NCBI GenBank assembly: GCA_902794945.1
Contig: CADBJA010000019.1
Span: 1 to 19,063 of the forward strand
Source of the DNA: Oscillospiraceae bacterium
GTDB taxonomy: Bacteria > Bacillota > Clostridia > Oscillospirales > Acutalibacteraceae
Length of the DNA stretch: 19,063 bases
Direction: 5' to 3'
Part shown: in pieces, positions 1-19,063 of the stretch
Layout: every line of letters starts with the position of its first letter
How positions within the stretch are numbered: the first letter of the stretch is position 1
Notes under the pieces: model-generated
Told to the model about the DNA's origin: nothing
Database searches by the model: none
What the model saw: only the letters and a program-made list of their open reading frames with translations
Translations under genes and position numbers: made by a program

Positions 1-95
1 CATATTTAAGCCAATCTTGGATTAAAACCAAACAAATACAATCAAGTGCGAATGTGTCGCCCTTAATTATTCACTATTCATCATTCATTATTCAT

Positions 96-127
96 TAAAA
101 AAAGAGGTCAACGACCTCTTTTTTTAA
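96..127. terminator. Bidirectional rho-independent terminator following ispF.
   Basis: A hairpin runs from agaggtc (103-109) to gacctct (113-119). It is flanked by A7 upstream and T8 downstream, and it overlaps the ispF stop at 124-126. The same hairpin-plus-flanks cassette recurs at 7280-7312. Confidence 0.6.
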
Positions 128-591
128 TCTATCAGGCACACTGCAAGTGCGCTGATGCCTTCTTCTTTGCCGGTAAAGCCCAAGCCCTCTTCGGTGGTGG
201 CTTTTACGCTGATATTGTTTGCATCGGTTTTTAATGCCACGGCTATATTCTCACGCATTTGAAGAATATGCGGGCTCATTTTCGGTTTTTGCGCAATAAT
301 GGTGGCATCTACATTGATAATCCGGTACCCGTTTTGCGCCAATAAATCGCCGACTGCCTCAAGCAGTTTTAAACTGTCGGCACCTTTATACCGCTCATCG
401 GTATCGGGAAAATGTTTGCCGATATCACCCAATGCCGCAGCACCCAAAAGAGCATCTGCTATCGCGTGCAAAAGCACATCCGCATCCGAATGGCCCAACA
501 AGCCTTTTTCATAAGGAATGTTTACGCCGCCGATGATTAACGCCCTGTTTTCGCAAAGGCGATGCACATCATACCCCTGACCAATTCTCAT
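124..591 (-). CDS. ispF: 2-C-methyl-D-erythritol 2,4-cyclodiphosphate synthase (IspF).
   Basis: The 155-aa product has the IspF hallmarks: DVHRL near the N-terminus, [11 protein letters not shown], and a size matching full-length IspF (about 155-160 aa). An AAAGGA RBS lies 9 nt upstream of the ATG at 591. Confidence 0.9.
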
Positions 592-610
592 TTTGTATTC
601 CTTTCTAAAA

Positions 611-646
611 AATCAGCCGAGAAAACTCGGCTGATTTTCTTTTTTA
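611..646 (-). terminator. Terminator between the PrsA-like gene and ispF.
   Basis: There is a perfect 11-bp stem (aatcagccgag 611-621 pairing with ctcggctgatt 626-636) with an aaaa loop. T/A runs sit on both sides. On the minus strand the stem is followed by UUUUU directly after the stop codon at 644. Confidence 0.6.
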
Positions 647-2278
647 TTGTGCTGCAGCAGTTGTTGCGACTGTGGTAGTGGTGGATTTTTGTGCATCTTT
701 ATAATCTTGCACTTCTTTAATCTTGCTCCAGCCGAAGTTTGAAACATCAACCGTAATCGCATCTAATTTGCCCTGAACATTTTTCTCTGCATAATCAGTC
801 GCCATATCGGTCGGAACCTGTGTTTTCCAGTAAGCGCCGTTATGCTTCACAAAATACATTAAGTGATAACCGTAACTGGTTTTAACGATATCGGTATCAC
901 CGGTTTTTCTGGATTTATCGAAGCACCAAGCATCAAATGTATCCACCATTTGTCCCGGAGTAACGGATTCGTATAAACCGCCGTTATCTTTGGAACCGGG
1001 GTCACTTGATTTTTCTTTGGCAAGTTCGATGAAGTAATCTTCTGTCGGTTTCTTTTTCCATTGTGAATAAATGGTATCAATCTGCTCTTTTGCTTCTTTC
1101 CAGGCAGCATCATCCTCGGTGCTGGAAGGTTTAATCAAAATATGGCGCACTGCAACTGTATTGAAATTTCCGGCAGGCGTTTTAATTACAATAATATCAA
1201 ATTGGAAAGTATTGGATTCGTAGTTTGCAGAATAAACCATACCGGTTTGATTTGCTGCGGTGGCGTTTGCCACCCATAACTGCCCCTTTTCGCCGAGAGA
1301 AGTCATTTTTTGAGAGATGATGCCGGTAAAGGTCATTGTATCTGCCGTGTAAGATGTCGCAGAATCTTTCTTTTGCTTTTTCTCGTAGGCATTCACTAAA
1401 TCCACAAAATTAGAGGGATTTGCTTTTGCGGTTTTGTAGGCGGAAGCAATAATTTTGTTCTTATCGGCATCTTTCAAGCCCTTTTTGGAGAGTTTGTCAG
1501 CCACTTTGGAAGTATCTACTTTCACCGTGTATGCCATAGCGGATGCGGTGGTGTAGTTTTGCTTGTTTTCGCTGTAATACTTTTTAATGTCACTGTCTTT
1601 TAATGACTTTTTATAAGTATCTTGCATATTTTGTTGCGCATTTTGTGCTTTGTAAACATTTTCAAGCCAGGTGCGCAAAACACTCTTATTAACGCCGATA
1701 CCGTAAACTTCTCTGATATAAGCGTTTAAAGAGAACTTGTTATTGGTAGCGGACTCACTCAAAGTGTCGAAAGTTTCGTCAATCTCTTTGATTTGGTCTT
1801 CCGTTAAGGTGTTACCCTCTTCATCTTTGAAAGTGTAAATCTGCTTAATATGCTCTTTTGCCTGTTCCTCAAAGTACTCGCCCCAAGTTTTGGAACTGTC
1901 GTACACACAAGAATCGGTGCTCTTGGTGTCGGTAGTATAGAAGCCCTGACCGTAAGACTTCTCATACTGTTGGCTTGCATTGTAAACTTGATTTTTTACA
2001 TCGGCAAACGCACAGTTCATCTCAGCCACGCTCACACTCTTACCATCTACTTTAGCAGCGGTAATCATACGGTTAAACACGCCGAAAAAGTTTAATAATA
2101 AACAGATAATGGTGACACAAAGGCAACATGCCACAACAATACCGACAATCTTTTCCGTTTTCTTTACCTGTTCGCGGTTACGGTTAAAGTAACTGTTTTT
2201 CTTTTTCTTTTCTTTTTCAATTCTCTTTTTTCTTTCGAGTCTGTATTGTTCAGCCTCGCTTAATTTTTCCTTTGCCAT
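644..2278 (-). CDS. Membrane-anchored peptidyl-prolyl cis-trans isomerase (PrsA/SurA-like foldase).
   Basis: The N-terminus is a basic cytoplasmic tail followed by one TM helix (IVGIVVACCLCVTIICLLLNFFGVF). A SurA_N-like chaperone domain follows (AAKVDGKSVSVAEM...). The C-terminal part is parvulin/PpiC-like (GGLYESVTPGQMVDTFDAWCF...TSYGYHLMYF). An AAGGGG RBS is 8 nt upstream. The protein is paralogous to the N-domain of the 2354-4015 product. Confidence 0.7.
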   Translation of the reverse strand: MAKEKLSEAEQYRLERKKRIEKEKKKKNSYFNRNREQVKKTEKIVGIVVACCLCVTIICLLLNFFGVFNRMITAAKVDGKSVSVAEMNCAFADVKNQVYNASQQYEKSYGQGFYTTDTKSTDSCVYDSSKTWGEYFEEQAKEHIKQIYTFKDEEGNTLTEDQIKEIDETFDTLSESATNNKFSLNAYIREVYGIGVNKSVLRTWLENVYKAQNAQQNMQDTYKKSLKDSDIKKYYSENKQNYTTASAMAYTVKVDTSKVADKLSKKGLKDADKNKIIASAYKTAKANPSNFVDLVNAYEKKQKKDSATSYTADTMTFTGIISQKMTSLGEKGQLWVANATAANQTGMVYSANYESNTFQFDIIVIKTPAGNFNTVAVRHILIKPSSTEDDAAWKEAKEQIDTIYSQWKKKPTEDYFIELAKEKSSDPGSKDNGGLYESVTPGQMVDTFDAWCFDKSRKTGDTDIVKTSYGYHLMYFVKHNGAYWKTQVPTDMATDYAEKNVQGKLDAITVDVSNFGWSKIKEVQDYKDAQKSTTTTVATTAAAQ

Positions 2279-2319
2279 GAATATACCCCTTTCGGATTGT
2301 TTGTTAATGCAACTTTAAT

Positions 2320-2348
2320 ATAATACTATATTTGAACTTATTTTGCAA
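2320..2348 (-). promoter_or_regulatory. Sigma-A-type promoter for the PrsA-like gene.
   Basis: On the minus strand the sequence reads TTGCAA, a 17-nt spacer, then TATTAT. The -35 is at 2343-2348 and the -10 at 2320-2325. There is no terminator between this gene and the one upstream of it. Confidence 0.45.
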
Positions 2349-2353
2349 CAAGT

Positions 2354-4015
2354 TTAAAAACTGAGATTTCTTAAAATCATACCGAGTCCGGATTTTACTT
2401 GCGTATTCTCACGAATGCCTTCCACATATTTTTTTCCCTTTTCGGCAGACACTTCATTGATAGCGGCATCTTTAATTAAGTCTTCACTCTTATGTTTTGC
2501 CTCAATAAGCATTGCCACTTCCGCAAATGTTTCATCATCACTTAAACCGCAAACGGTTTTCCCTTTTTTGGCTTTCGGATTGGTTAACAGTTCTGCAACC
2601 GGTCTGTTTTGAATGTTGGCAACAGCCATATCTTTTACCAAAGTAGAATCTTCATCCTTATACATAGCGGCACTATCTTTGGAAACATTCTCGGTAACAA
2701 GTTTATGGAACTGCTTTTCATCTTTCGCTTTGGCAATCTTTTCGACCGTTTTTAACGCTTTTTCTTTGGTAACGGAATCATTGACCTGCACATAGAAATA
2801 GCGGAAAGAAACGACTTCAAAGTTATCCGGATTTTCTTTATAAATCTTTTCTAACTGCTCTTTTGTGACATCTTTTAACATCACGCTCTTGTAATAAGAA
2901 TTGACATAAGCCGTTAATTCAAGGTATTCGGCAAAATCTTTTTCACTGATTTTCAAGCCATACATAGACTTCATATAATCTTCAAAAGACTGATTTGCCT
3001 GCTCGGCATAAGAATTTACATTTTTGATAGCATCCGTAACGGATTTTTCATCTTTCTCGGTCATTTCATAACCGGCTTTTTTACCCTCGTTGTAAATGCC
3101 GTAGTACAGTTTTAATGCATCTACGGTTTGGGATTTCAAGAAATCATCCCAAGTTTTATAATCTTCACTATTTTCATAGGTTTGTTTGGAAGGCTTTTCA
3201 TCAATATTAAAGCCGGAAGAAGTGTAATTTGCCGCATTCTCTATATAATAAACGGCTTTATATACATTCATCGGTACGGAGGTACCGTCCACCTTCACAA
3301 CGCTCTTATTGCCTGCAAAGAACAAAATGGCACACCAAATCGCAATCGCTAAAACCACACCCAAGCAGGCAAAGCCGACTTTTTTAAGCACCTTTTTCTT
3401 CTTTAAATGCTTTTGAATATCCTTTTCTTTATAAGCATCCAACACTTCGGTTTCAATGTGTATTTTTTCGCCGCACTGCGGGCAAACGATATTCTCATCA
3501 TCATCAATATCATCTGCCGAAAAATGCACAACCGCTTCACAAGCACCGCAATCGACAATGTAAGAGCCGCCTTTTTCATCTTCACTCCCATCATTTGATT
3601 TATCGACCAAATAATAATCGAGCGCCTCTTGATTAATTTCGATACTTTCATTACAATTCGGGCAAATGAGGTTACCCTCTTCATCTAAATCTTCTAACTC
3701 AAAATACACTTTTGTAGCGCAACTTTCACAATCAGCAGCATATTTTGCAAGCGTGATTTCTTTTTCAACTGCCTCTTCGTCGTTCACTTCATCACCCGGC
3801 GCATCGTTCACATCATTTAAAAAGGATTCTAATTCCTTTTCGCTTTCAACACCGTCAATCTCCGTATAAGTGTTTTCTTTCTTTTCGGATTCTGCTTCGG
3901 GTGTTGTTTCGGCAACAGTATCGGTTGCCTGCGTTTCATCGGATGCGGACACACTGTTTAAAGAAACTTCCGGTTCGAGTTCATTCTCGAGATTCTCTTT
4001 TTTATTTTCGTCCAT
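2354..4015 (-). CDS. Membrane protein with a cytoplasmic double zinc ribbon and an extracytoplasmic SurA_N-like chaperone domain and no parvulin domain.
   Basis: The N-terminal region is acidic. It carries two CxxC...CPxC zinc-ribbon motifs (CESCATKV...CPNCN and CGACEAVV...CPQCGEK). A TM helix follows (VGFACLGVVLAIAIWCAILFFAG), then an external domain similar to the neighbouring PrsA-like protein (VVKVDGTSVPMNVYKAVYYIENAANYT). An AAGGGG RBS sits 7 nt upstream. Confidence 0.6.
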   Translation of the reverse strand: MDENKKENLENELEPEVSLNSVSASDETQATDTVAETTPEAESEKKENTYTEIDGVESEKELESFLNDVNDAPGDEVNDEEAVEKEITLAKYAADCESCATKVYFELEDLDEEGNLICPNCNESIEINQEALDYYLVDKSNDGSEDEKGGSYIVDCGACEAVVHFSADDIDDDENIVCPQCGEKIHIETEVLDAYKEKDIQKHLKKKKVLKKVGFACLGVVLAIAIWCAILFFAGNKSVVKVDGTSVPMNVYKAVYYIENAANYTSSGFNIDEKPSKQTYENSEDYKTWDDFLKSQTVDALKLYYGIYNEGKKAGYEMTEKDEKSVTDAIKNVNSYAEQANQSFEDYMKSMYGLKISEKDFAEYLELTAYVNSYYKSVMLKDVTKEQLEKIYKENPDNFEVVSFRYFYVQVNDSVTKEKALKTVEKIAKAKDEKQFHKLVTENVSKDSAAMYKDEDSTLVKDMAVANIQNRPVAELLTNPKAKKGKTVCGLSDDETFAEVAMLIEAKHKSEDLIKDAAINEVSAEKGKKYVEGIRENTQVKSGLGMILRNLSF

Positions 4016-4062
4016 AATAATCCCCTTTACGGTTTTATTTTTAAATCAAAATACAACTACTT

Positions 4063-4091
4063 ATTTTATAATATTATTTAATATAAGTCAA
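4063..4091 (-). promoter_or_regulatory. Putative promoter of the 2354-4015 gene.
   Basis: On the minus strand the sequence reads TTGACT (4086-4091), a 17-nt spacer, then TAAAAT (4063-4068). It sits immediately beside the 24-bp tandem repeats. Confidence 0.4.
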
Positions 4092-4095
4092 TATG

Positions 4096-4191
4096 AAAAC
4101 AAAAATTAACAGTTCGGTAAAAACAAAAATTAACAGTTCGGTAAAAACAAAAATTAACAGTTCGGTAAAAACAAAAATTAACAGTTCGGTA
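4096..4191. repeat. Four perfect tandem copies of a 24-bp unit, aaaacaaaaattaacagttcggta.
   Basis: Copies occupy 4096-4119, 4120-4143, 4144-4167 and 4168-4191. Each contains ACAGTTCGG. Confidence 0.95.
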
Positions 4192-4198
4192 AAATTTA

Positions 4199-4282
4199 TA
4201 CCGGCGGCGCCGTGATACTTCGTCGGGGCGCTCTACGCTCACCGATCTCATAGTCCATCGGTCTCATAGTCCATCGGTCGCA
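4199..4282. repeat. Repeat element R1, homologous to R2 at 4757-4822. It contains an internal 16-bp tandem duplication (tcatagtccatcggtc, two copies).
   Basis: R1 reads accggcGgcgccgtgatActtcg...ctacgctc...catcggtcgc. R2 reads accggcAgcgccgtgatGcttcg...ctacgctcg...ccgtcggtcgc. Shared blocks appear in the same order. Confidence 0.5.
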
Positions 4283-4589
4283 ACAAAATTTTTATGCAAT
4301 TTTAATTACAGACTTATTTTTTAAAAATACAACAAGATATGCACATTTCAATGTTTCCTAATGAAATCGGGCTGTGCCCGATGAAATCCAAAATGCATAA
4401 TTTGGATGAAATCAAATCCGCCATCCGCCTTGGCGGATAGAAGAACCCGACCAACTTGCCAAATCAAAGATTTGGAGTTGGTGCCCGGAACCTTGGCGTT
4501 CGCGGCACCTTGTGCCGCTCGGCTGCATCGCTTGCGATTTCATCCGAGCAAAGCGAGGATTTCATCCACCTGTATAGGTGGATGAAATT

Positions 4590-4620
4590 AAAAAAGCAGT
4601 TCCGAAGAACTGCTGTTTTT
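4590..4620. terminator. Bidirectional terminator.
   Basis: An 8-bp stem (agcagttc pairing with gaactgct) with a cgaa loop spans 4595-4614. A6 precedes it and T5 follows it. Confidence 0.55.
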
Positions 4621-4660
4621 GGTAGCGGGAGCAGGACTCGAACCTGCGAGCCCGGGTTAT
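4620..4660 (-). pseudogene. 3' fragment of tRNA-fMet, an att-like duplicate.
   Basis: The first 30 nt (tggtagcgggagcaggactcgaacctgcga) are identical to the 3' end of the intact tRNA at 4856-4931, including the encoded CCA. The match continues through gggttat, then diverges. No 5' half is found. Confidence 0.6.
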
Positions 4661-4756
4661 CGCTTCGCGCCCTCAGAAATATGGTCGCACTGCTCGCTTG
4701 GAGCGCTTCGCATTTCTCCCTATTTCTTCACCTCACCATCACGGCTTCATCTGCCA

Positions 4757-4822
4757 CCGGCAGCGCCGTGATGCTTCGCCCCACCGAGCTACGCTCGTCG
4801 TCCTCATGAACCGTCGGTCGCA
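4757..4822. repeat. Repeat element R2, homologous to R1.
   Basis: See R1. It lies between the tRNA-fMet fragment and the intact tRNA-fMet terminator. Confidence 0.5.
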
Positions 4823-4825
4823 TAA

Positions 4826-4855
4826 AGAAAAAGCACTTTTTTTAAAGTGCTTTTT
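4826..4855. terminator. Bidirectional terminator directly after tRNA-fMet.
   Basis: A stem (aagcacttt 4831-4839 pairing with aaagtgctt 4844-4852) has a tttt loop and T/A runs on both sides. Confidence 0.55.
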
Positions 4856-4931
<76 letters not shown>

Positions 4932-5097
4932 ATATGTTTTTGTTGCTCAAGTATATTAGCACATTGTGGACCATTTGTCAACTGTTAAAATTAATTTTTC
5001 TTTTGTTTGAATGTTTTTCACTCTTGGGCAGATTAGGGCTTTATTAATTCATCAAAATTCGATATAATAAAAGCAAATAAAAAAATAAGGGGTAAAT

Positions 5098-5802
5098 ATG
5101 ATTAAATATGCAGTTTTTGATTTAGACGGTACGCTTGCACCGTATGATGCGGCAACCGATAGGGCAGATATAGCACTTTTAAAAGATATTGAAAATAAAG
5201 GGGTTCAAATCGTTATTTGTTCCGGCAAACCGGTGTTTTACTCTTGCGGGTTTTTGCGCCAAACGGGATTAAAAGAACCGATCATTATTGGTGAAAACGG
5301 CGCCGAAATCCAGTTCGGTTATAAACTGCCGCCATCATTTTTTTACCATATGCCCTACTCGGAACAGGCAAAAGAATCATTACACTTTTTCTATAAAAAA
5401 ATTAAAGAAGCAATTCCCGATATGTGGTTTCAACCGAACATGGTGGAGCTTTCCCCTTTCCCGAAATCTCGGGAAGAGTTTCGCATCATAGATGATATCA
5501 TCCAAAACAATCGGGAGCACATTCAAGATATCCATATCTTTAAGTATTTTGATTGTTATGATTTTATACCGATGAATATCAATAAAGGTGAAGCATTACG
5601 GTTTTTATCACAAAAGTTGAATATAAAACCGGATGAAATGATTAGTGTAGGCGACAGCCAAAACGATGCCGGTATGTTTGCCTATACAGGGGATTCTATT
5701 TCAATCGGTATGGGTGAAAAATCCACGGCAAAACAAGATGTCAGCACGCTTGCAAAAGCACTTGAAATAATATATAACGAGATAAAAAAAGATGAGTTAT
5801 AA
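5098..5802 (+). CDS. HAD-superfamily hydrolase, Cof-like subfamily IIB.
   Basis: The N-terminal motif FDLDGTL (DxDGT), the motif ICSGK, and the C-terminal GDSQND are all present. An AAGGGG RBS is 6-7 nt upstream. A possible -10 TATAAT lies at 5063-5068. Confidence 0.8.
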   Translation: MIKYAVFDLDGTLAPYDAATDRADIALLKDIENKGVQIVICSGKPVFYSCGFLRQTGLKEPIIIGENGAEIQFGYKLPPSFFYHMPYSEQAKESLHFFYKKIKEAIPDMWFQPNMVELSPFPKSREEFRIIDDIIQNNREHIQDIHIFKYFDCYDFIPMNINKGEALRFLSQKLNIKPDEMISVGDSQNDAGMFAYTGDSISIGMGEKSTAKQDVSTLAKALEIIYNEIKKDEL

Positions 5803-5825
5803 TATAAAATGCGTGTAAGTCTTTT

Positions 5826-6506
5826 TTAACCGCCTAAAATACAAAATTTAAAAATTCCAACAAATTGCAGCACACTGCCCGCTAAAATAAATAAGTGAAA
5901 AATCATATGGAAAAACTGCTTTTTTCTTCCTAAAGCGAAAAAAATCATACCCAGAGAATACACGGCACCGCCGCCTATTATCCATATAATCATCTCAATA
6001 CCGTATGCCTTATAAAGCGGGTAAAGCATTAATAAAGCGGACCAGCCGACTATGAAATAACCGCTCATACAAAGTTTTTCATACTTTTTAAAGTCAATCG
6101 CCGTAAAGGGAACACAAATGGCAGTACCAATAATTACTAACGCCAAAACAATGTAAAAAATCACTTTGTTCTGTTCTCTCACGCCGGTGAATAAAATCGG
6201 AAAAAAAGAGCCTAAAATTAAGCCGAAAATTGAACAATGGTCGAGCACTTGCATAATCTTTTTGGGGCGTTCCGGTGTTAAACCGTGATACACACTTGAT
6301 ATCGTGTAAAGATAAATCATCATGATACCGTACACAATACCTCCGGTAATGCCCCAATAATTATGTCTAAGCCCTGCAAATACACTGCATAAGACCAAAA
6401 CAACCAAACCGAAAGCGGCACCGACAATGTGTGTAATCATATTGCCGATTTCTTCACGCCTTGTAAAACCCGGCAATTTCCTATCATCTATTTTTGTTCG
6501 CCGCAT
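5826..6506 (-). CDS. Hemolysin III / PAQR family integral membrane protein.
   Basis: It has seven predicted TM segments and the family motifs N..TH (EIGNMITHIVG), HGL, DHCSIF and HxxFH (HMIFHLF). A GAGGTG RBS is 6 nt upstream. Confidence 0.85.
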   Translation of the reverse strand: MRRTKIDDRKLPGFTRREEIGNMITHIVGAAFGLVVLVLCSVFAGLRHNYWGITGGIVYGIMMIYLYTISSVYHGLTPERPKKIMQVLDHCSIFGLILGSFFPILFTGVREQNKVIFYIVLALVIIGTAICVPFTAIDFKKYEKLCMSGYFIVGWSALLMLYPLYKAYGIEMIIWIIGGGAVYSLGMIFFALGRKKQFFHMIFHLFILAGSVLQFVGIFKFCILGG

Positions 6507-6599
6507 AGATTCACCTCTGTTGATTAATAAAAGTATTTTAAATGAAATGTGATAAAAAAATCAACACCTGTCCGTTATTTTATTGTAAATTAATTGTGA

Positions 6600-7310
6600 A
6601 CAAAATAATGATTTCGTTTTCTACTTCATTCTTTTTCAGGCGAATAATATCCCCCTCCTTATGCCTTGTGCATTAATAATCGGGTGCGGGTGTCCCGCCC
6701 TCAATTAGCACTGAAAGTGCGGCTTCATTAGGCGACTTGTCGCCGACTTCATTATTCATTAGCGAAGGCCTTACAACCGGGAGGGCACAGAGAGCCTCCC
6801 CTACAGGTTGCTGTGCTTTTTCTTTCGGGCGGATAGTATCCGCCCCTACTTGTGACTTATGCCTTGTGCCTTAAATTGACTACCCCTCTGTCACTTCGTG
6901 ACATCTCCCCTAAATTTGACAATCCCTCCACCGCTTACGCGGTCCCCCTCCTAACCGGAGCCCGTACCCTCTGTCACTTCGTGACATCTCCCTGCACTGC
7001 AGGGAGTCACCCTTTACACAAGGGAGGCAAATCGGGGCGATGTAAAGCGGTTAAGATGAAAACATCATATTTACATTCATCAAATATTAGAGCGAAGCGA
7101 AACGGGTGCGGGTGTTCCCGCCCTTCATATTGGCGAAGCCAATACTTCATATGCCGTTGGCATACTTCATAGCGAAGCTACTTCATTTGCGCACCGCGCA
7201 AACTTCATTCAGCGGTCTTTGACCGCTGCTGTCCCGCCCTCAATTATTCACTATTCACTCTTCATCCTTCATTAAAAATGGTAGAGGTCTTACGACCTCT
7301 ACCGATTTTT
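6600..7310. repeat. A 700-bp GC-rich noncoding hairpin array, the largest member of a repeat family dispersed through this window.
   Basis: Dozens of short palindromes are present. Five tandem units (7123-7225) have the form ACTTCAT plus a variable 9-20 nt palindrome. A 26-bp direct repeat (ccctctgtcacttcgtgacatctccc) occurs at 6884-6909 and 6967-6992. A 14-bp repeat (cttatgccttgtgc) occurs at 6658 and 6856. GGGTGCGGGTGT(T)CCCGCCC occurs at 6681 and 7105. A module ending in a terminator (7225-7312) is homologous to 44-127. Confidence 0.6.
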
Positions 7311-7312
7311 TT
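7280..7312 (-). terminator. Terminator of the TPM-domain gene.
   Basis: A 10-bp stem (ggtagaggtc 7280-7289 pairing with gacctctacc 7294-7303) has a ttac loop. A5 and T7 flank it, and it overlaps the stop codon at 7311-7313. Confidence 0.6.
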
Positions 7313-8108
7313 AAAATCCTCCGCCTCCGTGCGAAGCACCGGATGACGATGAGTGTGTGGAAGAACCGCCGCTTGATTTGCTTTGAATTGCGGTTCTCGT
7401 TACCGATGTGGTTCGGAAATTATCGTAAGCACCGGTCACATTGAGTGAACCGTTTACCAAATAATCGGTTGCATTTGCTTTAAACCGAACCGGTTGATAC
7501 TTCTTTTTTATGATGCTACGCGCAATAAAGCCCGCAATAATACCGACAACCAGCGCAATACCGATACCGAGAGCATAATTTCTCTTTTTAGGCGCACTGT
7601 TAACATCTAACGGTGTGCCGGCATCGGCTTGAGCAACCAATTCCGATGATACATCGGCAAATTTGAGAAATGCCTCTTCCCATGCGCCGCTATCCATCAA
7701 ATCTACAAGTTGTGAGCCGACATACTGAATACCGTAATCGGTAAAACATTTAATGCCGTAGCCCCTTGTTGAAATCCAACGCTCGGTTGTATCGCCGTTA
7801 TCATACACAAGCAGTAATACACCGCTTCTGTCACCCTGTCTGCCGACACCGTAACCGTTGTAATCATAATAATCATCGGCATAGTCCTGCTTGCTTTTGC
7901 CTTGTAAATCGGTTGTTGTAACAATCACAAAGTCCATATTGGTATCATCACTCAGTTTTTGCAGTTTGACTTCTACCGTTTGCACCTCTTCGGCAGTTAA
8001 GAGCCCTGCTTCATCAACCACAAGCGGTTTTTCGGCTGCAAAAGAAGGGATGATACAAAGTGATAAAACGAGTAATAAAACAACACTAAACGAAATTATT
8101 TTTTTCAT
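7311..8108 (-). CDS. TPM-domain (YgcG/UPF0603, YdjH-like) membrane protein.
   Basis: A signal peptide (MKKIISFSVVLLLVLSLCIIPSFA) is followed by the TPM core (LVVDEAGLLTAEEVQ...MDFVIVTT), one TM helix and a Gly/Ser-rich tail ending in GGGGF. The start is placed at the ATG at 8108, preceded by AAGGAGG with a 9-nt spacer. This trims 13 codons from the tracked ORF. Confidence 0.8.
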   Translation of the reverse strand: MKKIISFSVVLLLVLSLCIIPSFAAEKPLVVDEAGLLTAEEVQTVEVKLQKLSDDTNMDFVIVTTTDLQGKSKQDYADDYYDYNGYGVGRQGDRSGVLLLVYDNGDTTERWISTRGYGIKCFTDYGIQYVGSQLVDLMDSGAWEEAFLKFADVSSELVAQADAGTPLDVNSAPKKRNYALGIGIALVVGIIAGFIARSIIKKKYQPVRFKANATDYLVNGSLNVTGAYDNFRTTSVTRTAIQSKSSGGSSTHSSSSGASHGGGGF

Positions 8109-8122
8109 ATTCATCCACCTCC

Positions 8123-9229
8123 TTATATAATGCCTAAGAGCATACATACGGCAAATGCCAAGGCACCGGCACCGGCAGCAACGCCGGCAAATAAGGCTGC
8201 AAGTTTGCCTTTATCAATCGGCAAATTGCCCACAAATTTACCGGTTTGCCCGTTCATGGCAAAGGTATACTTTTCGCCTTTATAATCGGTGTTTAAAATC
8301 CATACCGGGTACAAAGCGTATTTCGATACACCGTTAATCAGTTGTACGGAACTGAAACGCGGTGTCACGGTGGCATAGCCGTGCACGGTATCGCGCAGGG
8401 TATCTTCCGCCGAATGTTTAATGCGTTCATTCGCTCTCGGGATACTCTCTTCCATACCGACATCATATTTATCGGCAAGGTAGCCTGCAAGATAGGCGGT
8501 TTGGAAATCCACAGCATCCGCAAAATTAAACGGTTCAATGGATTCCATCAATTCATCCGGCATTTTGGTAGAACCGTCCACCGGGATGTTAGCAAAACTC
8601 ATATTGCCCTGACGGTAAATATCGTAAAAACTCGTTTCGGTATATTCATACTTACTGTCACGCCAAGTTCTCACCTGTGTACCTTCATACTGTACGGAAG
8701 CATTGATATTGGAATCAAACAGCCAAAACGGCACATAAATACCCTTGATTTCTTCTAAGCGATTTTCGCTTTTAAAGGCTTTGGGGGCAAACTTTTTATT
8801 GCTCGTATATTCTTTTAATTTCTCTTTTGCCTGTTTTTTATCGAGTTTAAACGGAATGACAAAATTCGGCTTTAATACACCGGATAATCTGCCGCTTAAA
8901 ACCGTATTATTACCGCAATACGGGCAGGTAGTTGCCGCCGTGTTTTCATCCGCCGCAATCTCGCCGCCGCAGGATTTGCAGACAAACACATTCATACCGG
9001 TATCATCCCACTGTTCATTTTGGGAAGAACCGTTCCAATTAAATTCATCCTCCGTCGGCATTTCGGGAGGCACATCACCCTGTTGCGTGTTTAACACATC
9101 ATCCTTTTGTTGCAGTTCGCTCACATCAAATGTACTGTCGCAAAAAGGGCATTTCATTTTTTGTGTTGCACTGTCAAACTCTAAAGTGCCGCCGCACGCA
9201 GGGCATTTATAATCTAAATTAACAGCCAT
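8123..9229 (-). CDS. Double zinc-ribbon protein with a C-terminal TM anchor (YdjG-like).
   Basis: Two CPxCGG...CPxC ribbons are present (CPACGGTLEF...CPFCDS and CKSCGGEI...CPYCGN). A roughly 200-aa domain of unknown function follows, then a C-terminal hydrophobic helix (LAALFAGVAAGAGALAFAVCMLLGII). An AAAGGAGA RBS is present. The stop abuts the RBS of the TPM gene. Confidence 0.6.
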   Translation of the reverse strand: MAVNLDYKCPACGGTLEFDSATQKMKCPFCDSTFDVSELQQKDDVLNTQQGDVPPEMPTEDEFNWNGSSQNEQWDDTGMNVFVCKSCGGEIAADENTAATTCPYCGNNTVLSGRLSGVLKPNFVIPFKLDKKQAKEKLKEYTSNKKFAPKAFKSENRLEEIKGIYVPFWLFDSNINASVQYEGTQVRTWRDSKYEYTETSFYDIYRQGNMSFANIPVDGSTKMPDELMESIEPFNFADAVDFQTAYLAGYLADKYDVGMEESIPRANERIKHSAEDTLRDTVHGYATVTPRFSSVQLINGVSKYALYPVWILNTDYKGEKYTFAMNGQTGKFVGNLPIDKGKLAALFAGVAAGAGALAFAVCMLLGII

Positions 9230-9258
9230 ACTTTTCTCCTTTTAACAAAAAAGATTCA

Positions 9259-10278
9259 TTATTGTTTGGGTGTGCCGCAATTTTGGCAGAAGTTTGTGGT
9301 ATTCATACTGCCGCAATTCGGACAAGTCCACTGTGCAGGTGCCTGCGGTTGCACCGGTTGTTGTGCATAGCCGCCTTGAGTCGGTTGTTGGTAACCACCC
9401 TGAACGGGTTGCTGCTGATAGCCACCCTGCAGGGGTTGCTGCTGTGCGTAGCCGCCTTGCATAGGTTGTTGCTGCTGATAGCCGCCCTGCATAGGTTGCT
9501 GCTGTGCGTAACCTCCTTGCATCGGCTGTTGCTGTGCATAACCGCCTTGCATCGGTTGTTGTTGCTGATAGCCACCTTGCATAGGTTGTTGATAGCCGTT
9601 ATTCATTTGGGTATAGCCGCCTTGCATCTGTCCGTTCATAGCGCCCATACCCATGGCAGCACCCATCGCACCGCCCATAGCGGCGCCGCCGCCAAAGGTT
9701 TGCACAATTTCATTTGCCATTTGTTCTAAGCGCCTGTACTCATCCGTATAGCGGGAATCGGGTCTGCCGAAAGAATCGGTCAAATCAAATTTGATTTCAC
9801 TGAAATACGGGCTGTTAACACCGATATAGACTTCAAATTCATAACTGCAATCGTACTGCGGCGGGCTATACGGACGCTCATTGCCTTGAGAATCGGTCAT
9901 AAAGCGTTCCGTTTTATCTTCATCAATCCTGTAATTGGCATTCGTTACCTGTGTAAAGTCGATTAAATCGGCATTTTCGGCACGGTAATCACTCTTTCTG
10001 CTCACGCAGAATTTGCGCTGATTATCATCAATATAAATTTTGGTGCCGTGACCGTAAACCCTTGTAGGATTAAAGAAGTTAATGTTTTGCTTATTCTGCT
10101 CTCTGTAAGCGAGTTGTTGTTGAATATCTGCCACGGTAGAGCGCTTTCTCTCACTGAATAAGGGAGAAAGTTTTTTGTTACAATCGGAACAAATCGTTCC
10201 GTCTTCTACTTTTCTTGCGCCGAGCAAACCTACTTTTTTGCCGCAAATGGCACATTCTTTTTTATCAAAAAGTCCCAT
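9259..10278 (-). CDS. DUF4428-like N-terminal zinc-ribbon protein with a Q/G/Y-rich decapeptide repeat region and a C-terminal zinc ribbon.
   Basis: From the ATG at 10278 (GGAGG upstream; an alternative start lies 3 nt earlier) the protein begins MGLFDKKECAICGKK...DGTICSDC. A Met/Gly/Ala-rich stretch follows. There are about ten PMQGGY(A/Q)QQQ repeats. The C-terminus reads WTCPNCG...FCQNCG. Confidence 0.65.
   Translation of the reverse strand: MGLFDKKECAICGKKVGLLGARKVEDGTICSDCNKKLSPLFSERKRSTVADIQQQLAYREQNKQNINFFNPTRVYGHGTKIYIDDNQRKFCVSRKSDYRAENADLIDFTQVTNANYRIDEDKTERFMTDSQGNERPYSPPQYDCSYEFEVYIGVNSPYFSEIKFDLTDSFGRPDSRYTDEYRRLEQMANEIVQTFGGGAAMGGAMGAAMGMGAMNGQMQGGYTQMNNGYQQPMQGGYQQQQPMQGGYAQQQPMQGGYAQQQPMQGGYQQQQPMQGGYAQQQPLQGGYQQQPVQGGYQQPTQGGYAQQPVQPQAPAQWTCPNCGSMNTTNFCQNCGTPKQ
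9320..9610. repeat. Imperfect tandem repeats of about 30 bp inside a CDS, encoding QGGYAQQQPM decapeptides.
   Basis: Units of the form cat(a/c)gg(t/c)tg(c/t)tgctg(t/c)gc(g/a)ta(g/a)cc(g/a)cc(t/c)tg recur about nine times. Confidence 0.8.
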
Positions 10279-10309
10279 CATTAACCTCCAAAAATAATAT
10301 AACACAAAG

Positions 10310-10332
10310 AAGGGTGCGGATAGGCACACCCT
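10310..10332 (-). terminator. Weak intra-operon hairpin, a possible attenuator.
   Basis: A perfect 7-bp stem (aagggtg pairing with caccctt) has an 8-nt loop. On the minus strand it is followed by a weak CUUUGUGUU tract between the SPFH and DUF4428 genes. Confidence 0.3.
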
Positions 10333-10341
10333 TCCCTATTT

Positions 10342-11697
10342 TTATTGAATATCGTTATTATCAAACGGGTCGCCGCACTCGGGGCAGAACTTAGGCGGGT
10401 TGTGCGGGTCGGCAGGAGTCCAACCGCATTTATCACATCTGAAAAGCGGGGCGCCTGCCGGCTTCGGTTTGCCGCAGTTTTGGCAGAATTTGCCTTGGTT
10501 GACGGCACCGCAATCACAAGTCCAACCGCCCGCTGCTGCCGGTTCCGGCTTCGGTTTGCCGCAATTCGGGCAGAATTTGCCGGTTGCCTGTGTACCGCAA
10601 GCGCAAGTCCACGCACCCTGTGCCGGTGCCGCAGGTTGCTGCGCCTGTTGCACGGGTTGTTGCGGTTGTTGTGCCTGTTGCTGTTGCCCCATAGCAAACA
10701 GATTTTGTGCATTCATGCCGCCCATACCGCCGGCATTCATCGCCATACCCATACCGATAAAGCCGTTCATGGCGCCGCCTTCGTTGGCAGCCGCGGCACG
10801 CATCGCATCTGCCTGTGCGCCAACGAGCGTTGCACCTGCCATGGTGGGGTCACGCATGATAGCCGTGCGCTGTGCCTGCTTAATCAGTTCTTGGTCTTCT
10901 TCCGGCAATGTAATCGGGTTAAGGGCGATGGAAACAACGGATAAACCGCGCAGTTGTGACCATTTTGCAGTTAACGCCTCATTCATGGCACCCTCTAACT
11001 CGGTAGAGTGTGTTACGATTTGGTTAGGACGAAGTTCCAACTCACTGAGTTTACCGAATGCCGGTTGCAATGCGCTGATAAATTCGGTTTTGAGTTGATT
11101 GTCAATCTCTTCTCTGCCGTAAGCCTGCTCCACATTACCGCAAACATTGGTATAGAAAAGGAGCGGGTCGGTGATTTTGTAAGAATACACACCGCTGCAG
11201 CGAATAGAAACATCAATGTCTAAGCCGATATTTCTGTCAACCACTCTAAAGGGAATGGGATTGGGTGTACCGAACTTATTGTCAATCAATTCTTTGGTGT
11301 TGAAATAGTAAACACGCTGGTCTTTAGCGGTATCACCGCCAAAGGTGAAACGCTTACCGATGGTTTTAAAGGTGTTTTTGATGCTCTCACCGAGAGAACC
11401 TGCAAACACGCTCGGCTCTGTGGAAGTATCATATGTAAACTCACCGGGTTCCGCACAAACTTCAACAATCTTACCCTGCTCAACAATAATCATACACTGA
11501 CCGTCTGCCACAGCGATAAGCGAGCCGTTTGTGATAATGTTATCGTTTCCCTTGGTGTTGGAAGAACGAGAACCGGTGCGCTTTTGCCCTTTCACGACAA
11601 GCACATCTTTTTCAAGTGAATCACAATAAAAATACTCTTTCCACTGGTCTGCCATAGTGCCGCCTAATGCGCCGACACCTGCTTTAATAAGTCCCAT
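10342..11697 (-). CDS. SPFH/Band_7_1-family protein (YdjI-like, annotated elsewhere as 'virion core protein') with three C-terminal zinc ribbons.
   Basis: The ATG at 11697 is preceded by AAAGGA with a 9-nt spacer. The tracked ORF begins at an upstream TTG. The product begins MGLIKAGVGALGG...KEYFYCDSL...VVKGQ, typical of Band_7_1. Next come a Met/Gly-rich segment (GMGMAMNAGGMGGMNAQ) and a Q-rich linker. Three ribbons follow: WTCACG...FCPNCG, WTCDCG...FCQNCG and FRCDKCG...FCPECG. Confidence 0.8.
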   Translation of the reverse strand: MGLIKAGVGALGGTMADQWKEYFYCDSLEKDVLVVKGQKRTGSRSSNTKGNDNIITNGSLIAVADGQCMIIVEQGKIVEVCAEPGEFTYDTSTEPSVFAGSLGESIKNTFKTIGKRFTFGGDTAKDQRVYYFNTKELIDNKFGTPNPIPFRVVDRNIGLDIDVSIRCSGVYSYKITDPLLFYTNVCGNVEQAYGREEIDNQLKTEFISALQPAFGKLSELELRPNQIVTHSTELEGAMNEALTAKWSQLRGLSVVSIALNPITLPEEDQELIKQAQRTAIMRDPTMAGATLVGAQADAMRAAAANEGGAMNGFIGMGMAMNAGGMGGMNAQNLFAMGQQQQAQQPQQPVQQAQQPAAPAQGAWTCACGTQATGKFCPNCGKPKPEPAAAGGWTCDCGAVNQGKFCQNCGKPKPAGAPLFRCDKCGWTPADPHNPPKFCPECGDPFDNNDIQ

Positions 11698-11803
11698 ACT
11701 ATCAAATCCTTTCAAAGTGATTTATTTTTTATTGTAAGTGAGCACGCCGGCTCAGCCGACACATTTCACATACTGTTAATTTTAGTAAAACGCAGCATTT
11801 AAC

Positions 11804-11851
11804 ATTCCAAATTCTACATTCTACATTTTACATTCTACATTTTACATTCCA
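11804..11851. repeat. Seven tandem heptamers of ATT(C/T)TAC, which read AATGTA(A/G) on the minus strand.
   Basis: The run attccaa attctac attctac attttac attctac attttac attccat sits between the stop of the 11852 gene and the promoter region of the SPFH cluster. Confidence 0.8.
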
Positions 11852-12349
11852 TTAAGCCCACGGGTTTTGACTTTCGGGTTCACGAATACCGGCAAGCAAA
11901 AACTGATCCCACAAATACCACTTACCGTCTTTCGCGAGCCTTAAAACAATTCCTCGCGGACTGTCGGCACCGCCGGATTTTAAAAACAACTTGGCATACC
12001 CCTCATTTTGGTAGGAATACGGGTTTTCACTCACGGTGAGGGTGAAAGGTTCGGCAGGCGTATAATCGTTTGCCGGGGTTGCGCCGTCAAAATACGAGCG
12101 CGGCACATAATCTTTATCACGAAAACGGTCACGAATGAACTGTTTTTCCATTTCACTCATCGGTCGCGGTCCGCGCAAAACGGAAAGCATTTGCAAACTC
12201 AAATCCGCATTTTTCGGATACACGCAAAACGCAAGTACCGTTAATGCCGCGGTATCAAACGGAGTTGCCATTGCCGCTTGCGGTAATGCACAAAATGCCT
12301 CCACCGATGACGGAACGGATGAAAATGTGATTTTTTTAACCTGATCCAT
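11852..12349 (-). CDS. Hypothetical protein of 165 aa.
   Basis: It is a clean ORF with a GGGGAGG RBS 6 nt upstream. It has no signal peptide and no TM segment, and I recognise no family. Confidence 0.5.
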   Translation of the reverse strand: MDQVKKITFSSVPSSVEAFCALPQAAMATPFDTAALTVLAFCVYPKNADLSLQMLSVLRGPRPMSEMEKQFIRDRFRDKDYVPRSYFDGATPANDYTPAEPFTLTVSENPYSYQNEGYAKLFLKSGGADSPRGIVLRLAKDGKWYLWDQFLLAGIREPESQNPWA

Positions 12350-12456
12350 ATATACCTCCCCTATGCTGTATTACTCTCATTATAACATATAATAATAAAA
12401 AAAATTATTGTCATTAATGCTAATTTTTTTATTCTATTTTTGTATTAAAAATCAAA

Positions 12457-12484
12457 AATCCCGGTTTCAGGTAAAACCGGGATT
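12457..12484 (-). terminator. Rho-independent terminator of the partner-switching operon.
   Basis: A perfect 11-bp stem (aatcccggttt pairing with aaaccgggatt) has a caggta loop. On the minus strand it is followed by UUUGAUUUUU, just after the stop codon at 12491. Confidence 0.7.
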
Positions 12485-12490
12485 CTAATA

Positions 12491-14524
12491 TTAGTCAATT
12501 TTCTTTTTGAGCGTAAGAATATTTTTATCATCCTTGCGATCGTAAGCAACATCATCCATAATCTTTTTGGTCATAAAGATGCCAAGCCCGCCGATTTGCC
12601 TTTCATCTGCCGGCAATGTAATATCGGGGTCTTTTTTGGCAAGAGGGTTATACGCAACGCCGCTATCCTCAAAAATAAGGGTGAGCACATCGTTTTCAAA
12701 ATGTGCCTTCACATCGGCATACCCGCTCCCCGGCTGATATGCATAATTTGCGATATTGACAAATATTTCTTCTACAGCCAAAGCGATTTGCATTTGTACT
12801 TTGAGCGAAACCTGCTTTTGTTCAAGGTAAGCGGATACAAAATCCGTCACCTCATCCAACTTATCATTATTCGCTTCAATGTGAAGAGTTTTTTCCATTT
12901 CCTGTGCTCCGTAATACTCGAGGCAAAGCATGGTAATATCATCAAATTGCGGCGCTTCGCCAACAAAATCATCCACCGTTTGCTTCACATGTTCTAAAAT
13001 TTGTTTAGGGGGTTGCTCACGCACTTCGTGCAGGGCGCGCAACATCCGCTCACAACCGAACAAGGTATCATTTTTATCGGTTGCTTCGGGTACGCCGTCG
13101 GTATATAAGAACAGTTTATCCCCTTTTTGCAGTTGAATAACGGATTGCGTGTAATGCACGCCTTCCATCGCGCCCACAACCAAACCGTGCTTTTGAATAC
13201 AAAGGTTGAAAGTATCACCTTTTCTGTAAATCACGGGGTCATCGTGCCCGGCGTTTACGCAAGTGATTTTACCGGTAGACAGTTCCAAAATACCAAACCA
13301 AATGGTCACAAACATATCTGCAGAATTATTAGAGCAAATTCTGTCGTTAACAAACTCAATAATCTCAGCCGGTGTACCGCCTGTGGTGGTGCATTTGATT
13401 TTAATCAACATTTTTGTCACCATCATAAACAGTGCCGCCGGAATCCCTTTGCCGGATACATCTGCCATCACCAGCGCAATGTGGTCATCATCAACCGCAA
13501 AGAAATCGTAAAAATCACCGCCGACTTCTTTTGCCGGTGTCATCGAGGCATAAATATCAAATTCCGTACGCTCGGGGTAAGCCGGAAAATCGCTCGGCAC
13601 GGCGCCCGCCTGAATTTTTGCCGCTACATCAAGTTCGGTGTCGATGCGCTGCTTTTCACTCAAAGCCGCCGTCATATCATCAAAATACTTTAAAGTATCC
13701 AACTCCATTTGAGAGATGGAAGTTGCAAGCGTTTTAATCTCATTAATTTTGCTGATATTTTGAAGCATATCGGTGTTGCTGATTTCGTTTTCACGAGCAA
13801 ACCTGTCTGCCTCTTGAGAAATTTTGTGAATCGGGTTTATAAACTGGCGTCTTAAATAGTTAATTGCCATATAAGAAACCAAAATAACCGTTAATAATAC
13901 CGATAGTGTTACCTGGGTGATGTACGGGGCTCTGCCTTCGCTGAGCACCGTCATCGGGCGCTGCACGCACATCAGTGCCGTGACATCGCCTTTTGCATTA
14001 TTAATGGCAAGAATAGAAGTGATGTGCGGCGGTGCACCGTCCAAATCTTTGGTGCGCATCACTTTTTCTCTATCGGTCTTTTTTAAATAGACCTGCTCGT
14101 ATTTTTGCGCATATTCTTCGTTTGTGGTATTTCTTCTGTAGCCGATTTCCCAAGGGGTATAGCCGGTATCTTTATTCACCGAGTTAAATACGGATGTGAA
14201 ATGCTTATAATCTTTATCGGGTTTAATGACATAAATGATGGAGACATCCATTTTATCACACAGTGTATCCATCCACTGTTGGGACTGGTCGTGCTCTTCC
14301 ATAAACTGCCCGTTCAAATAAGCATCAATATGATCTCCGTTTACAAGCGTGGCTGCGGTTTGCGCAATACCGTAGGTGACCTCGTCATACTCTTTTTCAA
14401 GAGACTTTGAAAAAGAAATATAGCCGATAATGGTCACAATCCAACTGAAAACAACCAACAATATAATCAGCGAACTGATAATATTGAAAGATAAACTGTT
14501 TCGCAGTGATTTAATAAATCTCAT
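12491..14524 (-). CDS. Transmembrane sensor fused to a PP2C (SpoIIE/RsbU-type) phosphatase and an RsbW-like GHKL anti-sigma kinase domain.
   Basis: TM1 (IISSLIILLVVFSWIVTIIGYI) is followed by a roughly 155-aa external domain, then TM2 (VTLSVLLTVILVSYMAINYL) and a HAMP-like linker. The PP2C motifs are GGDFYDF, DVSGKG and YTDGV. The C-terminal domain is HATPase_c-like, with the N-box AVEEIFVNIANYAY and the G-box GGLGIFMTKKIMD. Confidence 0.8.
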   Translation of the reverse strand: MRFIKSLRNSLSFNIISSLIILLVVFSWIVTIIGYISFSKSLEKEYDEVTYGIAQTAATLVNGDHIDAYLNGQFMEEHDQSQQWMDTLCDKMDVSIIYVIKPDKDYKHFTSVFNSVNKDTGYTPWEIGYRRNTTNEEYAQKYEQVYLKKTDREKVMRTKDLDGAPPHITSILAINNAKGDVTALMCVQRPMTVLSEGRAPYITQVTLSVLLTVILVSYMAINYLRRQFINPIHKISQEADRFARENEISNTDMLQNISKINEIKTLATSISQMELDTLKYFDDMTAALSEKQRIDTELDVAAKIQAGAVPSDFPAYPERTEFDIYASMTPAKEVGGDFYDFFAVDDDHIALVMADVSGKGIPAALFMMVTKMLIKIKCTTTGGTPAEIIEFVNDRICSNNSADMFVTIWFGILELSTGKITCVNAGHDDPVIYRKGDTFNLCIQKHGLVVGAMEGVHYTQSVIQLQKGDKLFLYTDGVPEATDKNDTLFGCERMLRALHEVREQPPKQILEHVKQTVDDFVGEAPQFDDITMLCLEYYGAQEMEKTLHIEANNDKLDEVTDFVSAYLEQKQVSLKVQMQIALAVEEIFVNIANYAYQPGSGYADVKAHFENDVLTLIFEDSGVAYNPLAKKDPDITLPADERQIGGLGIFMTKKIMDDVAYDRKDDKNILTLKKKID

Positions 14525-14528
14525 ACCA

Positions 14529-14825
14529 TTAACCTATGTTAATAATGTCGGAAAAGCCGGTAATTTCGAACACTTCCATTACATCGGCGCAAGTGTTAAT
14601 CACCTTCATACTCCCCTGTTGATTCATTAATTTTTGTGCTTTTAAGAACACTCTTAAACCGGCAGAAGAAGTGTAGGGCATTTCAGCCAAATCAAACACC
14701 AATTCTTCAATACCGTCGGTATTTTCAAAGAGTGCTTCTTCTAACTGCGGGGCAGAGTTTGTATCGAGTCTGCCAACAATTTTAATTAAGAGTTTGCTGC
14801 CGTCCTGTTCCTTAATAATATCCAT
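14529..14825 (-). CDS. STAS-domain anti-sigma-factor antagonist (SpoIIAA/RsbV-like).
   Basis: The 98-aa product carries the conserved motif TSSAGLRVFL with a phosphorylatable Ser. It lies 4 nt upstream of the sensor gene. Confidence 0.85.
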   Translation of the reverse strand: MDIIKEQDGSKLLIKIVGRLDTNSAPQLEEALFENTDGIEELVFDLAEMPYTSSAGLRVFLKAQKLMNQQGSMKVINTCADVMEVFEITGFSDIINIG

Positions 14826-14837
14826 AATGTACCTCCA

Positions 14838-16007
14838 TTAATAATAAAGTGAATCCACTTTATCAATATTTGTTTTTAAATAGTTTTGGCAGTATTCTAC
14901 CAATTTTCTGCCCATTTCGGTCTCGAAACCGATTCTTTCGGCACTTCTGCGAAGCAAACGCGTGTAGCCGATTAAAGCGGCTTTGCGTTTTACATCGTTA
15001 ATAAAGGCTTCATCTTTATCGTCAAAATAATACTTTAAAGTTGCCTCCCAAAAACGCTCGGCATACTCATACTTAATCCCCAAAAAGCCGTGCACATTTT
15101 CTCTGTCCACACAACTGAAACCAAGGTAAGCAAGGAAAATCGCCGTAAATTCGAAAATCGGGTGACCTTGTGCGAGCGTATCCATATCAATAAGCAGGTT
15201 TTCACCGTTTTGCCTCATAATGTTTTTGACATGGTAATCGCCGTGAAGCATATTGTCGGAATCCGGAATTTCGCTCATCATTTTAAACAGTTTTTCGTAT
15301 GTAGCACTGTCTAAATACGGGCGGCAACGCTCTACCCAAGAGAGTGCCTCTTCCTTTTTATCCGGCAAGGTGCCTTTTTGTAAGAGAATAGCGTGTATGG
15401 TTTTGAGTATCTCTACACTTTCTTTAGCAAGTTGTTCGATGTTATCGGGGTCCTTATTGACCAGTTTTGCAAAACTCTCAGCCTGTAAGAGTTCAAACAC
15501 GGAGCCATATAAATCACCGACTTTAACCACATCATACGGAATGGCGGTCGGCACACCCATAACAAACGCTTTACGGGCAAGTTCACGCTCGTTGTGAATT
15601 TCATCTAACGAGTCGGGGTTTTTATACACTTTAATAACCGTGTCATCACCGATACGGTACACCAAACCGTTGGCGCCCTCACCGATGATTTCACAGCCCT
15701 CCACGCTCACTTCGCGATAGGCTTTGGTAATATCCATCATTTCGGTAAAGCCGGTCATATCAAAAATCTCATACACATCGCTGGATGCATTGATGATTTT
15801 GGTTGCGGGATTGGATTTTTTTAACCTCAAAACCACACGCAAGCCGGCACTGGAGATATATTCGAGTTTTTGCATATCAAGAACCAATGAATCGGTTCTT
15901 TCAAAGCCGATGGCGTTAATCTCTTTTTCAATTTCCGGTGCATTGCCGGAATCGATTCTACCCTCTAAATAAATGGTATAAGTTTGTTTTTCTTTTTTAA
16001 ACTCCAT
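14838..16007 (-). CDS. Fusion of an N-terminal STAS domain to a C-terminal protein-kinase-like (APH/CotS/choline-kinase fold) domain.
   Basis: The STAS part carries ISSAGLRVVL. The kinase-like part has a Gly-rich loop IGEGANGLVY, the lysine motif VIKVYK, a catalytic loop HGDYHVKN and a metal-binding LIDMD motif. Confidence 0.75.
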   Translation of the reverse strand: MEFKKEKQTYTIYLEGRIDSGNAPEIEKEINAIGFERTDSLVLDMQKLEYISSAGLRVVLRLKKSNPATKIINASSDVYEIFDMTGFTEMMDITKAYREVSVEGCEIIGEGANGLVYRIGDDTVIKVYKNPDSLDEIHNERELARKAFVMGVPTAIPYDVVKVGDLYGSVFELLQAESFAKLVNKDPDNIEQLAKESVEILKTIHAILLQKGTLPDKKEEALSWVERCRPYLDSATYEKLFKMMSEIPDSDNMLHGDYHVKNIMRQNGENLLIDMDTLAQGHPIFEFTAIFLAYLGFSCVDRENVHGFLGIKYEYAERFWEATLKYYFDDKDEAFINDVKRKAALIGYTRLLRRSAERIGFETEMGRKLVEYCQNYLKTNIDKVDSLYY

Positions 16008-16099
16008 TATTTTTCTCCATATAATAAAATATATGTAATTATAACATATATTTTATACAATTATCAATACATATTTGAAATTATAAAAAATAAAGCATA

Positions 16100-16440
16100 T
16101 GGCAACGCCGTAATATCATTGTGCGCAACACACATCGTTTGCCACAGGCAACATTGTTTTGTGTTCGCGGTTTTTGCTCACGCAAAAAAACAAAGTTGTG
16201 CCTTGCGGACACAAACGTAAAGACTCACTAATGAAATATTTGGCTCTGCCAAATATGAAATAACGGCAACTCCATTATGAAGTATTGTAGTTATTCACTA
16301 CAATATGAAGCAAAATAAATTCCTATATATGCGAAGCATACTTCATAGCGACTGCTATTTCATATTCCGCAGGAATATTTCACAAATTCCAAAGGAATTT
16401 ATTTCATTGAAAAAACCACTTCATACGAAGTGGTTTTTTC
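16100..16440. repeat. A hairpin array from the same family as 6600-7310.
   Basis: ATGAAAT / ACTTCAT / ATTTCAT motifs alternate with small palindromes: atatttggc...gccaaatat, atgcgaagcat, atattccgcaggaatat and aaattccaaaggaattt. The run atgcgaagcatacttcatagcga nearly repeats the sequence at 7150-7180. Confidence 0.5.
16411..16440. terminator. Bidirectional terminator abutting the tRNA-Cys fragment.
   Basis: The sequence is aaaaaacc ACTTC atacg AAGTGG tttttt, a hairpin with flanking A and T runs. Confidence 0.5.
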
Positions 16441-16497
16441 CGGAGGCAACACCCAACCGGGGAATCAGAGTTTTGCAGCCAAATTGACATCCCTTAC
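16441..16497 (-). pseudogene. Degenerate 3' copy of tRNA-Cys, an att-like scar.
   Basis: Its 3' end (ggaggcaacaccc) and the segment ggggaatcagagttttgcag are identical to the intact tRNA-Cys at 18347-18421. The T-loop is deleted and the 5' part has diverged. Confidence 0.6.
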
Positions 16498-16585
16498 CTA
16501 CGGCAAATTCTACGGTTTTCTACGACATAAGGTAATAATTTAAGTTTAATATCAACAAAGTTCTGCATTCCTCATAGTTATAAAA

Positions 16586-16612
16586 ATGTTCCCGAAAGTT
16601 CTTCGGGAACAT
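16586..16612. terminator. Terminator after the HEPN gene.
   Basis: An 11-bp stem (atgttcccgaa pairing with ttcgggaacat) has an agttc loop and flanking A and T runs. Confidence 0.65.
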
Positions 16613-16627
16613 TTTTAACTGTAATAA

Positions 16628-17023
16628 TTAAATATTATCATTTAAATACCGGTCAATAGCATTAACAACAGTTGCTGCATTTTCAAACGCCTCTTGCGCA
16701 TCAATCAACTCAAACTTTGCTGCAATGTCATAATCACTTTGCCCTCGTGCATCGACCAATCGACCAAGCATCTTTGAAAGAGAAGCATCAAATCTTCCGT
16801 TTTTAATGTAATGCTGTCTAAAATAGGCAATTACACCGGAATGCTTTTTAGAATCGTAGCCATCTAACAATTCTAATGCCTTGAGGGAATGAAACGCTGC
16901 ATAATATGAACGATTAATTGCGCCATTATAATCCCCCACTTCAATATAAATGGGAATAAACTTCAAGATTTCTTTCGCATTCGATAATTCTAATTGAGAG
17001 AGTTCACTCACACTATTATGCAA
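16628..17023 (-). CDS. HEPN-domain protein, the putative toxin partner of the upstream nucleotidyltransferase.
   Basis: It has the R-x6-H motif (NRSYYAAFH) and is about 130 aa. It overlaps the 3' end of the NTase gene by 8 nt. Confidence 0.8.
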   Translation of the reverse strand: MHNSVSELSQLELSNAKEILKFIPIYIEVGDYNGAINRSYYAAFHSLKALELLDGYDSKKHSGVIAYFRQHYIKNGRFDASLSKMLGRLVDARGQSDYDIAAKFELIDAQEAFENAATVVNAIDRYLNDNI

Positions 17024-17354
17024 CTTTAATACCCTCTCTTTCTACATTCTGAAGAAAAGGCATTACATCTCTGAACTTGTCAAAGGTCTCGGTATCATAT
17101 GCCAATATCGAAACCGTGATATCGTTTTCCAAGGATAAATCACTACCTAAATCTACCAACAAATAGCGATAATCTCTTAATTCATCACGAGAGCAATGAA
17201 TCAAAACCATAATATCAATATCGGATTCATCATCATAATCACCGCGCGCATAGGAGCCGTATAACTTTACAGCACACAACTTTTCGCCAAAATTATCTTT
17301 GGCAAAGTCACAAATCTTATCTAATATTTGCTTTAAGGTGTTTTGATTGCACAT
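17016..17354 (-). CDS. Minimal nucleotidyltransferase (MNT, Pol-beta superfamily), the antitoxin-type partner of the HEPN protein.
   Basis: It carries the GS...DxD motif in LYGSYARGDYDDESDIDIMV. The start is set at the ATG at 17354, preceded by GGAGG with a 7-nt spacer. The tracked ORF is 20 codons longer. Confidence 0.8.
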   Translation of the reverse strand: MCNQNTLKQILDKICDFAKDNFGEKLCAVKLYGSYARGDYDDESDIDIMVLIHCSRDELRDYRYLLVDLGSDLSLENDITVSILAYDTETFDKFRDVMPFLQNVEREGIKVA

Positions 17355-17386
17355 GATAACGCCTCCTTTCTTAAACTCTAATATTA

Positions 17387-17414
17387 ATATATACTTTTTT
17401 AGTTGGAAAATCAA
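17387..17414 (-). promoter_or_regulatory. Promoter of the NTase-HEPN pair.
   Basis: On the minus strand it reads TTGATT (17409-17414), about 17 nt, then TATATA. A second copy of the same 35-bp block lies at 17830-17857. Confidence 0.45.
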
Positions 17415-17437
17415 ATAAATTTATTCTTTAAAGAGAT

Positions 17438-17800
17438 TCATACTACCCTCCTGTAAATCTCTGCGCCTTGATTAATATTTGCAAGAATCGGATCAGTTGT
17501 CGGCTTTCCTTCACAAAAGTAAAGAATATCATAATCTTGCGCAAAATCACTTTCAAAAGAGAACAGCTGCCTTTGAAAATCCTTAAACTCTTTAGAACGG
17601 AGGTATTCACTTCGACTCTTTTTTCCGAATACGGCAATATCAATATCAGAACGGTCTGTGCATCTTTCTTCTAAAGCAGAACCGAATAACACAATGCGGT
17701 GAATGTTTGCACATTTCTTTGCCTGCTCTGCAATATTTAAAATGTACTTTTTCTTAATGTCTGCCACATAGTTATTACTTACTTTTACTAATCTGCACAT
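17438..17800 (-). CDS. Second nucleotidyltransferase-domain protein with no adjacent HEPN gene.
   Basis: It carries the motif LFGSALEERCTDRSDIDIAV. The start is set at the ATG at 17800, preceded by GAGGT with a 7-nt spacer. The tracked ORF begins at a TTG. Confidence 0.75.
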   Translation of the reverse strand: MCRLVKVSNNYVADIKKKYILNIAEQAKKCANIHRIVLFGSALEERCTDRSDIDIAVFGKKSRSEYLRSKEFKDFQRQLFSFESDFAQDYDILYFCEGKPTTDPILANINQGAEIYRRVV

Positions 17801-17829
17801 AGGTACTACCTCATAATAATTCAATAGTA

Positions 17830-17857
17830 TTATATACTGTTTCGATTAGAAAATCAA
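17830..17857 (-). promoter_or_regulatory. Promoter of the orphan NTase, a duplicate of 17387-17414.
   Basis: On the minus strand it reads TTGATT (17852-17857), 16 nt, then TATAAT (17830-17835). Confidence 0.45.
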
Positions 17858-18296
17858 ATAGTAGTAATCGCTATTTTACTTTTTAAGAACAACCCTCATA
17901 GAAACCTTGGATTTTGAGTAAAAATCAATTCGGAGTTCAGAGAACTCCGAACCTTACACTAAAAATTGGCGTAGGTATAAGAAATTTAAATTTTCTACTA
18001 TGAAAGAATATTCATTTACTACGACAGACAATTCCCAAAATCCGGGAAAGCGTTTTATGTAGAACGATTGTAACGACTAAATCATATTAATATTATATGT
18101 TTGCGCCGTTTTTATCAGTTCTAACATTAAAATCAGAAAAAAACTACGATAAAAGTTACAAATTTTGTAACTTTTTCAGTTTCGAAAAATCATCAAATTT
18201 CCTGTATTTACGCCAAATCTTTCTGTCGTTGTAAAATTGCCCTTTCATCGTAGTAATTTTACCAATCAGTATTTTTTCATTTACAAAATTTTCCAA

Positions 18297-18340
18297 AAAA
18301 AGACTTAAAAACCGCATAGATACGCGATTTTCAAGTCTAA
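18297..18340 (-). terminator. Terminator of the tRNA operon.
   Basis: On the minus strand there is a roughly 15-bp stem with two G:U pairs (agacttgaaaatcgcg...gcggtttttaagtct), followed by UUUUUUU. Confidence 0.45.
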
Positions 18341-18346
18341 TGTTTT

Positions 18347-18421
18347 TGGAGGCAACACCCGGATTTGAACCGGGGAATCAGAGTTTTGCAGACTCGTGCC
18401 TTACCCCTTGGCTATGTTGCC
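18347..18421 (-). tRNA. tRNA-Cys, anticodon GCA.
   Basis: The reverse complement is GGCAACATAGCCAAGGGGTAAGGCACGAGTCTGCAAAACTCTGATTCCCCGGTTCAAATCCGGGTGTTGCCTCCA. The anticodon loop is CTGCAAA. The discriminator is U73 and CCA is encoded. Confidence 0.9.
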
Positions 18422-18479
18422 GAATATTATATTTTTTGAAAAAAACGGGAAGTTAAACAATGATTAACTTCCCTGAAAA

Positions 18480-18555
18480 TGGAGCGGATGACGGGGCTCG
18501 AACCCGCTACCTCCACCTTGGCAAGGTGGCGCTCTACCAGATGAGCTACATCCGC
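18480..18555 (-). tRNA. tRNA-Gly, anticodon GCC.
   Basis: The reverse complement runs GCGGATG-TA-GCTC...GAGC-G-CCACC-TTGCCAA-GGTGG-...-GCGGG-TTCGAGC-CCCGT-CATCCGC-T-CCA. The acceptor stem pairs perfectly. Confidence 0.9.
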
Positions 18556-18562
18556 ATATAAA

Positions 18563-18638
<76 letters not shown>

Positions 18639-18645
18639 AAAAATA

Positions 18646-18722
18646 TGGCGACCCGGATCGGGCTCGAACCGACGACCTCCAGCGTGACAGGCTGGCGTTC
18701 TAACCAGCTGAACTACCGGGCC
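18646..18722 (-). tRNA. tRNA-Asp, anticodon GTC.
   Basis: The reverse complement is GGCCCGGTAGTTCAGCTGGTTAGAACGCCAGCCTGTCACGCTGGAGGTCGTCGGTTCGAGCCCGATCCGGGTCGCCA. The anticodon loop is CTGTCAC and the discriminator is G73. Confidence 0.9.
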
Positions 18723-18730
18723 ATATTTTT

Positions 18731-18806
18731 TGGTGGGAACAACAGGGTTCGAACCTGTGACCCCCTGCTTGTAAGGCAGGTGCTCTCCCAGCTGAGCTAT
18801 GCTCCC
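18731..18806 (-). tRNA. tRNA-Val, anticodon TAC.
   Basis: The reverse complement is GGGAGCATAGCTCAGCTGGGAGAGCACCTGCCTTACAAGCAGGGGGTCACAGGTTCGAACCCTGTTGTTCCCACCA. The anticodon loop is CTTACAA and the discriminator is A73. Confidence 0.9.
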
Positions 18807-18849
18807 CCATTTCCCCTGTCGCTGTAATTGGCTATCAGCGACAGGTAAT

Positions 18850-18878
18850 AATATACACTATTTATAACCATTTGTCAA
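18850..18878 (-). promoter_or_regulatory. Strong sigma-A-type promoter of the tRNA operon.
   Basis: On the minus strand it reads TTGACA (18873-18878), a 17-nt spacer, then TATATT (18850-18855), with an AT-rich UP-like tract upstream. A 10-bp-stem hairpin (cctgtcgctg...cagcgacagg, 18814-18846) lies in the leader before tRNA-Val. Confidence 0.6.
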
Positions 18879-19063
18879 CACTTTTTTTCATAAATTTAAA
18901 TTTTTTTATTATTTATATATTATATAATAAAACTATTATGAAAGTGCTTTAAAAACAGTGAATACCTTTTAGGTGAGTCCCCGTAACGAAGTTTGGTTTT
19001 TGCGCCCCCTTTCATCCGCCTAAGTGATAAAATTTCCCTTGAATACGGCAAGTATGCAAGAAA

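What the first reader, a model, noticed from the sequence alone, without database searches (positions are those of the whole stretch)
6600..7310. Undescribed hairpin-array repeat family: variable small palindromes punctuated by ATGAAR-T / AYTTCAT, recurring in at least four intergenic sites
Positions 7123-7225 contain five consecutive units of ACTTCAT plus a palindrome. The constant 7-mer is followed each time by a different 9-20 nt perfect palindrome: attggcgaagccaat, atgccgttggcat, agcgaagct, ttgcgcaccgcgcaa and tcagcggtctttgaccgctg. The same grammar appears at 6720-6770, at 16230-16440 (where atgcgaagcatacttcatagcga nearly duplicates 7155-7180), and at 4355-4590 in the ATGAAATC form. A related terminator-bearing module (GTGCGggTGTCcCGCCC...TCAATTATTCACTATTCA...TTCATTAAAAA-hairpin-T run) ends two different genes, at 44-127 and 7225-7312. 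The 6600-7310 block is GC-rich against an AT-rich background and contains further internal direct repeats. The arrangement resembles the REP/BIME mosaic elements of proteobacteria (palindromic units with constant linkers). It has not been described for this sequence family. It could instead be a large structured RNA, for example of the ROOL or GOLLD type, which often sit next to tRNAs. A protein-binding sponge array is another possibility.
Basis: seen in the sequence. Interest (0 to 1): 0.7.

Follow-up and report, generated by a model that had tools for sequence, protein, structure and literature searches.

The report
Gut-1 hairpin arrays in IVS-like repeats
The hairpin arrays are real and match a known orphan RNA motif of gut bacteria (Gut-1); here they form part of a patchwork of small non-coding repeats (about five 7-base repeats plus an invariant hairpin) that in other genomes flank a small gene known from "intervening sequences" in ribosomal RNA.

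Summary
Window 7124-7229 carries five different perfect hairpins separated by ACTTCAT (AUGAAGU on the minus strand). The same grammar recurs at 6701-6770, 16231-16409 and 4361-4590 (4 pattern matches, 0 in 200 shuffles). It is not undescribed: it is the Gut-1 RNA motif (RF01706; 56 bits at 16335-16409, gathering score 50; 37 bits at 7139-7210). No ROOL, GOLLD or HEARO match.

The "terminator-bearing module" is a separate unit: usually five tandem heptads (consensus AAUGAAU) followed by an invariant hairpin, GGGCGGGACACCCGCACCCGA. I found about 70 copies in gut and rumen Clostridia MAGs and a few other phyla. Gut-1 arrays are the same heptads with a hairpin between each.

In relatives with 91% and 83% identical flanking proteins the invariant hairpin downstream of the same gene is intact. 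In the window the array splits it, so the array arrived by DNA rearrangement.

In several genomes heptads plus hairpin directly precede a PF05635 (23S rRNA intervening-sequence protein) gene; inverted heptad runs, in one case with the hairpin, flank it in three. This resembles published rRNA IVS elements.

Best reading: ORF-less modules of an IVS-like selfish repeat family, co-transcribed with host genes. The mechanism is inferred, not shown.

The parts
7279..7304 (.). Bidirectional intrinsic-terminator hairpin directly after the stop codon of the TPM-domain gene (7311-8147, minus strand).
   Evidence: Terminator scan. The same hairpin is conserved in orthologous loci L236 and L241.
7240..7274 (-). 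Five tandem heptads: AAUGAAG GAUGAAG AGUGAAU AGUGAAU AAUUGAG.
   Evidence: Sequence. Covariance-model hit 7220-7275. Repeat D10, 84% to 53-101.
7230..7239 (-). Orphaned 5' half (GGGCGGGACA) of the invariant hairpin, cut off by the array.
   Evidence: compared with the intact hairpin at the orthologous position in L241 and L236.
7124..7229 (-). Five-hairpin array with AUGAAGU linkers (Gut-1 type). It sits between two partial copies of GGCGGGA(A)CA.
   Evidence: Rfam Gut-1 at 7139-7210: 37.2 bits, E 1.7e-5, below the gathering score of 50. Fold energy z = -7.0 on each strand.
7104..7123 (-). Invariant hairpin copy with a 1-nt insertion: GGGCGGGAACACCCGCACCC.
   Evidence: Covariance-model hit 7100-7128, 24.6 bits.
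7034..7103 (-). Module that follows the hairpin (GUUUCGCUUCGCUCUAAU...GAUGAAUGUAAAUAUGAUG). It is shared with other MAGs.
   Evidence: blastn: 81% to L161 2787-2870; 7086-7131 is 91-95% to L211 and L142.
6880..6992 (-). GC-rich modules, including a 26-nt exact direct repeat (6884-6909 and 6967-6992) built around the hairpin GUCACGAAGUGAC.
   Evidence: the repeat finder D20. 6880-6911 is 100% identical to L136 7223-7254.
6828..6875 (-). Second 'heptads plus GC hairpin' module: GGCACAA-type heptads followed by GGGGCGGAUACUAUCCGCCC.
   Evidence: The same module is in L241 1495-1555.
6701..6770 (-). Short array: UAAUGAAU/AAUGAAGU/UAAUGAAG/UAAUUGAG linkers with two hairpins (6731-6744 and 6708-6720).
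   Evidence: Partly shared with L241 1617-1663.
6680..6700 (-). Intact invariant hairpin GGGCGGGACACCCGCACCCGA.
   Evidence: Exact match; 0 expected in shuffles. Covariance model 41.9 bits.
40..127 (-). Terminator of ispF (100-127), then five heptads and a degenerate copy of the hairpin (GGGCGACACAUUCGCAC; one pair changed G-C to A-U, one pair broken).
   Evidence: Covariance model 48 bits at 40-98. Inverted repeat I9..
16335..16409 (-). Gut-1 RNA motif copy above the Rfam gathering score. It follows a terminator hairpin (16411-16440) and a tRNA-Cys remnant (16441-16490).
   Evidence: Rfam 56 bits against a gathering score of 50. Conserved in relatives with stems varying at 3/74 columns and loops at 7/23.
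16231..16311 (+). Mirror-image array (AUGAAAU/AUGAAGU linkers on the plus strand). It is absent in two relatives at 91% protein identity.
   Evidence: (18 bits).
4361..4590 (.). Array with ATGAAAT linkers (4361-4412, plus strand). Downstream is a partly mirrored, less regular stretch (4537-4590) next to a pseudo-tRNA-Met/tRNA-Met region.

Best explanation
The 6600-7310 block is a patchwork of ORF-less modules from one family of small structured intergenic repeats. The family is common in gut and rumen Clostridia.

Core module (shown). About five imperfect tandem heptads, consensus AAUGAAU on the window's minus strand, lie in a fixed register. They are immediately followed by an invariant hairpin, GGGCGGGACACCCGCACCCGA.

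Hairpin array (shown). It uses the same heptads, with a different short perfect hairpin placed between successive heptads.

Evolution (shown). The modules are gained, lost and rearranged at the DNA level.

Link to a gene (shown in a handful of loci). In several genomes heptads plus hairpin directly precede a PF05635 four-helix-bundle gene ('23S rRNA intervening-sequence protein'). Inverted heptad runs, in one locus together with the hairpin, flank the gene in three loci.

Inference. The window's modules are miniature or solo derivatives of an IVS-like selfish cassette. They mostly sit on the sense strand just after a gene's 3' end or inside operons. So they are probably co-transcribed and act, or are tolerated, as RNA. 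The stems may be RNase III-type processing or stabilising structures, as shown in the literature for rRNA IVS. The roughly five heptads may be a docking platform for the family's protein.
For: Identity of the array.
- Rfam Gut-1 hits at 16335-16409 (56 bits, gathering 50) and 7139-7210 (37 bits, E 1.7e-5).
- The Gut-1 seed alignment shows the same layout: terminator, then array, then mirrored array, plus heptad runs.

Core module.
- 70 copies of the 17-mer were found in low-GC loci.
- Upstream lag-7 autocorrelation is 0.57, against about 0.28 at other lags and downstream.
- The register is fixed, with consensus (AATGAAT)x4 AATTGW before the hairpin.
- Run length has its mode at 5 (29/70); only 4/70 are longer.

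Array equals heptads plus hairpins.
- In L158 and in window 7104-7229 an array directly abuts the invariant hairpin.

DNA-level turnover.
- The hairpin is intact in L241 and L236 but split by the array in the window, with GGCGGGA(A)CA on both sides.
- The whole block is absent in L236.
- An element is present in L238 between two operon genes but absent in the window and in L236.
- The mirrored half of site C is absent in L372 and L373. The array is absent in the 71% relative L383.

Constraint.
- At site C the variable columns are stems 3/74, linkers and other unpaired positions 4/91, loops 7/23. Stem against loop gives p = 0.0014.

Orientation.
- 43 of 55 copies have an ORF of at least 100 aa ending within 250 nt upstream on the same strand. 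20 of 55 have a divergent start.

PF05635 link.
- The gene starts 15-40 nt after the hairpin in L136, L202, L213 and L220.
- It is flanked by inverted heptads in L202 and L227, and by inverted heptads plus hairpin in L136.
- Hairpin arrays directly precede the gene in L147 and L385.
- Pfam scores are 67-102 bits against a cutoff of 33.8.
- ORF-less inverted-repeat versions fold into a long heptad stem plus three hairpins (z -4.4 to -6.2). The heptad type covaries between the two arms.

Literature (PMC4990558).
- The Coxiella IVS has inverted-repeat stems cut by RNase III and an S23p ORF preceded by tandem heptameric repeats of variable number.
- S23p of Xanthomonas is a homopentamer.
Against: - There is no PF05635 gene in the window, and the rest of this genome could not be examined.
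- There are no expression data. A terminator often precedes the modules, so transcription may be rare.
- Array stems are almost perfect palindromes: 148 Watson-Crick pairs, 4 G-T and 3 A-C in 23 hairpins. Both strands fold equally well. So nothing singles out RNA over single-stranded DNA, or over a palindrome-making mutational process.
- The hairpins in the arrays are all different, unlike copy-and-paste mobile elements.
- The 9-10 nt duplication around the array is imperfect. Recombination between modules explains it as well as a target-site duplication does.
- The PF05635 adjacency rests on 4-7 loci.
- Heptad sequences differ between copies even within one genome, which argues against a single sequence-specific reader.
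Gene context was judged from crude ORFs.
Confidence: 0.45

Rival explanations
1. Gut-1 is a free-standing, trans-acting small RNA gene, as typed in Rfam ('Gene; sRNA'). Its hairpins display UGAAAU/GAA linkers to a partner RNA or protein, i.e. a sponge.
For: - Rfam classifies it this way, and Weinberg 2010 rated it a likely RNA that is not cis-regulatory.
- Stems and linkers are constrained relative to loops at an orthologous site.
- The two informative stem changes give G-U on the window's minus strand.
Against: - No promoter lies in front of the arrays. They sit directly after terminators of protein or tRNA genes.
- The number and identity of hairpins change between close relatives. One array interrupts another module.
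- Arrays occur in both orientations side by side.
- There is no G-U excess overall.
Confidence: 0.12
2. These are host-selected 3'-end or intercistronic RNA structures with no selfish-element origin. Their role would be backup termination, exonuclease blocks or processing sites. Heptads would arise by slippage next to hairpins.
For: - The layout [terminator]-[heptads]-[GC hairpin] recurs with unrelated sequences at the same orthologous site. Examples are L238 with AGUUUUC heptads, and L236 with (CUGAAAA)5 plus a hairpin on the strand shown, which reads as terminator then U-rich heptads for the convergent gene.
- There is an orientation bias.
- The heptad tract is C-poor and unstructured, with stops in all three frames in 44/70 copies against 31% of shuffles.
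Against: - A 21-nt hairpin identical across phyla is hard to explain by local selection.
- Presence varies between close relatives.
- The modules are physically associated with PF05635 genes and occur in inverted-repeat cassettes.
Confidence: 0.15
3. REP/BIME-type elements mobilised by a RAYT (IS200-like) transposase.
For: - The elements are intergenic, palindromic, mosaic and often lie at gene 3' ends.
- The invariant hairpin could play the part of a REP.
Against: - The array palindromes are not conserved in sequence.
- Units are not in alternating orientation.
- There is no GTAG-type 5' tetranucleotide.
- No transposase recurs in about 0.5 Mb of flanking DNA from about 65 loci.
- Whole genomes could not be searched.
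Confidence: 0.07
4. A double-stranded DNA binding array. Tandem 7-bp sites would be bound cooperatively by a ribbon-helix-helix or similar protein, as with the omega-protein heptad operators and centromeres of inc18 plasmids (from my own knowledge). The palindromes would serve as spacers.
For: - The 7-bp period is strict and the register fixed, with about five units.
- Linker spacing in the arrays is about 16-28 bp.
- The palindromes are perfect on both strands.
Against: - Heptad sequence varies widely between copies.
- Composition is strongly strand-asymmetric, and orientation is biased relative to genes.
- Hairpins of unrelated sequence but conserved pairing imply single-strand folding.
Confidence: 0.1
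5. Part of a large structured RNA of the ROOL, GOLLD or HEARO kind.
For: The non-coding block is large (about 800 nt), GC-rich and hairpin-rich.
Against: - No Rfam hit to these families appeared, even at E<=10.
- The block is absent or differently assembled in close relatives.
Confidence: 0.01

Closest known systems
Gut-1 RNA motif (Rfam RF01706; Weinberg et al. 2010, PMC2864571)
   Same: - Three or more unrelated hairpins are separated by (G/A)UGAAAU-type linkers.
- One copy scores above the gathering threshold.
- The seed members show the same context: gene or tRNA, then terminator, then array, then mirrored array.
   Different: - The main array has five hairpins, AUGAAGU linkers and very short stems, and scores below threshold (37 bits).
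- The published description gives no function, no organism, and no link to heptad runs, the invariant hairpin or PF05635 genes.
23S rRNA intervening sequences (IVS) carrying an S23p/PF05635 ORF (Coxiella, Leptospira; PMC4990558)
   Same: - Related loci contain a small cassette with inverted-repeat arms, tandem heptamer repeats just upstream of a four-helix-bundle ORF, and variable repeat number.
- IVS is regarded as a selfish element. Its stem is an RNase III substrate.
   Different: - The elements here lie between protein or tRNA genes, not inside 23S rRNA.
- Most copies are ORF-less, and the window has no ORF copy.
- They carry an invariant GGGCGGGACACCCGC hairpin and optional hairpin arrays, neither reported for IVS.
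- RNase III cleavage is not shown here.
BOX elements of Streptococcus pneumoniae, Correia/NEMIS and other MITE-like mosaic repeats (from my own knowledge)
   Same: - Short, non-coding and modular, with a variable number of internal units.
- Terminal complementarity forms long stem-loops.
- They are intergenic, co-transcribed, and variably present between strains.
   Different: - There is no sequence similarity.
- The internal units (hairpins) are all different rather than repeated copies.
- No clear target-site duplication or transposase was found.
REP/BIME elements of proteobacteria (from my own knowledge)
   Same: - Palindromic units with short linkers.
- Found at 3' ends of transcription units.
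- Mosaic combinations of units.
   Different: - The palindromes are not conserved.
- All units share one orientation.
- No RAYT was found.
- The host phylum differs.
Intergenic heptanucleotide repeats: TAACTGA repeats (PMC4679880) and cyanobacterial STRR (from my own knowledge)
   Same: - Tandem 7-nt repeats in intergenic DNA.
- Orientation is biased relative to genes.
- Distribution across phyla is patchy.
- Function is unknown.
   Different: - Here the heptads are imperfect and nearly always five in number.
- They are anchored in a fixed register to an invariant hairpin.
- Hairpins can be interleaved between them.

Membership tests
Gut-1 RNA motif (RF01706) | Covariance-model score at or above the gathering score of 50 bits. 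| tested here: met
   16335-16409 (minus strand) scores 56 bits. The main array 7139-7210 reaches only 37.2 bits (E 1.7e-5). 16213-16288 (plus strand) reaches 18 bits.
Gut-1 RNA motif (RF01706) | Three consecutive hairpins of variable sequence joined by a conserved UGAAAU-type linker. | tested here: met
   23 hairpins in arrays give 148 Watson-Crick, 4 G-T and 3 A-C pairs.
Gut-1 RNA motif (RF01706) | Expressed as a non-coding RNA. | not testable with these tools
   No transcript data are available. Both strands fold equally well.
IVS-like S23p/PF05635 cassette | Carries, or derives from an element that carries, a PF05635 ORF between inverted-repeat arms. | tested here: inconclusive
   - Met in related loci: L136 (inverted heptads plus hairpin) and L202 and L227 (inverted heptads).
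- No PF05635 ORF is in the window.
- Derivation of the solo modules from such a cassette is inferred from shared heptads plus hairpin.
IVS-like S23p/PF05635 cassette | Tandem heptamer repeats immediately upstream of the ORF, or at the arm. | tested here: met
   Lag-7 periodicity with a mode of five heptads before the hairpin. The published Coxiella IVS has GACAGAT x2-3 before S23p.
IVS-like S23p/PF05635 cassette | Excised or cut by RNase III in the stem; located in 23S rRNA. | tested here: not met
   The location is intergenic, between protein and tRNA genes, not in rRNA. Cleavage is not testable here.
REP/BIME | A conserved imperfect palindrome repeated throughout the genome, in alternating orientation with defined linkers. 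| tested here: not met
   The array palindromes are all different and share one orientation. Only the separate 21-nt hairpin is conserved.
REP/BIME | A cognate RAYT (Y1 transposase) flanked by REPs. | tested here: inconclusive
   No recurrent transposase was found among ORFs of about 65 loci. Whole genomes were not available.
MITE | Terminal inverted repeats and a target-site duplication. | tested here: inconclusive
   Inverted heptad arms occur in about 10 of 55 copies. An imperfect 9-10 nt duplication flanks the window array. No consistent duplication was seen elsewhere.
MITE | Presence/absence polymorphism at orthologous sites. | tested here: met
ROOL / GOLLD / HEARO | A match to the Rfam covariance model. 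| tested here: not met
   No hit at gathering threshold on the whole window, and none at E<=10 on 6500-7400.

The most novel reading that the evidence does not exclude
The about five heptads plus the invariant hairpin are the docking site for the pentameric PF05635 four-helix-bundle (S23p/Avd-like) protein, one heptad per subunit. Gut-1 arrays present the same five heptads on hairpin 'spokes'. Together they would define a previously unrecognised, horizontally spreading, non-rRNA branch of the IVS selfish elements. This would give the first function for the orphan Gut-1 motif and for the S23p protein family.
Probability: 0.2. Interest if true: 0.8.

Novelty: new member of a known kind. Interest (0 to 1): 0.5.

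Why it matters
Gut-1 has been an orphan motif since 2010. It was known only from gut metagenomes, with no organism, context or function. The S23p/PF05635 proteins and the rRNA intervening sequences are likewise unexplained.

This locus and its relatives place Gut-1 arrays in named lineages: Oscillospiraceae/Ruminococcaceae-like and other Clostridia, and Phascolarctobacterium. They show that the arrays are a variant of a five-heptad-plus-hairpin module. They also tie that module physically to PF05635 genes.

Three separate puzzles thus become one testable system:
- protein binding to heptad RNA or DNA,
- RNase III processing,
- gain and loss of modules in populations.

Practically, these repeats break metagenome assemblies. 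Their stop-free opposite strand can also be miscalled as ORFs.

Tried and rejected
- ROOL, GOLLD and HEARO: no Rfam hits.
- Rfam E-value search on a canonical heptad-hairpin element in L167: only spurious weak hits, so the module is not an Rfam family.
- Three-linker pattern in viral contigs: 216 matches, of which only 2 have hairpins. Arrays are not a phage feature, and the pattern is too unspecific for large collections.
- Metagenome scan with 'two linkers plus GGGCGGGA': 120 chance hits and only one full hairpin, in a high-GC contig. The scan was wasted.
- The 21-mer hairpin occurs in 1 viral contig. A 63-nt heptads-plus-hairpin query found no plasmid match. So the module is chromosomal rather than phage- or plasmid-borne.
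- High-GC genome hits to the 18-nt variant lack heptads and were treated as chance.
- Literature searches for 'Gut-1 RNA', the hairpin sequence and the heptad sequence found nothing beyond Weinberg 2010.
- G-U against A-C asymmetry, to pick the folded strand: no asymmetry.
- Promoter idea (-10-like TATAAT after the hairpin): the spacing to any -35-like hexamer is wrong in most copies, so I dropped it as a general explanation.
- Three-frame stop-codon idea: the enrichment is real, but a stop block is not needed after a gene's own stop. It probably follows from the A/G/U-rich composition.
- ORF 6852-7172 (plus strand, 106 aa) inside the block: no Pfam hit, judged spurious.
- The exact product of the TPM gene as read from its first ATG is not on record. 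A shorter start is likely, since homologs are 265-266 aa.
Full report
**Setting**

The window is a whole 19,063-bp contig. An identical protein is on record with that contig length. It comes from an uncultured rumen or gut member of the Clostridia. The closest protein homologs are named 'Ruminococcaceae bacterium', 'Oscillospiraceae bacterium' or 'Clostridia bacterium' MAGs.

The block 6507-7310 is intergenic. It lies between two minus-strand genes: a TPM-domain gene (7311-8147) and a HlyIII-family gene (5826-6506). The only long ORF inside it (6852-7172, plus strand) has no Pfam match and is made of repeat modules.

**Observation**

- Window 7124-7229 holds five different perfect palindromes separated by ACTTCAT.
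- The three-linker pattern occurs four times in the window and never in 200 shuffles.
- The terminator-bearing module is repeated at 53-101 and 7230-7278 (84% identity).
- A 26-nt exact direct repeat lies at 6884-6909 and 6967-6992.
- The block is 47-53% GC, against 32-40% on one side and 43-47% on the other.

**What the array is**

Read on the minus strand, the grammar is hairpin-AUGAAGU-hairpin. Rfam finds the Gut-1 RNA motif (RF01706):

- 16335-16409 (minus strand): 56 bits, above the gathering score of 50.
- 7139-7210 (minus strand): 37 bits, E 1.7e-5.
- 16213-16288 (plus strand): a weak mirrored hit.

Gut-1 was described in 2010 from human-gut metagenomes only. No function or organism was given. 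Its seed alignment already shows the layout seen here. A gene or tRNA is followed by a terminator, then the array, and often a second array with the linker reverse-complemented. Hairpin-less heptad runs lie nearby. Linkers differ between contigs (GUGAAAU or GUGAUAU). There is no ROOL, GOLLD or HEARO match, even at E<=10. So 'undescribed' is wrong for the array, while 'function unknown' remains true.

**What the terminator-bearing module is**

On the minus strand it reads: terminator, then AAUGAAG GAUGAAG AGUGAAU AGUGAAU AAUUGAG, then GGGCGGGAC...

I scanned one genome per species for GGGCGGGA(N)CACCCGCAC.

- About 65 low-GC loci carry the exact 17-mer. They come from gut and rumen Clostridia (Acutalibacteraceae, Oscillospiraceae, Ruminococcus, Christensenella, Eubacterium MAGs), plus Phascolarctobacterium, an Anaeroplasmataceae, a Chryseobacterium isolate and Bacteroidaceae MAGs.
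- In nearly all of them tandem heptads precede the 17-mer.
- Over 70 copies, lag-7 identity upstream is 0.57 (lag 14: 0.52). Other lags and the downstream side give about 0.28.
- The register relative to the hairpin is fixed. The consensus is (AATGAAT)x4 AATTGW GGGCGGGACACCCGCACCCGATT.
- The tract is only 10% C.
- Run length has a sharp mode at five heptads (29/70; only 4/70 longer).
- Minority copies use other heptads (TTAGCCG, GTTGACA, GAATTCG, AGAAGAG, GTGACCA and others), sometimes within one MAG.
- A covariance model of the module finds four copies or part-copies in the window: 40-98, 6678-6707, 7220-7275 and 7100-7128.
- The module matches no Rfam family. Its sequence is not in the searchable literature.

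**Arrays and heptads are one thing**

In L158 four AUGAAAU-hairpin units directly abut the invariant hairpin, in place of the plain heptads. The window's main array does the same.

Arrays with other linkers also exist. UGAUAU-type arrays occur in L123, L147, L188, L194 and L216. A GAUUACAUA-type array occurs in L385. So Gut-1 covers only one linker class of a broader design: heptads with a hairpin between each.

**Orthologous-site tests**

Downstream of the TPM gene, the 91% relative (L241) and the 83% relative (L236) have the same terminator, five heptads and an intact hairpin, AATTGAGGGCGGGACACCCGCACCCG.

In the window that hairpin is split: ...GGGCGGGACA | array | GGCGGGAACACCCGCACCC. The first array hairpin (AGCAGCGGUCAAAGACCGCUGA-AUGAAGU) closely resembles one that lies further downstream in L241. 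So the array reached this position by insertion or recombination between modules.

Further differences between relatives:

- L236 lacks the whole 800-nt block and the HlyIII gene.
- The 69% relative (L238) has a terminator plus AGUUUUC-type heptads plus a different hairpin at the same place.
- L238 has an extra module between two operon genes. The window and L236 have only a 29-nt spacer there.

At site C, several same-species and 91% relatives show intact tRNA-Cys, then the terminator, then the Gut-1 array. The window keeps only a tRNA-Cys remnant at 16441-16490. The mirrored half is missing in two relatives. The 71% relative has no array.

Across these relatives the variable columns are:

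| Class | Variable columns |
|---|---|
| Stems | 3/74 |
| Linkers and other unpaired positions | 4/91 |
| Loops | 7/23 |

Stem against loop gives Fisher p = 0.0014. Two of the three stem changes give G-U on the minus strand. So pairing and linkers are conserved where the array persists, while arrays as units come and go.

**Strand and context**

- Of 55 hairpin copies with enough flank, 43 have an ORF of at least 100 aa ending within 250 nt upstream on the same strand. 20 have a divergent start (crude ORFs).
- A canonical terminator directly precedes the heptads in some copies. In several loci the hairpin lies 15-40 nt before the next start codon.
- Array stems are near-perfect palindromes (148 Watson-Crick, 4 G-T, 3 A-C).
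- Both strands fold about equally well (z about -7 to -8).
- So the data do not by themselves separate RNA from single-stranded DNA.

**Link to PF05635**

An all-against-all comparison of ORFs around the copies found no transposase. It did find one recurrent small family, confirmed as PF05635 '23S rRNA intervening-sequence protein' (67-102 bits, cutoff 33.8).

- The gene starts 15-40 nt after the invariant hairpin in L136, L202, L213 and L220.
- In L202 the order is heptads, hairpin, gene, GAGCGAAGCGAG, reverse-complement heptads. This is the ORF-less inverted-repeat architecture of L165, L207 and L215 with the gene inside.
- In L136 heptads plus hairpin flank the gene as inverted terminal repeats. 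A truncated second copy follows.
- In L227 inverted heptads flank the gene.
- In L147 and L385 hairpin arrays directly precede it. L385 is the 76% relative of the window's site C locus.
- Seven of the hairpin-selected loci carry a PF05635 homolog. By comparison there is one in 0.66 Mb of chance metagenome loci and none in 1.1 Mb of viral loci.
- The window itself has none.
- ORF-less inverted-repeat copies fold into a long heptad stem closing three hairpins (z -4.4 to -6.2).

**What is known about IVS**

The Coxiella 23S rRNA IVS is described as a selfish element.

- Its ends lie in a stem formed by inverted repeats that RNase III cuts.
- It carries an S23p ORF preceded by two to three tandem GACAGAT heptamers plus a degenerate one.
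- The heptamer number varies between strains.
- The RNase III 5' site lies at the first repeat.
- S23p of Xanthomonas is a homopentamer.
- Mobility has been proposed but never shown (PMC4990558).

Intergenic heptamer repeats of unknown function are also known from Beggiatoaceae, cyanobacteria and Bacteroidetes (PMC4679880).

**Interpretation**

Shown:

- The arrays are Gut-1.
- Gut-1 arrays, plain heptad runs and the invariant hairpin are parts of one modular repeat family.
- Modules turn over at the DNA level.
- Where an array persists, stems and linkers are constrained.
- In a handful of other genomes the same ends adjoin or enclose PF05635 genes.

Inferred:

- The window's modules are miniature or solo derivatives of an IVS-like cassette.
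- They are co-transcribed with the upstream gene.
- Their stems are handled by RNase III, like IVS stems.
- The about five heptads may be read by the pentameric protein.

My confidence in the identity statements is about 0.8. For the IVS-like relationship it is about 0.55. For the RNA-level mechanism it is about 0.3.

The main rivals are host-selected 3'-end structures, a free-standing sRNA or sponge, a dsDNA heptad-binding array, and RAYT-driven REP-like elements.

**Verdict**

The feature is real and non-random. Its core is already catalogued as Gut-1, so it is a new member of a known kind. The context uncovered here appears unreported in the literature I could search, and it makes an old orphan motif experimentally approachable.

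Noticed in passing
window 4096-4191: Four exact tandem copies of a 24-nt unit (AAAACAAAAATTAACAGTTCGGTA), upstream of the start of gene 2354-4015 (minus strand). A degenerate copy lies on each side.
   Followed up: no
window 4441-4660 and 4856-4931: A duplicated 3' part of tRNA-Met (4616-4656, 93% to 4852-4892) lies 236 nt from the intact tRNA-Met. The adjacent 80-nt module 4441-4522 is 90-92% identical to L166 1-82 and L135 7012-7072. This may be an integration scar or another repeat module.
   Followed up: partly
window 16441-16490: Remnant of a tRNA-Cys gene: the 3' half, with a 7-nt deletion in the T loop. The 3' part of the gene lacks this deletion at the same position in relatives L369, L370, L372 and L373 (same-species to 91% protein identity). 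An intact tRNA-Cys lies at 18347-18421.
   Followed up: partly
L367, L368, L371, L374, L375, L380-L382 (contig ends next to the STAS/APH gene): Many metagenome contigs of this species and its relatives end 15-130 nt upstream of the STAS/APH gene, at the hairpin-array region. The repeats seem to break assemblies.
   Followed up: no
window 5826-7310 compared with L236 6133-6339: The HlyIII-family gene and the 800-nt repeat block are both absent in the 83% relative. There the TPM gene and the convergent HAD gene are only 205 nt apart.
   Followed up: partly
L158 3330-3800: Three tandem repeats of about 209 nt. Each ends in GAATTCG-type heptads plus the invariant hairpin. A Gut-1-type array copy lies just upstream.
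   Followed up: no
L136 2895-3705: A complete cassette: heptads plus hairpin, a PF05635 gene on the opposite strand, then inverted hairpin plus heptads. A truncated second gene copy with its own hairpin plus heptads follows.
   Followed up: yes
L134 6160-6400 and L215 (flanks of the inverted-repeat elements): The elements are bracketed by two hairpins with the same stem but different tops (L134), or sit inside a split terminator-like hairpin (L215). This hints at insertion into terminator hairpins.
   Followed up: no
window 9359-9636: 30-nt coding repeats (QQPMQGGY units) in the C-terminal part of the DUF4428 protein 9259-10329.
   Followed up: no
window 16628-17824: A HEPN-domain gene next to two nucleotidyltransferase (MNT-like) genes, a toxin-antitoxin-like cluster, lies immediately upstream of site C.
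   Followed up: no
about 70 invariant-hairpin copies (L121-L235 low-GC loci and window): The 35 nt before the hairpin carry stop codons in all three frames on the hairpin strand in 44/70 copies (31% in shuffles). On the opposite strand 34/70 copies have no stop codon in any frame, so spurious ORFs can run across the elements.
   Followed up: partly

What the first reader, a model, noticed from the sequence alone, without database searches (positions are those of the whole stretch)
7311..11697. A YdjG/YdjH/YdjI-like cluster (SPFH, zinc-ribbon and TPM proteins) without PspA, carrying an extra DUF4428 zinc-ribbon/low-complexity protein
Four co-directional, tightly spaced genes encode an SPFH/Band_7_1 protein, a DUF4428-type zinc-ribbon protein, a double zinc-ribbon TM protein, and a TPM-domain (UPF0603/YgcG-like) TM protein. 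In B. subtilis the pspA-ydjGHI operon combines exactly these three partner classes with PspA: a zinc-ribbon protein (YdjG), a UPF0603/TPM protein (YdjH) and a Band_7_1 SPFH protein (YdjI). This is from memory of the literature. In this window the order is different (I-like, extra protein, G-like, H-like). No PspA gene is present; the gene immediately upstream of the cluster is an unrelated 165-aa hypothetical. A fourth protein sits between the I-like and G-like genes. The cluster therefore looks like a PspA-independent or remotely partnered variant of the membrane-stress module. Its own promoter region carries heptamer iterons, reported separately.
Basis: partly seen in the sequence, partly recalled or inferred. 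Interest (0 to 1): 0.7.

Follow-up and report, generated by a model that had tools for sequence, protein, structure and literature searches.

The report
PspA-less YdjI/G/H membrane scaffold cluster
These genes are true relatives of the Bacillus subtilis YdjG/YdjH/YdjI membrane-stress scaffold, in a PspA-free layout that is standard in gut Clostridia, with two recurrent, undescribed partner proteins, so this is a modest new variant of a known system, not an oddity.

Summary
Four co-directional minus-strand genes sit at the stated coordinates:
- A, a Band_7_1 SPFH protein with three C-terminal zinc ribbons.
- B, a DUF4428 protein.
- C, a double zinc-ribbon, tail-anchored protein.
- D, a TPM protein.

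Against a fetched Bacillus pspA-ydjGHI locus, C matches YdjG (36% identity, full length, E 5e-85), D matches YdjH (E 6e-12) and A matches YdjI (E 7e-13). No PspA is in the window.

Two parts of the interpretation need correcting.
- The PspA-less order I-G-H is not unusual. In 80 metagenomic loci, D follows C in 70/70 and A precedes C in 57/62. No neighbourhood examined holds a PspA.
- The "unrelated 165-aa hypothetical" (DUF6935) is a recurrent fifth member. It co-occurs with B and adjoins the TPM gene in 3/3 loci anchored on it.

Models give B a PH-like domain between two zinc ribbons, and DUF6935 an NTF2-like fold. B starts MGLFDKK, like the conserved MGLFDR start of PspA/Vipp1 helix α0.

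Likely mechanism (inferred): C and D anchor the soluble SPFH protein at the membrane, and B and E are accessory clients. Whether a PspA encoded elsewhere takes part could not be tested. Verdict: a new variant of a known kind, of moderate interest.

The parts
11852..12349 (-). Gene E: DUF6935 protein, 165 aa, soluble, predicted NTF2-like fold. It is a recurrent fifth member of the cluster; here it lies upstream of A, elsewhere usually downstream of D.
12455..12486 (-). Terminator-like hairpin after the upstream SpoIIE-HATPase gene. It marks the likely 5' boundary of the transcription unit that starts with E.
   Evidence: 14-bp stem followed by a T run. Fold.
11698..11851 (-). E-A intergenic region. 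It holds the 7-nt tandem repeat (11802-11849, 6.9 copies) and a weak ECF/sigma-W-like motif, TGAAAT-N16-CGTG (11743-11768).
   Evidence: TRF. Motif search found 2 matches against 0.54 expected, and 14/200 shuffles reached 2. The closest relative, L005, has no such repeats here and instead has TTGAAA-N16-TATAAT.
10342..11697 (-). Gene A: YdjI-like soluble SPFH protein. Band_7_1 domain (residues 52-276, nt 10870-11544), a G/M/A/Q-rich low-complexity linker, and three C-terminal CxxC...CxxC zinc ribbons (nt ~10366-10611).
   Evidence: Pfam. BLASTP against Bacillus YdjI: 22% identity over 335 aa, E 7e-13. Family alignment. No TM segment.
10304..10339 (-). Strong hairpin (dG -22 kcal/mol) with a T-rich tail, directly after the A stop codon. 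It could be a partial terminator or an mRNA stabiliser.
   Evidence: Hairpins of different sequence sit at the same place in L005 and L072, but not in L088, L090 or L091.
9259..10278 (-). Gene B: soluble accessory protein. MGLFDKK N-terminus, DUF4428 zinc ribbon (nt 10117-10257), PH-like domain (residues ~73-199, nt 9682-10062), disordered QQQPMQGGY decapeptide repeats (nt ~9349-9681), and a C-terminal zinc ribbon (nt 9271-9330) resembling those of A.
8123..9229 (-). Gene C: YdjG orthologue. Two N-terminal zinc ribbons (residues 6-33 and 81-108), a conserved ~230-aa central domain, and a C-terminal tail-anchor TM segment (residues 350-368).
   Evidence: BLASTP against Bacillus YdjG: 36% identity, full length, E 5e-85. 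Alignment. Hydropathy. Family size: more than 8000 clusters at 90% identity and 1769 clusters at 50% identity with E<=1e-30.
7311..8108 (-). Gene D: YdjH-like bitopic TPM protein. Signal peptide or N-terminal TM, extracytoplasmic TPM domain (residues 30-152), a TM segment (178-196), and a cytoplasmic tail with a juxtamembrane stretch similar to YdjH's and a Ser/Gly-rich end.
   Evidence: Pfam TPM E 1e-24. BLASTP against Bacillus YdjH: 26% identity over the full length, E 6e-12. PDB sequence relatives are TPM proteins 5anp, 7tbr and 2kw7. Hydropathy.
7280..7303 (-). Intrinsic terminator at the 3' end of the cluster.
   Evidence: 10-bp GC-rich stem followed by ATTTTTAATG.

Best explanation
This is a five-gene, PspA-less version of the Bacillus YdjG/YdjH/YdjI membrane-associated SPFH scaffold. 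It is the form typical of gut and rumen Clostridia.

Shown:
- C is a full-length YdjG orthologue: cytoplasmic double zinc ribbon, a conserved central domain and a tail anchor.
- D is a YdjH-type bitopic protein with an outward-facing TPM domain and a cytoplasmic tail.
- A is a soluble YdjI-type Band_7_1 SPFH protein with a disordered linker and zinc-ribbon tail.
- The three genes are almost invariably adjacent, in the order A-C-D, without pspA.
- B (DUF4428 ribbon, PH-like domain, disordered repeats, terminal ribbon) and E (DUF6935, NTF2-like) are recurrent, co-occurring accessory members.

Inferred, by analogy with the B. subtilis experiments in which YdjG and YdjH are required to bring soluble YdjI to the membrane:
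- C and D form the membrane platform.
- D's extracytoplasmic TPM domain reports or contacts the envelope side.
- The cytoplasmic tail of D and the cytoplasmic body of C recruit A, which oligomerises as an SPFH scaffold under the membrane.
- B shares A's linker-plus-ribbon tail, has a PH-like domain, and starts with MGLFDKK, like the start of the PspA/Vipp1 helix α0. I infer it is a second peripheral client or adaptor on the same platform.
- E is a further soluble partner.
- The hairpin after A may lower read-through, so that the scaffold subunit is made in excess over B, C and D.

Whether a PspA/IM30 protein encoded elsewhere is also recruited is unresolved.
For: - Domains.
- Direct homology to a fetched Bacillus pspA-ydjGHI locus.
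- Topology.
- Synteny in 80 metagenomic loci: D follows C in 70/70 and A lies co-directionally upstream in 57/62, in 52 of these within 125 nt.
- No PspA-like ORF in the window or in loci L001-L089, and no PspA_IM30 among the Pfam-annotated neighbours, which also cover L090-L096.
- B and E: 3/3 loci anchored on DUF6935 adjoin the TPM gene. 3/3 loci anchored on DUF4428 adjoin a Band_7_1 gene, and two of them show A-B-(x)-C-D-(x)-E.
- Folds.
- Shared tail ribbon.
- N-terminal motif: within the fetched loci and the window (2225 ORFs), the pattern occurs only in B homologues, E homologues and Bacillus PspA. MGLFDRxxRV is the conserved start of helix α0 (PMC13051332).
- Experimental model for the YdjG/H/I roles: PMC8581546.
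- DUF4428 or a PH domain stands in for the TM anchor in TM-less SNIPE nuclease homologues, which hints at membrane targeting (10.1101/2025.11.03.685801).
Against: - No experiment exists for any clostridial member. Every interaction is inferred from B. subtilis, whose A and D counterparts share only 22-26% identity.
- In B. subtilis the known output of the module is PspA recruitment, and no output is identified here.
- The N-terminal motif is only 6-7 residues. The search pattern was written after I had seen B and E, so only the PspA hit is an independent observation.
- The window's own E lacks the motif.
- The A-B hairpin is not conserved in all relatives.
- The ECF-like promoter motif is statistically weak.
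Confidence: 0.7

Rival explanations
1. This is a conventional Psp module split across the genome. The cluster does exactly what YdjGHI does in B. subtilis, recruiting a PspA/IM30 protein to the membrane, but pspA is encoded at another locus. B and E would then be minor additions.
For: The only experimentally known role of YdjG/H/I is PspA recruitment (PMC8581546). Ravi et al. suggest that PspA-free operons of other Psp partners may use PspA encoded elsewhere (PMC11237479). Nothing here rules out a distal pspA.
Against: Neither the 96 related loci examined (about +/-8-10 kb where the contig allowed) nor the window holds a PspA. If PspA were an obligate partner, linkage would be expected at least sometimes, as it is in Bacillus. 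In B. subtilis, ydjG and ydjH deletions give cell-shape defects that pspA and ydjI deletions do not, so the membrane pair already has PspA-independent roles.
Confidence: 0.3
2. This is an anti-phage or other conflict system. The SPFH, zinc-ribbon and PH-like proteins would form a membrane-associated sensor and effector that acts on infection.
For: DUF4428 occurs at the N-terminus of some homologues of the membrane nuclease SNIPE. B's N-terminal part matches a phage protein family of unknown function, phrog_888, E 8.7e-14. HEPN/nucleotidyltransferase pairs lie about 5 kb away in the window.
Against: There is no meaningful PADLOC hit for any of the five proteins; the only hits are weak zinc-ribbon matches of C. 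No nuclease, protease, NTPase or other effector domain is present. The flanking genes differ between loci and are housekeeping genes, not defence islands. The core is orthologous to a stress-response operon.
Confidence: 0.05
3. The adjacency of B and E is incidental. Only A, C and D form a functional unit, and B and E are unrelated neighbours.
For: Most of the 80 metagenomic loci carry A-C-D with neither B nor E nearby. E sits on different sides of the cluster in different genomes. The window has a hairpin between A and B, and about 150 nt between E and A.
Against: Searches anchored on E and on B, independent of the C-based search, landed in the cluster every time, in 6/6 look-ups. Of 12 B-containing loci with enough flank, 11 also carry E. 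In L008 and L009, E starts at the D stop codon.
Confidence: 0.05

Closest known systems
Bacillus subtilis pspA-ydjGHI operon (PspA-associated SPFH module; Scholz et al. 2021, PMC8581546; Ravi et al. 2024, PMC11237479)
   Same: All three Ydj components have homologues here with the same architectures.
- YdjG: two zinc ribbons, a conserved domain and a C-terminal hydrophobic anchor (36% identity, full length).
- YdjH: signal/TM, TPM domain, TM segment and a Ser/Gly-rich tail.
- YdjI: Band_7_1 SPFH domain, low-complexity linker and C-terminal zinc ribbon, with no TM segment.
The genes are co-directional and tightly spaced.
   Different: - No pspA lies in the window or next to any of the clostridial relatives sampled.
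- The gene order is I-(B)-G-H instead of pspA-G-H-I.
- A carries three C-terminal ribbons where YdjI has one, and has a ~24-aa N-terminal insertion.
- Two extra partner families are present: DUF4428/PH-like and DUF6935/NTF2-like.
- A sigma-W-type promoter is not established.
SPFH-NfeD and HflK/C-type SPFH membrane scaffolds (stomatin, flotillin, HflKC)
   Same: An SPFH-domain protein is expected to oligomerise at the membrane together with dedicated membrane partners encoded in the same operon.
   Different: - A belongs to the Band_7_1 branch and has no membrane anchor of its own.
- The partners are TPM and zinc-ribbon proteins.
- No NfeD or FtsH-type protease partner is present.
PspA/Vipp1 (IM30) helix α0
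   Same: B, and many homologues of E, begin with MG[LF]FDK or M[GS][LI]FDKLK. The conserved start of the membrane-binding amphipathic helix α0 is MGLFDRxxRV (PMC13051332).
   Different: No ESCRT-III/PspA fold follows the motif. In B a zinc ribbon follows it directly. The window's own E lacks it. The resemblance is 6-8 residues long.
TPM-domain proteins (TLP18.3/Psb32, E. coli YgcG, BA41)
   Same: D has a bona fide TPM domain, placed outside the membrane, followed by a TM segment.
   Different: D belongs to the YdjH-like subgroup, which is always paired with a YdjG-like gene (70/70 loci). No phosphatase or photosystem role is implied.

Membership tests
YdjG/YdjH/YdjI module (B. subtilis type) | YdjG orthologue: two N-terminal zinc ribbons, a conserved central domain and a C-terminal membrane anchor | tested here: met
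   BLASTP of C against Bacillus stercoris YdjG: 36% identity over the full length, E 5e-85. Invariant CxxC pairs and core motifs in the alignment. Hydrophobic segment at residues 350-368.
YdjG/YdjH/YdjI module (B. subtilis type) | YdjH orthologue: bitopic TPM-domain protein encoded immediately next to the YdjG gene | tested here: met
   Pfam TPM E 1e-24. 26% identity over the full length, E 6e-12. D follows C in 70/70 related loci.
YdjG/YdjH/YdjI module (B. subtilis type) | YdjI orthologue: soluble Band_7_1 SPFH protein with a low-complexity linker and a C-terminal zinc ribbon | tested here: met
   Pfam Band_7_1 E 3.7e-19. 22% identity over 335 aa, E 7e-13, including the tail. No TM segment.
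pspA-ydjGHI operon (Psp system proper) | A pspA/IM30 gene in the same operon | tested here: not met
   No PspA in the window by Pfam or by phmmer --max. None in any clostridial relative: phmmer over L005-L089, and Pfam-annotated neighbours for L005-L009 and L090-L096.
pspA-ydjGHI operon (Psp system proper) | A PspA/IM30 protein somewhere in the genome that the module recruits | not testable with these tools
   Only 19 kb of the source genome is available, and relatives can be read only to about +/-10 kb.
pspA-ydjGHI operon (Psp system proper) | Envelope-stress (sigma-W/ECF-type) promoter | tested here: inconclusive
   TGAAAT-N16-CGTG lies 46-71 nt upstream of A, but the pattern has 2 matches in the window against 0.54 expected, and 14/200 shuffles reach 2. 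The closest relative has a sigma-70-like TTGAAA-N16-TATAAT instead.
pspA-ydjGHI operon (Psp system proper) | Physical interactions YdjG-YdjH and YdjH-YdjI, and membrane recruitment of YdjI | not testable with these tools
   This needs two-hybrid, pull-down or localisation experiments. The tools offer only monomer structure prediction.
SPFH-NfeD operons | An NfeD-family partner gene next to the SPFH gene | tested here: not met
   No NfeD domain in any of the five products or their neighbours.
Known anti-phage defence systems (PADLOC-DB 2.0) | Significant match of the components to a defence-system model | tested here: not met
   A, B, D and E have no hit. C has only weak zinc-ribbon matches: Cas10 7.3e-05 with no stretch passing on its own, and PDC-S64 0.0049.
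Pfam DUF4428 / DUF6935 | Match above Pfam's gathering score | tested here: met
   B: DUF4428, 60.7 bits against a cut-off of 27.8. E: DUF6935, 195.8 bits against a cut-off of 27.

The most novel reading that the evidence does not exclude
In these PspA-less clostridial clusters, the DUF4428/PH-like protein (and, in most genomes, the DUF6935 NTF2-like protein) takes PspA's place as the client of the SPFH platform. Both would be recognised or membrane-targeted through an N-terminal MGLFDK peptide that mimics the conserved MGLFDR start of the PspA/Vipp1 helix α0. If so, the YdjG/H/I platform would be a general receptor for 'α0-tagged' proteins, not a PspA-specific adaptor, and it would have an ESCRT-III-independent output in a large part of the gut microbiota.
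Probability: 0.2. Interest if true: 0.75.

Novelty: new variant of a known kind. Interest (0 to 1): 0.5.

Why it matters
YdjG/H/I is known only as the membrane adaptor that lets B. subtilis PspA reach the membrane.

This analysis shows that the same triad is very widespread in gut and rumen Clostridia without a linked pspA. The YdjG family alone has 1769 clusters at 50% identity with E<=1e-30. That suggests the triad is a self-standing membrane module.

It also assigns a genomic context and predicted folds to two families with essentially no literature. A full-text search found no paper that mentions DUF6935. Three papers mention DUF4428, and neither of the two listed is about this cluster.

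The MGLFDK N-termini give a concrete, testable idea of how clients are selected. These proteins come from abundant gut anaerobes, in which envelope-stress systems are almost unstudied.

Tried and rejected
- NCBIfam gave no informative family for any of the five proteins.
- PADLOC gave no defence-system match.
- PHROGs gave only unknown-function families.
- PDB sequence searches found no solved relative of A or of C beyond generic zinc ribbons, and only TPM domains for D.
- A profile-profile comparison of the YdjG family with the DUF6935 family found no relationship. I tried it because both are said or predicted to contain NTF2-like domains.
- The AFDB50 fold library was unavailable.
- Extra co-directional genes in relatives' extended clusters mostly have no Pfam match, apart from DUF5067, and none is PspA.
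- The partner-switching genes upstream (SpoIIE-HATPase, STAS, STAS-APH) are syntenic only in the closest relative and not elsewhere, so I did not count them as part of the system.
- I used the single genome-contig scan to fetch the Bacillus reference locus with a published ydjG primer. No taxonomically labelled census of the cluster was therefore possible.


Full report
**1. What is in the sequence**

- A: 10342-11697, 451 aa.
- B: 9259-10278, 339 aa.
- C: 8123-9229, 368 aa.
- D: 7311-8108, 265 aa.

The intergenic gaps are 63, 29 and 14 nt. A clear intrinsic terminator follows D at 7280-7303.

- A: Band_7_1, E 3.7e-19.
- B: DUF4428, E 1.2e-16.
- C: two zinc ribbons.
- D: TPM_phosphatase, E 1e-24.

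Hydropathy shows that A and B are soluble. C has a single hydrophobic segment at its extreme C-terminus, which makes it tail-anchored. D has a signal peptide or N-terminal TM segment and a second TM segment, which puts the TPM domain outside the cell and a ~70-residue tail inside.

**2. Testing the YdjG/H/I idea**

A ydjG cloning primer printed in Scholz et al. 2021 (PMC8581546) retrieved the pspA-ydjGHI locus of four Bacillus species. I used B. stercoris (L002).

| Window gene | Bacillus protein | Identity | E-value |
|---|---|---|---|
| C | YdjG | 36%, end to end | 5e-85 |
| D | YdjH | 26%, full length, including the cytoplasmic juxtamembrane stretch | 6e-12 |
| A | YdjI | 22% over 335 aa, including the low-complexity linker and zinc-ribbon tail | 7e-13 |

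The homology claim is therefore supported, very strongly for C and adequately for A and D.

**3. PspA**

No ORF in the window resembles PspA. Pfam on the larger ORFs found none. phmmer --max with Bacillus PspA gave a best non-Bacillus E of 2.9.

The rest of the window encodes IspF, a PpiC-type rotamase, a 553-aa zinc-ribbon protein, a HAD hydrolase, HlyIII, a SpoIIE-HATPase fusion, two STAS proteins, HEPN/nucleotidyltransferase pairs and tRNAs.

**4. How unusual is the arrangement?**

It is not unusual. The C family is very large:
- More than 8000 clusters at 90% identity. The closest named hits are MAGs labelled Clostridia, Eubacterium or Ruminococcaceae.
- 1769 clusters at 50% identity with E<=1e-30.

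A metagenome scan returned 80 loci with C homologues at 52-67% identity, many of them explicitly labelled human gut. I classified their ORFs with phmmer:
- D directly follows C in 70/70 loci with enough flank.
- A lies co-directionally upstream in 57/62 loci. In 52 of these it is within 125 nt. In the other five, extra genes are inserted between A and C.
- No PspA-like ORF occurs in any locus.

Pfam annotation of the called genes in 12 further loci (L005-L009 and L090-L096) also lists no PspA_IM30. Only the four Bacillus loci have pspA.

The order I-G-H without pspA is therefore the standard clostridial form of the module.

**5. The "extra" protein B and the "unrelated" upstream gene E**

B has about 900 database relatives, all annotated only as DUF4428 proteins. 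The upstream 165-aa gene (E, 11852-12349) is DUF6935, E 5.8e-58, with about 2500 relatives at 70-79% identity among those listed.

Both recur in the cluster:
- In L008 and L009, E starts at the D stop codon.
- In L028, L063, L072, L083 and L088, both B and E are present.
- Three look-ups anchored on E homologues all landed beside the TPM gene. Where the contig allowed, they showed Band_7_1, DUF4428, a 171-aa gene, a YdjG-like gene, TPM, (a 266-aa gene in L090 only) and DUF6935 in that order.
- Three look-ups anchored on distant B homologues all landed beside a Band_7_1 gene. Two showed A-B-(x)-C-D-(x)-E.
- Of 12 B-containing loci with enough flank, 11 also carry E.

The functional unit here is therefore five genes, 7311-12349, and the window shows a permuted order, E-A-B-C-D.

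A terminator-like hairpin after the upstream SpoIIE gene (12455-12486) fits E being the first gene of the unit.

**6. What B and E look like**

B (AlphaFold2 with a 50-sequence alignment):
- A confident N-terminal zinc ribbon and a helix.
- A β-sandwich capped by a C-terminal helix (residues ~73-199, pLDDT above 90).
- About 110 disordered residues, made of QQQPMQGGY decapeptide repeats. At the DNA level this is a 30-nt repeat of 6.1 copies.
- A terminal zinc ribbon.

No sequence relationship between E and C was detectable.

**7. An N-terminal signature**

- B homologues start MG[LF]FDKK. Residues M1, L3, F4, K6 and K7 are at least 90% conserved.
- Many E homologues carry an N-terminal extension that starts M[GS][LI]FDKLK.
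- A homologues start MGLIKAG.

I scanned all 2225 ORFs of at least 80 aa in the fetched loci and the window for M[GS][LIFM][FIWLM][DGSN][KR] near the start. The pattern hit only B homologues, E homologues and Bacillus PspA, which starts MSIIGRFKD.

[quoted passage not shown] The Vipp1 peptide sequence is given.

I wrote the pattern after seeing B and E, so only the PspA hit is independent. The window's own E lacks the extension. I treat this as a lead, not as evidence.

A further hint at membrane targeting comes from TM-less homologues of the membrane nuclease SNIPE, which carry either a PH domain or DUF4428 where the TM anchor would be.

**8. Regulation**

A strong hairpin (dG -22 kcal/mol) with a T-rich tail follows the A stop codon at 10304-10339. 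Hairpins of different sequence sit at the same place in L005 and L072, but not in L088, L090 or L091. It may be a partial terminator that sets a high A to B/C/D ratio. This is inference.

The E-A spacer holds the 7-nt repeat array reported separately (11802-11849, 6.9 copies). The closest relative, L005, has no such repeats there and instead has TTGAAA-N16-TATAAT.

A sigma-W-like TGAAAT-N16-CGTG lies at 11743-11768, but it is not statistically convincing: 2 matches against 0.54 expected, and 14/200 shuffles reach 2.

**9. Mechanism**

In B. subtilis, YdjI is soluble, needs both YdjG and YdjH to reach the membrane, and in turn recruits PspA. YdjG binds YdjH, and YdjH binds YdjI and PspA. ydjG and ydjH mutants also have cell-shape defects that pspA and ydjI mutants lack (PMC8581546).

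By homology, I infer that C and D form the membrane platform and that A is the recruited SPFH scaffold. B, and E where present, are additional soluble clients.

The missing piece is the output. It could be the SPFH assembly itself, with B and E, or a PspA encoded elsewhere. I could not test the second option because only 19 kb of the genome is available.

**10. Comparison with the literature and verdict**

- Ravi et al. 2024 describe the Bacillus operon and the domain architectures, but they treat PspA-YdjH as the conserved pair. The passages of their PspA-free section that I retrieved cover PspC and Toastrack, not this module.
- Popp et al. 2022 and Makarova et al. 2024 mention band-7/SPFH (YdjI) genes only next to pspA.
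- A full-text search found no paper mentioning DUF6935. Three papers mention DUF4428, and neither of the two listed is about this cluster.
- There is no defence-system match.

The core is a known kind of system. The PspA-less five-gene form, with a PH-like/DUF4428 partner and an NTF2-like/DUF6935 partner, is a new variant as far as I could find. It is common in gut Clostridia, so it is not a peculiarity of this window. Interest is moderate, at 0.5.

Noticed in passing
window 7139-7210 (-), within the ~720-nt non-coding stretch 6552-7270: A sub-threshold Gut-1 RNA match (37 bits against a gathering score of 50, E 1.7e-05) lies just downstream of the cluster's terminator. On the + strand the region is a run of short hairpins, each followed by ACTTCAT (about 7130-7215). 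There are also longer direct repeats: GGGTGCGGGTGT(T)CCCGCCCT at ~6683 and ~7104, and CTCTGTCACTTCGTGACATCTCCC at ~6886 and ~6970. No ORF there has a Pfam match.
   Followed up: partly
window 16335-16409 (-): A Gut-1 RNA match above the gathering score (56 bits against 50), between the STAS-APH gene and the HEPN/nucleotidyltransferase genes. It fits an origin in a gut or rumen organism.
   Followed up: no
window 11802-11849 and 7245-7264: A 7-nt tandem array (ACATTCT on the + strand, 6.9 copies) lies between E and A. A shorter 7-nt array (TATTCAC, 2.9 copies) lies just past the terminator of D. The closest relative (L005) has no such array in its E-A spacer, so the repeats are not a conserved feature of the cluster's promoter region.
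   Followed up: partly
L041-type alignment A3; loci L028, L063, L068, L083, L090-L094, L096: Many DUF6935 homologues carry a ~20-35-aa N-terminal extension that starts M[GS][LIF]FDK[LI]K, resembling the PspA/Vipp1 helix α0. The window's copy and its closest relatives lack it. All of them share an invariant, predicted-disordered C-terminal tail ending PES.NPWA.
   Followed up: partly
L063 11954-12961, L072 1714-2937 and 2961-3446, L088 3556-8114, L090/L091 171-aa genes, L096 9013-9960: In other genomes the cluster is larger. It carries further co-directional genes that mostly have no Pfam match: proteins of ~335, 407, 445 and 171 aa, DUF5067 proteins, and in L088 a second, 540-aa YdjG-like protein right after DUF6935. 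These may be more accessory members.
   Followed up: partly
window 12491-16007 (-): A partner-switching set sits directly upstream: a SpoIIE phosphatase fused to an HATPase_c_2 (RsbW-like) kinase domain, a STAS protein, and a STAS-APH kinase fusion. It is syntenic with the cluster only in the closest relative (L005), so I did not count it as part of the system.
   Followed up: partly
window 16628-17824 (-): A HEPN gene overlaps a nucleotidyltransferase gene (a likely MNT-HEPN toxin-antitoxin pair), and a second nucleotidyltransferase gene lies next to them.
   Followed up: no
window 2354-4015 (-): A 553-aa protein with weak double-zinc-ribbon matches (residues ~93-188) and no other Pfam domain. 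It is conserved next to the rotamase gene in L005. I did not examine whether it relates to the zinc-ribbon tails of A and B.
   Followed up: no

What the first reader, a model, noticed from the sequence alone, without database searches (positions are those of the whole stretch)
9320..10760. Q/G/Y-rich decapeptide repeats and Met/Gly-rich segments shared by two adjacent proteins, each ending in a WTC..CG zinc ribbon
The DUF4428-like protein carries about ten tandem PMQGGY(A/Q)QQQ repeats. At the DNA level these are imperfect 30-bp repeats at 9320-9610. The SPFH protein carries GMGMAMNAGGMGGMNAQN plus a QQQQAQQPQQPVQQAQQP linker. Both proteins share one C-terminal architecture: a globular domain, then an M/G/A-rich segment, then a Q-rich low-complexity region, then WTCxxCG...FCxNCG ribbons. 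The QGGY composition resembles prion-like or FUS-type low-complexity domains. Those domains drive multivalent assembly. That fits a scaffolding or condensate-forming role next to an SPFH (flotillin-like) protein. The DNA repeats are also a plausible source of length polymorphism between strains.
Basis: seen in the sequence. Interest (0 to 1): 0.6.

Follow-up and report, generated by a model that had tools for sequence, protein, structure and literature searches.

The report
Prion-like repeat linker beside SPFH gene
A gut or rumen Clostridia protein carries a real, strain-variable run of yeast-prion-like PMQGGYQQQQ repeats between a folded head and a zinc ribbon, and its gene lies inside a version of the known SamGHI/YdjGHI membrane-stress operon; this is a moderately interesting variant of known things, and no function was tested.

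Summary
The minus-strand gene 10278..9262 encodes a soluble 339-aa DUF4428 protein. Its parts are an N-terminal Zn ribbon, a PH-like domain, a Met/Gly/Ala segment, ten Tyr-centred Q/G/Y/M/P units (five exact decapeptides) and a C-terminal ribbon. Residues 196-316 have no charged residue and reach 35 Q+N per 80 aa.

The units differ mostly at synonymous sites, so the peptide is under selection. Copy number varies between strains in whole 10-aa steps.

The region resembles the Sup35 repeat (PQGGYQQYN) more than FUS, because it has no [G/S]Y[G/S] motif and no Ser.

The adjacent SPFH protein has a Band_7_1 domain, a low-complexity region and zinc ribbons. That architecture is already published for B. 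subtilis YdjI/SamI, and the next two genes look like SamG and SamH. The SPFH Met/Gly stretch is a conserved sequence motif, not merely a composition bias.

The repeat region is clade-specific. 41 of 72 complete species-level orthologs have it (29 of the 31 at 55% identity or more). 31 have short or charged linkers instead, some of them in the same operon context.

The most likely role is a flexible, weakly self-associating tether in a membrane-peripheral adaptor. Condensate or prion behaviour is untested.

The parts
11852..12349 (-). DUF6935 gene (165 aa, no predicted TM). It is the first gene of the unit and the most frequent neighbour of DUF4428-family genes.
   Evidence: Pfam PF22043, 195.8 bits. 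It is a neighbour in 31 of 42 loci that have at least 5 kb on both sides. No paper and no PDB relative were found.
10342..11697 (-). SamI/YdjI-like soluble SPFH protein (451 aa; coordinates include the stop codon). It has a Band_7_1 domain, a Met/Gly motif, a Q/P/A linker and three zinc ribbons.
   Evidence: Pfam PF13421, 69.6 bits. No TM by hydropathy scan. Homologs are 84-100% identical and start MGLIKAG. The architecture is described for YdjI/SamI.
10687..10785 (-). Conserved Met/Gly-rich motif NEGGAMNGFIGMGMAMNAGGMGGMNAQNLFAMG (SPFH residues 305-337).
   Evidence: Many columns are invariant across 31 aligned homologs: N305, G308, A309, M310, F313, G315, M316, G317, M318, A319, M320, G323. 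Tails are listed.
10612..10686 (-). Q/P/A linker of the SPFH protein (residues 338-362). It has no aromatic residues and varies in length between homologs.
10345..10611 (-). Three C-terminal zinc ribbons of the SPFH protein: 10558-10611, 10471-10524 and the CDKCGW..PPKFCPECGDPF type at 10345-10443.
   Evidence: Coordinates. Only generic Zn-ribbon Pfam hits, all below the gathering scores. Ribbon number varies from 1 to 4 among homologs. Ribbon residues reach pLDDT 60-77 in an otherwise poor model.
10304..10339 (-). Stem-loop between the SPFH stop and the DUF4428 start (15 pairs, about -22 kcal/mol). It is terminator-like or attenuator-like.
   Evidence: It is kept at the same place in four relatives with different stem sequences: L004, L005, L001 and L086.
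9259..10278 (-). DUF4428-family protein gene (339 aa plus stop). It is soluble, and its parts are a Zn ribbon, a PH-like domain, the low-complexity repeats and a Zn ribbon.
   Evidence: Pfam PF14471, 60.7 bits against a cut-off of 27.8. Identical proteins are P0001 and P0242. No TM.
10117..10257 (-). DUF4428 N-terminal CxxC..CxxC zinc-ribbon domain (residues 8-54).
   Evidence: C9, C12, C30 and C33 are invariant.
9709..10077 (-). PH-like beta-sandwich with a capping C-terminal helix (residues about 68-190).
9631..9693 (-). Met/Gly/Ala-rich segment GGGAAMGGAMGAAMGMGAMNG (residues 196-216).
   Evidence: Comparable G/M/A/N-rich stretches start the tails of orthologs.
9331..9630 (-). Ten Tyr-centred Q/G/Y/M/P units (residues 217-316). 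The five exact decapeptides PMQGGY(Q/A)QQQ are at 9436-9585.
   Evidence: Between those five units, 43 codon differences are synonymous and 6 are nonsynonymous.
9262..9330 (-). C-terminal zinc ribbon WTCPNCGSMNTTNFCQNCGTPKQ (residues 317-339).
   Evidence: It is kept in all 72 complete orthologs, which have one or two ribbons each.
8123..9229 (-). SamG/YdjG-like protein: two N-terminal zinc ribbons, a central domain and a C-terminal TM helix at residues 350-368.
   Evidence: Zn-ribbon Pfam hits at residues 6-37 and 82-108. TM. The architecture matches the description of YdjG in PMC11237479.
7311..8147 (-). SamH/YdjH-like TPM-domain membrane protein with a Ser/Gly-rich tail ending GGGGF. It overlaps the preceding gene by 25 nt.
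   Evidence: Pfam PF04536, 87.2 bits. TM helices at 17-35 and 191-209. Published description.
12455..12486 (-). Terminator-like hairpin after the upstream SpoIIE-HATPase gene. It marks the upstream boundary of the five-gene unit.
7280..7303 (-). Terminator-like hairpin after the TPM gene. It marks the downstream boundary of the unit.

Best explanation
**What it is (shown)**
- The repeats encode an uncharged low-complexity region of about 120 residues. It is probably disordered, though no disorder prediction was run.
- Its composition is Q 33%, G 23%, A 10%, M 10%, P 9% and Y 8%, with a Tyr about every 10 residues.
- It links a folded head (DUF4428 zinc ribbon plus PH-like domain) to a C-terminal zinc ribbon in a soluble protein.
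- The gene lies in a five-gene unit bounded by terminator-like hairpins: DUF6935, SamI-like SPFH protein, the DUF4428 protein, a SamG-like tail-anchored zinc-ribbon protein and a SamH-like TPM membrane protein.
- This is a Clostridial variant of the B. subtilis samGHI (ydjGHI) membrane-stress module with two extra genes.
- The SPFH protein's low-complexity region plus zinc ribbons is the published SamI architecture.

**How it most likely works (inferred)**
- Both soluble proteins end in related ribbons, which most plausibly dock them to the same membrane-bound partner or surface.
- The repeat region then acts as a long flexible tether. Its regularly spaced aromatic residues in a Q/G/P/M spacer would give weak multivalent self-association. 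That would help cluster the adaptor at the foci that SPFH assemblies form.

**How it evolves (shown)**
- Selection acts on composition and on the peptide unit, not on exact length.
- Arrays expand and contract by slippage or unequal recombination.
- The unit has been replaced many times in different lineages.
For: **Repeat anatomy and composition**
-.

**Selection on the peptide**
- Among the five decapeptide units, 43 codon differences are synonymous and 6 are nonsynonymous. Nucleotide identity between units is 0.80.

**Conservation of the region**
- Composition is kept while the unit changes. Examples are PMQGGYQQQQ, GFPQQGYPQQ, PYGQPQQ, NFNQQPQQPYGQQ, MNNNMGYQQP and PQQQYGA.
- This holds across 41 species-level orthologs. 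Their regions are 73-182 aa long, at most 4% charged, with a median of 11% aromatic residues.

**Strain polymorphism in whole units**
- One species has variants of 312, 329, 330, 339 and 340 aa. Its sister species has 305-353 aa, which is 4-9 units.
- Two independent samples give the identical 8-unit allele.

**The folded head**
- A preprint treats DUF4428 as an N-terminal globular alternative to a TM or PH domain.

**Operon context**
- Pfam assignments, hydropathy scan, hairpins.
- Identical gene order in relatives.
- In 42 species loci with full flanks, neighbours are DUF6935 in 31, SPFH in 22, SamG-like in 22 and TPM in 19.

**Published SamI/SamG/SamH biology**
- SamI is soluble. It is recruited to the membrane by SamG and SamH, forms foci, and carries a low-complexity region plus a zinc finger.

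**Shared ribbons**
- 13-14 of 22 residues are identical between the two proteins.
- More distant DUF4428 orthologs end in CDKCGW..PPKFCPMCGDP. That is the same module as the last ribbon of the SPFH protein.
Against: - No experiment or predictor of self-association, disorder or phase behaviour was run. PLAAC, PAPA and CamSol are not available here.
- 31 of 72 complete orthologs have short or charged linkers without repeats. Some are in the same gene context, for example L075 and L082-L085. The region is therefore dispensable for the family's core role.
- Only about half of the full-flank loci have SPFH, SamG-like or TPM genes within 7 kb, and 7 have none of the four neighbours. The link to the SPFH module is frequent but not obligatory.
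- No pspA is present in this 19-kb window.
- SamI, SamG and SamH identity rests on domain architecture. No direct alignment to the B. subtilis proteins was possible.
- What the ribbons bind is unknown.
Confidence: 0.5

Rival explanations
1. **Passive spacer.** The region is only an entropic linker that sets the distance between head and ribbon. Its Q/G/Y/P/M composition is a by-product of slippage-prone CAA/CAG-rich DNA and relaxed constraint, with no self-association.
For: - Length and unit vary freely between strains and species.
- Many orthologs make do with linkers of about 40 aa and a quite different, charged composition, in the same gene context.
Against: - Differences between units are overwhelmingly synonymous, 43 against 6. 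That argues for selection on the peptide.
- Lineages with unrelated units converge on the same features: almost no charge, a median of 11% aromatic residues (all but two of the 41 between 4% and 16%), and Q/N-rich.
- A neutral spacer would be expected to pick up charged residues, as the short-linker orthologs do.
Confidence: 0.3
2. **Environment-sensitive condensation switch.** The region condenses reversibly in response to a change in cytosolic pH or redox state, for example through oxidation of its Met residues. It would thereby couple membrane stress to assembly at the SPFH complex.
For: - One Met sits in almost every unit (PMQGGY), and the region is 10% Met.
- Many orthologs have 10-22% Met, and some have pure Met/Gly/Asn repeats with 27% Met, such as L070 and P0293.
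- The B. subtilis system responds to alkaline shock and membrane stress.
- From memory, the Sup35 prion domain and the yeast Pbp1 Met-rich domain are reported pH-dependent and redox-dependent condensation sensors.
Against: - Met is not universal. The GFPQQGYPQQ, PYGQPQQ and PQQQYGA lineages have 0-4% Met.
- There are no titratable residues in the region itself.
- Nothing was tested. The analogy rests on eukaryotic proteins recalled from memory.
Confidence: 0.08
3. **True amyloid or prion-forming domain.** The region would create a heritable conformational switch.
For: - The region meets the Q/N-richness rule, with 35 Q+N per 80 aa.
- The unit matches the Sup35 repeat core QGGYQQ.
- Bacterial prion-forming domains have been reported, for example C. 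botulinum Rho.
Against: - The region has 9% Pro and 23% Gly at regular intervals, which disfavours a stable cross-beta core.
- There is no N-rich nucleating stretch equivalent to Sup35 residues 1-40.
- It is frequently lost among orthologs.
- No assay was done.
Confidence: 0.05
4. **Structural cross-linking substrate.** The Gln and Tyr residues would be cross-linked, for example in a spore-coat-type matrix by transglutaminase or as dityrosine, and the protein would not be a cytoplasmic adaptor.
For: - The region is rich in Gln and Tyr.
- The upstream genes are SpoIIE-type and STAS partner-switching proteins.
- From memory, Q-rich GerQ is cross-linked in Bacillus spore coats.
Against: - Neighbour genes are membrane-stress-type (SPFH, TPM, SamG-like), not coat genes.
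- The Cys4 ribbons and the PH-like head fit a cytoplasmic adaptor.
- The SpoIIE domain here is fused to an HATPase_c_2 domain, which looks like an RsbU/RsbW-type arrangement, not the sporulation SpoIIE.
Confidence: 0.03
5. **Assembly or sequencing artefact** in a repetitive stretch.
For: - Short-read metagenome assemblers can collapse or expand tandem repeats.
- Some of the copy-number variants come from single contigs.
Against: - The identical 339-aa product is on 32 contigs from NCBI, JGI, Logan and ENA.
- The window's units are only 80% identical at the DNA level, so they are easy to assemble.
- The frame and the downstream ribbon are always intact.
- Two samples give the identical 8-unit allele in the sister species.
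Confidence: 0.01

Closest known systems
B. subtilis PspA-SamGHI (YdjGHI) membrane-stress module; SamI/YdjI SPFH protein
   Same: - A soluble Band_7_1 SPFH protein with a low-complexity region followed by C-terminal zinc ribbon(s).
- An adjacent gene for a protein with two N-terminal zinc ribbons and a TM helix (SamG-like).
- An adjacent gene for a TPM-domain membrane protein with a low-complexity Gly-rich tail (SamH-like).
- An internal hairpin that could set different expression levels within the operon.
- Sources.
   Different: - Gene order here is SPFH first and then the G-like and H-like genes. In B. subtilis it is pspA-G-H-I.
- No pspA lies within 19 kb.
- There are two extra genes, DUF6935 and the DUF4428 repeat protein.
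- The SPFH protein has three ribbons, and its homologs have 1-4.
- Orthology to the B. subtilis proteins was not tested by direct alignment.
[quoted passage not shown]
   Same: - Tandem 9-10-residue units with the core P(x)QGGYQQ.
- Q/N-rich and free of charge.
- A Gly-Gly-Tyr motif.
- Repeat number is variable.
- Sources.
   Different: - The host is bacterial and common descent is not plausible, so the resemblance is convergent.
- There is no N-rich nucleating segment.
- Met is present in every unit.
- The region sits between two folded zinc-binding modules, not at a protein terminus.
- No prion or amyloid behaviour has been shown.
FUS/FET-family low-complexity domains
   Same: An uncharged Q/G/Y-rich sequence with regularly spaced Tyr, and a zinc ribbon in the same protein.
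   Different: - No [G/S]Y[G/S] triplets and no Ser.
- The ribbon is a generic bacterial zinc ribbon. It scores 15 bits against Pfam Zn_ribbon_RanBP, where the cut-off is 27.
- There are no RNA-binding domains.
Bacterial candidate prion-like domains (e.g. C. botulinum Rho, SSB), as surveyed in PMC6400439
   Same: A Q/N-rich insertion that is sporadically conserved among orthologs and found in Clostridia.
   Different: - The host protein family is different (DUF4428/PH-like adaptor).
- The region is strongly periodic with aromatic residues.
- I found no paper that mentions this family's repeats. DUF4428 appears in only 3 papers, none about this.
DUF4428-containing N-termini of SNIPE-like nucleases (bioRxiv 10.1101/2025.11.03.685801)
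   Same: A DUF4428 domain used as an N-terminal globular module in proteins that lack a TM segment. There it is presented alongside PH domains.
   Different: The window protein has no nuclease domain. It matches no PADLOC defence model. The gene context is different.

Membership tests
SamI/YdjI-type SPFH protein | Band_7_1 (PF13421) SPFH domain | tested here: met
   69.6 bits against a cut-off of 24.
SamI/YdjI-type SPFH protein | No intrinsic membrane anchor | tested here: met
   No 19-aa window reaches Kyte-Doolittle 1.6; the maximum is 1.57. This is a simple hydropathy scan, not a dedicated predictor.
SamI/YdjI-type SPFH protein | Low-complexity region followed by C-terminal zinc finger or ribbon | tested here: met
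   Residues 305-362 are followed by three Cys4 ribbons. The feature is described.
SamI/YdjI-type SPFH protein | Encoded next to SamG-like (2 Zn ribbons plus TM) and SamH-like (TPM plus TM plus low-complexity tail) genes | tested here: met
   The gene order recurs in relatives.
SamI/YdjI-type SPFH protein | Linked pspA gene | tested here: not met
   No PspA/IM30 domain was found among the 16 window ORFs scanned against Pfam, which are essentially those of 100 aa or more that do not lie antisense within another gene. pspA may lie elsewhere in the genome.
SamI/YdjI-type SPFH protein | Sequence orthology to B. subtilis YdjI, and recruitment by SamG/SamH | not testable with these tools
DUF4428 (PF14471) | N-terminal CxxC..CxxC domain that matches the Pfam model above its gathering score | tested here: met
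   60.7 bits against 27.8, residues 8-54. The four Cys are invariant.
PH-like fold (central domain of the DUF4428 protein) | Seven-stranded beta-sandwich capped by a C-terminal helix and superposable on PH/PTB domains | tested here: inconclusive
Yeast-type Q/N-rich prion-like domain | At least 30 Q+N in an 80-residue window (Michelitsch-Weissman rule, recalled from memory) | tested here: met
   35 Q+N in residues 214-293. The SPFH protein reaches only 22.
Yeast-type Q/N-rich prion-like domain | Long stretch (60 aa or more) depleted of charged and aliphatic residues | tested here: met
   The region is 121 aa with no D/E/K/R and 3 I/L/V.
Yeast-type Q/N-rich prion-like domain | Positive PLAAC or PAPA score | not testable with these tools
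   The programs and their parameter tables are not available offline. I did not reconstruct them from memory.
Yeast-type Q/N-rich prion-like domain | Amyloid formation or self-propagation | not testable with these tools
   Needs experiments.
Sup35-type oligopeptide repeat | Tandem units matching PQGGYQQYN | tested here: met
   P.QGGY occurs 8 times, QGGY 9 times and QGGYQQ 4 times. The consensus comes from PMC3679450. The resemblance is in motif only, and homology is not implied.
FUS-type low-complexity domain | Multiple [G/S]Y[G/S] triplets in a Ser/Tyr/Gly/Gln-rich sequence | tested here: not met
   No [G/S]Y[G/S] triplet and no Ser in the region.
RanBP2-type zinc finger | W-x-C-x(2,4)-C-x3-N-x6-C-x2-C, matching Pfam PF00641 | tested here: not met
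   15 bits against a cut-off of 27, E=0.015. The second loop is x4 rather than x6. Generic Zn-ribbon models score higher.
Pentapeptide-repeat beta-helix (DotG/IcmE-like) | A(D/N)LXX-type pentapeptide units | tested here: not met
   The only PDB sequence hit was DotG. Its per-stretch E-values were 84-2600, and the match is driven by a 10-residue G-aromatic periodicity. No central Leu or Phe pattern is present.
Known anti-phage defence systems (PADLOC) | Match of any of the five proteins to a defence-system model | tested here: not met
   There were no hits, apart from weak zinc-ribbon-only matches of the SamG-like protein.

The most novel reading that the evidence does not exclude
The repeat region may be a tunable stress-responsive condensation module. 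It is a Sup35-like array that carries Met, placed on a PH-like/zinc-ribbon adaptor. It would reversibly cluster SamGHI-type SPFH membrane complexes when membrane damage changes cytosolic pH or redox state in anaerobic gut Clostridia. The natural 4-9-unit alleles would set the threshold. That would make it a bacterial counterpart of stress-sensing prion-like domains, linked to an ESCRT-III/SPFH membrane-repair pathway.
Probability: 0.1. Interest if true: 0.75.

Novelty: new variant of a known kind. Interest (0 to 1): 0.4.

Why it matters
- SamGHI/YdjGHI is a recently characterised SPFH membrane-stress module whose recruitment mechanism is still unclear.
- This locus shows that many rumen and gut Clostridia have an expanded version with two uncharacterised soluble partners, DUF6935 and a DUF4428/PH-like adaptor.
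- The adaptor and the SPFH protein carry related C-terminal ribbons. That points to the ribbons as a shared docking device, which can be tested by two-hybrid or pull-down experiments.
- The repeat region offers a natural allelic series. It includes 4-9 units within a species, unrelated units between species, and orthologs with no repeats. That series could show whether prion-like low-complexity sequence has a function in a bacterial membrane system.
- If the region is only a spacer, the finding is an ordinary example of slippage-driven low-complexity evolution.

Tried and rejected
1. **RanBP2-type zinc finger, as in FUS.** The isolated ribbons hit only generic Zn-ribbon Pfam models, all below their cut-offs. 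Zn_ribbon_RanBP scored 15 bits against a cut-off of 27. Rejected.
2. **PDB sequence search with the repeat region.** The only hit was the Legionella DotG/IcmE repeat region, with per-stretch E-values of 84-2600. This is a periodicity artefact.
4. **AlphaFold2 of the full SPFH protein,** run to see whether the Met/Gly motif is structured. Mean pLDDT was 41 from a shallow alignment of 77-91% identical sequences, so it was uninformative. Only the ribbons reached 60-77.
5. **afdb50 fold search.** The library was unavailable.
6. **NCBIfam.** No model matched the SPFH, DUF4428 or DUF6935 proteins.
7. **PADLOC.** No defence system matched.
8. **PDB sequence searches with the SPFH and DUF6935 proteins.** Nothing found.
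9. **Literature.** DUF6935 appears in no paper. DUF4428 appears in 3 papers, none about this protein type. A text search of a gut-microbiome prion-like protein survey (PMC12322145) found no mention of SPFH or zinc-ribbon proteins.
10. **A similar low-complexity-plus-ribbon cassette in other window proteins.** The 553-aa zinc-ribbon/TM protein and the PrsA-like PPIase have none.
11. **pspA in the window.** Absent.
12. **PLAAC and PAPA.** I did not reimplement them, because I could not reproduce their parameter tables reliably from memory.

Full report
**1. What is in the sequence**

All genes around the finding are on the minus strand.

Tandem Repeats Finder reports a 30-bp period at 9408-9591, with 6.1 copies, 79% matches and score 201. 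It also reports a 60-bp super-period with score 238.

The ORF 10329..9259 most likely starts at the ATG at 10278 (MGLFDKKECAICG). All homologs start there. The product is 339 aa and is laid out as follows:

| Residues | Feature |
|---|---|
| 8-54 | DUF4428 zinc ribbon (Pfam PF14471, 60.7 bits, cut-off 27.8) |
| to about 195 | globular region |
| 196-216 | GGGAAMGGAMGAAMGMGAMNG |
| 217-316 | ten Tyr-centred units: QMQGGYT, QMNNGYQQ, five exact PMQGGY(Q/A)QQQ, PLQGGYQQQ, PVQGGYQQ, PTQGGYAQQ plus PVQPQAPAQ |
| 317-339 | WTCPNCGSMNTTNFCQNCGTPKQ |

Residues 196-316 are 33% Q, 23% G, 10% A, 10% M, 9% P and 8% Y. They contain no D/E/K/R and three I/L/V. The globular part, by contrast, is 31% charged. 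The stretch without any charged residue runs 147 residues, 191-337.

That protein is 11697..10345, 451 aa, Band_7_1 at 69.6 bits. One correction applies. It has three ribbons, two of the WTCxCG..GKFCxNCG type and a terminal FRCDKCGW..PPKFCPECGDPFDNNDIQ. The ribbons of the two proteins share 13-14 of 22 residues.

**2. The array is real and selected at the peptide level**

Among the five exact decapeptide units, 43 of the 49 differing codon pairs are synonymous. The other six are the Q/A alternation at unit position 7. DNA identity between units is only 0.80.

The identical 339-aa protein (P0242) is recorded on 32 contigs from NCBI, JGI, Logan and ENA. An assembly artefact is therefore excluded for this allele.

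**3. Strain polymorphism**

- Within the 90%-identity cluster of the window's protein, lengths are 312, 329, 330, 339 and 340 aa.
- In the sister cluster (84% identity) they are 305, 313, 323, 325, 333, 335, 343 and 353 aa. That corresponds to 4-9 copies of PMQGGYQQQQ, and most changes are whole 10-aa units.
- In that sister species the DNA units are 0.93 identical, which points to a more recent expansion.
- Two independent samples give the same 8-unit allele (L086, L087) and another gives 5 units (L088).
- Alignment of the window against 89%- and 86%-identical loci (L004, L005) shows in-frame gains and losses of units, with flanks and ribbon intact.
- Caveat: some variants come from single short-read contigs.

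**4. Family view**

A profile of the N-terminal 191 residues finds 1431 representatives of 50%-identity clusters at E<=1e-3, and 510 at 1e-30. At least 565 species-level genomes hold a relative. Nearly all the records listed are titled as Clostridia (Ruminococcaceae, Oscillospiraceae, Acutalibacteraceae, Eubacterium-named MAGs), mostly from rumen or gut. A few metagenome bins carry other labels.

I classified 80 species loci with my own thresholds: a region of at least 60 aa, at most 5% charged, and Q+N at least 25% or Met above 20%.

- 41 have a low-complexity region. These are 73-182 aa long (median 107), at most 4% charged, with a median of 11% aromatic residues.
- 31 have short or charged linkers.
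- 8 are truncated by contig ends.
- Of the orthologs at 55% identity or more, 29 of 31 have the region. At 49-55% identity, 12 of 41 do.
- Among the best 150 cluster representatives, 29 have it, 89 do not, and 32 lack a ribbon or are truncated.

The repeat unit differs from lineage to lineage. Examples are PMQGGYQQQQ, GFPQQGYPQQ, PYGQPQQ, NFNQQPQQPYGQQ, MNNNMGYQQP, PQQQYGA, GGYPPQQ and PYQQPVQQ. Some variants are Met/Gly/Asn-only with 27% Met (L070, P0293). The shared features persist: almost no charge, Q/N-rich, and regularly spaced Tyr or Phe. This looks like repeated re-expansion under compositional selection.

It also shows that the region is not needed for whatever the family does at its core. 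The short-linker orthologs L075 and L082-L085 sit in the same gene neighbourhood.

**5. The rest of the protein**

An AlphaFold2 model of residues 1-191 has mean pLDDT 89. It shows the zinc ribbon, a long helix, and a beta-sandwich capped by a C-terminal helix.

- Foldseek against PDB gives nothing significant.
- A 2025 preprint lists DUF4428 next to PH domains as the N-terminal globular module of TM-less SNIPE homologs. That fits a membrane-proximal or partner-binding role.
- A hydropathy scan predicts no TM segment.

**6. Gene context**

The unit is DUF6935 (12349..11852), SPFH (11697..10342), DUF4428 (10278..9259), a protein with two zinc ribbons and a C-terminal TM helix (9229..8123), and a TPM-domain membrane protein with a Ser/Gly tail (8147..7311, overlapping by 25 nt).

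Terminator-like hairpins flank the unit at 12486..12455 and 7303..7280. A 15-pair stem-loop lies between the SPFH and DUF4428 genes at 10339..10304. That stem-loop is kept in relatives with different stem sequences.

The published description of the B. subtilis pspA-ydjGHI (samGHI) operon fits three of these genes.

- YdjG/SamG has two zinc ribbons, an NTF2-like domain and a TM helix.
- SamG and SamH recruit SamI to membrane foci, and SamI recruits PspA.

So the SPFH half of the finding is a known architecture. The new elements are the DUF6935 and DUF4428 genes, the gene order, and the absence of pspA from this window.

Gene order is identical in the closest relatives. In 42 species loci with at least 5 kb on both sides, tblastn finds these neighbours:

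| Neighbour | Loci out of 42 |
|---|---|
| DUF6935 | 31 |
| SPFH | 22 |
| SamG-like | 22 |
| TPM | 19 |
| none of the four | 7 |

The tightest partner of the DUF4428 protein is therefore DUF6935, and the SPFH module is a frequent but not constant neighbour.

**7. The SPFH tail**

Across 120 homologs at 84-100% identity, the segment NEGGAMNGFIGMGMAMNAGG..NAQNLFAMGQQQ is nearly invariant in sequence. It is followed by a Q/P/A linker of variable length with no aromatic residues, and then by one to four ribbons.

It reaches only 22 Q+N per 80 aa, so it is not prion-like by the Michelitsch-Weissman rule. An AlphaFold2 attempt on the full protein was too poor to say whether the Met/Gly motif is structured.

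More distant DUF4428 orthologs end in VCDKCGW..PPKFCPMCGDPINFNDMR. That is the same module as the last ribbon of the SPFH proteins. Two different soluble families thus carry the same C-terminal ribbon types. The simplest reading is a common docking target, but this is inference.

**8. Comparison with known low-complexity domains**

- **Sup35.** The unit P-M-QGGYQQ-QQ matches the core of the Sup35 oligopeptide repeat PQGGYQQYN (PMC3679450). QGGY occurs 9 times and QGGYQQ 4 times.
- **FUS.** The region has no [G/S]Y[G/S] triplet and no Ser, so 'FUS-type' is not apt.
- **Ribbon type.** The ribbon is a generic zinc ribbon, not a RanBP2 finger.
- **Bacterial precedent.** Sporadic conservation of Q/N-rich regions among bacterial orthologs is a known pattern (PMC6400439).
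- **Prior description.** I found no publication describing this family's repeats.

**9. Mechanism**

Shown:
- the anatomy of the repeats
- selection on the peptide
- the copy-number polymorphism
- the clade-limited distribution
- the gene context
- the shared ribbons.

Inferred: the protein is a membrane-peripheral adaptor, and the repeat region is a flexible tether. Its regularly spaced aromatic residues would give weak multivalent self-association, which would help clustering at SPFH foci.

The main rival is a passive spacer shaped by slippage. The synonymous-site pattern and the convergent composition across unrelated units argue against pure neutrality. The many orthologs without repeats argue that any such role is an add-on.

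Condensate, redox-switch and prion readings are compatible with the data but untested.

**10. Verdict**

| Item | Verdict |
|---|---|
| Observation | confirmed |
| Interpretation | partly supported |
| SPFH part | already described in the literature |
| DUF4428 repeat protein and the five-gene arrangement | undescribed variant of a known module, carrying a known class of sequence |
| Interest | moderate |

Noticed in passing
window 10304-10339 (-): A 15-pair stem-loop of about -22 kcal/mol lies between the SPFH stop and the DUF4428 start. It is kept at the same place in L004, L005, L001 and L086 with different stem sequences. It may be a partial terminator or an mRNA-processing site that sets the SPFH-to-downstream expression ratio. 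B. subtilis has an internal terminator after pspA.
   Followed up: partly
window 11796-11851: An imperfect 7/14/21-bp tandem repeat (minus strand: ATGTAGA/ATGTAAA-type units) fills the first part of the spacer between DUF6935 and SPFH, directly after the DUF6935 stop. Its function is unknown.
   Followed up: no
window 4096-4194: A perfect 24-bp tandem repeat with 4.1 copies (AAAACAAAAATTAACAGTTCGGTA) lies just upstream of the minus-strand 553-aa zinc-ribbon/TM protein gene (4015..2354). It could be a regulatory or binding-site array.
   Followed up: no
window 16335-16409 (-): Match to Rfam Gut-1 RNA (RF01706), 56 bits against a gathering score of 50.
   Followed up: no
window 4856-4931 and 18347-18806 (-): A tRNA-Met gene and a five-gene tRNA cluster (Cys, Gly, Phe, Asp, Val). 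The tRNA-Met gene explains a 99%-identical 115-bp match to the otherwise 73-77%-identical locus L001. A separate 97%-identical 73-bp match to L004 maps to about 18967-19039, outside the annotated tRNAs, and remains unexplained.
   Followed up: partly
window 12491-16007 (-): A STAS-APH fusion protein and a SpoIIE(PP2C)-HATPase_c_2 fusion protein lie directly upstream of the five-gene unit. The two closest species (L006, L007) keep this synteny, and L001/L007 also has a separate STAS protein. It looks like a partner-switching signalling module that might regulate the neighbouring operon.
   Followed up: partly
window 16628-17824 (-): HEPN and nucleotidyltransferase (MNT-like) genes, including a second nucleotidyltransferase copy. 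This looks like a toxin-antitoxin-like cassette.
   Followed up: no
L070 (residues about 191-330 of the ortholog); P0293: Some orthologs replace the Q/G/Y repeats with pure Met/Gly/Asn repeats (GMGMNGMPMNN, GMGSMNQMGMNN). These are about 27% Met with almost no Q or Y, which is an unusual composition.
   Followed up: partly
L085 3500-11800 (Yeguia hominis NSJ-40): The island is larger here. In order it holds an SPFH gene with four WxCxCG ribbons plus the terminal CDKCGW ribbon, a 186-aa TM protein, a 433-aa zinc-ribbon/TM protein, a DUF4428 protein with a short charged linker, a 193-aa lipoprotein-like ORF, a 250-aa second DUF4428-like protein (MANQCAICG..), a SamG-like gene, a TPM gene and DUF6935.
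   Followed up: partly
L068 (Bilifractor sp.), ortholog starting at 7001: The DUF4428/PH-like head continues into a 752-aa ORF. This is a longer fusion architecture with no ribbon directly after the linker.
   Followed up: no
P0295 (cluster representative): This ortholog's repeat unit is GGYPPQQ, about ten copies. It resembles the GYP-rich N-terminal tails of eukaryotic annexin A7/A11, a comparison made from memory. It is a further example of convergent aromatic/Pro/Gln repeats at this position.
   Followed up: no

What the first reader, a model, noticed from the sequence alone, without database searches (positions are those of the whole stretch)
16441..18421. A roughly 1.9-kb islet at tRNA-Cys, bounded by a degenerate direct repeat of the tRNA 3' end and carrying NTase/HEPN toxin-antitoxin-type genes
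A partial, rearranged copy of the tRNA-Cys 3' portion (16441-16497) lies 1.85 kb downstream of the intact tRNA-Cys (18347-18421) in the same orientation. This is the classic attL/attR signature left by tyrosine-integrase elements that insert into tRNA 3' ends. The interval holds only an NTase+HEPN overlapping pair and a second NTase. The second NTase has its own duplicated promoter and no HEPN partner. No integrase remains. This looks like the decayed remnant of an integrative element that has kept its addiction or defence modules. The orphan NTase may be a spare antitoxin, or the partner of a HEPN protein encoded elsewhere.
Basis: partly seen in the sequence, partly recalled or inferred. Interest (0 to 1): 0.6.

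Follow-up and report, generated by a model that had tools for sequence, protein, structure and literature searches.

The report
tRNA-Cys islet carrying NTase/HEPN cassettes
A 1.9-kb stretch of accessory DNA with three small nucleotidyltransferase/HEPN (toxin-antitoxin-like) genes is inserted into the end of a tRNA-Cys gene of an uncultured rumen Clostridia bacterium and is bounded by a leftover copy of the tRNA's 3' half; it is real, but an ordinary kind of genomic islet at a hotspot whose cargo differs between strains and species.

Summary
tRNA-Cys (18347-18421, minus strand) is the last gene of a Val-Asp-Phe-Gly-Cys tRNA operon. A direct copy of its 3' part lies at 16441-16478. In this strain the copy has a 7-nt T-loop deletion and CCA changed to CCG. 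In sister strains it is a perfect 45-nt repeat running from the anticodon loop to CCA. A related species (L045) has the empty site: tRNA-Cys is followed directly by the terminator and hairpin array that follow the copy here. The 1868 nt between the repeats hold an orphan NTase, an overlapping NTase+HEPN pair, two copies of one promoter, and a 460-nt non-coding spacer. No integrase or integrase remnant is present. The pair belongs to the PF05168/PF01909 "class II" HEPN/MNT kind, not the validated HepT/MntA type VII family. The orphan NTase lost its own, different HEPN partner, which survives in related genomes. The locus is a hotspot. Other strains and species carry other cargo (R-M-like genes, a four-helix-bundle gene, other NTase/HEPN pairs), some far more similar between species than the core genes are. 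One mosaic breakpoint falls inside the 45-nt repeat. No integrase-bearing version and no same-species empty site were found. It is a new member of a known kind, of modest interest.

The parts
18347..18421 (-). Intact tRNA-Cys(GCA), the last gene of the tRNA operon Val-Asp-Phe-Gly-Cys (18806 down to 18347). Its 3' 45 nt (18347-18391, anticodon loop to CCA) form the attL-side repeat.
   Evidence: ARAGORN; Rfam tRNA 61.2 bits; 100% identical to the tRNA-Cys of L012.
18301..18338 (-). Terminator-like hairpin (17 pairs plus a T-run) directly after tRNA-Cys, on the islet side.
   Evidence: In strain L100 this stretch and the tRNA 3' half are a divergent patch.
17881..18300 (-). Non-coding spacer of the islet. 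It holds a second hairpin/terminator at 17927-17953, has no credible ORF and no integrase remnant, and folds unusually well (z = -4.57). Its role is unknown.
   Evidence: No homologue in any fetched locus of another species.
17829..17857 (-). Promoter copy 1 (TTGATT-17-TATAAT) of the orphan NTase cassette.
   Evidence: (D5).
17438..17800 (-). Orphan minimal nucleotidyltransferase (NTase_o, 120 aa; GS-X10-DID motif). Its cognate HEPN is missing here.
   Evidence: Pfam Polbeta 7.8e-10 and NTP_transf_2 1.4e-6. Orthologues in L011 and L090 (93% aa) and in L102 have an overlapping 136-aa HEPN partner.
17386..17414 (-). Promoter copy 2 (TTGATT-17-TATATT) of the NTase2-HEPN2 cassette.
   Evidence: The same promoter stands before the L012 NTase.
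17016..17354 (-). NTase2 (112 aa; GS-X10-DID motif), the upstream gene of the overlapping pair.
   Evidence: Pfam NTP_transf_2 7e-9; PADLOC PDC-S09 1.1e-24; PDB 9xbd_E 2.6e-9; NCBIfam MntA 30 bits, below the cutoff of 60.
16628..17023 (-). HEPN2 (131 aa, TTG start overlapping the end of NTase2 by 8 nt). AF0298-like HEPN with H61 and R93-x3-D97-Y98.
   Evidence: Pfam HEPN PF05168 4.8e-16; PDB 2hsb 2.6e-8 and 9xbd_A 1e-6; family description in PMC3710099.
16581..16617 (-). Perfect 16-bp hairpin flanked by A/T runs; the likely terminator of the NTase2-HEPN2 operon.
   Evidence: I11.
16441..16478 (-). Displaced copy of the tRNA-Cys 3' part (attR-side repeat). In this strain it has a 7-nt T-loop deletion and CCA changed to CCG. 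In L008, L120, L121, L011, L012 and L090-L092 it is an intact 45-50 nt.
16409..16440 (-). Ancestral terminator of the tRNA operon (14-bp perfect stem), now stranded behind the copy. This is chromosomal flank, not islet.
   Evidence: I21. The same GAAAAAACC-hairpin-GGTTTTTTCAATGAA motif follows the intact tRNA-Cys of the empty-site locus L045.

Best explanation
The interval 16479-18346 is a small, non-autonomous genomic islet. It occupies the tRNA-Cys 3'-end integration site of an uncultured rumen Clostridia bacterium.

Origin (inferred): an element carrying an attP that matched tRNA-Cys from the anticodon loop to CCA recombined with the gene. The functional tRNA was rebuilt with the element's 3' half. 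The original 3' half, together with the operon terminator, was pushed 1.9 kb downstream, where it is now decaying in this strain.

Cargo (shown by sequence): two promoter-led cassettes of the minimal-nucleotidyltransferase/HEPN kind. One is complete (NTase2 overlapping HEPN2). The other is reduced to its NTase, because its own HEPN was replaced by the second cassette.

Function (inferred from the family): the HEPN protein is a latent RNase-type toxin or effector held in check by its NTase. This could stabilise the islet or give abortive-infection-type defence.

Turnover: the islet has no recombinase of its own. Its content is exchanged among strains and species by recombination that uses the tRNA gene and the 45-nt copy as anchors. 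Whether an integrase acting in trans or homologous recombination does this is not resolved.
For: 1. Repeat. 45 nt from the anticodon loop to CCA, in direct orientation, far beyond chance. This sublocation is a recognised attB form for tyrosine integrases. A regenerated tDNA plus a displaced fragment marks island ends (PMC4383910).

2. Empty site. In L045, tRNA Asp-Phe-Gly-Cys is followed directly by the terminator/hairpin-array motif and the STAS-APH gene, with 518 nt between tRNA-Cys and the gene and no tRNA-Cys fragment detected. The same motif follows the copy in the window.

3. The same site is filled in other species. L012 has an intact tRNA-Cys, 1883 nt carrying a 23S_rRNA_IVP gene and an NTase+HEPN pair, and a perfect 50-nt repeat. 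L011 has an NTase_o+HEPN_o pair and a 49-nt copy.

4. Horizontal exchange. L102 is 98.4% identical to the window in the core genes but carries L011-type cargo at 94.4% nt identity, while the core genes of L011 are only 68% identical. L091 combines the islet side of L090 (119/120) with the distal flank of L012 (113/118), so the switch lies inside the copy.

5. In strain L100, all 35 differences from the window lie in 18154-18431. Two of them are in the tRNA 3' half and none is in the 5' half. This is as expected if the 3' half and the adjacent islet end are one element-derived unit.

6. Cargo identity. Homologous NTase/HEPN pairs elsewhere ride on elements with a Tn916-type integrase+Xis+HicAB (L108) or a serine integrase (L103).

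7. G+C content is 29-37% in the islet, against 38-48% in the neighbouring genes.
Against: No integrase was seen in this islet, in the complete L012 islet, or in any fetched variant. No integrase remnant is detectable. The 45-mer and a 28-mer of it are absent from the viral contig collection, and the islet has no match among phages or plasmids. The integrase step therefore rests on analogy.

No empty-site allele was found within the species. Every same-species contig that spans the site is filled, or carries other cargo.

The 45-nt copy is identical in six lineages whose flanks are only about 50-78% identical. A purely neutral, ancient remnant would not show this, so something maintains or renews it: gene conversion, repeated recombination or selection.

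Toxicity and NTase-mediated neutralisation have not been demonstrated for this class II family.
Confidence: 0.75

Rival explanations
1. The islet is a still-mobilisable, integrase-less element of the CIME type. The 45-nt repeats are functional attL/attR sites. An integrase encoded elsewhere in the genome, or on an incoming element, excises, integrates or swaps the cassettes in trans.
For: The copy is perfectly conserved (45/45) across six lineages while both flanks are diverged. A mosaic breakpoint maps inside the copy. Cargo is shared at 94% identity between species whose core genes are 68% identical. CIMEs are defined as elements that lost their integration genes but kept attL and attR (PMC5704250).
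Against: No cognate integrase or attP-bearing element was found. In the window strain and its closest relatives (L002, L004, L093) the copy has lost 7 nt of the T-loop and the terminal A, so here the site is probably dead. A same-species allele (L102) lacks the copy altogether. Homologous recombination or gene conversion explains the same data.
Confidence: 0.2
2. After one ancient insertion, all later variation is ordinary homologous recombination and deletion at a hotspot. Incoming DNA from related species is patched in using the highly conserved tRNA operon on one side and the 45-nt copy, or the core genes, on the other. Gene conversion from the tRNA gene keeps the copy identical. No site-specific recombinase is involved any more.
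For: The distal ends of the islets of the window, L090/L091 and L012 are recognisably homologous at about 70-77% identity, which suggests common descent rather than independent integrations. Cassette swaps have junctions at the shared promoter and at gene ends, not at att sites. L102, L005 and L006 have junctions at 16188, 16096 and 16083, outside the repeat. The L100 patch looks like a conversion tract.
Against: 45 nt is a short anchor for RecA-dependent exchange. The L091 breakpoint falls exactly in it. This rival overlaps with the best explanation: it differs only in how present-day turnover occurs.
Confidence: 0.45
3. The copy is the remnant of a local tandem duplication of the whole tRNA-Cys gene. 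Its 5' half has decayed, and the accessory genes landed between the two copies by unrelated events.
For: There are weak scattered matches between the 25 nt upstream of the copy and the D-arm region of the tRNA. L012 keeps 5 more identical nucleotides.
Against: In all lineages identity drops abruptly at the anticodon loop or stem, from 45/45 to background. No acceptor 5' strand (GGCAACA) is present upstream of any copy. The terminator that follows the copy is the one that follows the single tRNA-Cys in L045. A second tRNA in the window, tRNA-Met, shows the same anticodon-loop-to-CCA fragment pattern.
Confidence: 0.04
4. The tRNA-like segment is chance similarity or part of another structured RNA.
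For: It lies next to an Rfam Gut-1 RNA hit (16335-16409).
Against: 24+13 exact nucleotides here and 45/45 in sister strains. 0 of 200 shuffles give a second 22-mer match. Rfam finds no family over 16441-16520 even at E up to 1. The Gut-1 hit is separated from the segment by a terminator.
Confidence: 0.01

Closest known systems
Genomic islands integrated in tRNA genes (Islander-type tDNA islands; anticodon-loop-to-CCA attB class)
   Same: An intact tRNA gene stands at one end, and a displaced 3' fragment of the same tRNA in direct orientation at the other. The repeat runs from the anticodon loop to CCA. The target is the last gene of a tRNA operon. The cargo is accessory. An empty site exists in a relative.
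   Different: No tyrosine integrase gene, so the islet fails Islander's own filter. It is very small (1.9 kb). In this strain the fragment is damaged.
CIME (cis-mobilizable element: a decayed ICE/IME that kept attL and attR)
   Same: It is flanked by att-like repeats, has no integration or transfer genes, and sits at the 3' end of a tRNA gene. The site is shared with alternative elements.
   Different: No related ICE or IME with a matching integrase was seen. Mobilisation in cis is untested. Derivation from a conjugative element is unsupported.
Class II HEPN/MNT modules (PF05168 HEPN + PF01909 NTase; AF0298/UPF0332-like HEPN-T; PDB 2hsb, 9xbd)
   Same: The Pfam pair, the gene order NTase then HEPN with overlap, GS-X10-DXD in the NTase, R kept with H replaced in the HEPN motif plus an upstream conserved H, and a conserved Tyr next to it.
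   Different: The class itself had no validated toxin/antitoxin activity in the 2020 survey. Sequence identity to the solved examples is low.
Type VII toxin-antitoxin HepT/MntA (class I; DUF86 PF01934 + PF01909)
   Same: A two-gene NTase-HEPN operon, the NTase catalytic motif, and a small, mobile, islet-borne setting. The likely logic is that the NTase neutralises the HEPN.
   Different: The HEPN is PF05168, not DUF86, and has no RX4HXY motif. The NCBIfam MntA equivalog score is 30 bits against a cutoff of 60.
Defence islands / integration hotspots with variable anti-phage cargo (for example tycheposon-type tRNA-linked islands in Prochlorococcus; this comparison is from my own knowledge)
   Same: One chromosomal site next to a tRNA holds different small defence-type modules in different strains: NTase/HEPN, R-M-like methyltransferase, four-helix-bundle protein. 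Partial tRNA repeats are present.
   Different: No dedicated recombinase or transposase was seen. There are only a handful of alleles, all from fragmented metagenome contigs.

Membership tests
tDNA-integrated genomic island (Islander definition) | Intact tRNA gene at one end and a cognate 3' fragment in direct orientation at the other | tested here: met
   tRNA-Cys 18347-18421 and fragment 16441-16478 on the same strand; 45/45 in sister strains.
tDNA-integrated genomic island (Islander definition) | Tyrosine integrase gene inside the island | tested here: not met
   Only three ORFs, all NTase or HEPN. No Pfam integrase hit in the six frames of the spacer. None in the L012 islet either.
tDNA-integrated genomic island (Islander definition) | Uninterrupted target with the same flank in a relative (empty site) | tested here: met
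   L045 has tRNA-Cys followed directly by the conserved terminator/hairpin motif and the STAS-APH gene. This was found only in another species (62% aa identity in the flanking gene), not within the species.
CIME (cis-mobilizable element) | attL and attR retained, integration and transfer genes lost | tested here: met
   Repeats present, no recombinase or transfer genes. In the window strain attR is damaged (7-nt deletion, CCG).
CIME (cis-mobilizable element) | Excision or transfer driven by a related element's integrase | not testable with these tools
   Needs read-level junction detection or an experiment. No cognate integrase was found.
Type VII TA HepT/MntA (class I) | MNT antitoxin with GSX10DXD | tested here: met
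   NTase2 has GS-YARGDYDDES-DID and NTase_o has GS-ALEERCTDRS-DID (sequences; motif from PMC7641770).
Type VII TA HepT/MntA (class I) | HEPN toxin of DUF86/PF01934 (or PF08780) with RX4HXY | tested here: not met
   HEPN2 hits PF05168 only. The motif region reads R93-GQS-D97-Y98, with no H.
Type VII TA HepT/MntA (class I) | NCBIfam MntA equivalog score above the cutoff | tested here: not met
   30.1 and 30.6 bits against a cutoff of 60.
Type VII TA HepT/MntA (class I) | HEPN toxicity neutralised by AMPylation | not testable with these tools
   Requires expression and mass-spectrometry experiments.
Class II HEPN/MNT (PF05168 + PF01909) | Adjacent PF01909 NTase and PF05168 HEPN genes, with the NTase carrying GSX10DXD | tested here: met
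   Definition in PMC7641770.
AF0298-like HEPN-T family | R of the Rx4-6H motif kept, H absent, and a second conserved H N-terminal to it | tested here: met
   phmmer to 2hsb at 2.6e-8. The alignment pairs KKHSGVI with SKTHRGTI and DARGQSDY with DLREESDY. Family description in PMC3710099.

The most novel reading that the evidence does not exclude
The 45-nt tRNA-Cys half-copy is not debris. It is a maintained recombination site that, together with the tRNA gene, brackets an exchangeable slot. Promoter-equipped NTase/HEPN and other defence cassettes are swapped into this slot between rumen Clostridia species by an integrase acting in trans, giving a minimal, integrase-less, tRNA-anchored cassette system. 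The second, 195-nt, insert with the same anticodon-loop-to-CCA repeat at tRNA-Met in this window would be another such slot.
Probability: 0.15. Interest if true: 0.55.

Novelty: new member of a known kind. Interest (0 to 1): 0.3.

Why it matters
The islet adds a clean, very small example of a tRNA-anchored accessory islet in uncultured rumen Clostridia. It has an identifiable empty site, alternative cargo alleles, and a recombination breakpoint mapped to the att-like repeat.

Three points could be useful:
- It offers a natural series of class II (PF05168) HEPN/MNT cassettes whose NTase N-terminal half and promoter are conserved while the C-terminal half and the HEPN vary. This is a ready-made specificity panel for testing whether this unvalidated class behaves as a toxin-antitoxin or defence module.
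- It shows how an 'orphan antitoxin' can arise by cassette replacement.
- The unusual conservation of the 45-nt fragment raises the question of whether displaced tRNA fragments stay active as recombination sites.

None of this overturns current understanding.

Tried and rejected
- Empty-site or filled junction pattern (copy end plus the window-type terminator) in JGI metagenome contigs: 0 hits.
- A second metagenome scan with a 38-mer of the repeat gave only 3 short contigs. All were displaced copies and none was an intact tRNA-Cys junction.
- The 45-mer and a 28-mer in viral contigs: 0 hits.
- The whole islet against phages and plasmids in distant mode: no match.
- The 50-mer against phages and plasmids: only unrelated tRNA-Cys genes.
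- Search for an integrase remnant in the 460-nt spacer by six-frame Pfam: nothing.
- Attempt to extend the L011/L102-type island upstream to its tRNA-proximal end. The exact methyltransferase protein is on only one other contig, and it breaks at the same place. The truncated first ORF has no other homologue in the database. Whether that larger island carries an integrase is therefore unknown.
- Exact-protein look-ups of NTase_o, HEPN2, STAS-APH and the STAS protein gave only filled or alternative alleles, and no same-species empty site.
- L005 and L006 diverge from the window at 16096 and 16083, but their novel ends (87 and 27 nt) match nothing fetched.
- I first read RSYYAAFH in HEPN2 as an Rx6H catalytic motif. 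I rejected this after the 2hsb alignment and PMC3710099 placed the motif at R93...D97-Y98.
- Rfam at a permissive threshold finds nothing in the islet.
Full report
THE REPEAT

The window carries a tRNA operon on the minus strand: Val, Asp, Phe, Gly, Cys (18806 down to 18347). tRNA-Cys(GCA) at 18347-18421 is its last gene. About 1.9 kb further downstream on the same strand, at 16441-16478, lies a copy of the tRNA's 3' part. It has 24 exact nucleotides (16455-16478 = 18368-18391) and 13 more (16442-16454 = 18348-18360). The two blocks are separated by a 7-nt deletion that removes the T-loop, and CCA is changed to CCG. A 22-mer from the repeat occurs twice in the window, against none in 200 shuffles.

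Contigs from sister strains (about 98% identical: L008, L120, L121; L007 starts inside the repeat) show the undamaged form. It is 45 nt, from C31 in the anticodon loop to the terminal A, and is identical to the tRNA. The deletion is therefore recent and confined to the window's sub-lineage (window, L002, L004, L093).

WHAT LIES BETWEEN THE REPEATS (16479-18346, 1868 nt)

Reading along the minus strand from the tRNA:
- a 17-pair terminator-like hairpin (18338-18301);
- about 420 nt without a credible ORF, ending in a second hairpin (17953-17927);
- a promoter, TTGATT-17-TATAAT;
- a 120-aa nucleotidyltransferase (NTase_o, 17800-17438);
- a second copy of the same promoter (38 nt, 82% identical);
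- a 112-aa nucleotidyltransferase (NTase2, 17354-17016), overlapping by 8 nt a 131-aa HEPN protein with a TTG start (HEPN2, 17023-16628);
- a perfect 16-bp hairpin.

No integrase gene is present, and nothing in the six frames of the spacer resembles one. G+C content is 29-37%, against 38-48% in the neighbouring genes.

IS IT AN INSERTION?

The source is an uncultured rumen Clostridia lineage. The best genome-collection match to the flanking STAS-APH gene is only 73% identical at the protein level. Of 80 related loci, four bear on the site.

L045 (62% aa identity) has tRNA Asp-Phe-Gly-Cys. Directly after the CCA comes GAAAAAACC-hairpin-GGTTTTTTTCAATGAAG, then an array of short hairpins, then the STAS-APH gene 518 nt after the tRNA. 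The window has the same GAAAAAACC-hairpin-GGTTTTTTCAATGAAA motif and hairpin array, but behind the copy rather than behind the tRNA. The copy and its flank are therefore the ancestral 3' end and terminator of the tRNA operon, and the 1.9 kb is an insertion.

L012 (67%) has an identical tRNA-Cys, 1883 nt of different content, and a perfect 50-nt repeat. L011 (71%) has a 49-nt copy preceded by an NTase/HEPN pair.

Identity that starts in the anticodon loop and runs to CCA is one of the known attB forms used by tyrosine integrases (also Williams 2002, from my own knowledge). A regenerated tDNA plus a displaced fragment is the accepted signature of island ends.

THE LOCUS IS A HOTSPOT, NOT A FOSSIL

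1. L102 is the same species as the window (98.4% over 16188-12510) but carries L011-type cargo: two unannotated ORFs (a 531-aa product cut by the contig end, and one of 300 aa), then NTase_o and its own HEPN. This cargo is 94.4% identical in nucleotides to L011, although the core genes of L011 are only 68% identical. It joins the chromosome at 16188 with no copy. In L011 the gene upstream of these ORFs matches a type II methyltransferase model (PADLOC 4e-87).

2. L092 combines L011-like copy-proximal sequence (98%) with a window-like NTase2-HEPN2 module (87.5%) that follows the 3' end of NTase_o.

3. L091 has the islet side of L090 (119/120) and the distal flank of L012 (113/118). All three share the identical copy, so the switch lies within those 45 nt.

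4. Across six lineages the copy is 45/45 identical, while 120 nt on either side are about 50-78% identical. A neutral remnant would not behave this way. Gene conversion from the tRNA gene, repeated recombination at the site, or selection must be acting.

5. In strain L100 all 35 differences from the window fall in 18154-18431. They include two in the 3' half of the tRNA and none in its 5' half or in 17193-18153. This is as expected if the tRNA 3' half and the adjoining islet end travel together.

What I could not find is an integrase-bearing version at this site, an attP-carrying element, or an empty site within the species.

THE GENES

Both NTases have the GS-X10-DXD motif of minimal nucleotidyltransferases. 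They score only 30 bits against the NCBIfam MntA equivalog, whose cutoff is 60. NTase2 matches the PADLOC defence-candidate family PDC-S09 (1e-24) and the NTase chain of PDB 9xbd, an NTase-HEPN complex.

HEPN2 is PF05168. Its best solved relative is AF0298 (2hsb, 2.6e-8). As described for that HEPN-T family, the R of the Rx4-6H motif is kept (R93), the H is replaced (D97-Y98), and a second conserved H lies upstream (H61).

Yao et al. class PF05168/PF01909 pairs as 'class II' HEPN/MNT. These lack RX4HXY and were not yet validated as TA systems, unlike the type VII HepT/MntA pairs. The pair therefore works like a type VII module on paper, but it is not a member of that family.

The orphan NTase is explained. 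Its orthologues in L011 and L090 (93% aa) and in L102 are each followed by an overlapping 136-aa HEPN of a different subfamily (weak PF05168, unrelated to HEPN2). In the window and in L092 that HEPN has been replaced by the NTase2-HEPN2 cassette.

NTase2 and the L012 NTase share their promoter and N-terminal half (79% nt identity) but differ in the C-terminal half, and their HEPNs are only 32% identical. This suggests that partner specificity sits in the variable halves. Homologous pairs elsewhere ride on elements with a Tn916-type integrase, Xis and HicAB, or with a serine integrase. That fits a role as mobile addiction or defence cargo.

VERDICT

The insertion into the tRNA-Cys 3' end and the lack of an integrase are shown. 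The integrase-mediated origin and the TA function are inferred. The picture of a static decayed remnant should be replaced by a small, non-autonomous islet in a recombination hotspot with exchangeable NTase/HEPN and other defence-type cargo. This is a new member of a known kind, and interest is modest (0.3).

The most novel reading still open is that the conserved 45-nt fragment is a maintained recombination site for cassette exchange driven in trans. I put this at about 0.15.

Noticed in passing
window 4620-4661 (minus strand), with tRNA-Met at 4856-4931: A second displaced tRNA fragment. A copy of about 41 nt of the tRNA-Met 3' part (anticodon loop to CCA, 93% identical) lies only about 195 nt downstream of the intact gene. 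It is followed by its own terminator and a hairpin array. L011 and L012 have tRNA-Met without the extra copy. This is the same pattern as at tRNA-Cys, with an insert too small to encode anything.
   Followed up: partly
window 16230-16409 (minus strand); also 4370-4590; L045 480-720; L090 1-180; L012 340-540: The Rfam Gut-1 RNA hit (16335-16409, 56 bits, cutoff 50) is part of a longer array of short hairpins separated by a recurring word (TGAAAT here, ATGAAGAC in L045, GATTACAT in L012). Such arrays sit just downstream of tRNA terminators or tRNA fragments in several loci. Part of the array in L090 matches window 4413-4527 at 93-96%. It looks like a REP-like repeat family rather than a single-copy sRNA.
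   Followed up: partly
window 17920-18300 (minus strand): The non-coding spacer of the islet folds much better than shuffles (-92.2 against -67.9 kcal/mol, z = -4.57), with long-range inverted repeats (17956-17987 with 18195-18226; 18137-18155 with 18242-18260). There is no Rfam match and no homologue in other species. The function is unexplained.
   Followed up: partly
L102 1-3364 and L011 707-4780: An alternative cargo at the same locus. In L011 it is a type II methyltransferase-like gene (PADLOC 4e-87), then two ORFs of 548 and 300 aa with no family match, then NTase_o with its own HEPN. L102, whose contig starts inside the larger ORF, shares this stretch at 94% nt identity although the core genes of the two genomes are 68% identical. 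The tRNA-proximal end was not recovered: contigs L011 and L117 both break at the same point.
   Followed up: partly
L005 1-87 and L006 1-27 (junctions at window 16096 and 16083): Two further same-species contigs diverge from the window just upstream of the STAS-APH promoter into sequence that matches nothing fetched. They are either more alleles of the hotspot or assembly chimeras.
   Followed up: partly
L100 (window 18154-18431): One strain is identical to the window over 17193-18153 but differs at 35 positions in the next 280 nt. These include two substitutions in the tRNA-Cys 3' half (positions 42 and 56). This is a sharply bounded recombination or conversion patch at the attL side.
   Followed up: partly
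window 4096-4191: Four perfect tandem copies of a 24-nt unit (AAAACAAAAATTAACAGTTCGGTA) lie just upstream of the 553-aa ORF at 2354-4015 (minus strand), which has no Pfam match.
   Followed up: no
window 4200-4268 and 4756-4824: A 69-nt direct repeat (74% identical). One copy lies inside the 195-nt insert at tRNA-Met. It is GC-rich and full of hairpins.
   Followed up: no
window 12491-16007 (minus strand): Next to the islet lies a conserved partner-switching-type operon: a STAS-APH kinase-like fusion (389 aa), a STAS protein (98 aa) and a SpoIIE phosphatase/HATPase_c_2 protein (677 aa). The gene family is widespread in rumen Clostridia MAGs (575 relatives found).
   Followed up: no
L012 2527-6399 and L091 139-540: Accessory genes also occur distal to the tRNA-Cys copy in other lineages: a 1290-aa BspA-type leucine-rich-repeat protein in L012, and an ORF in L091 whose sequence looks like a 23S-rRNA-IVP-type four-helix-bundle protein (judged by eye, not scanned). 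The variable region therefore extends beyond the repeat.
   Followed up: no
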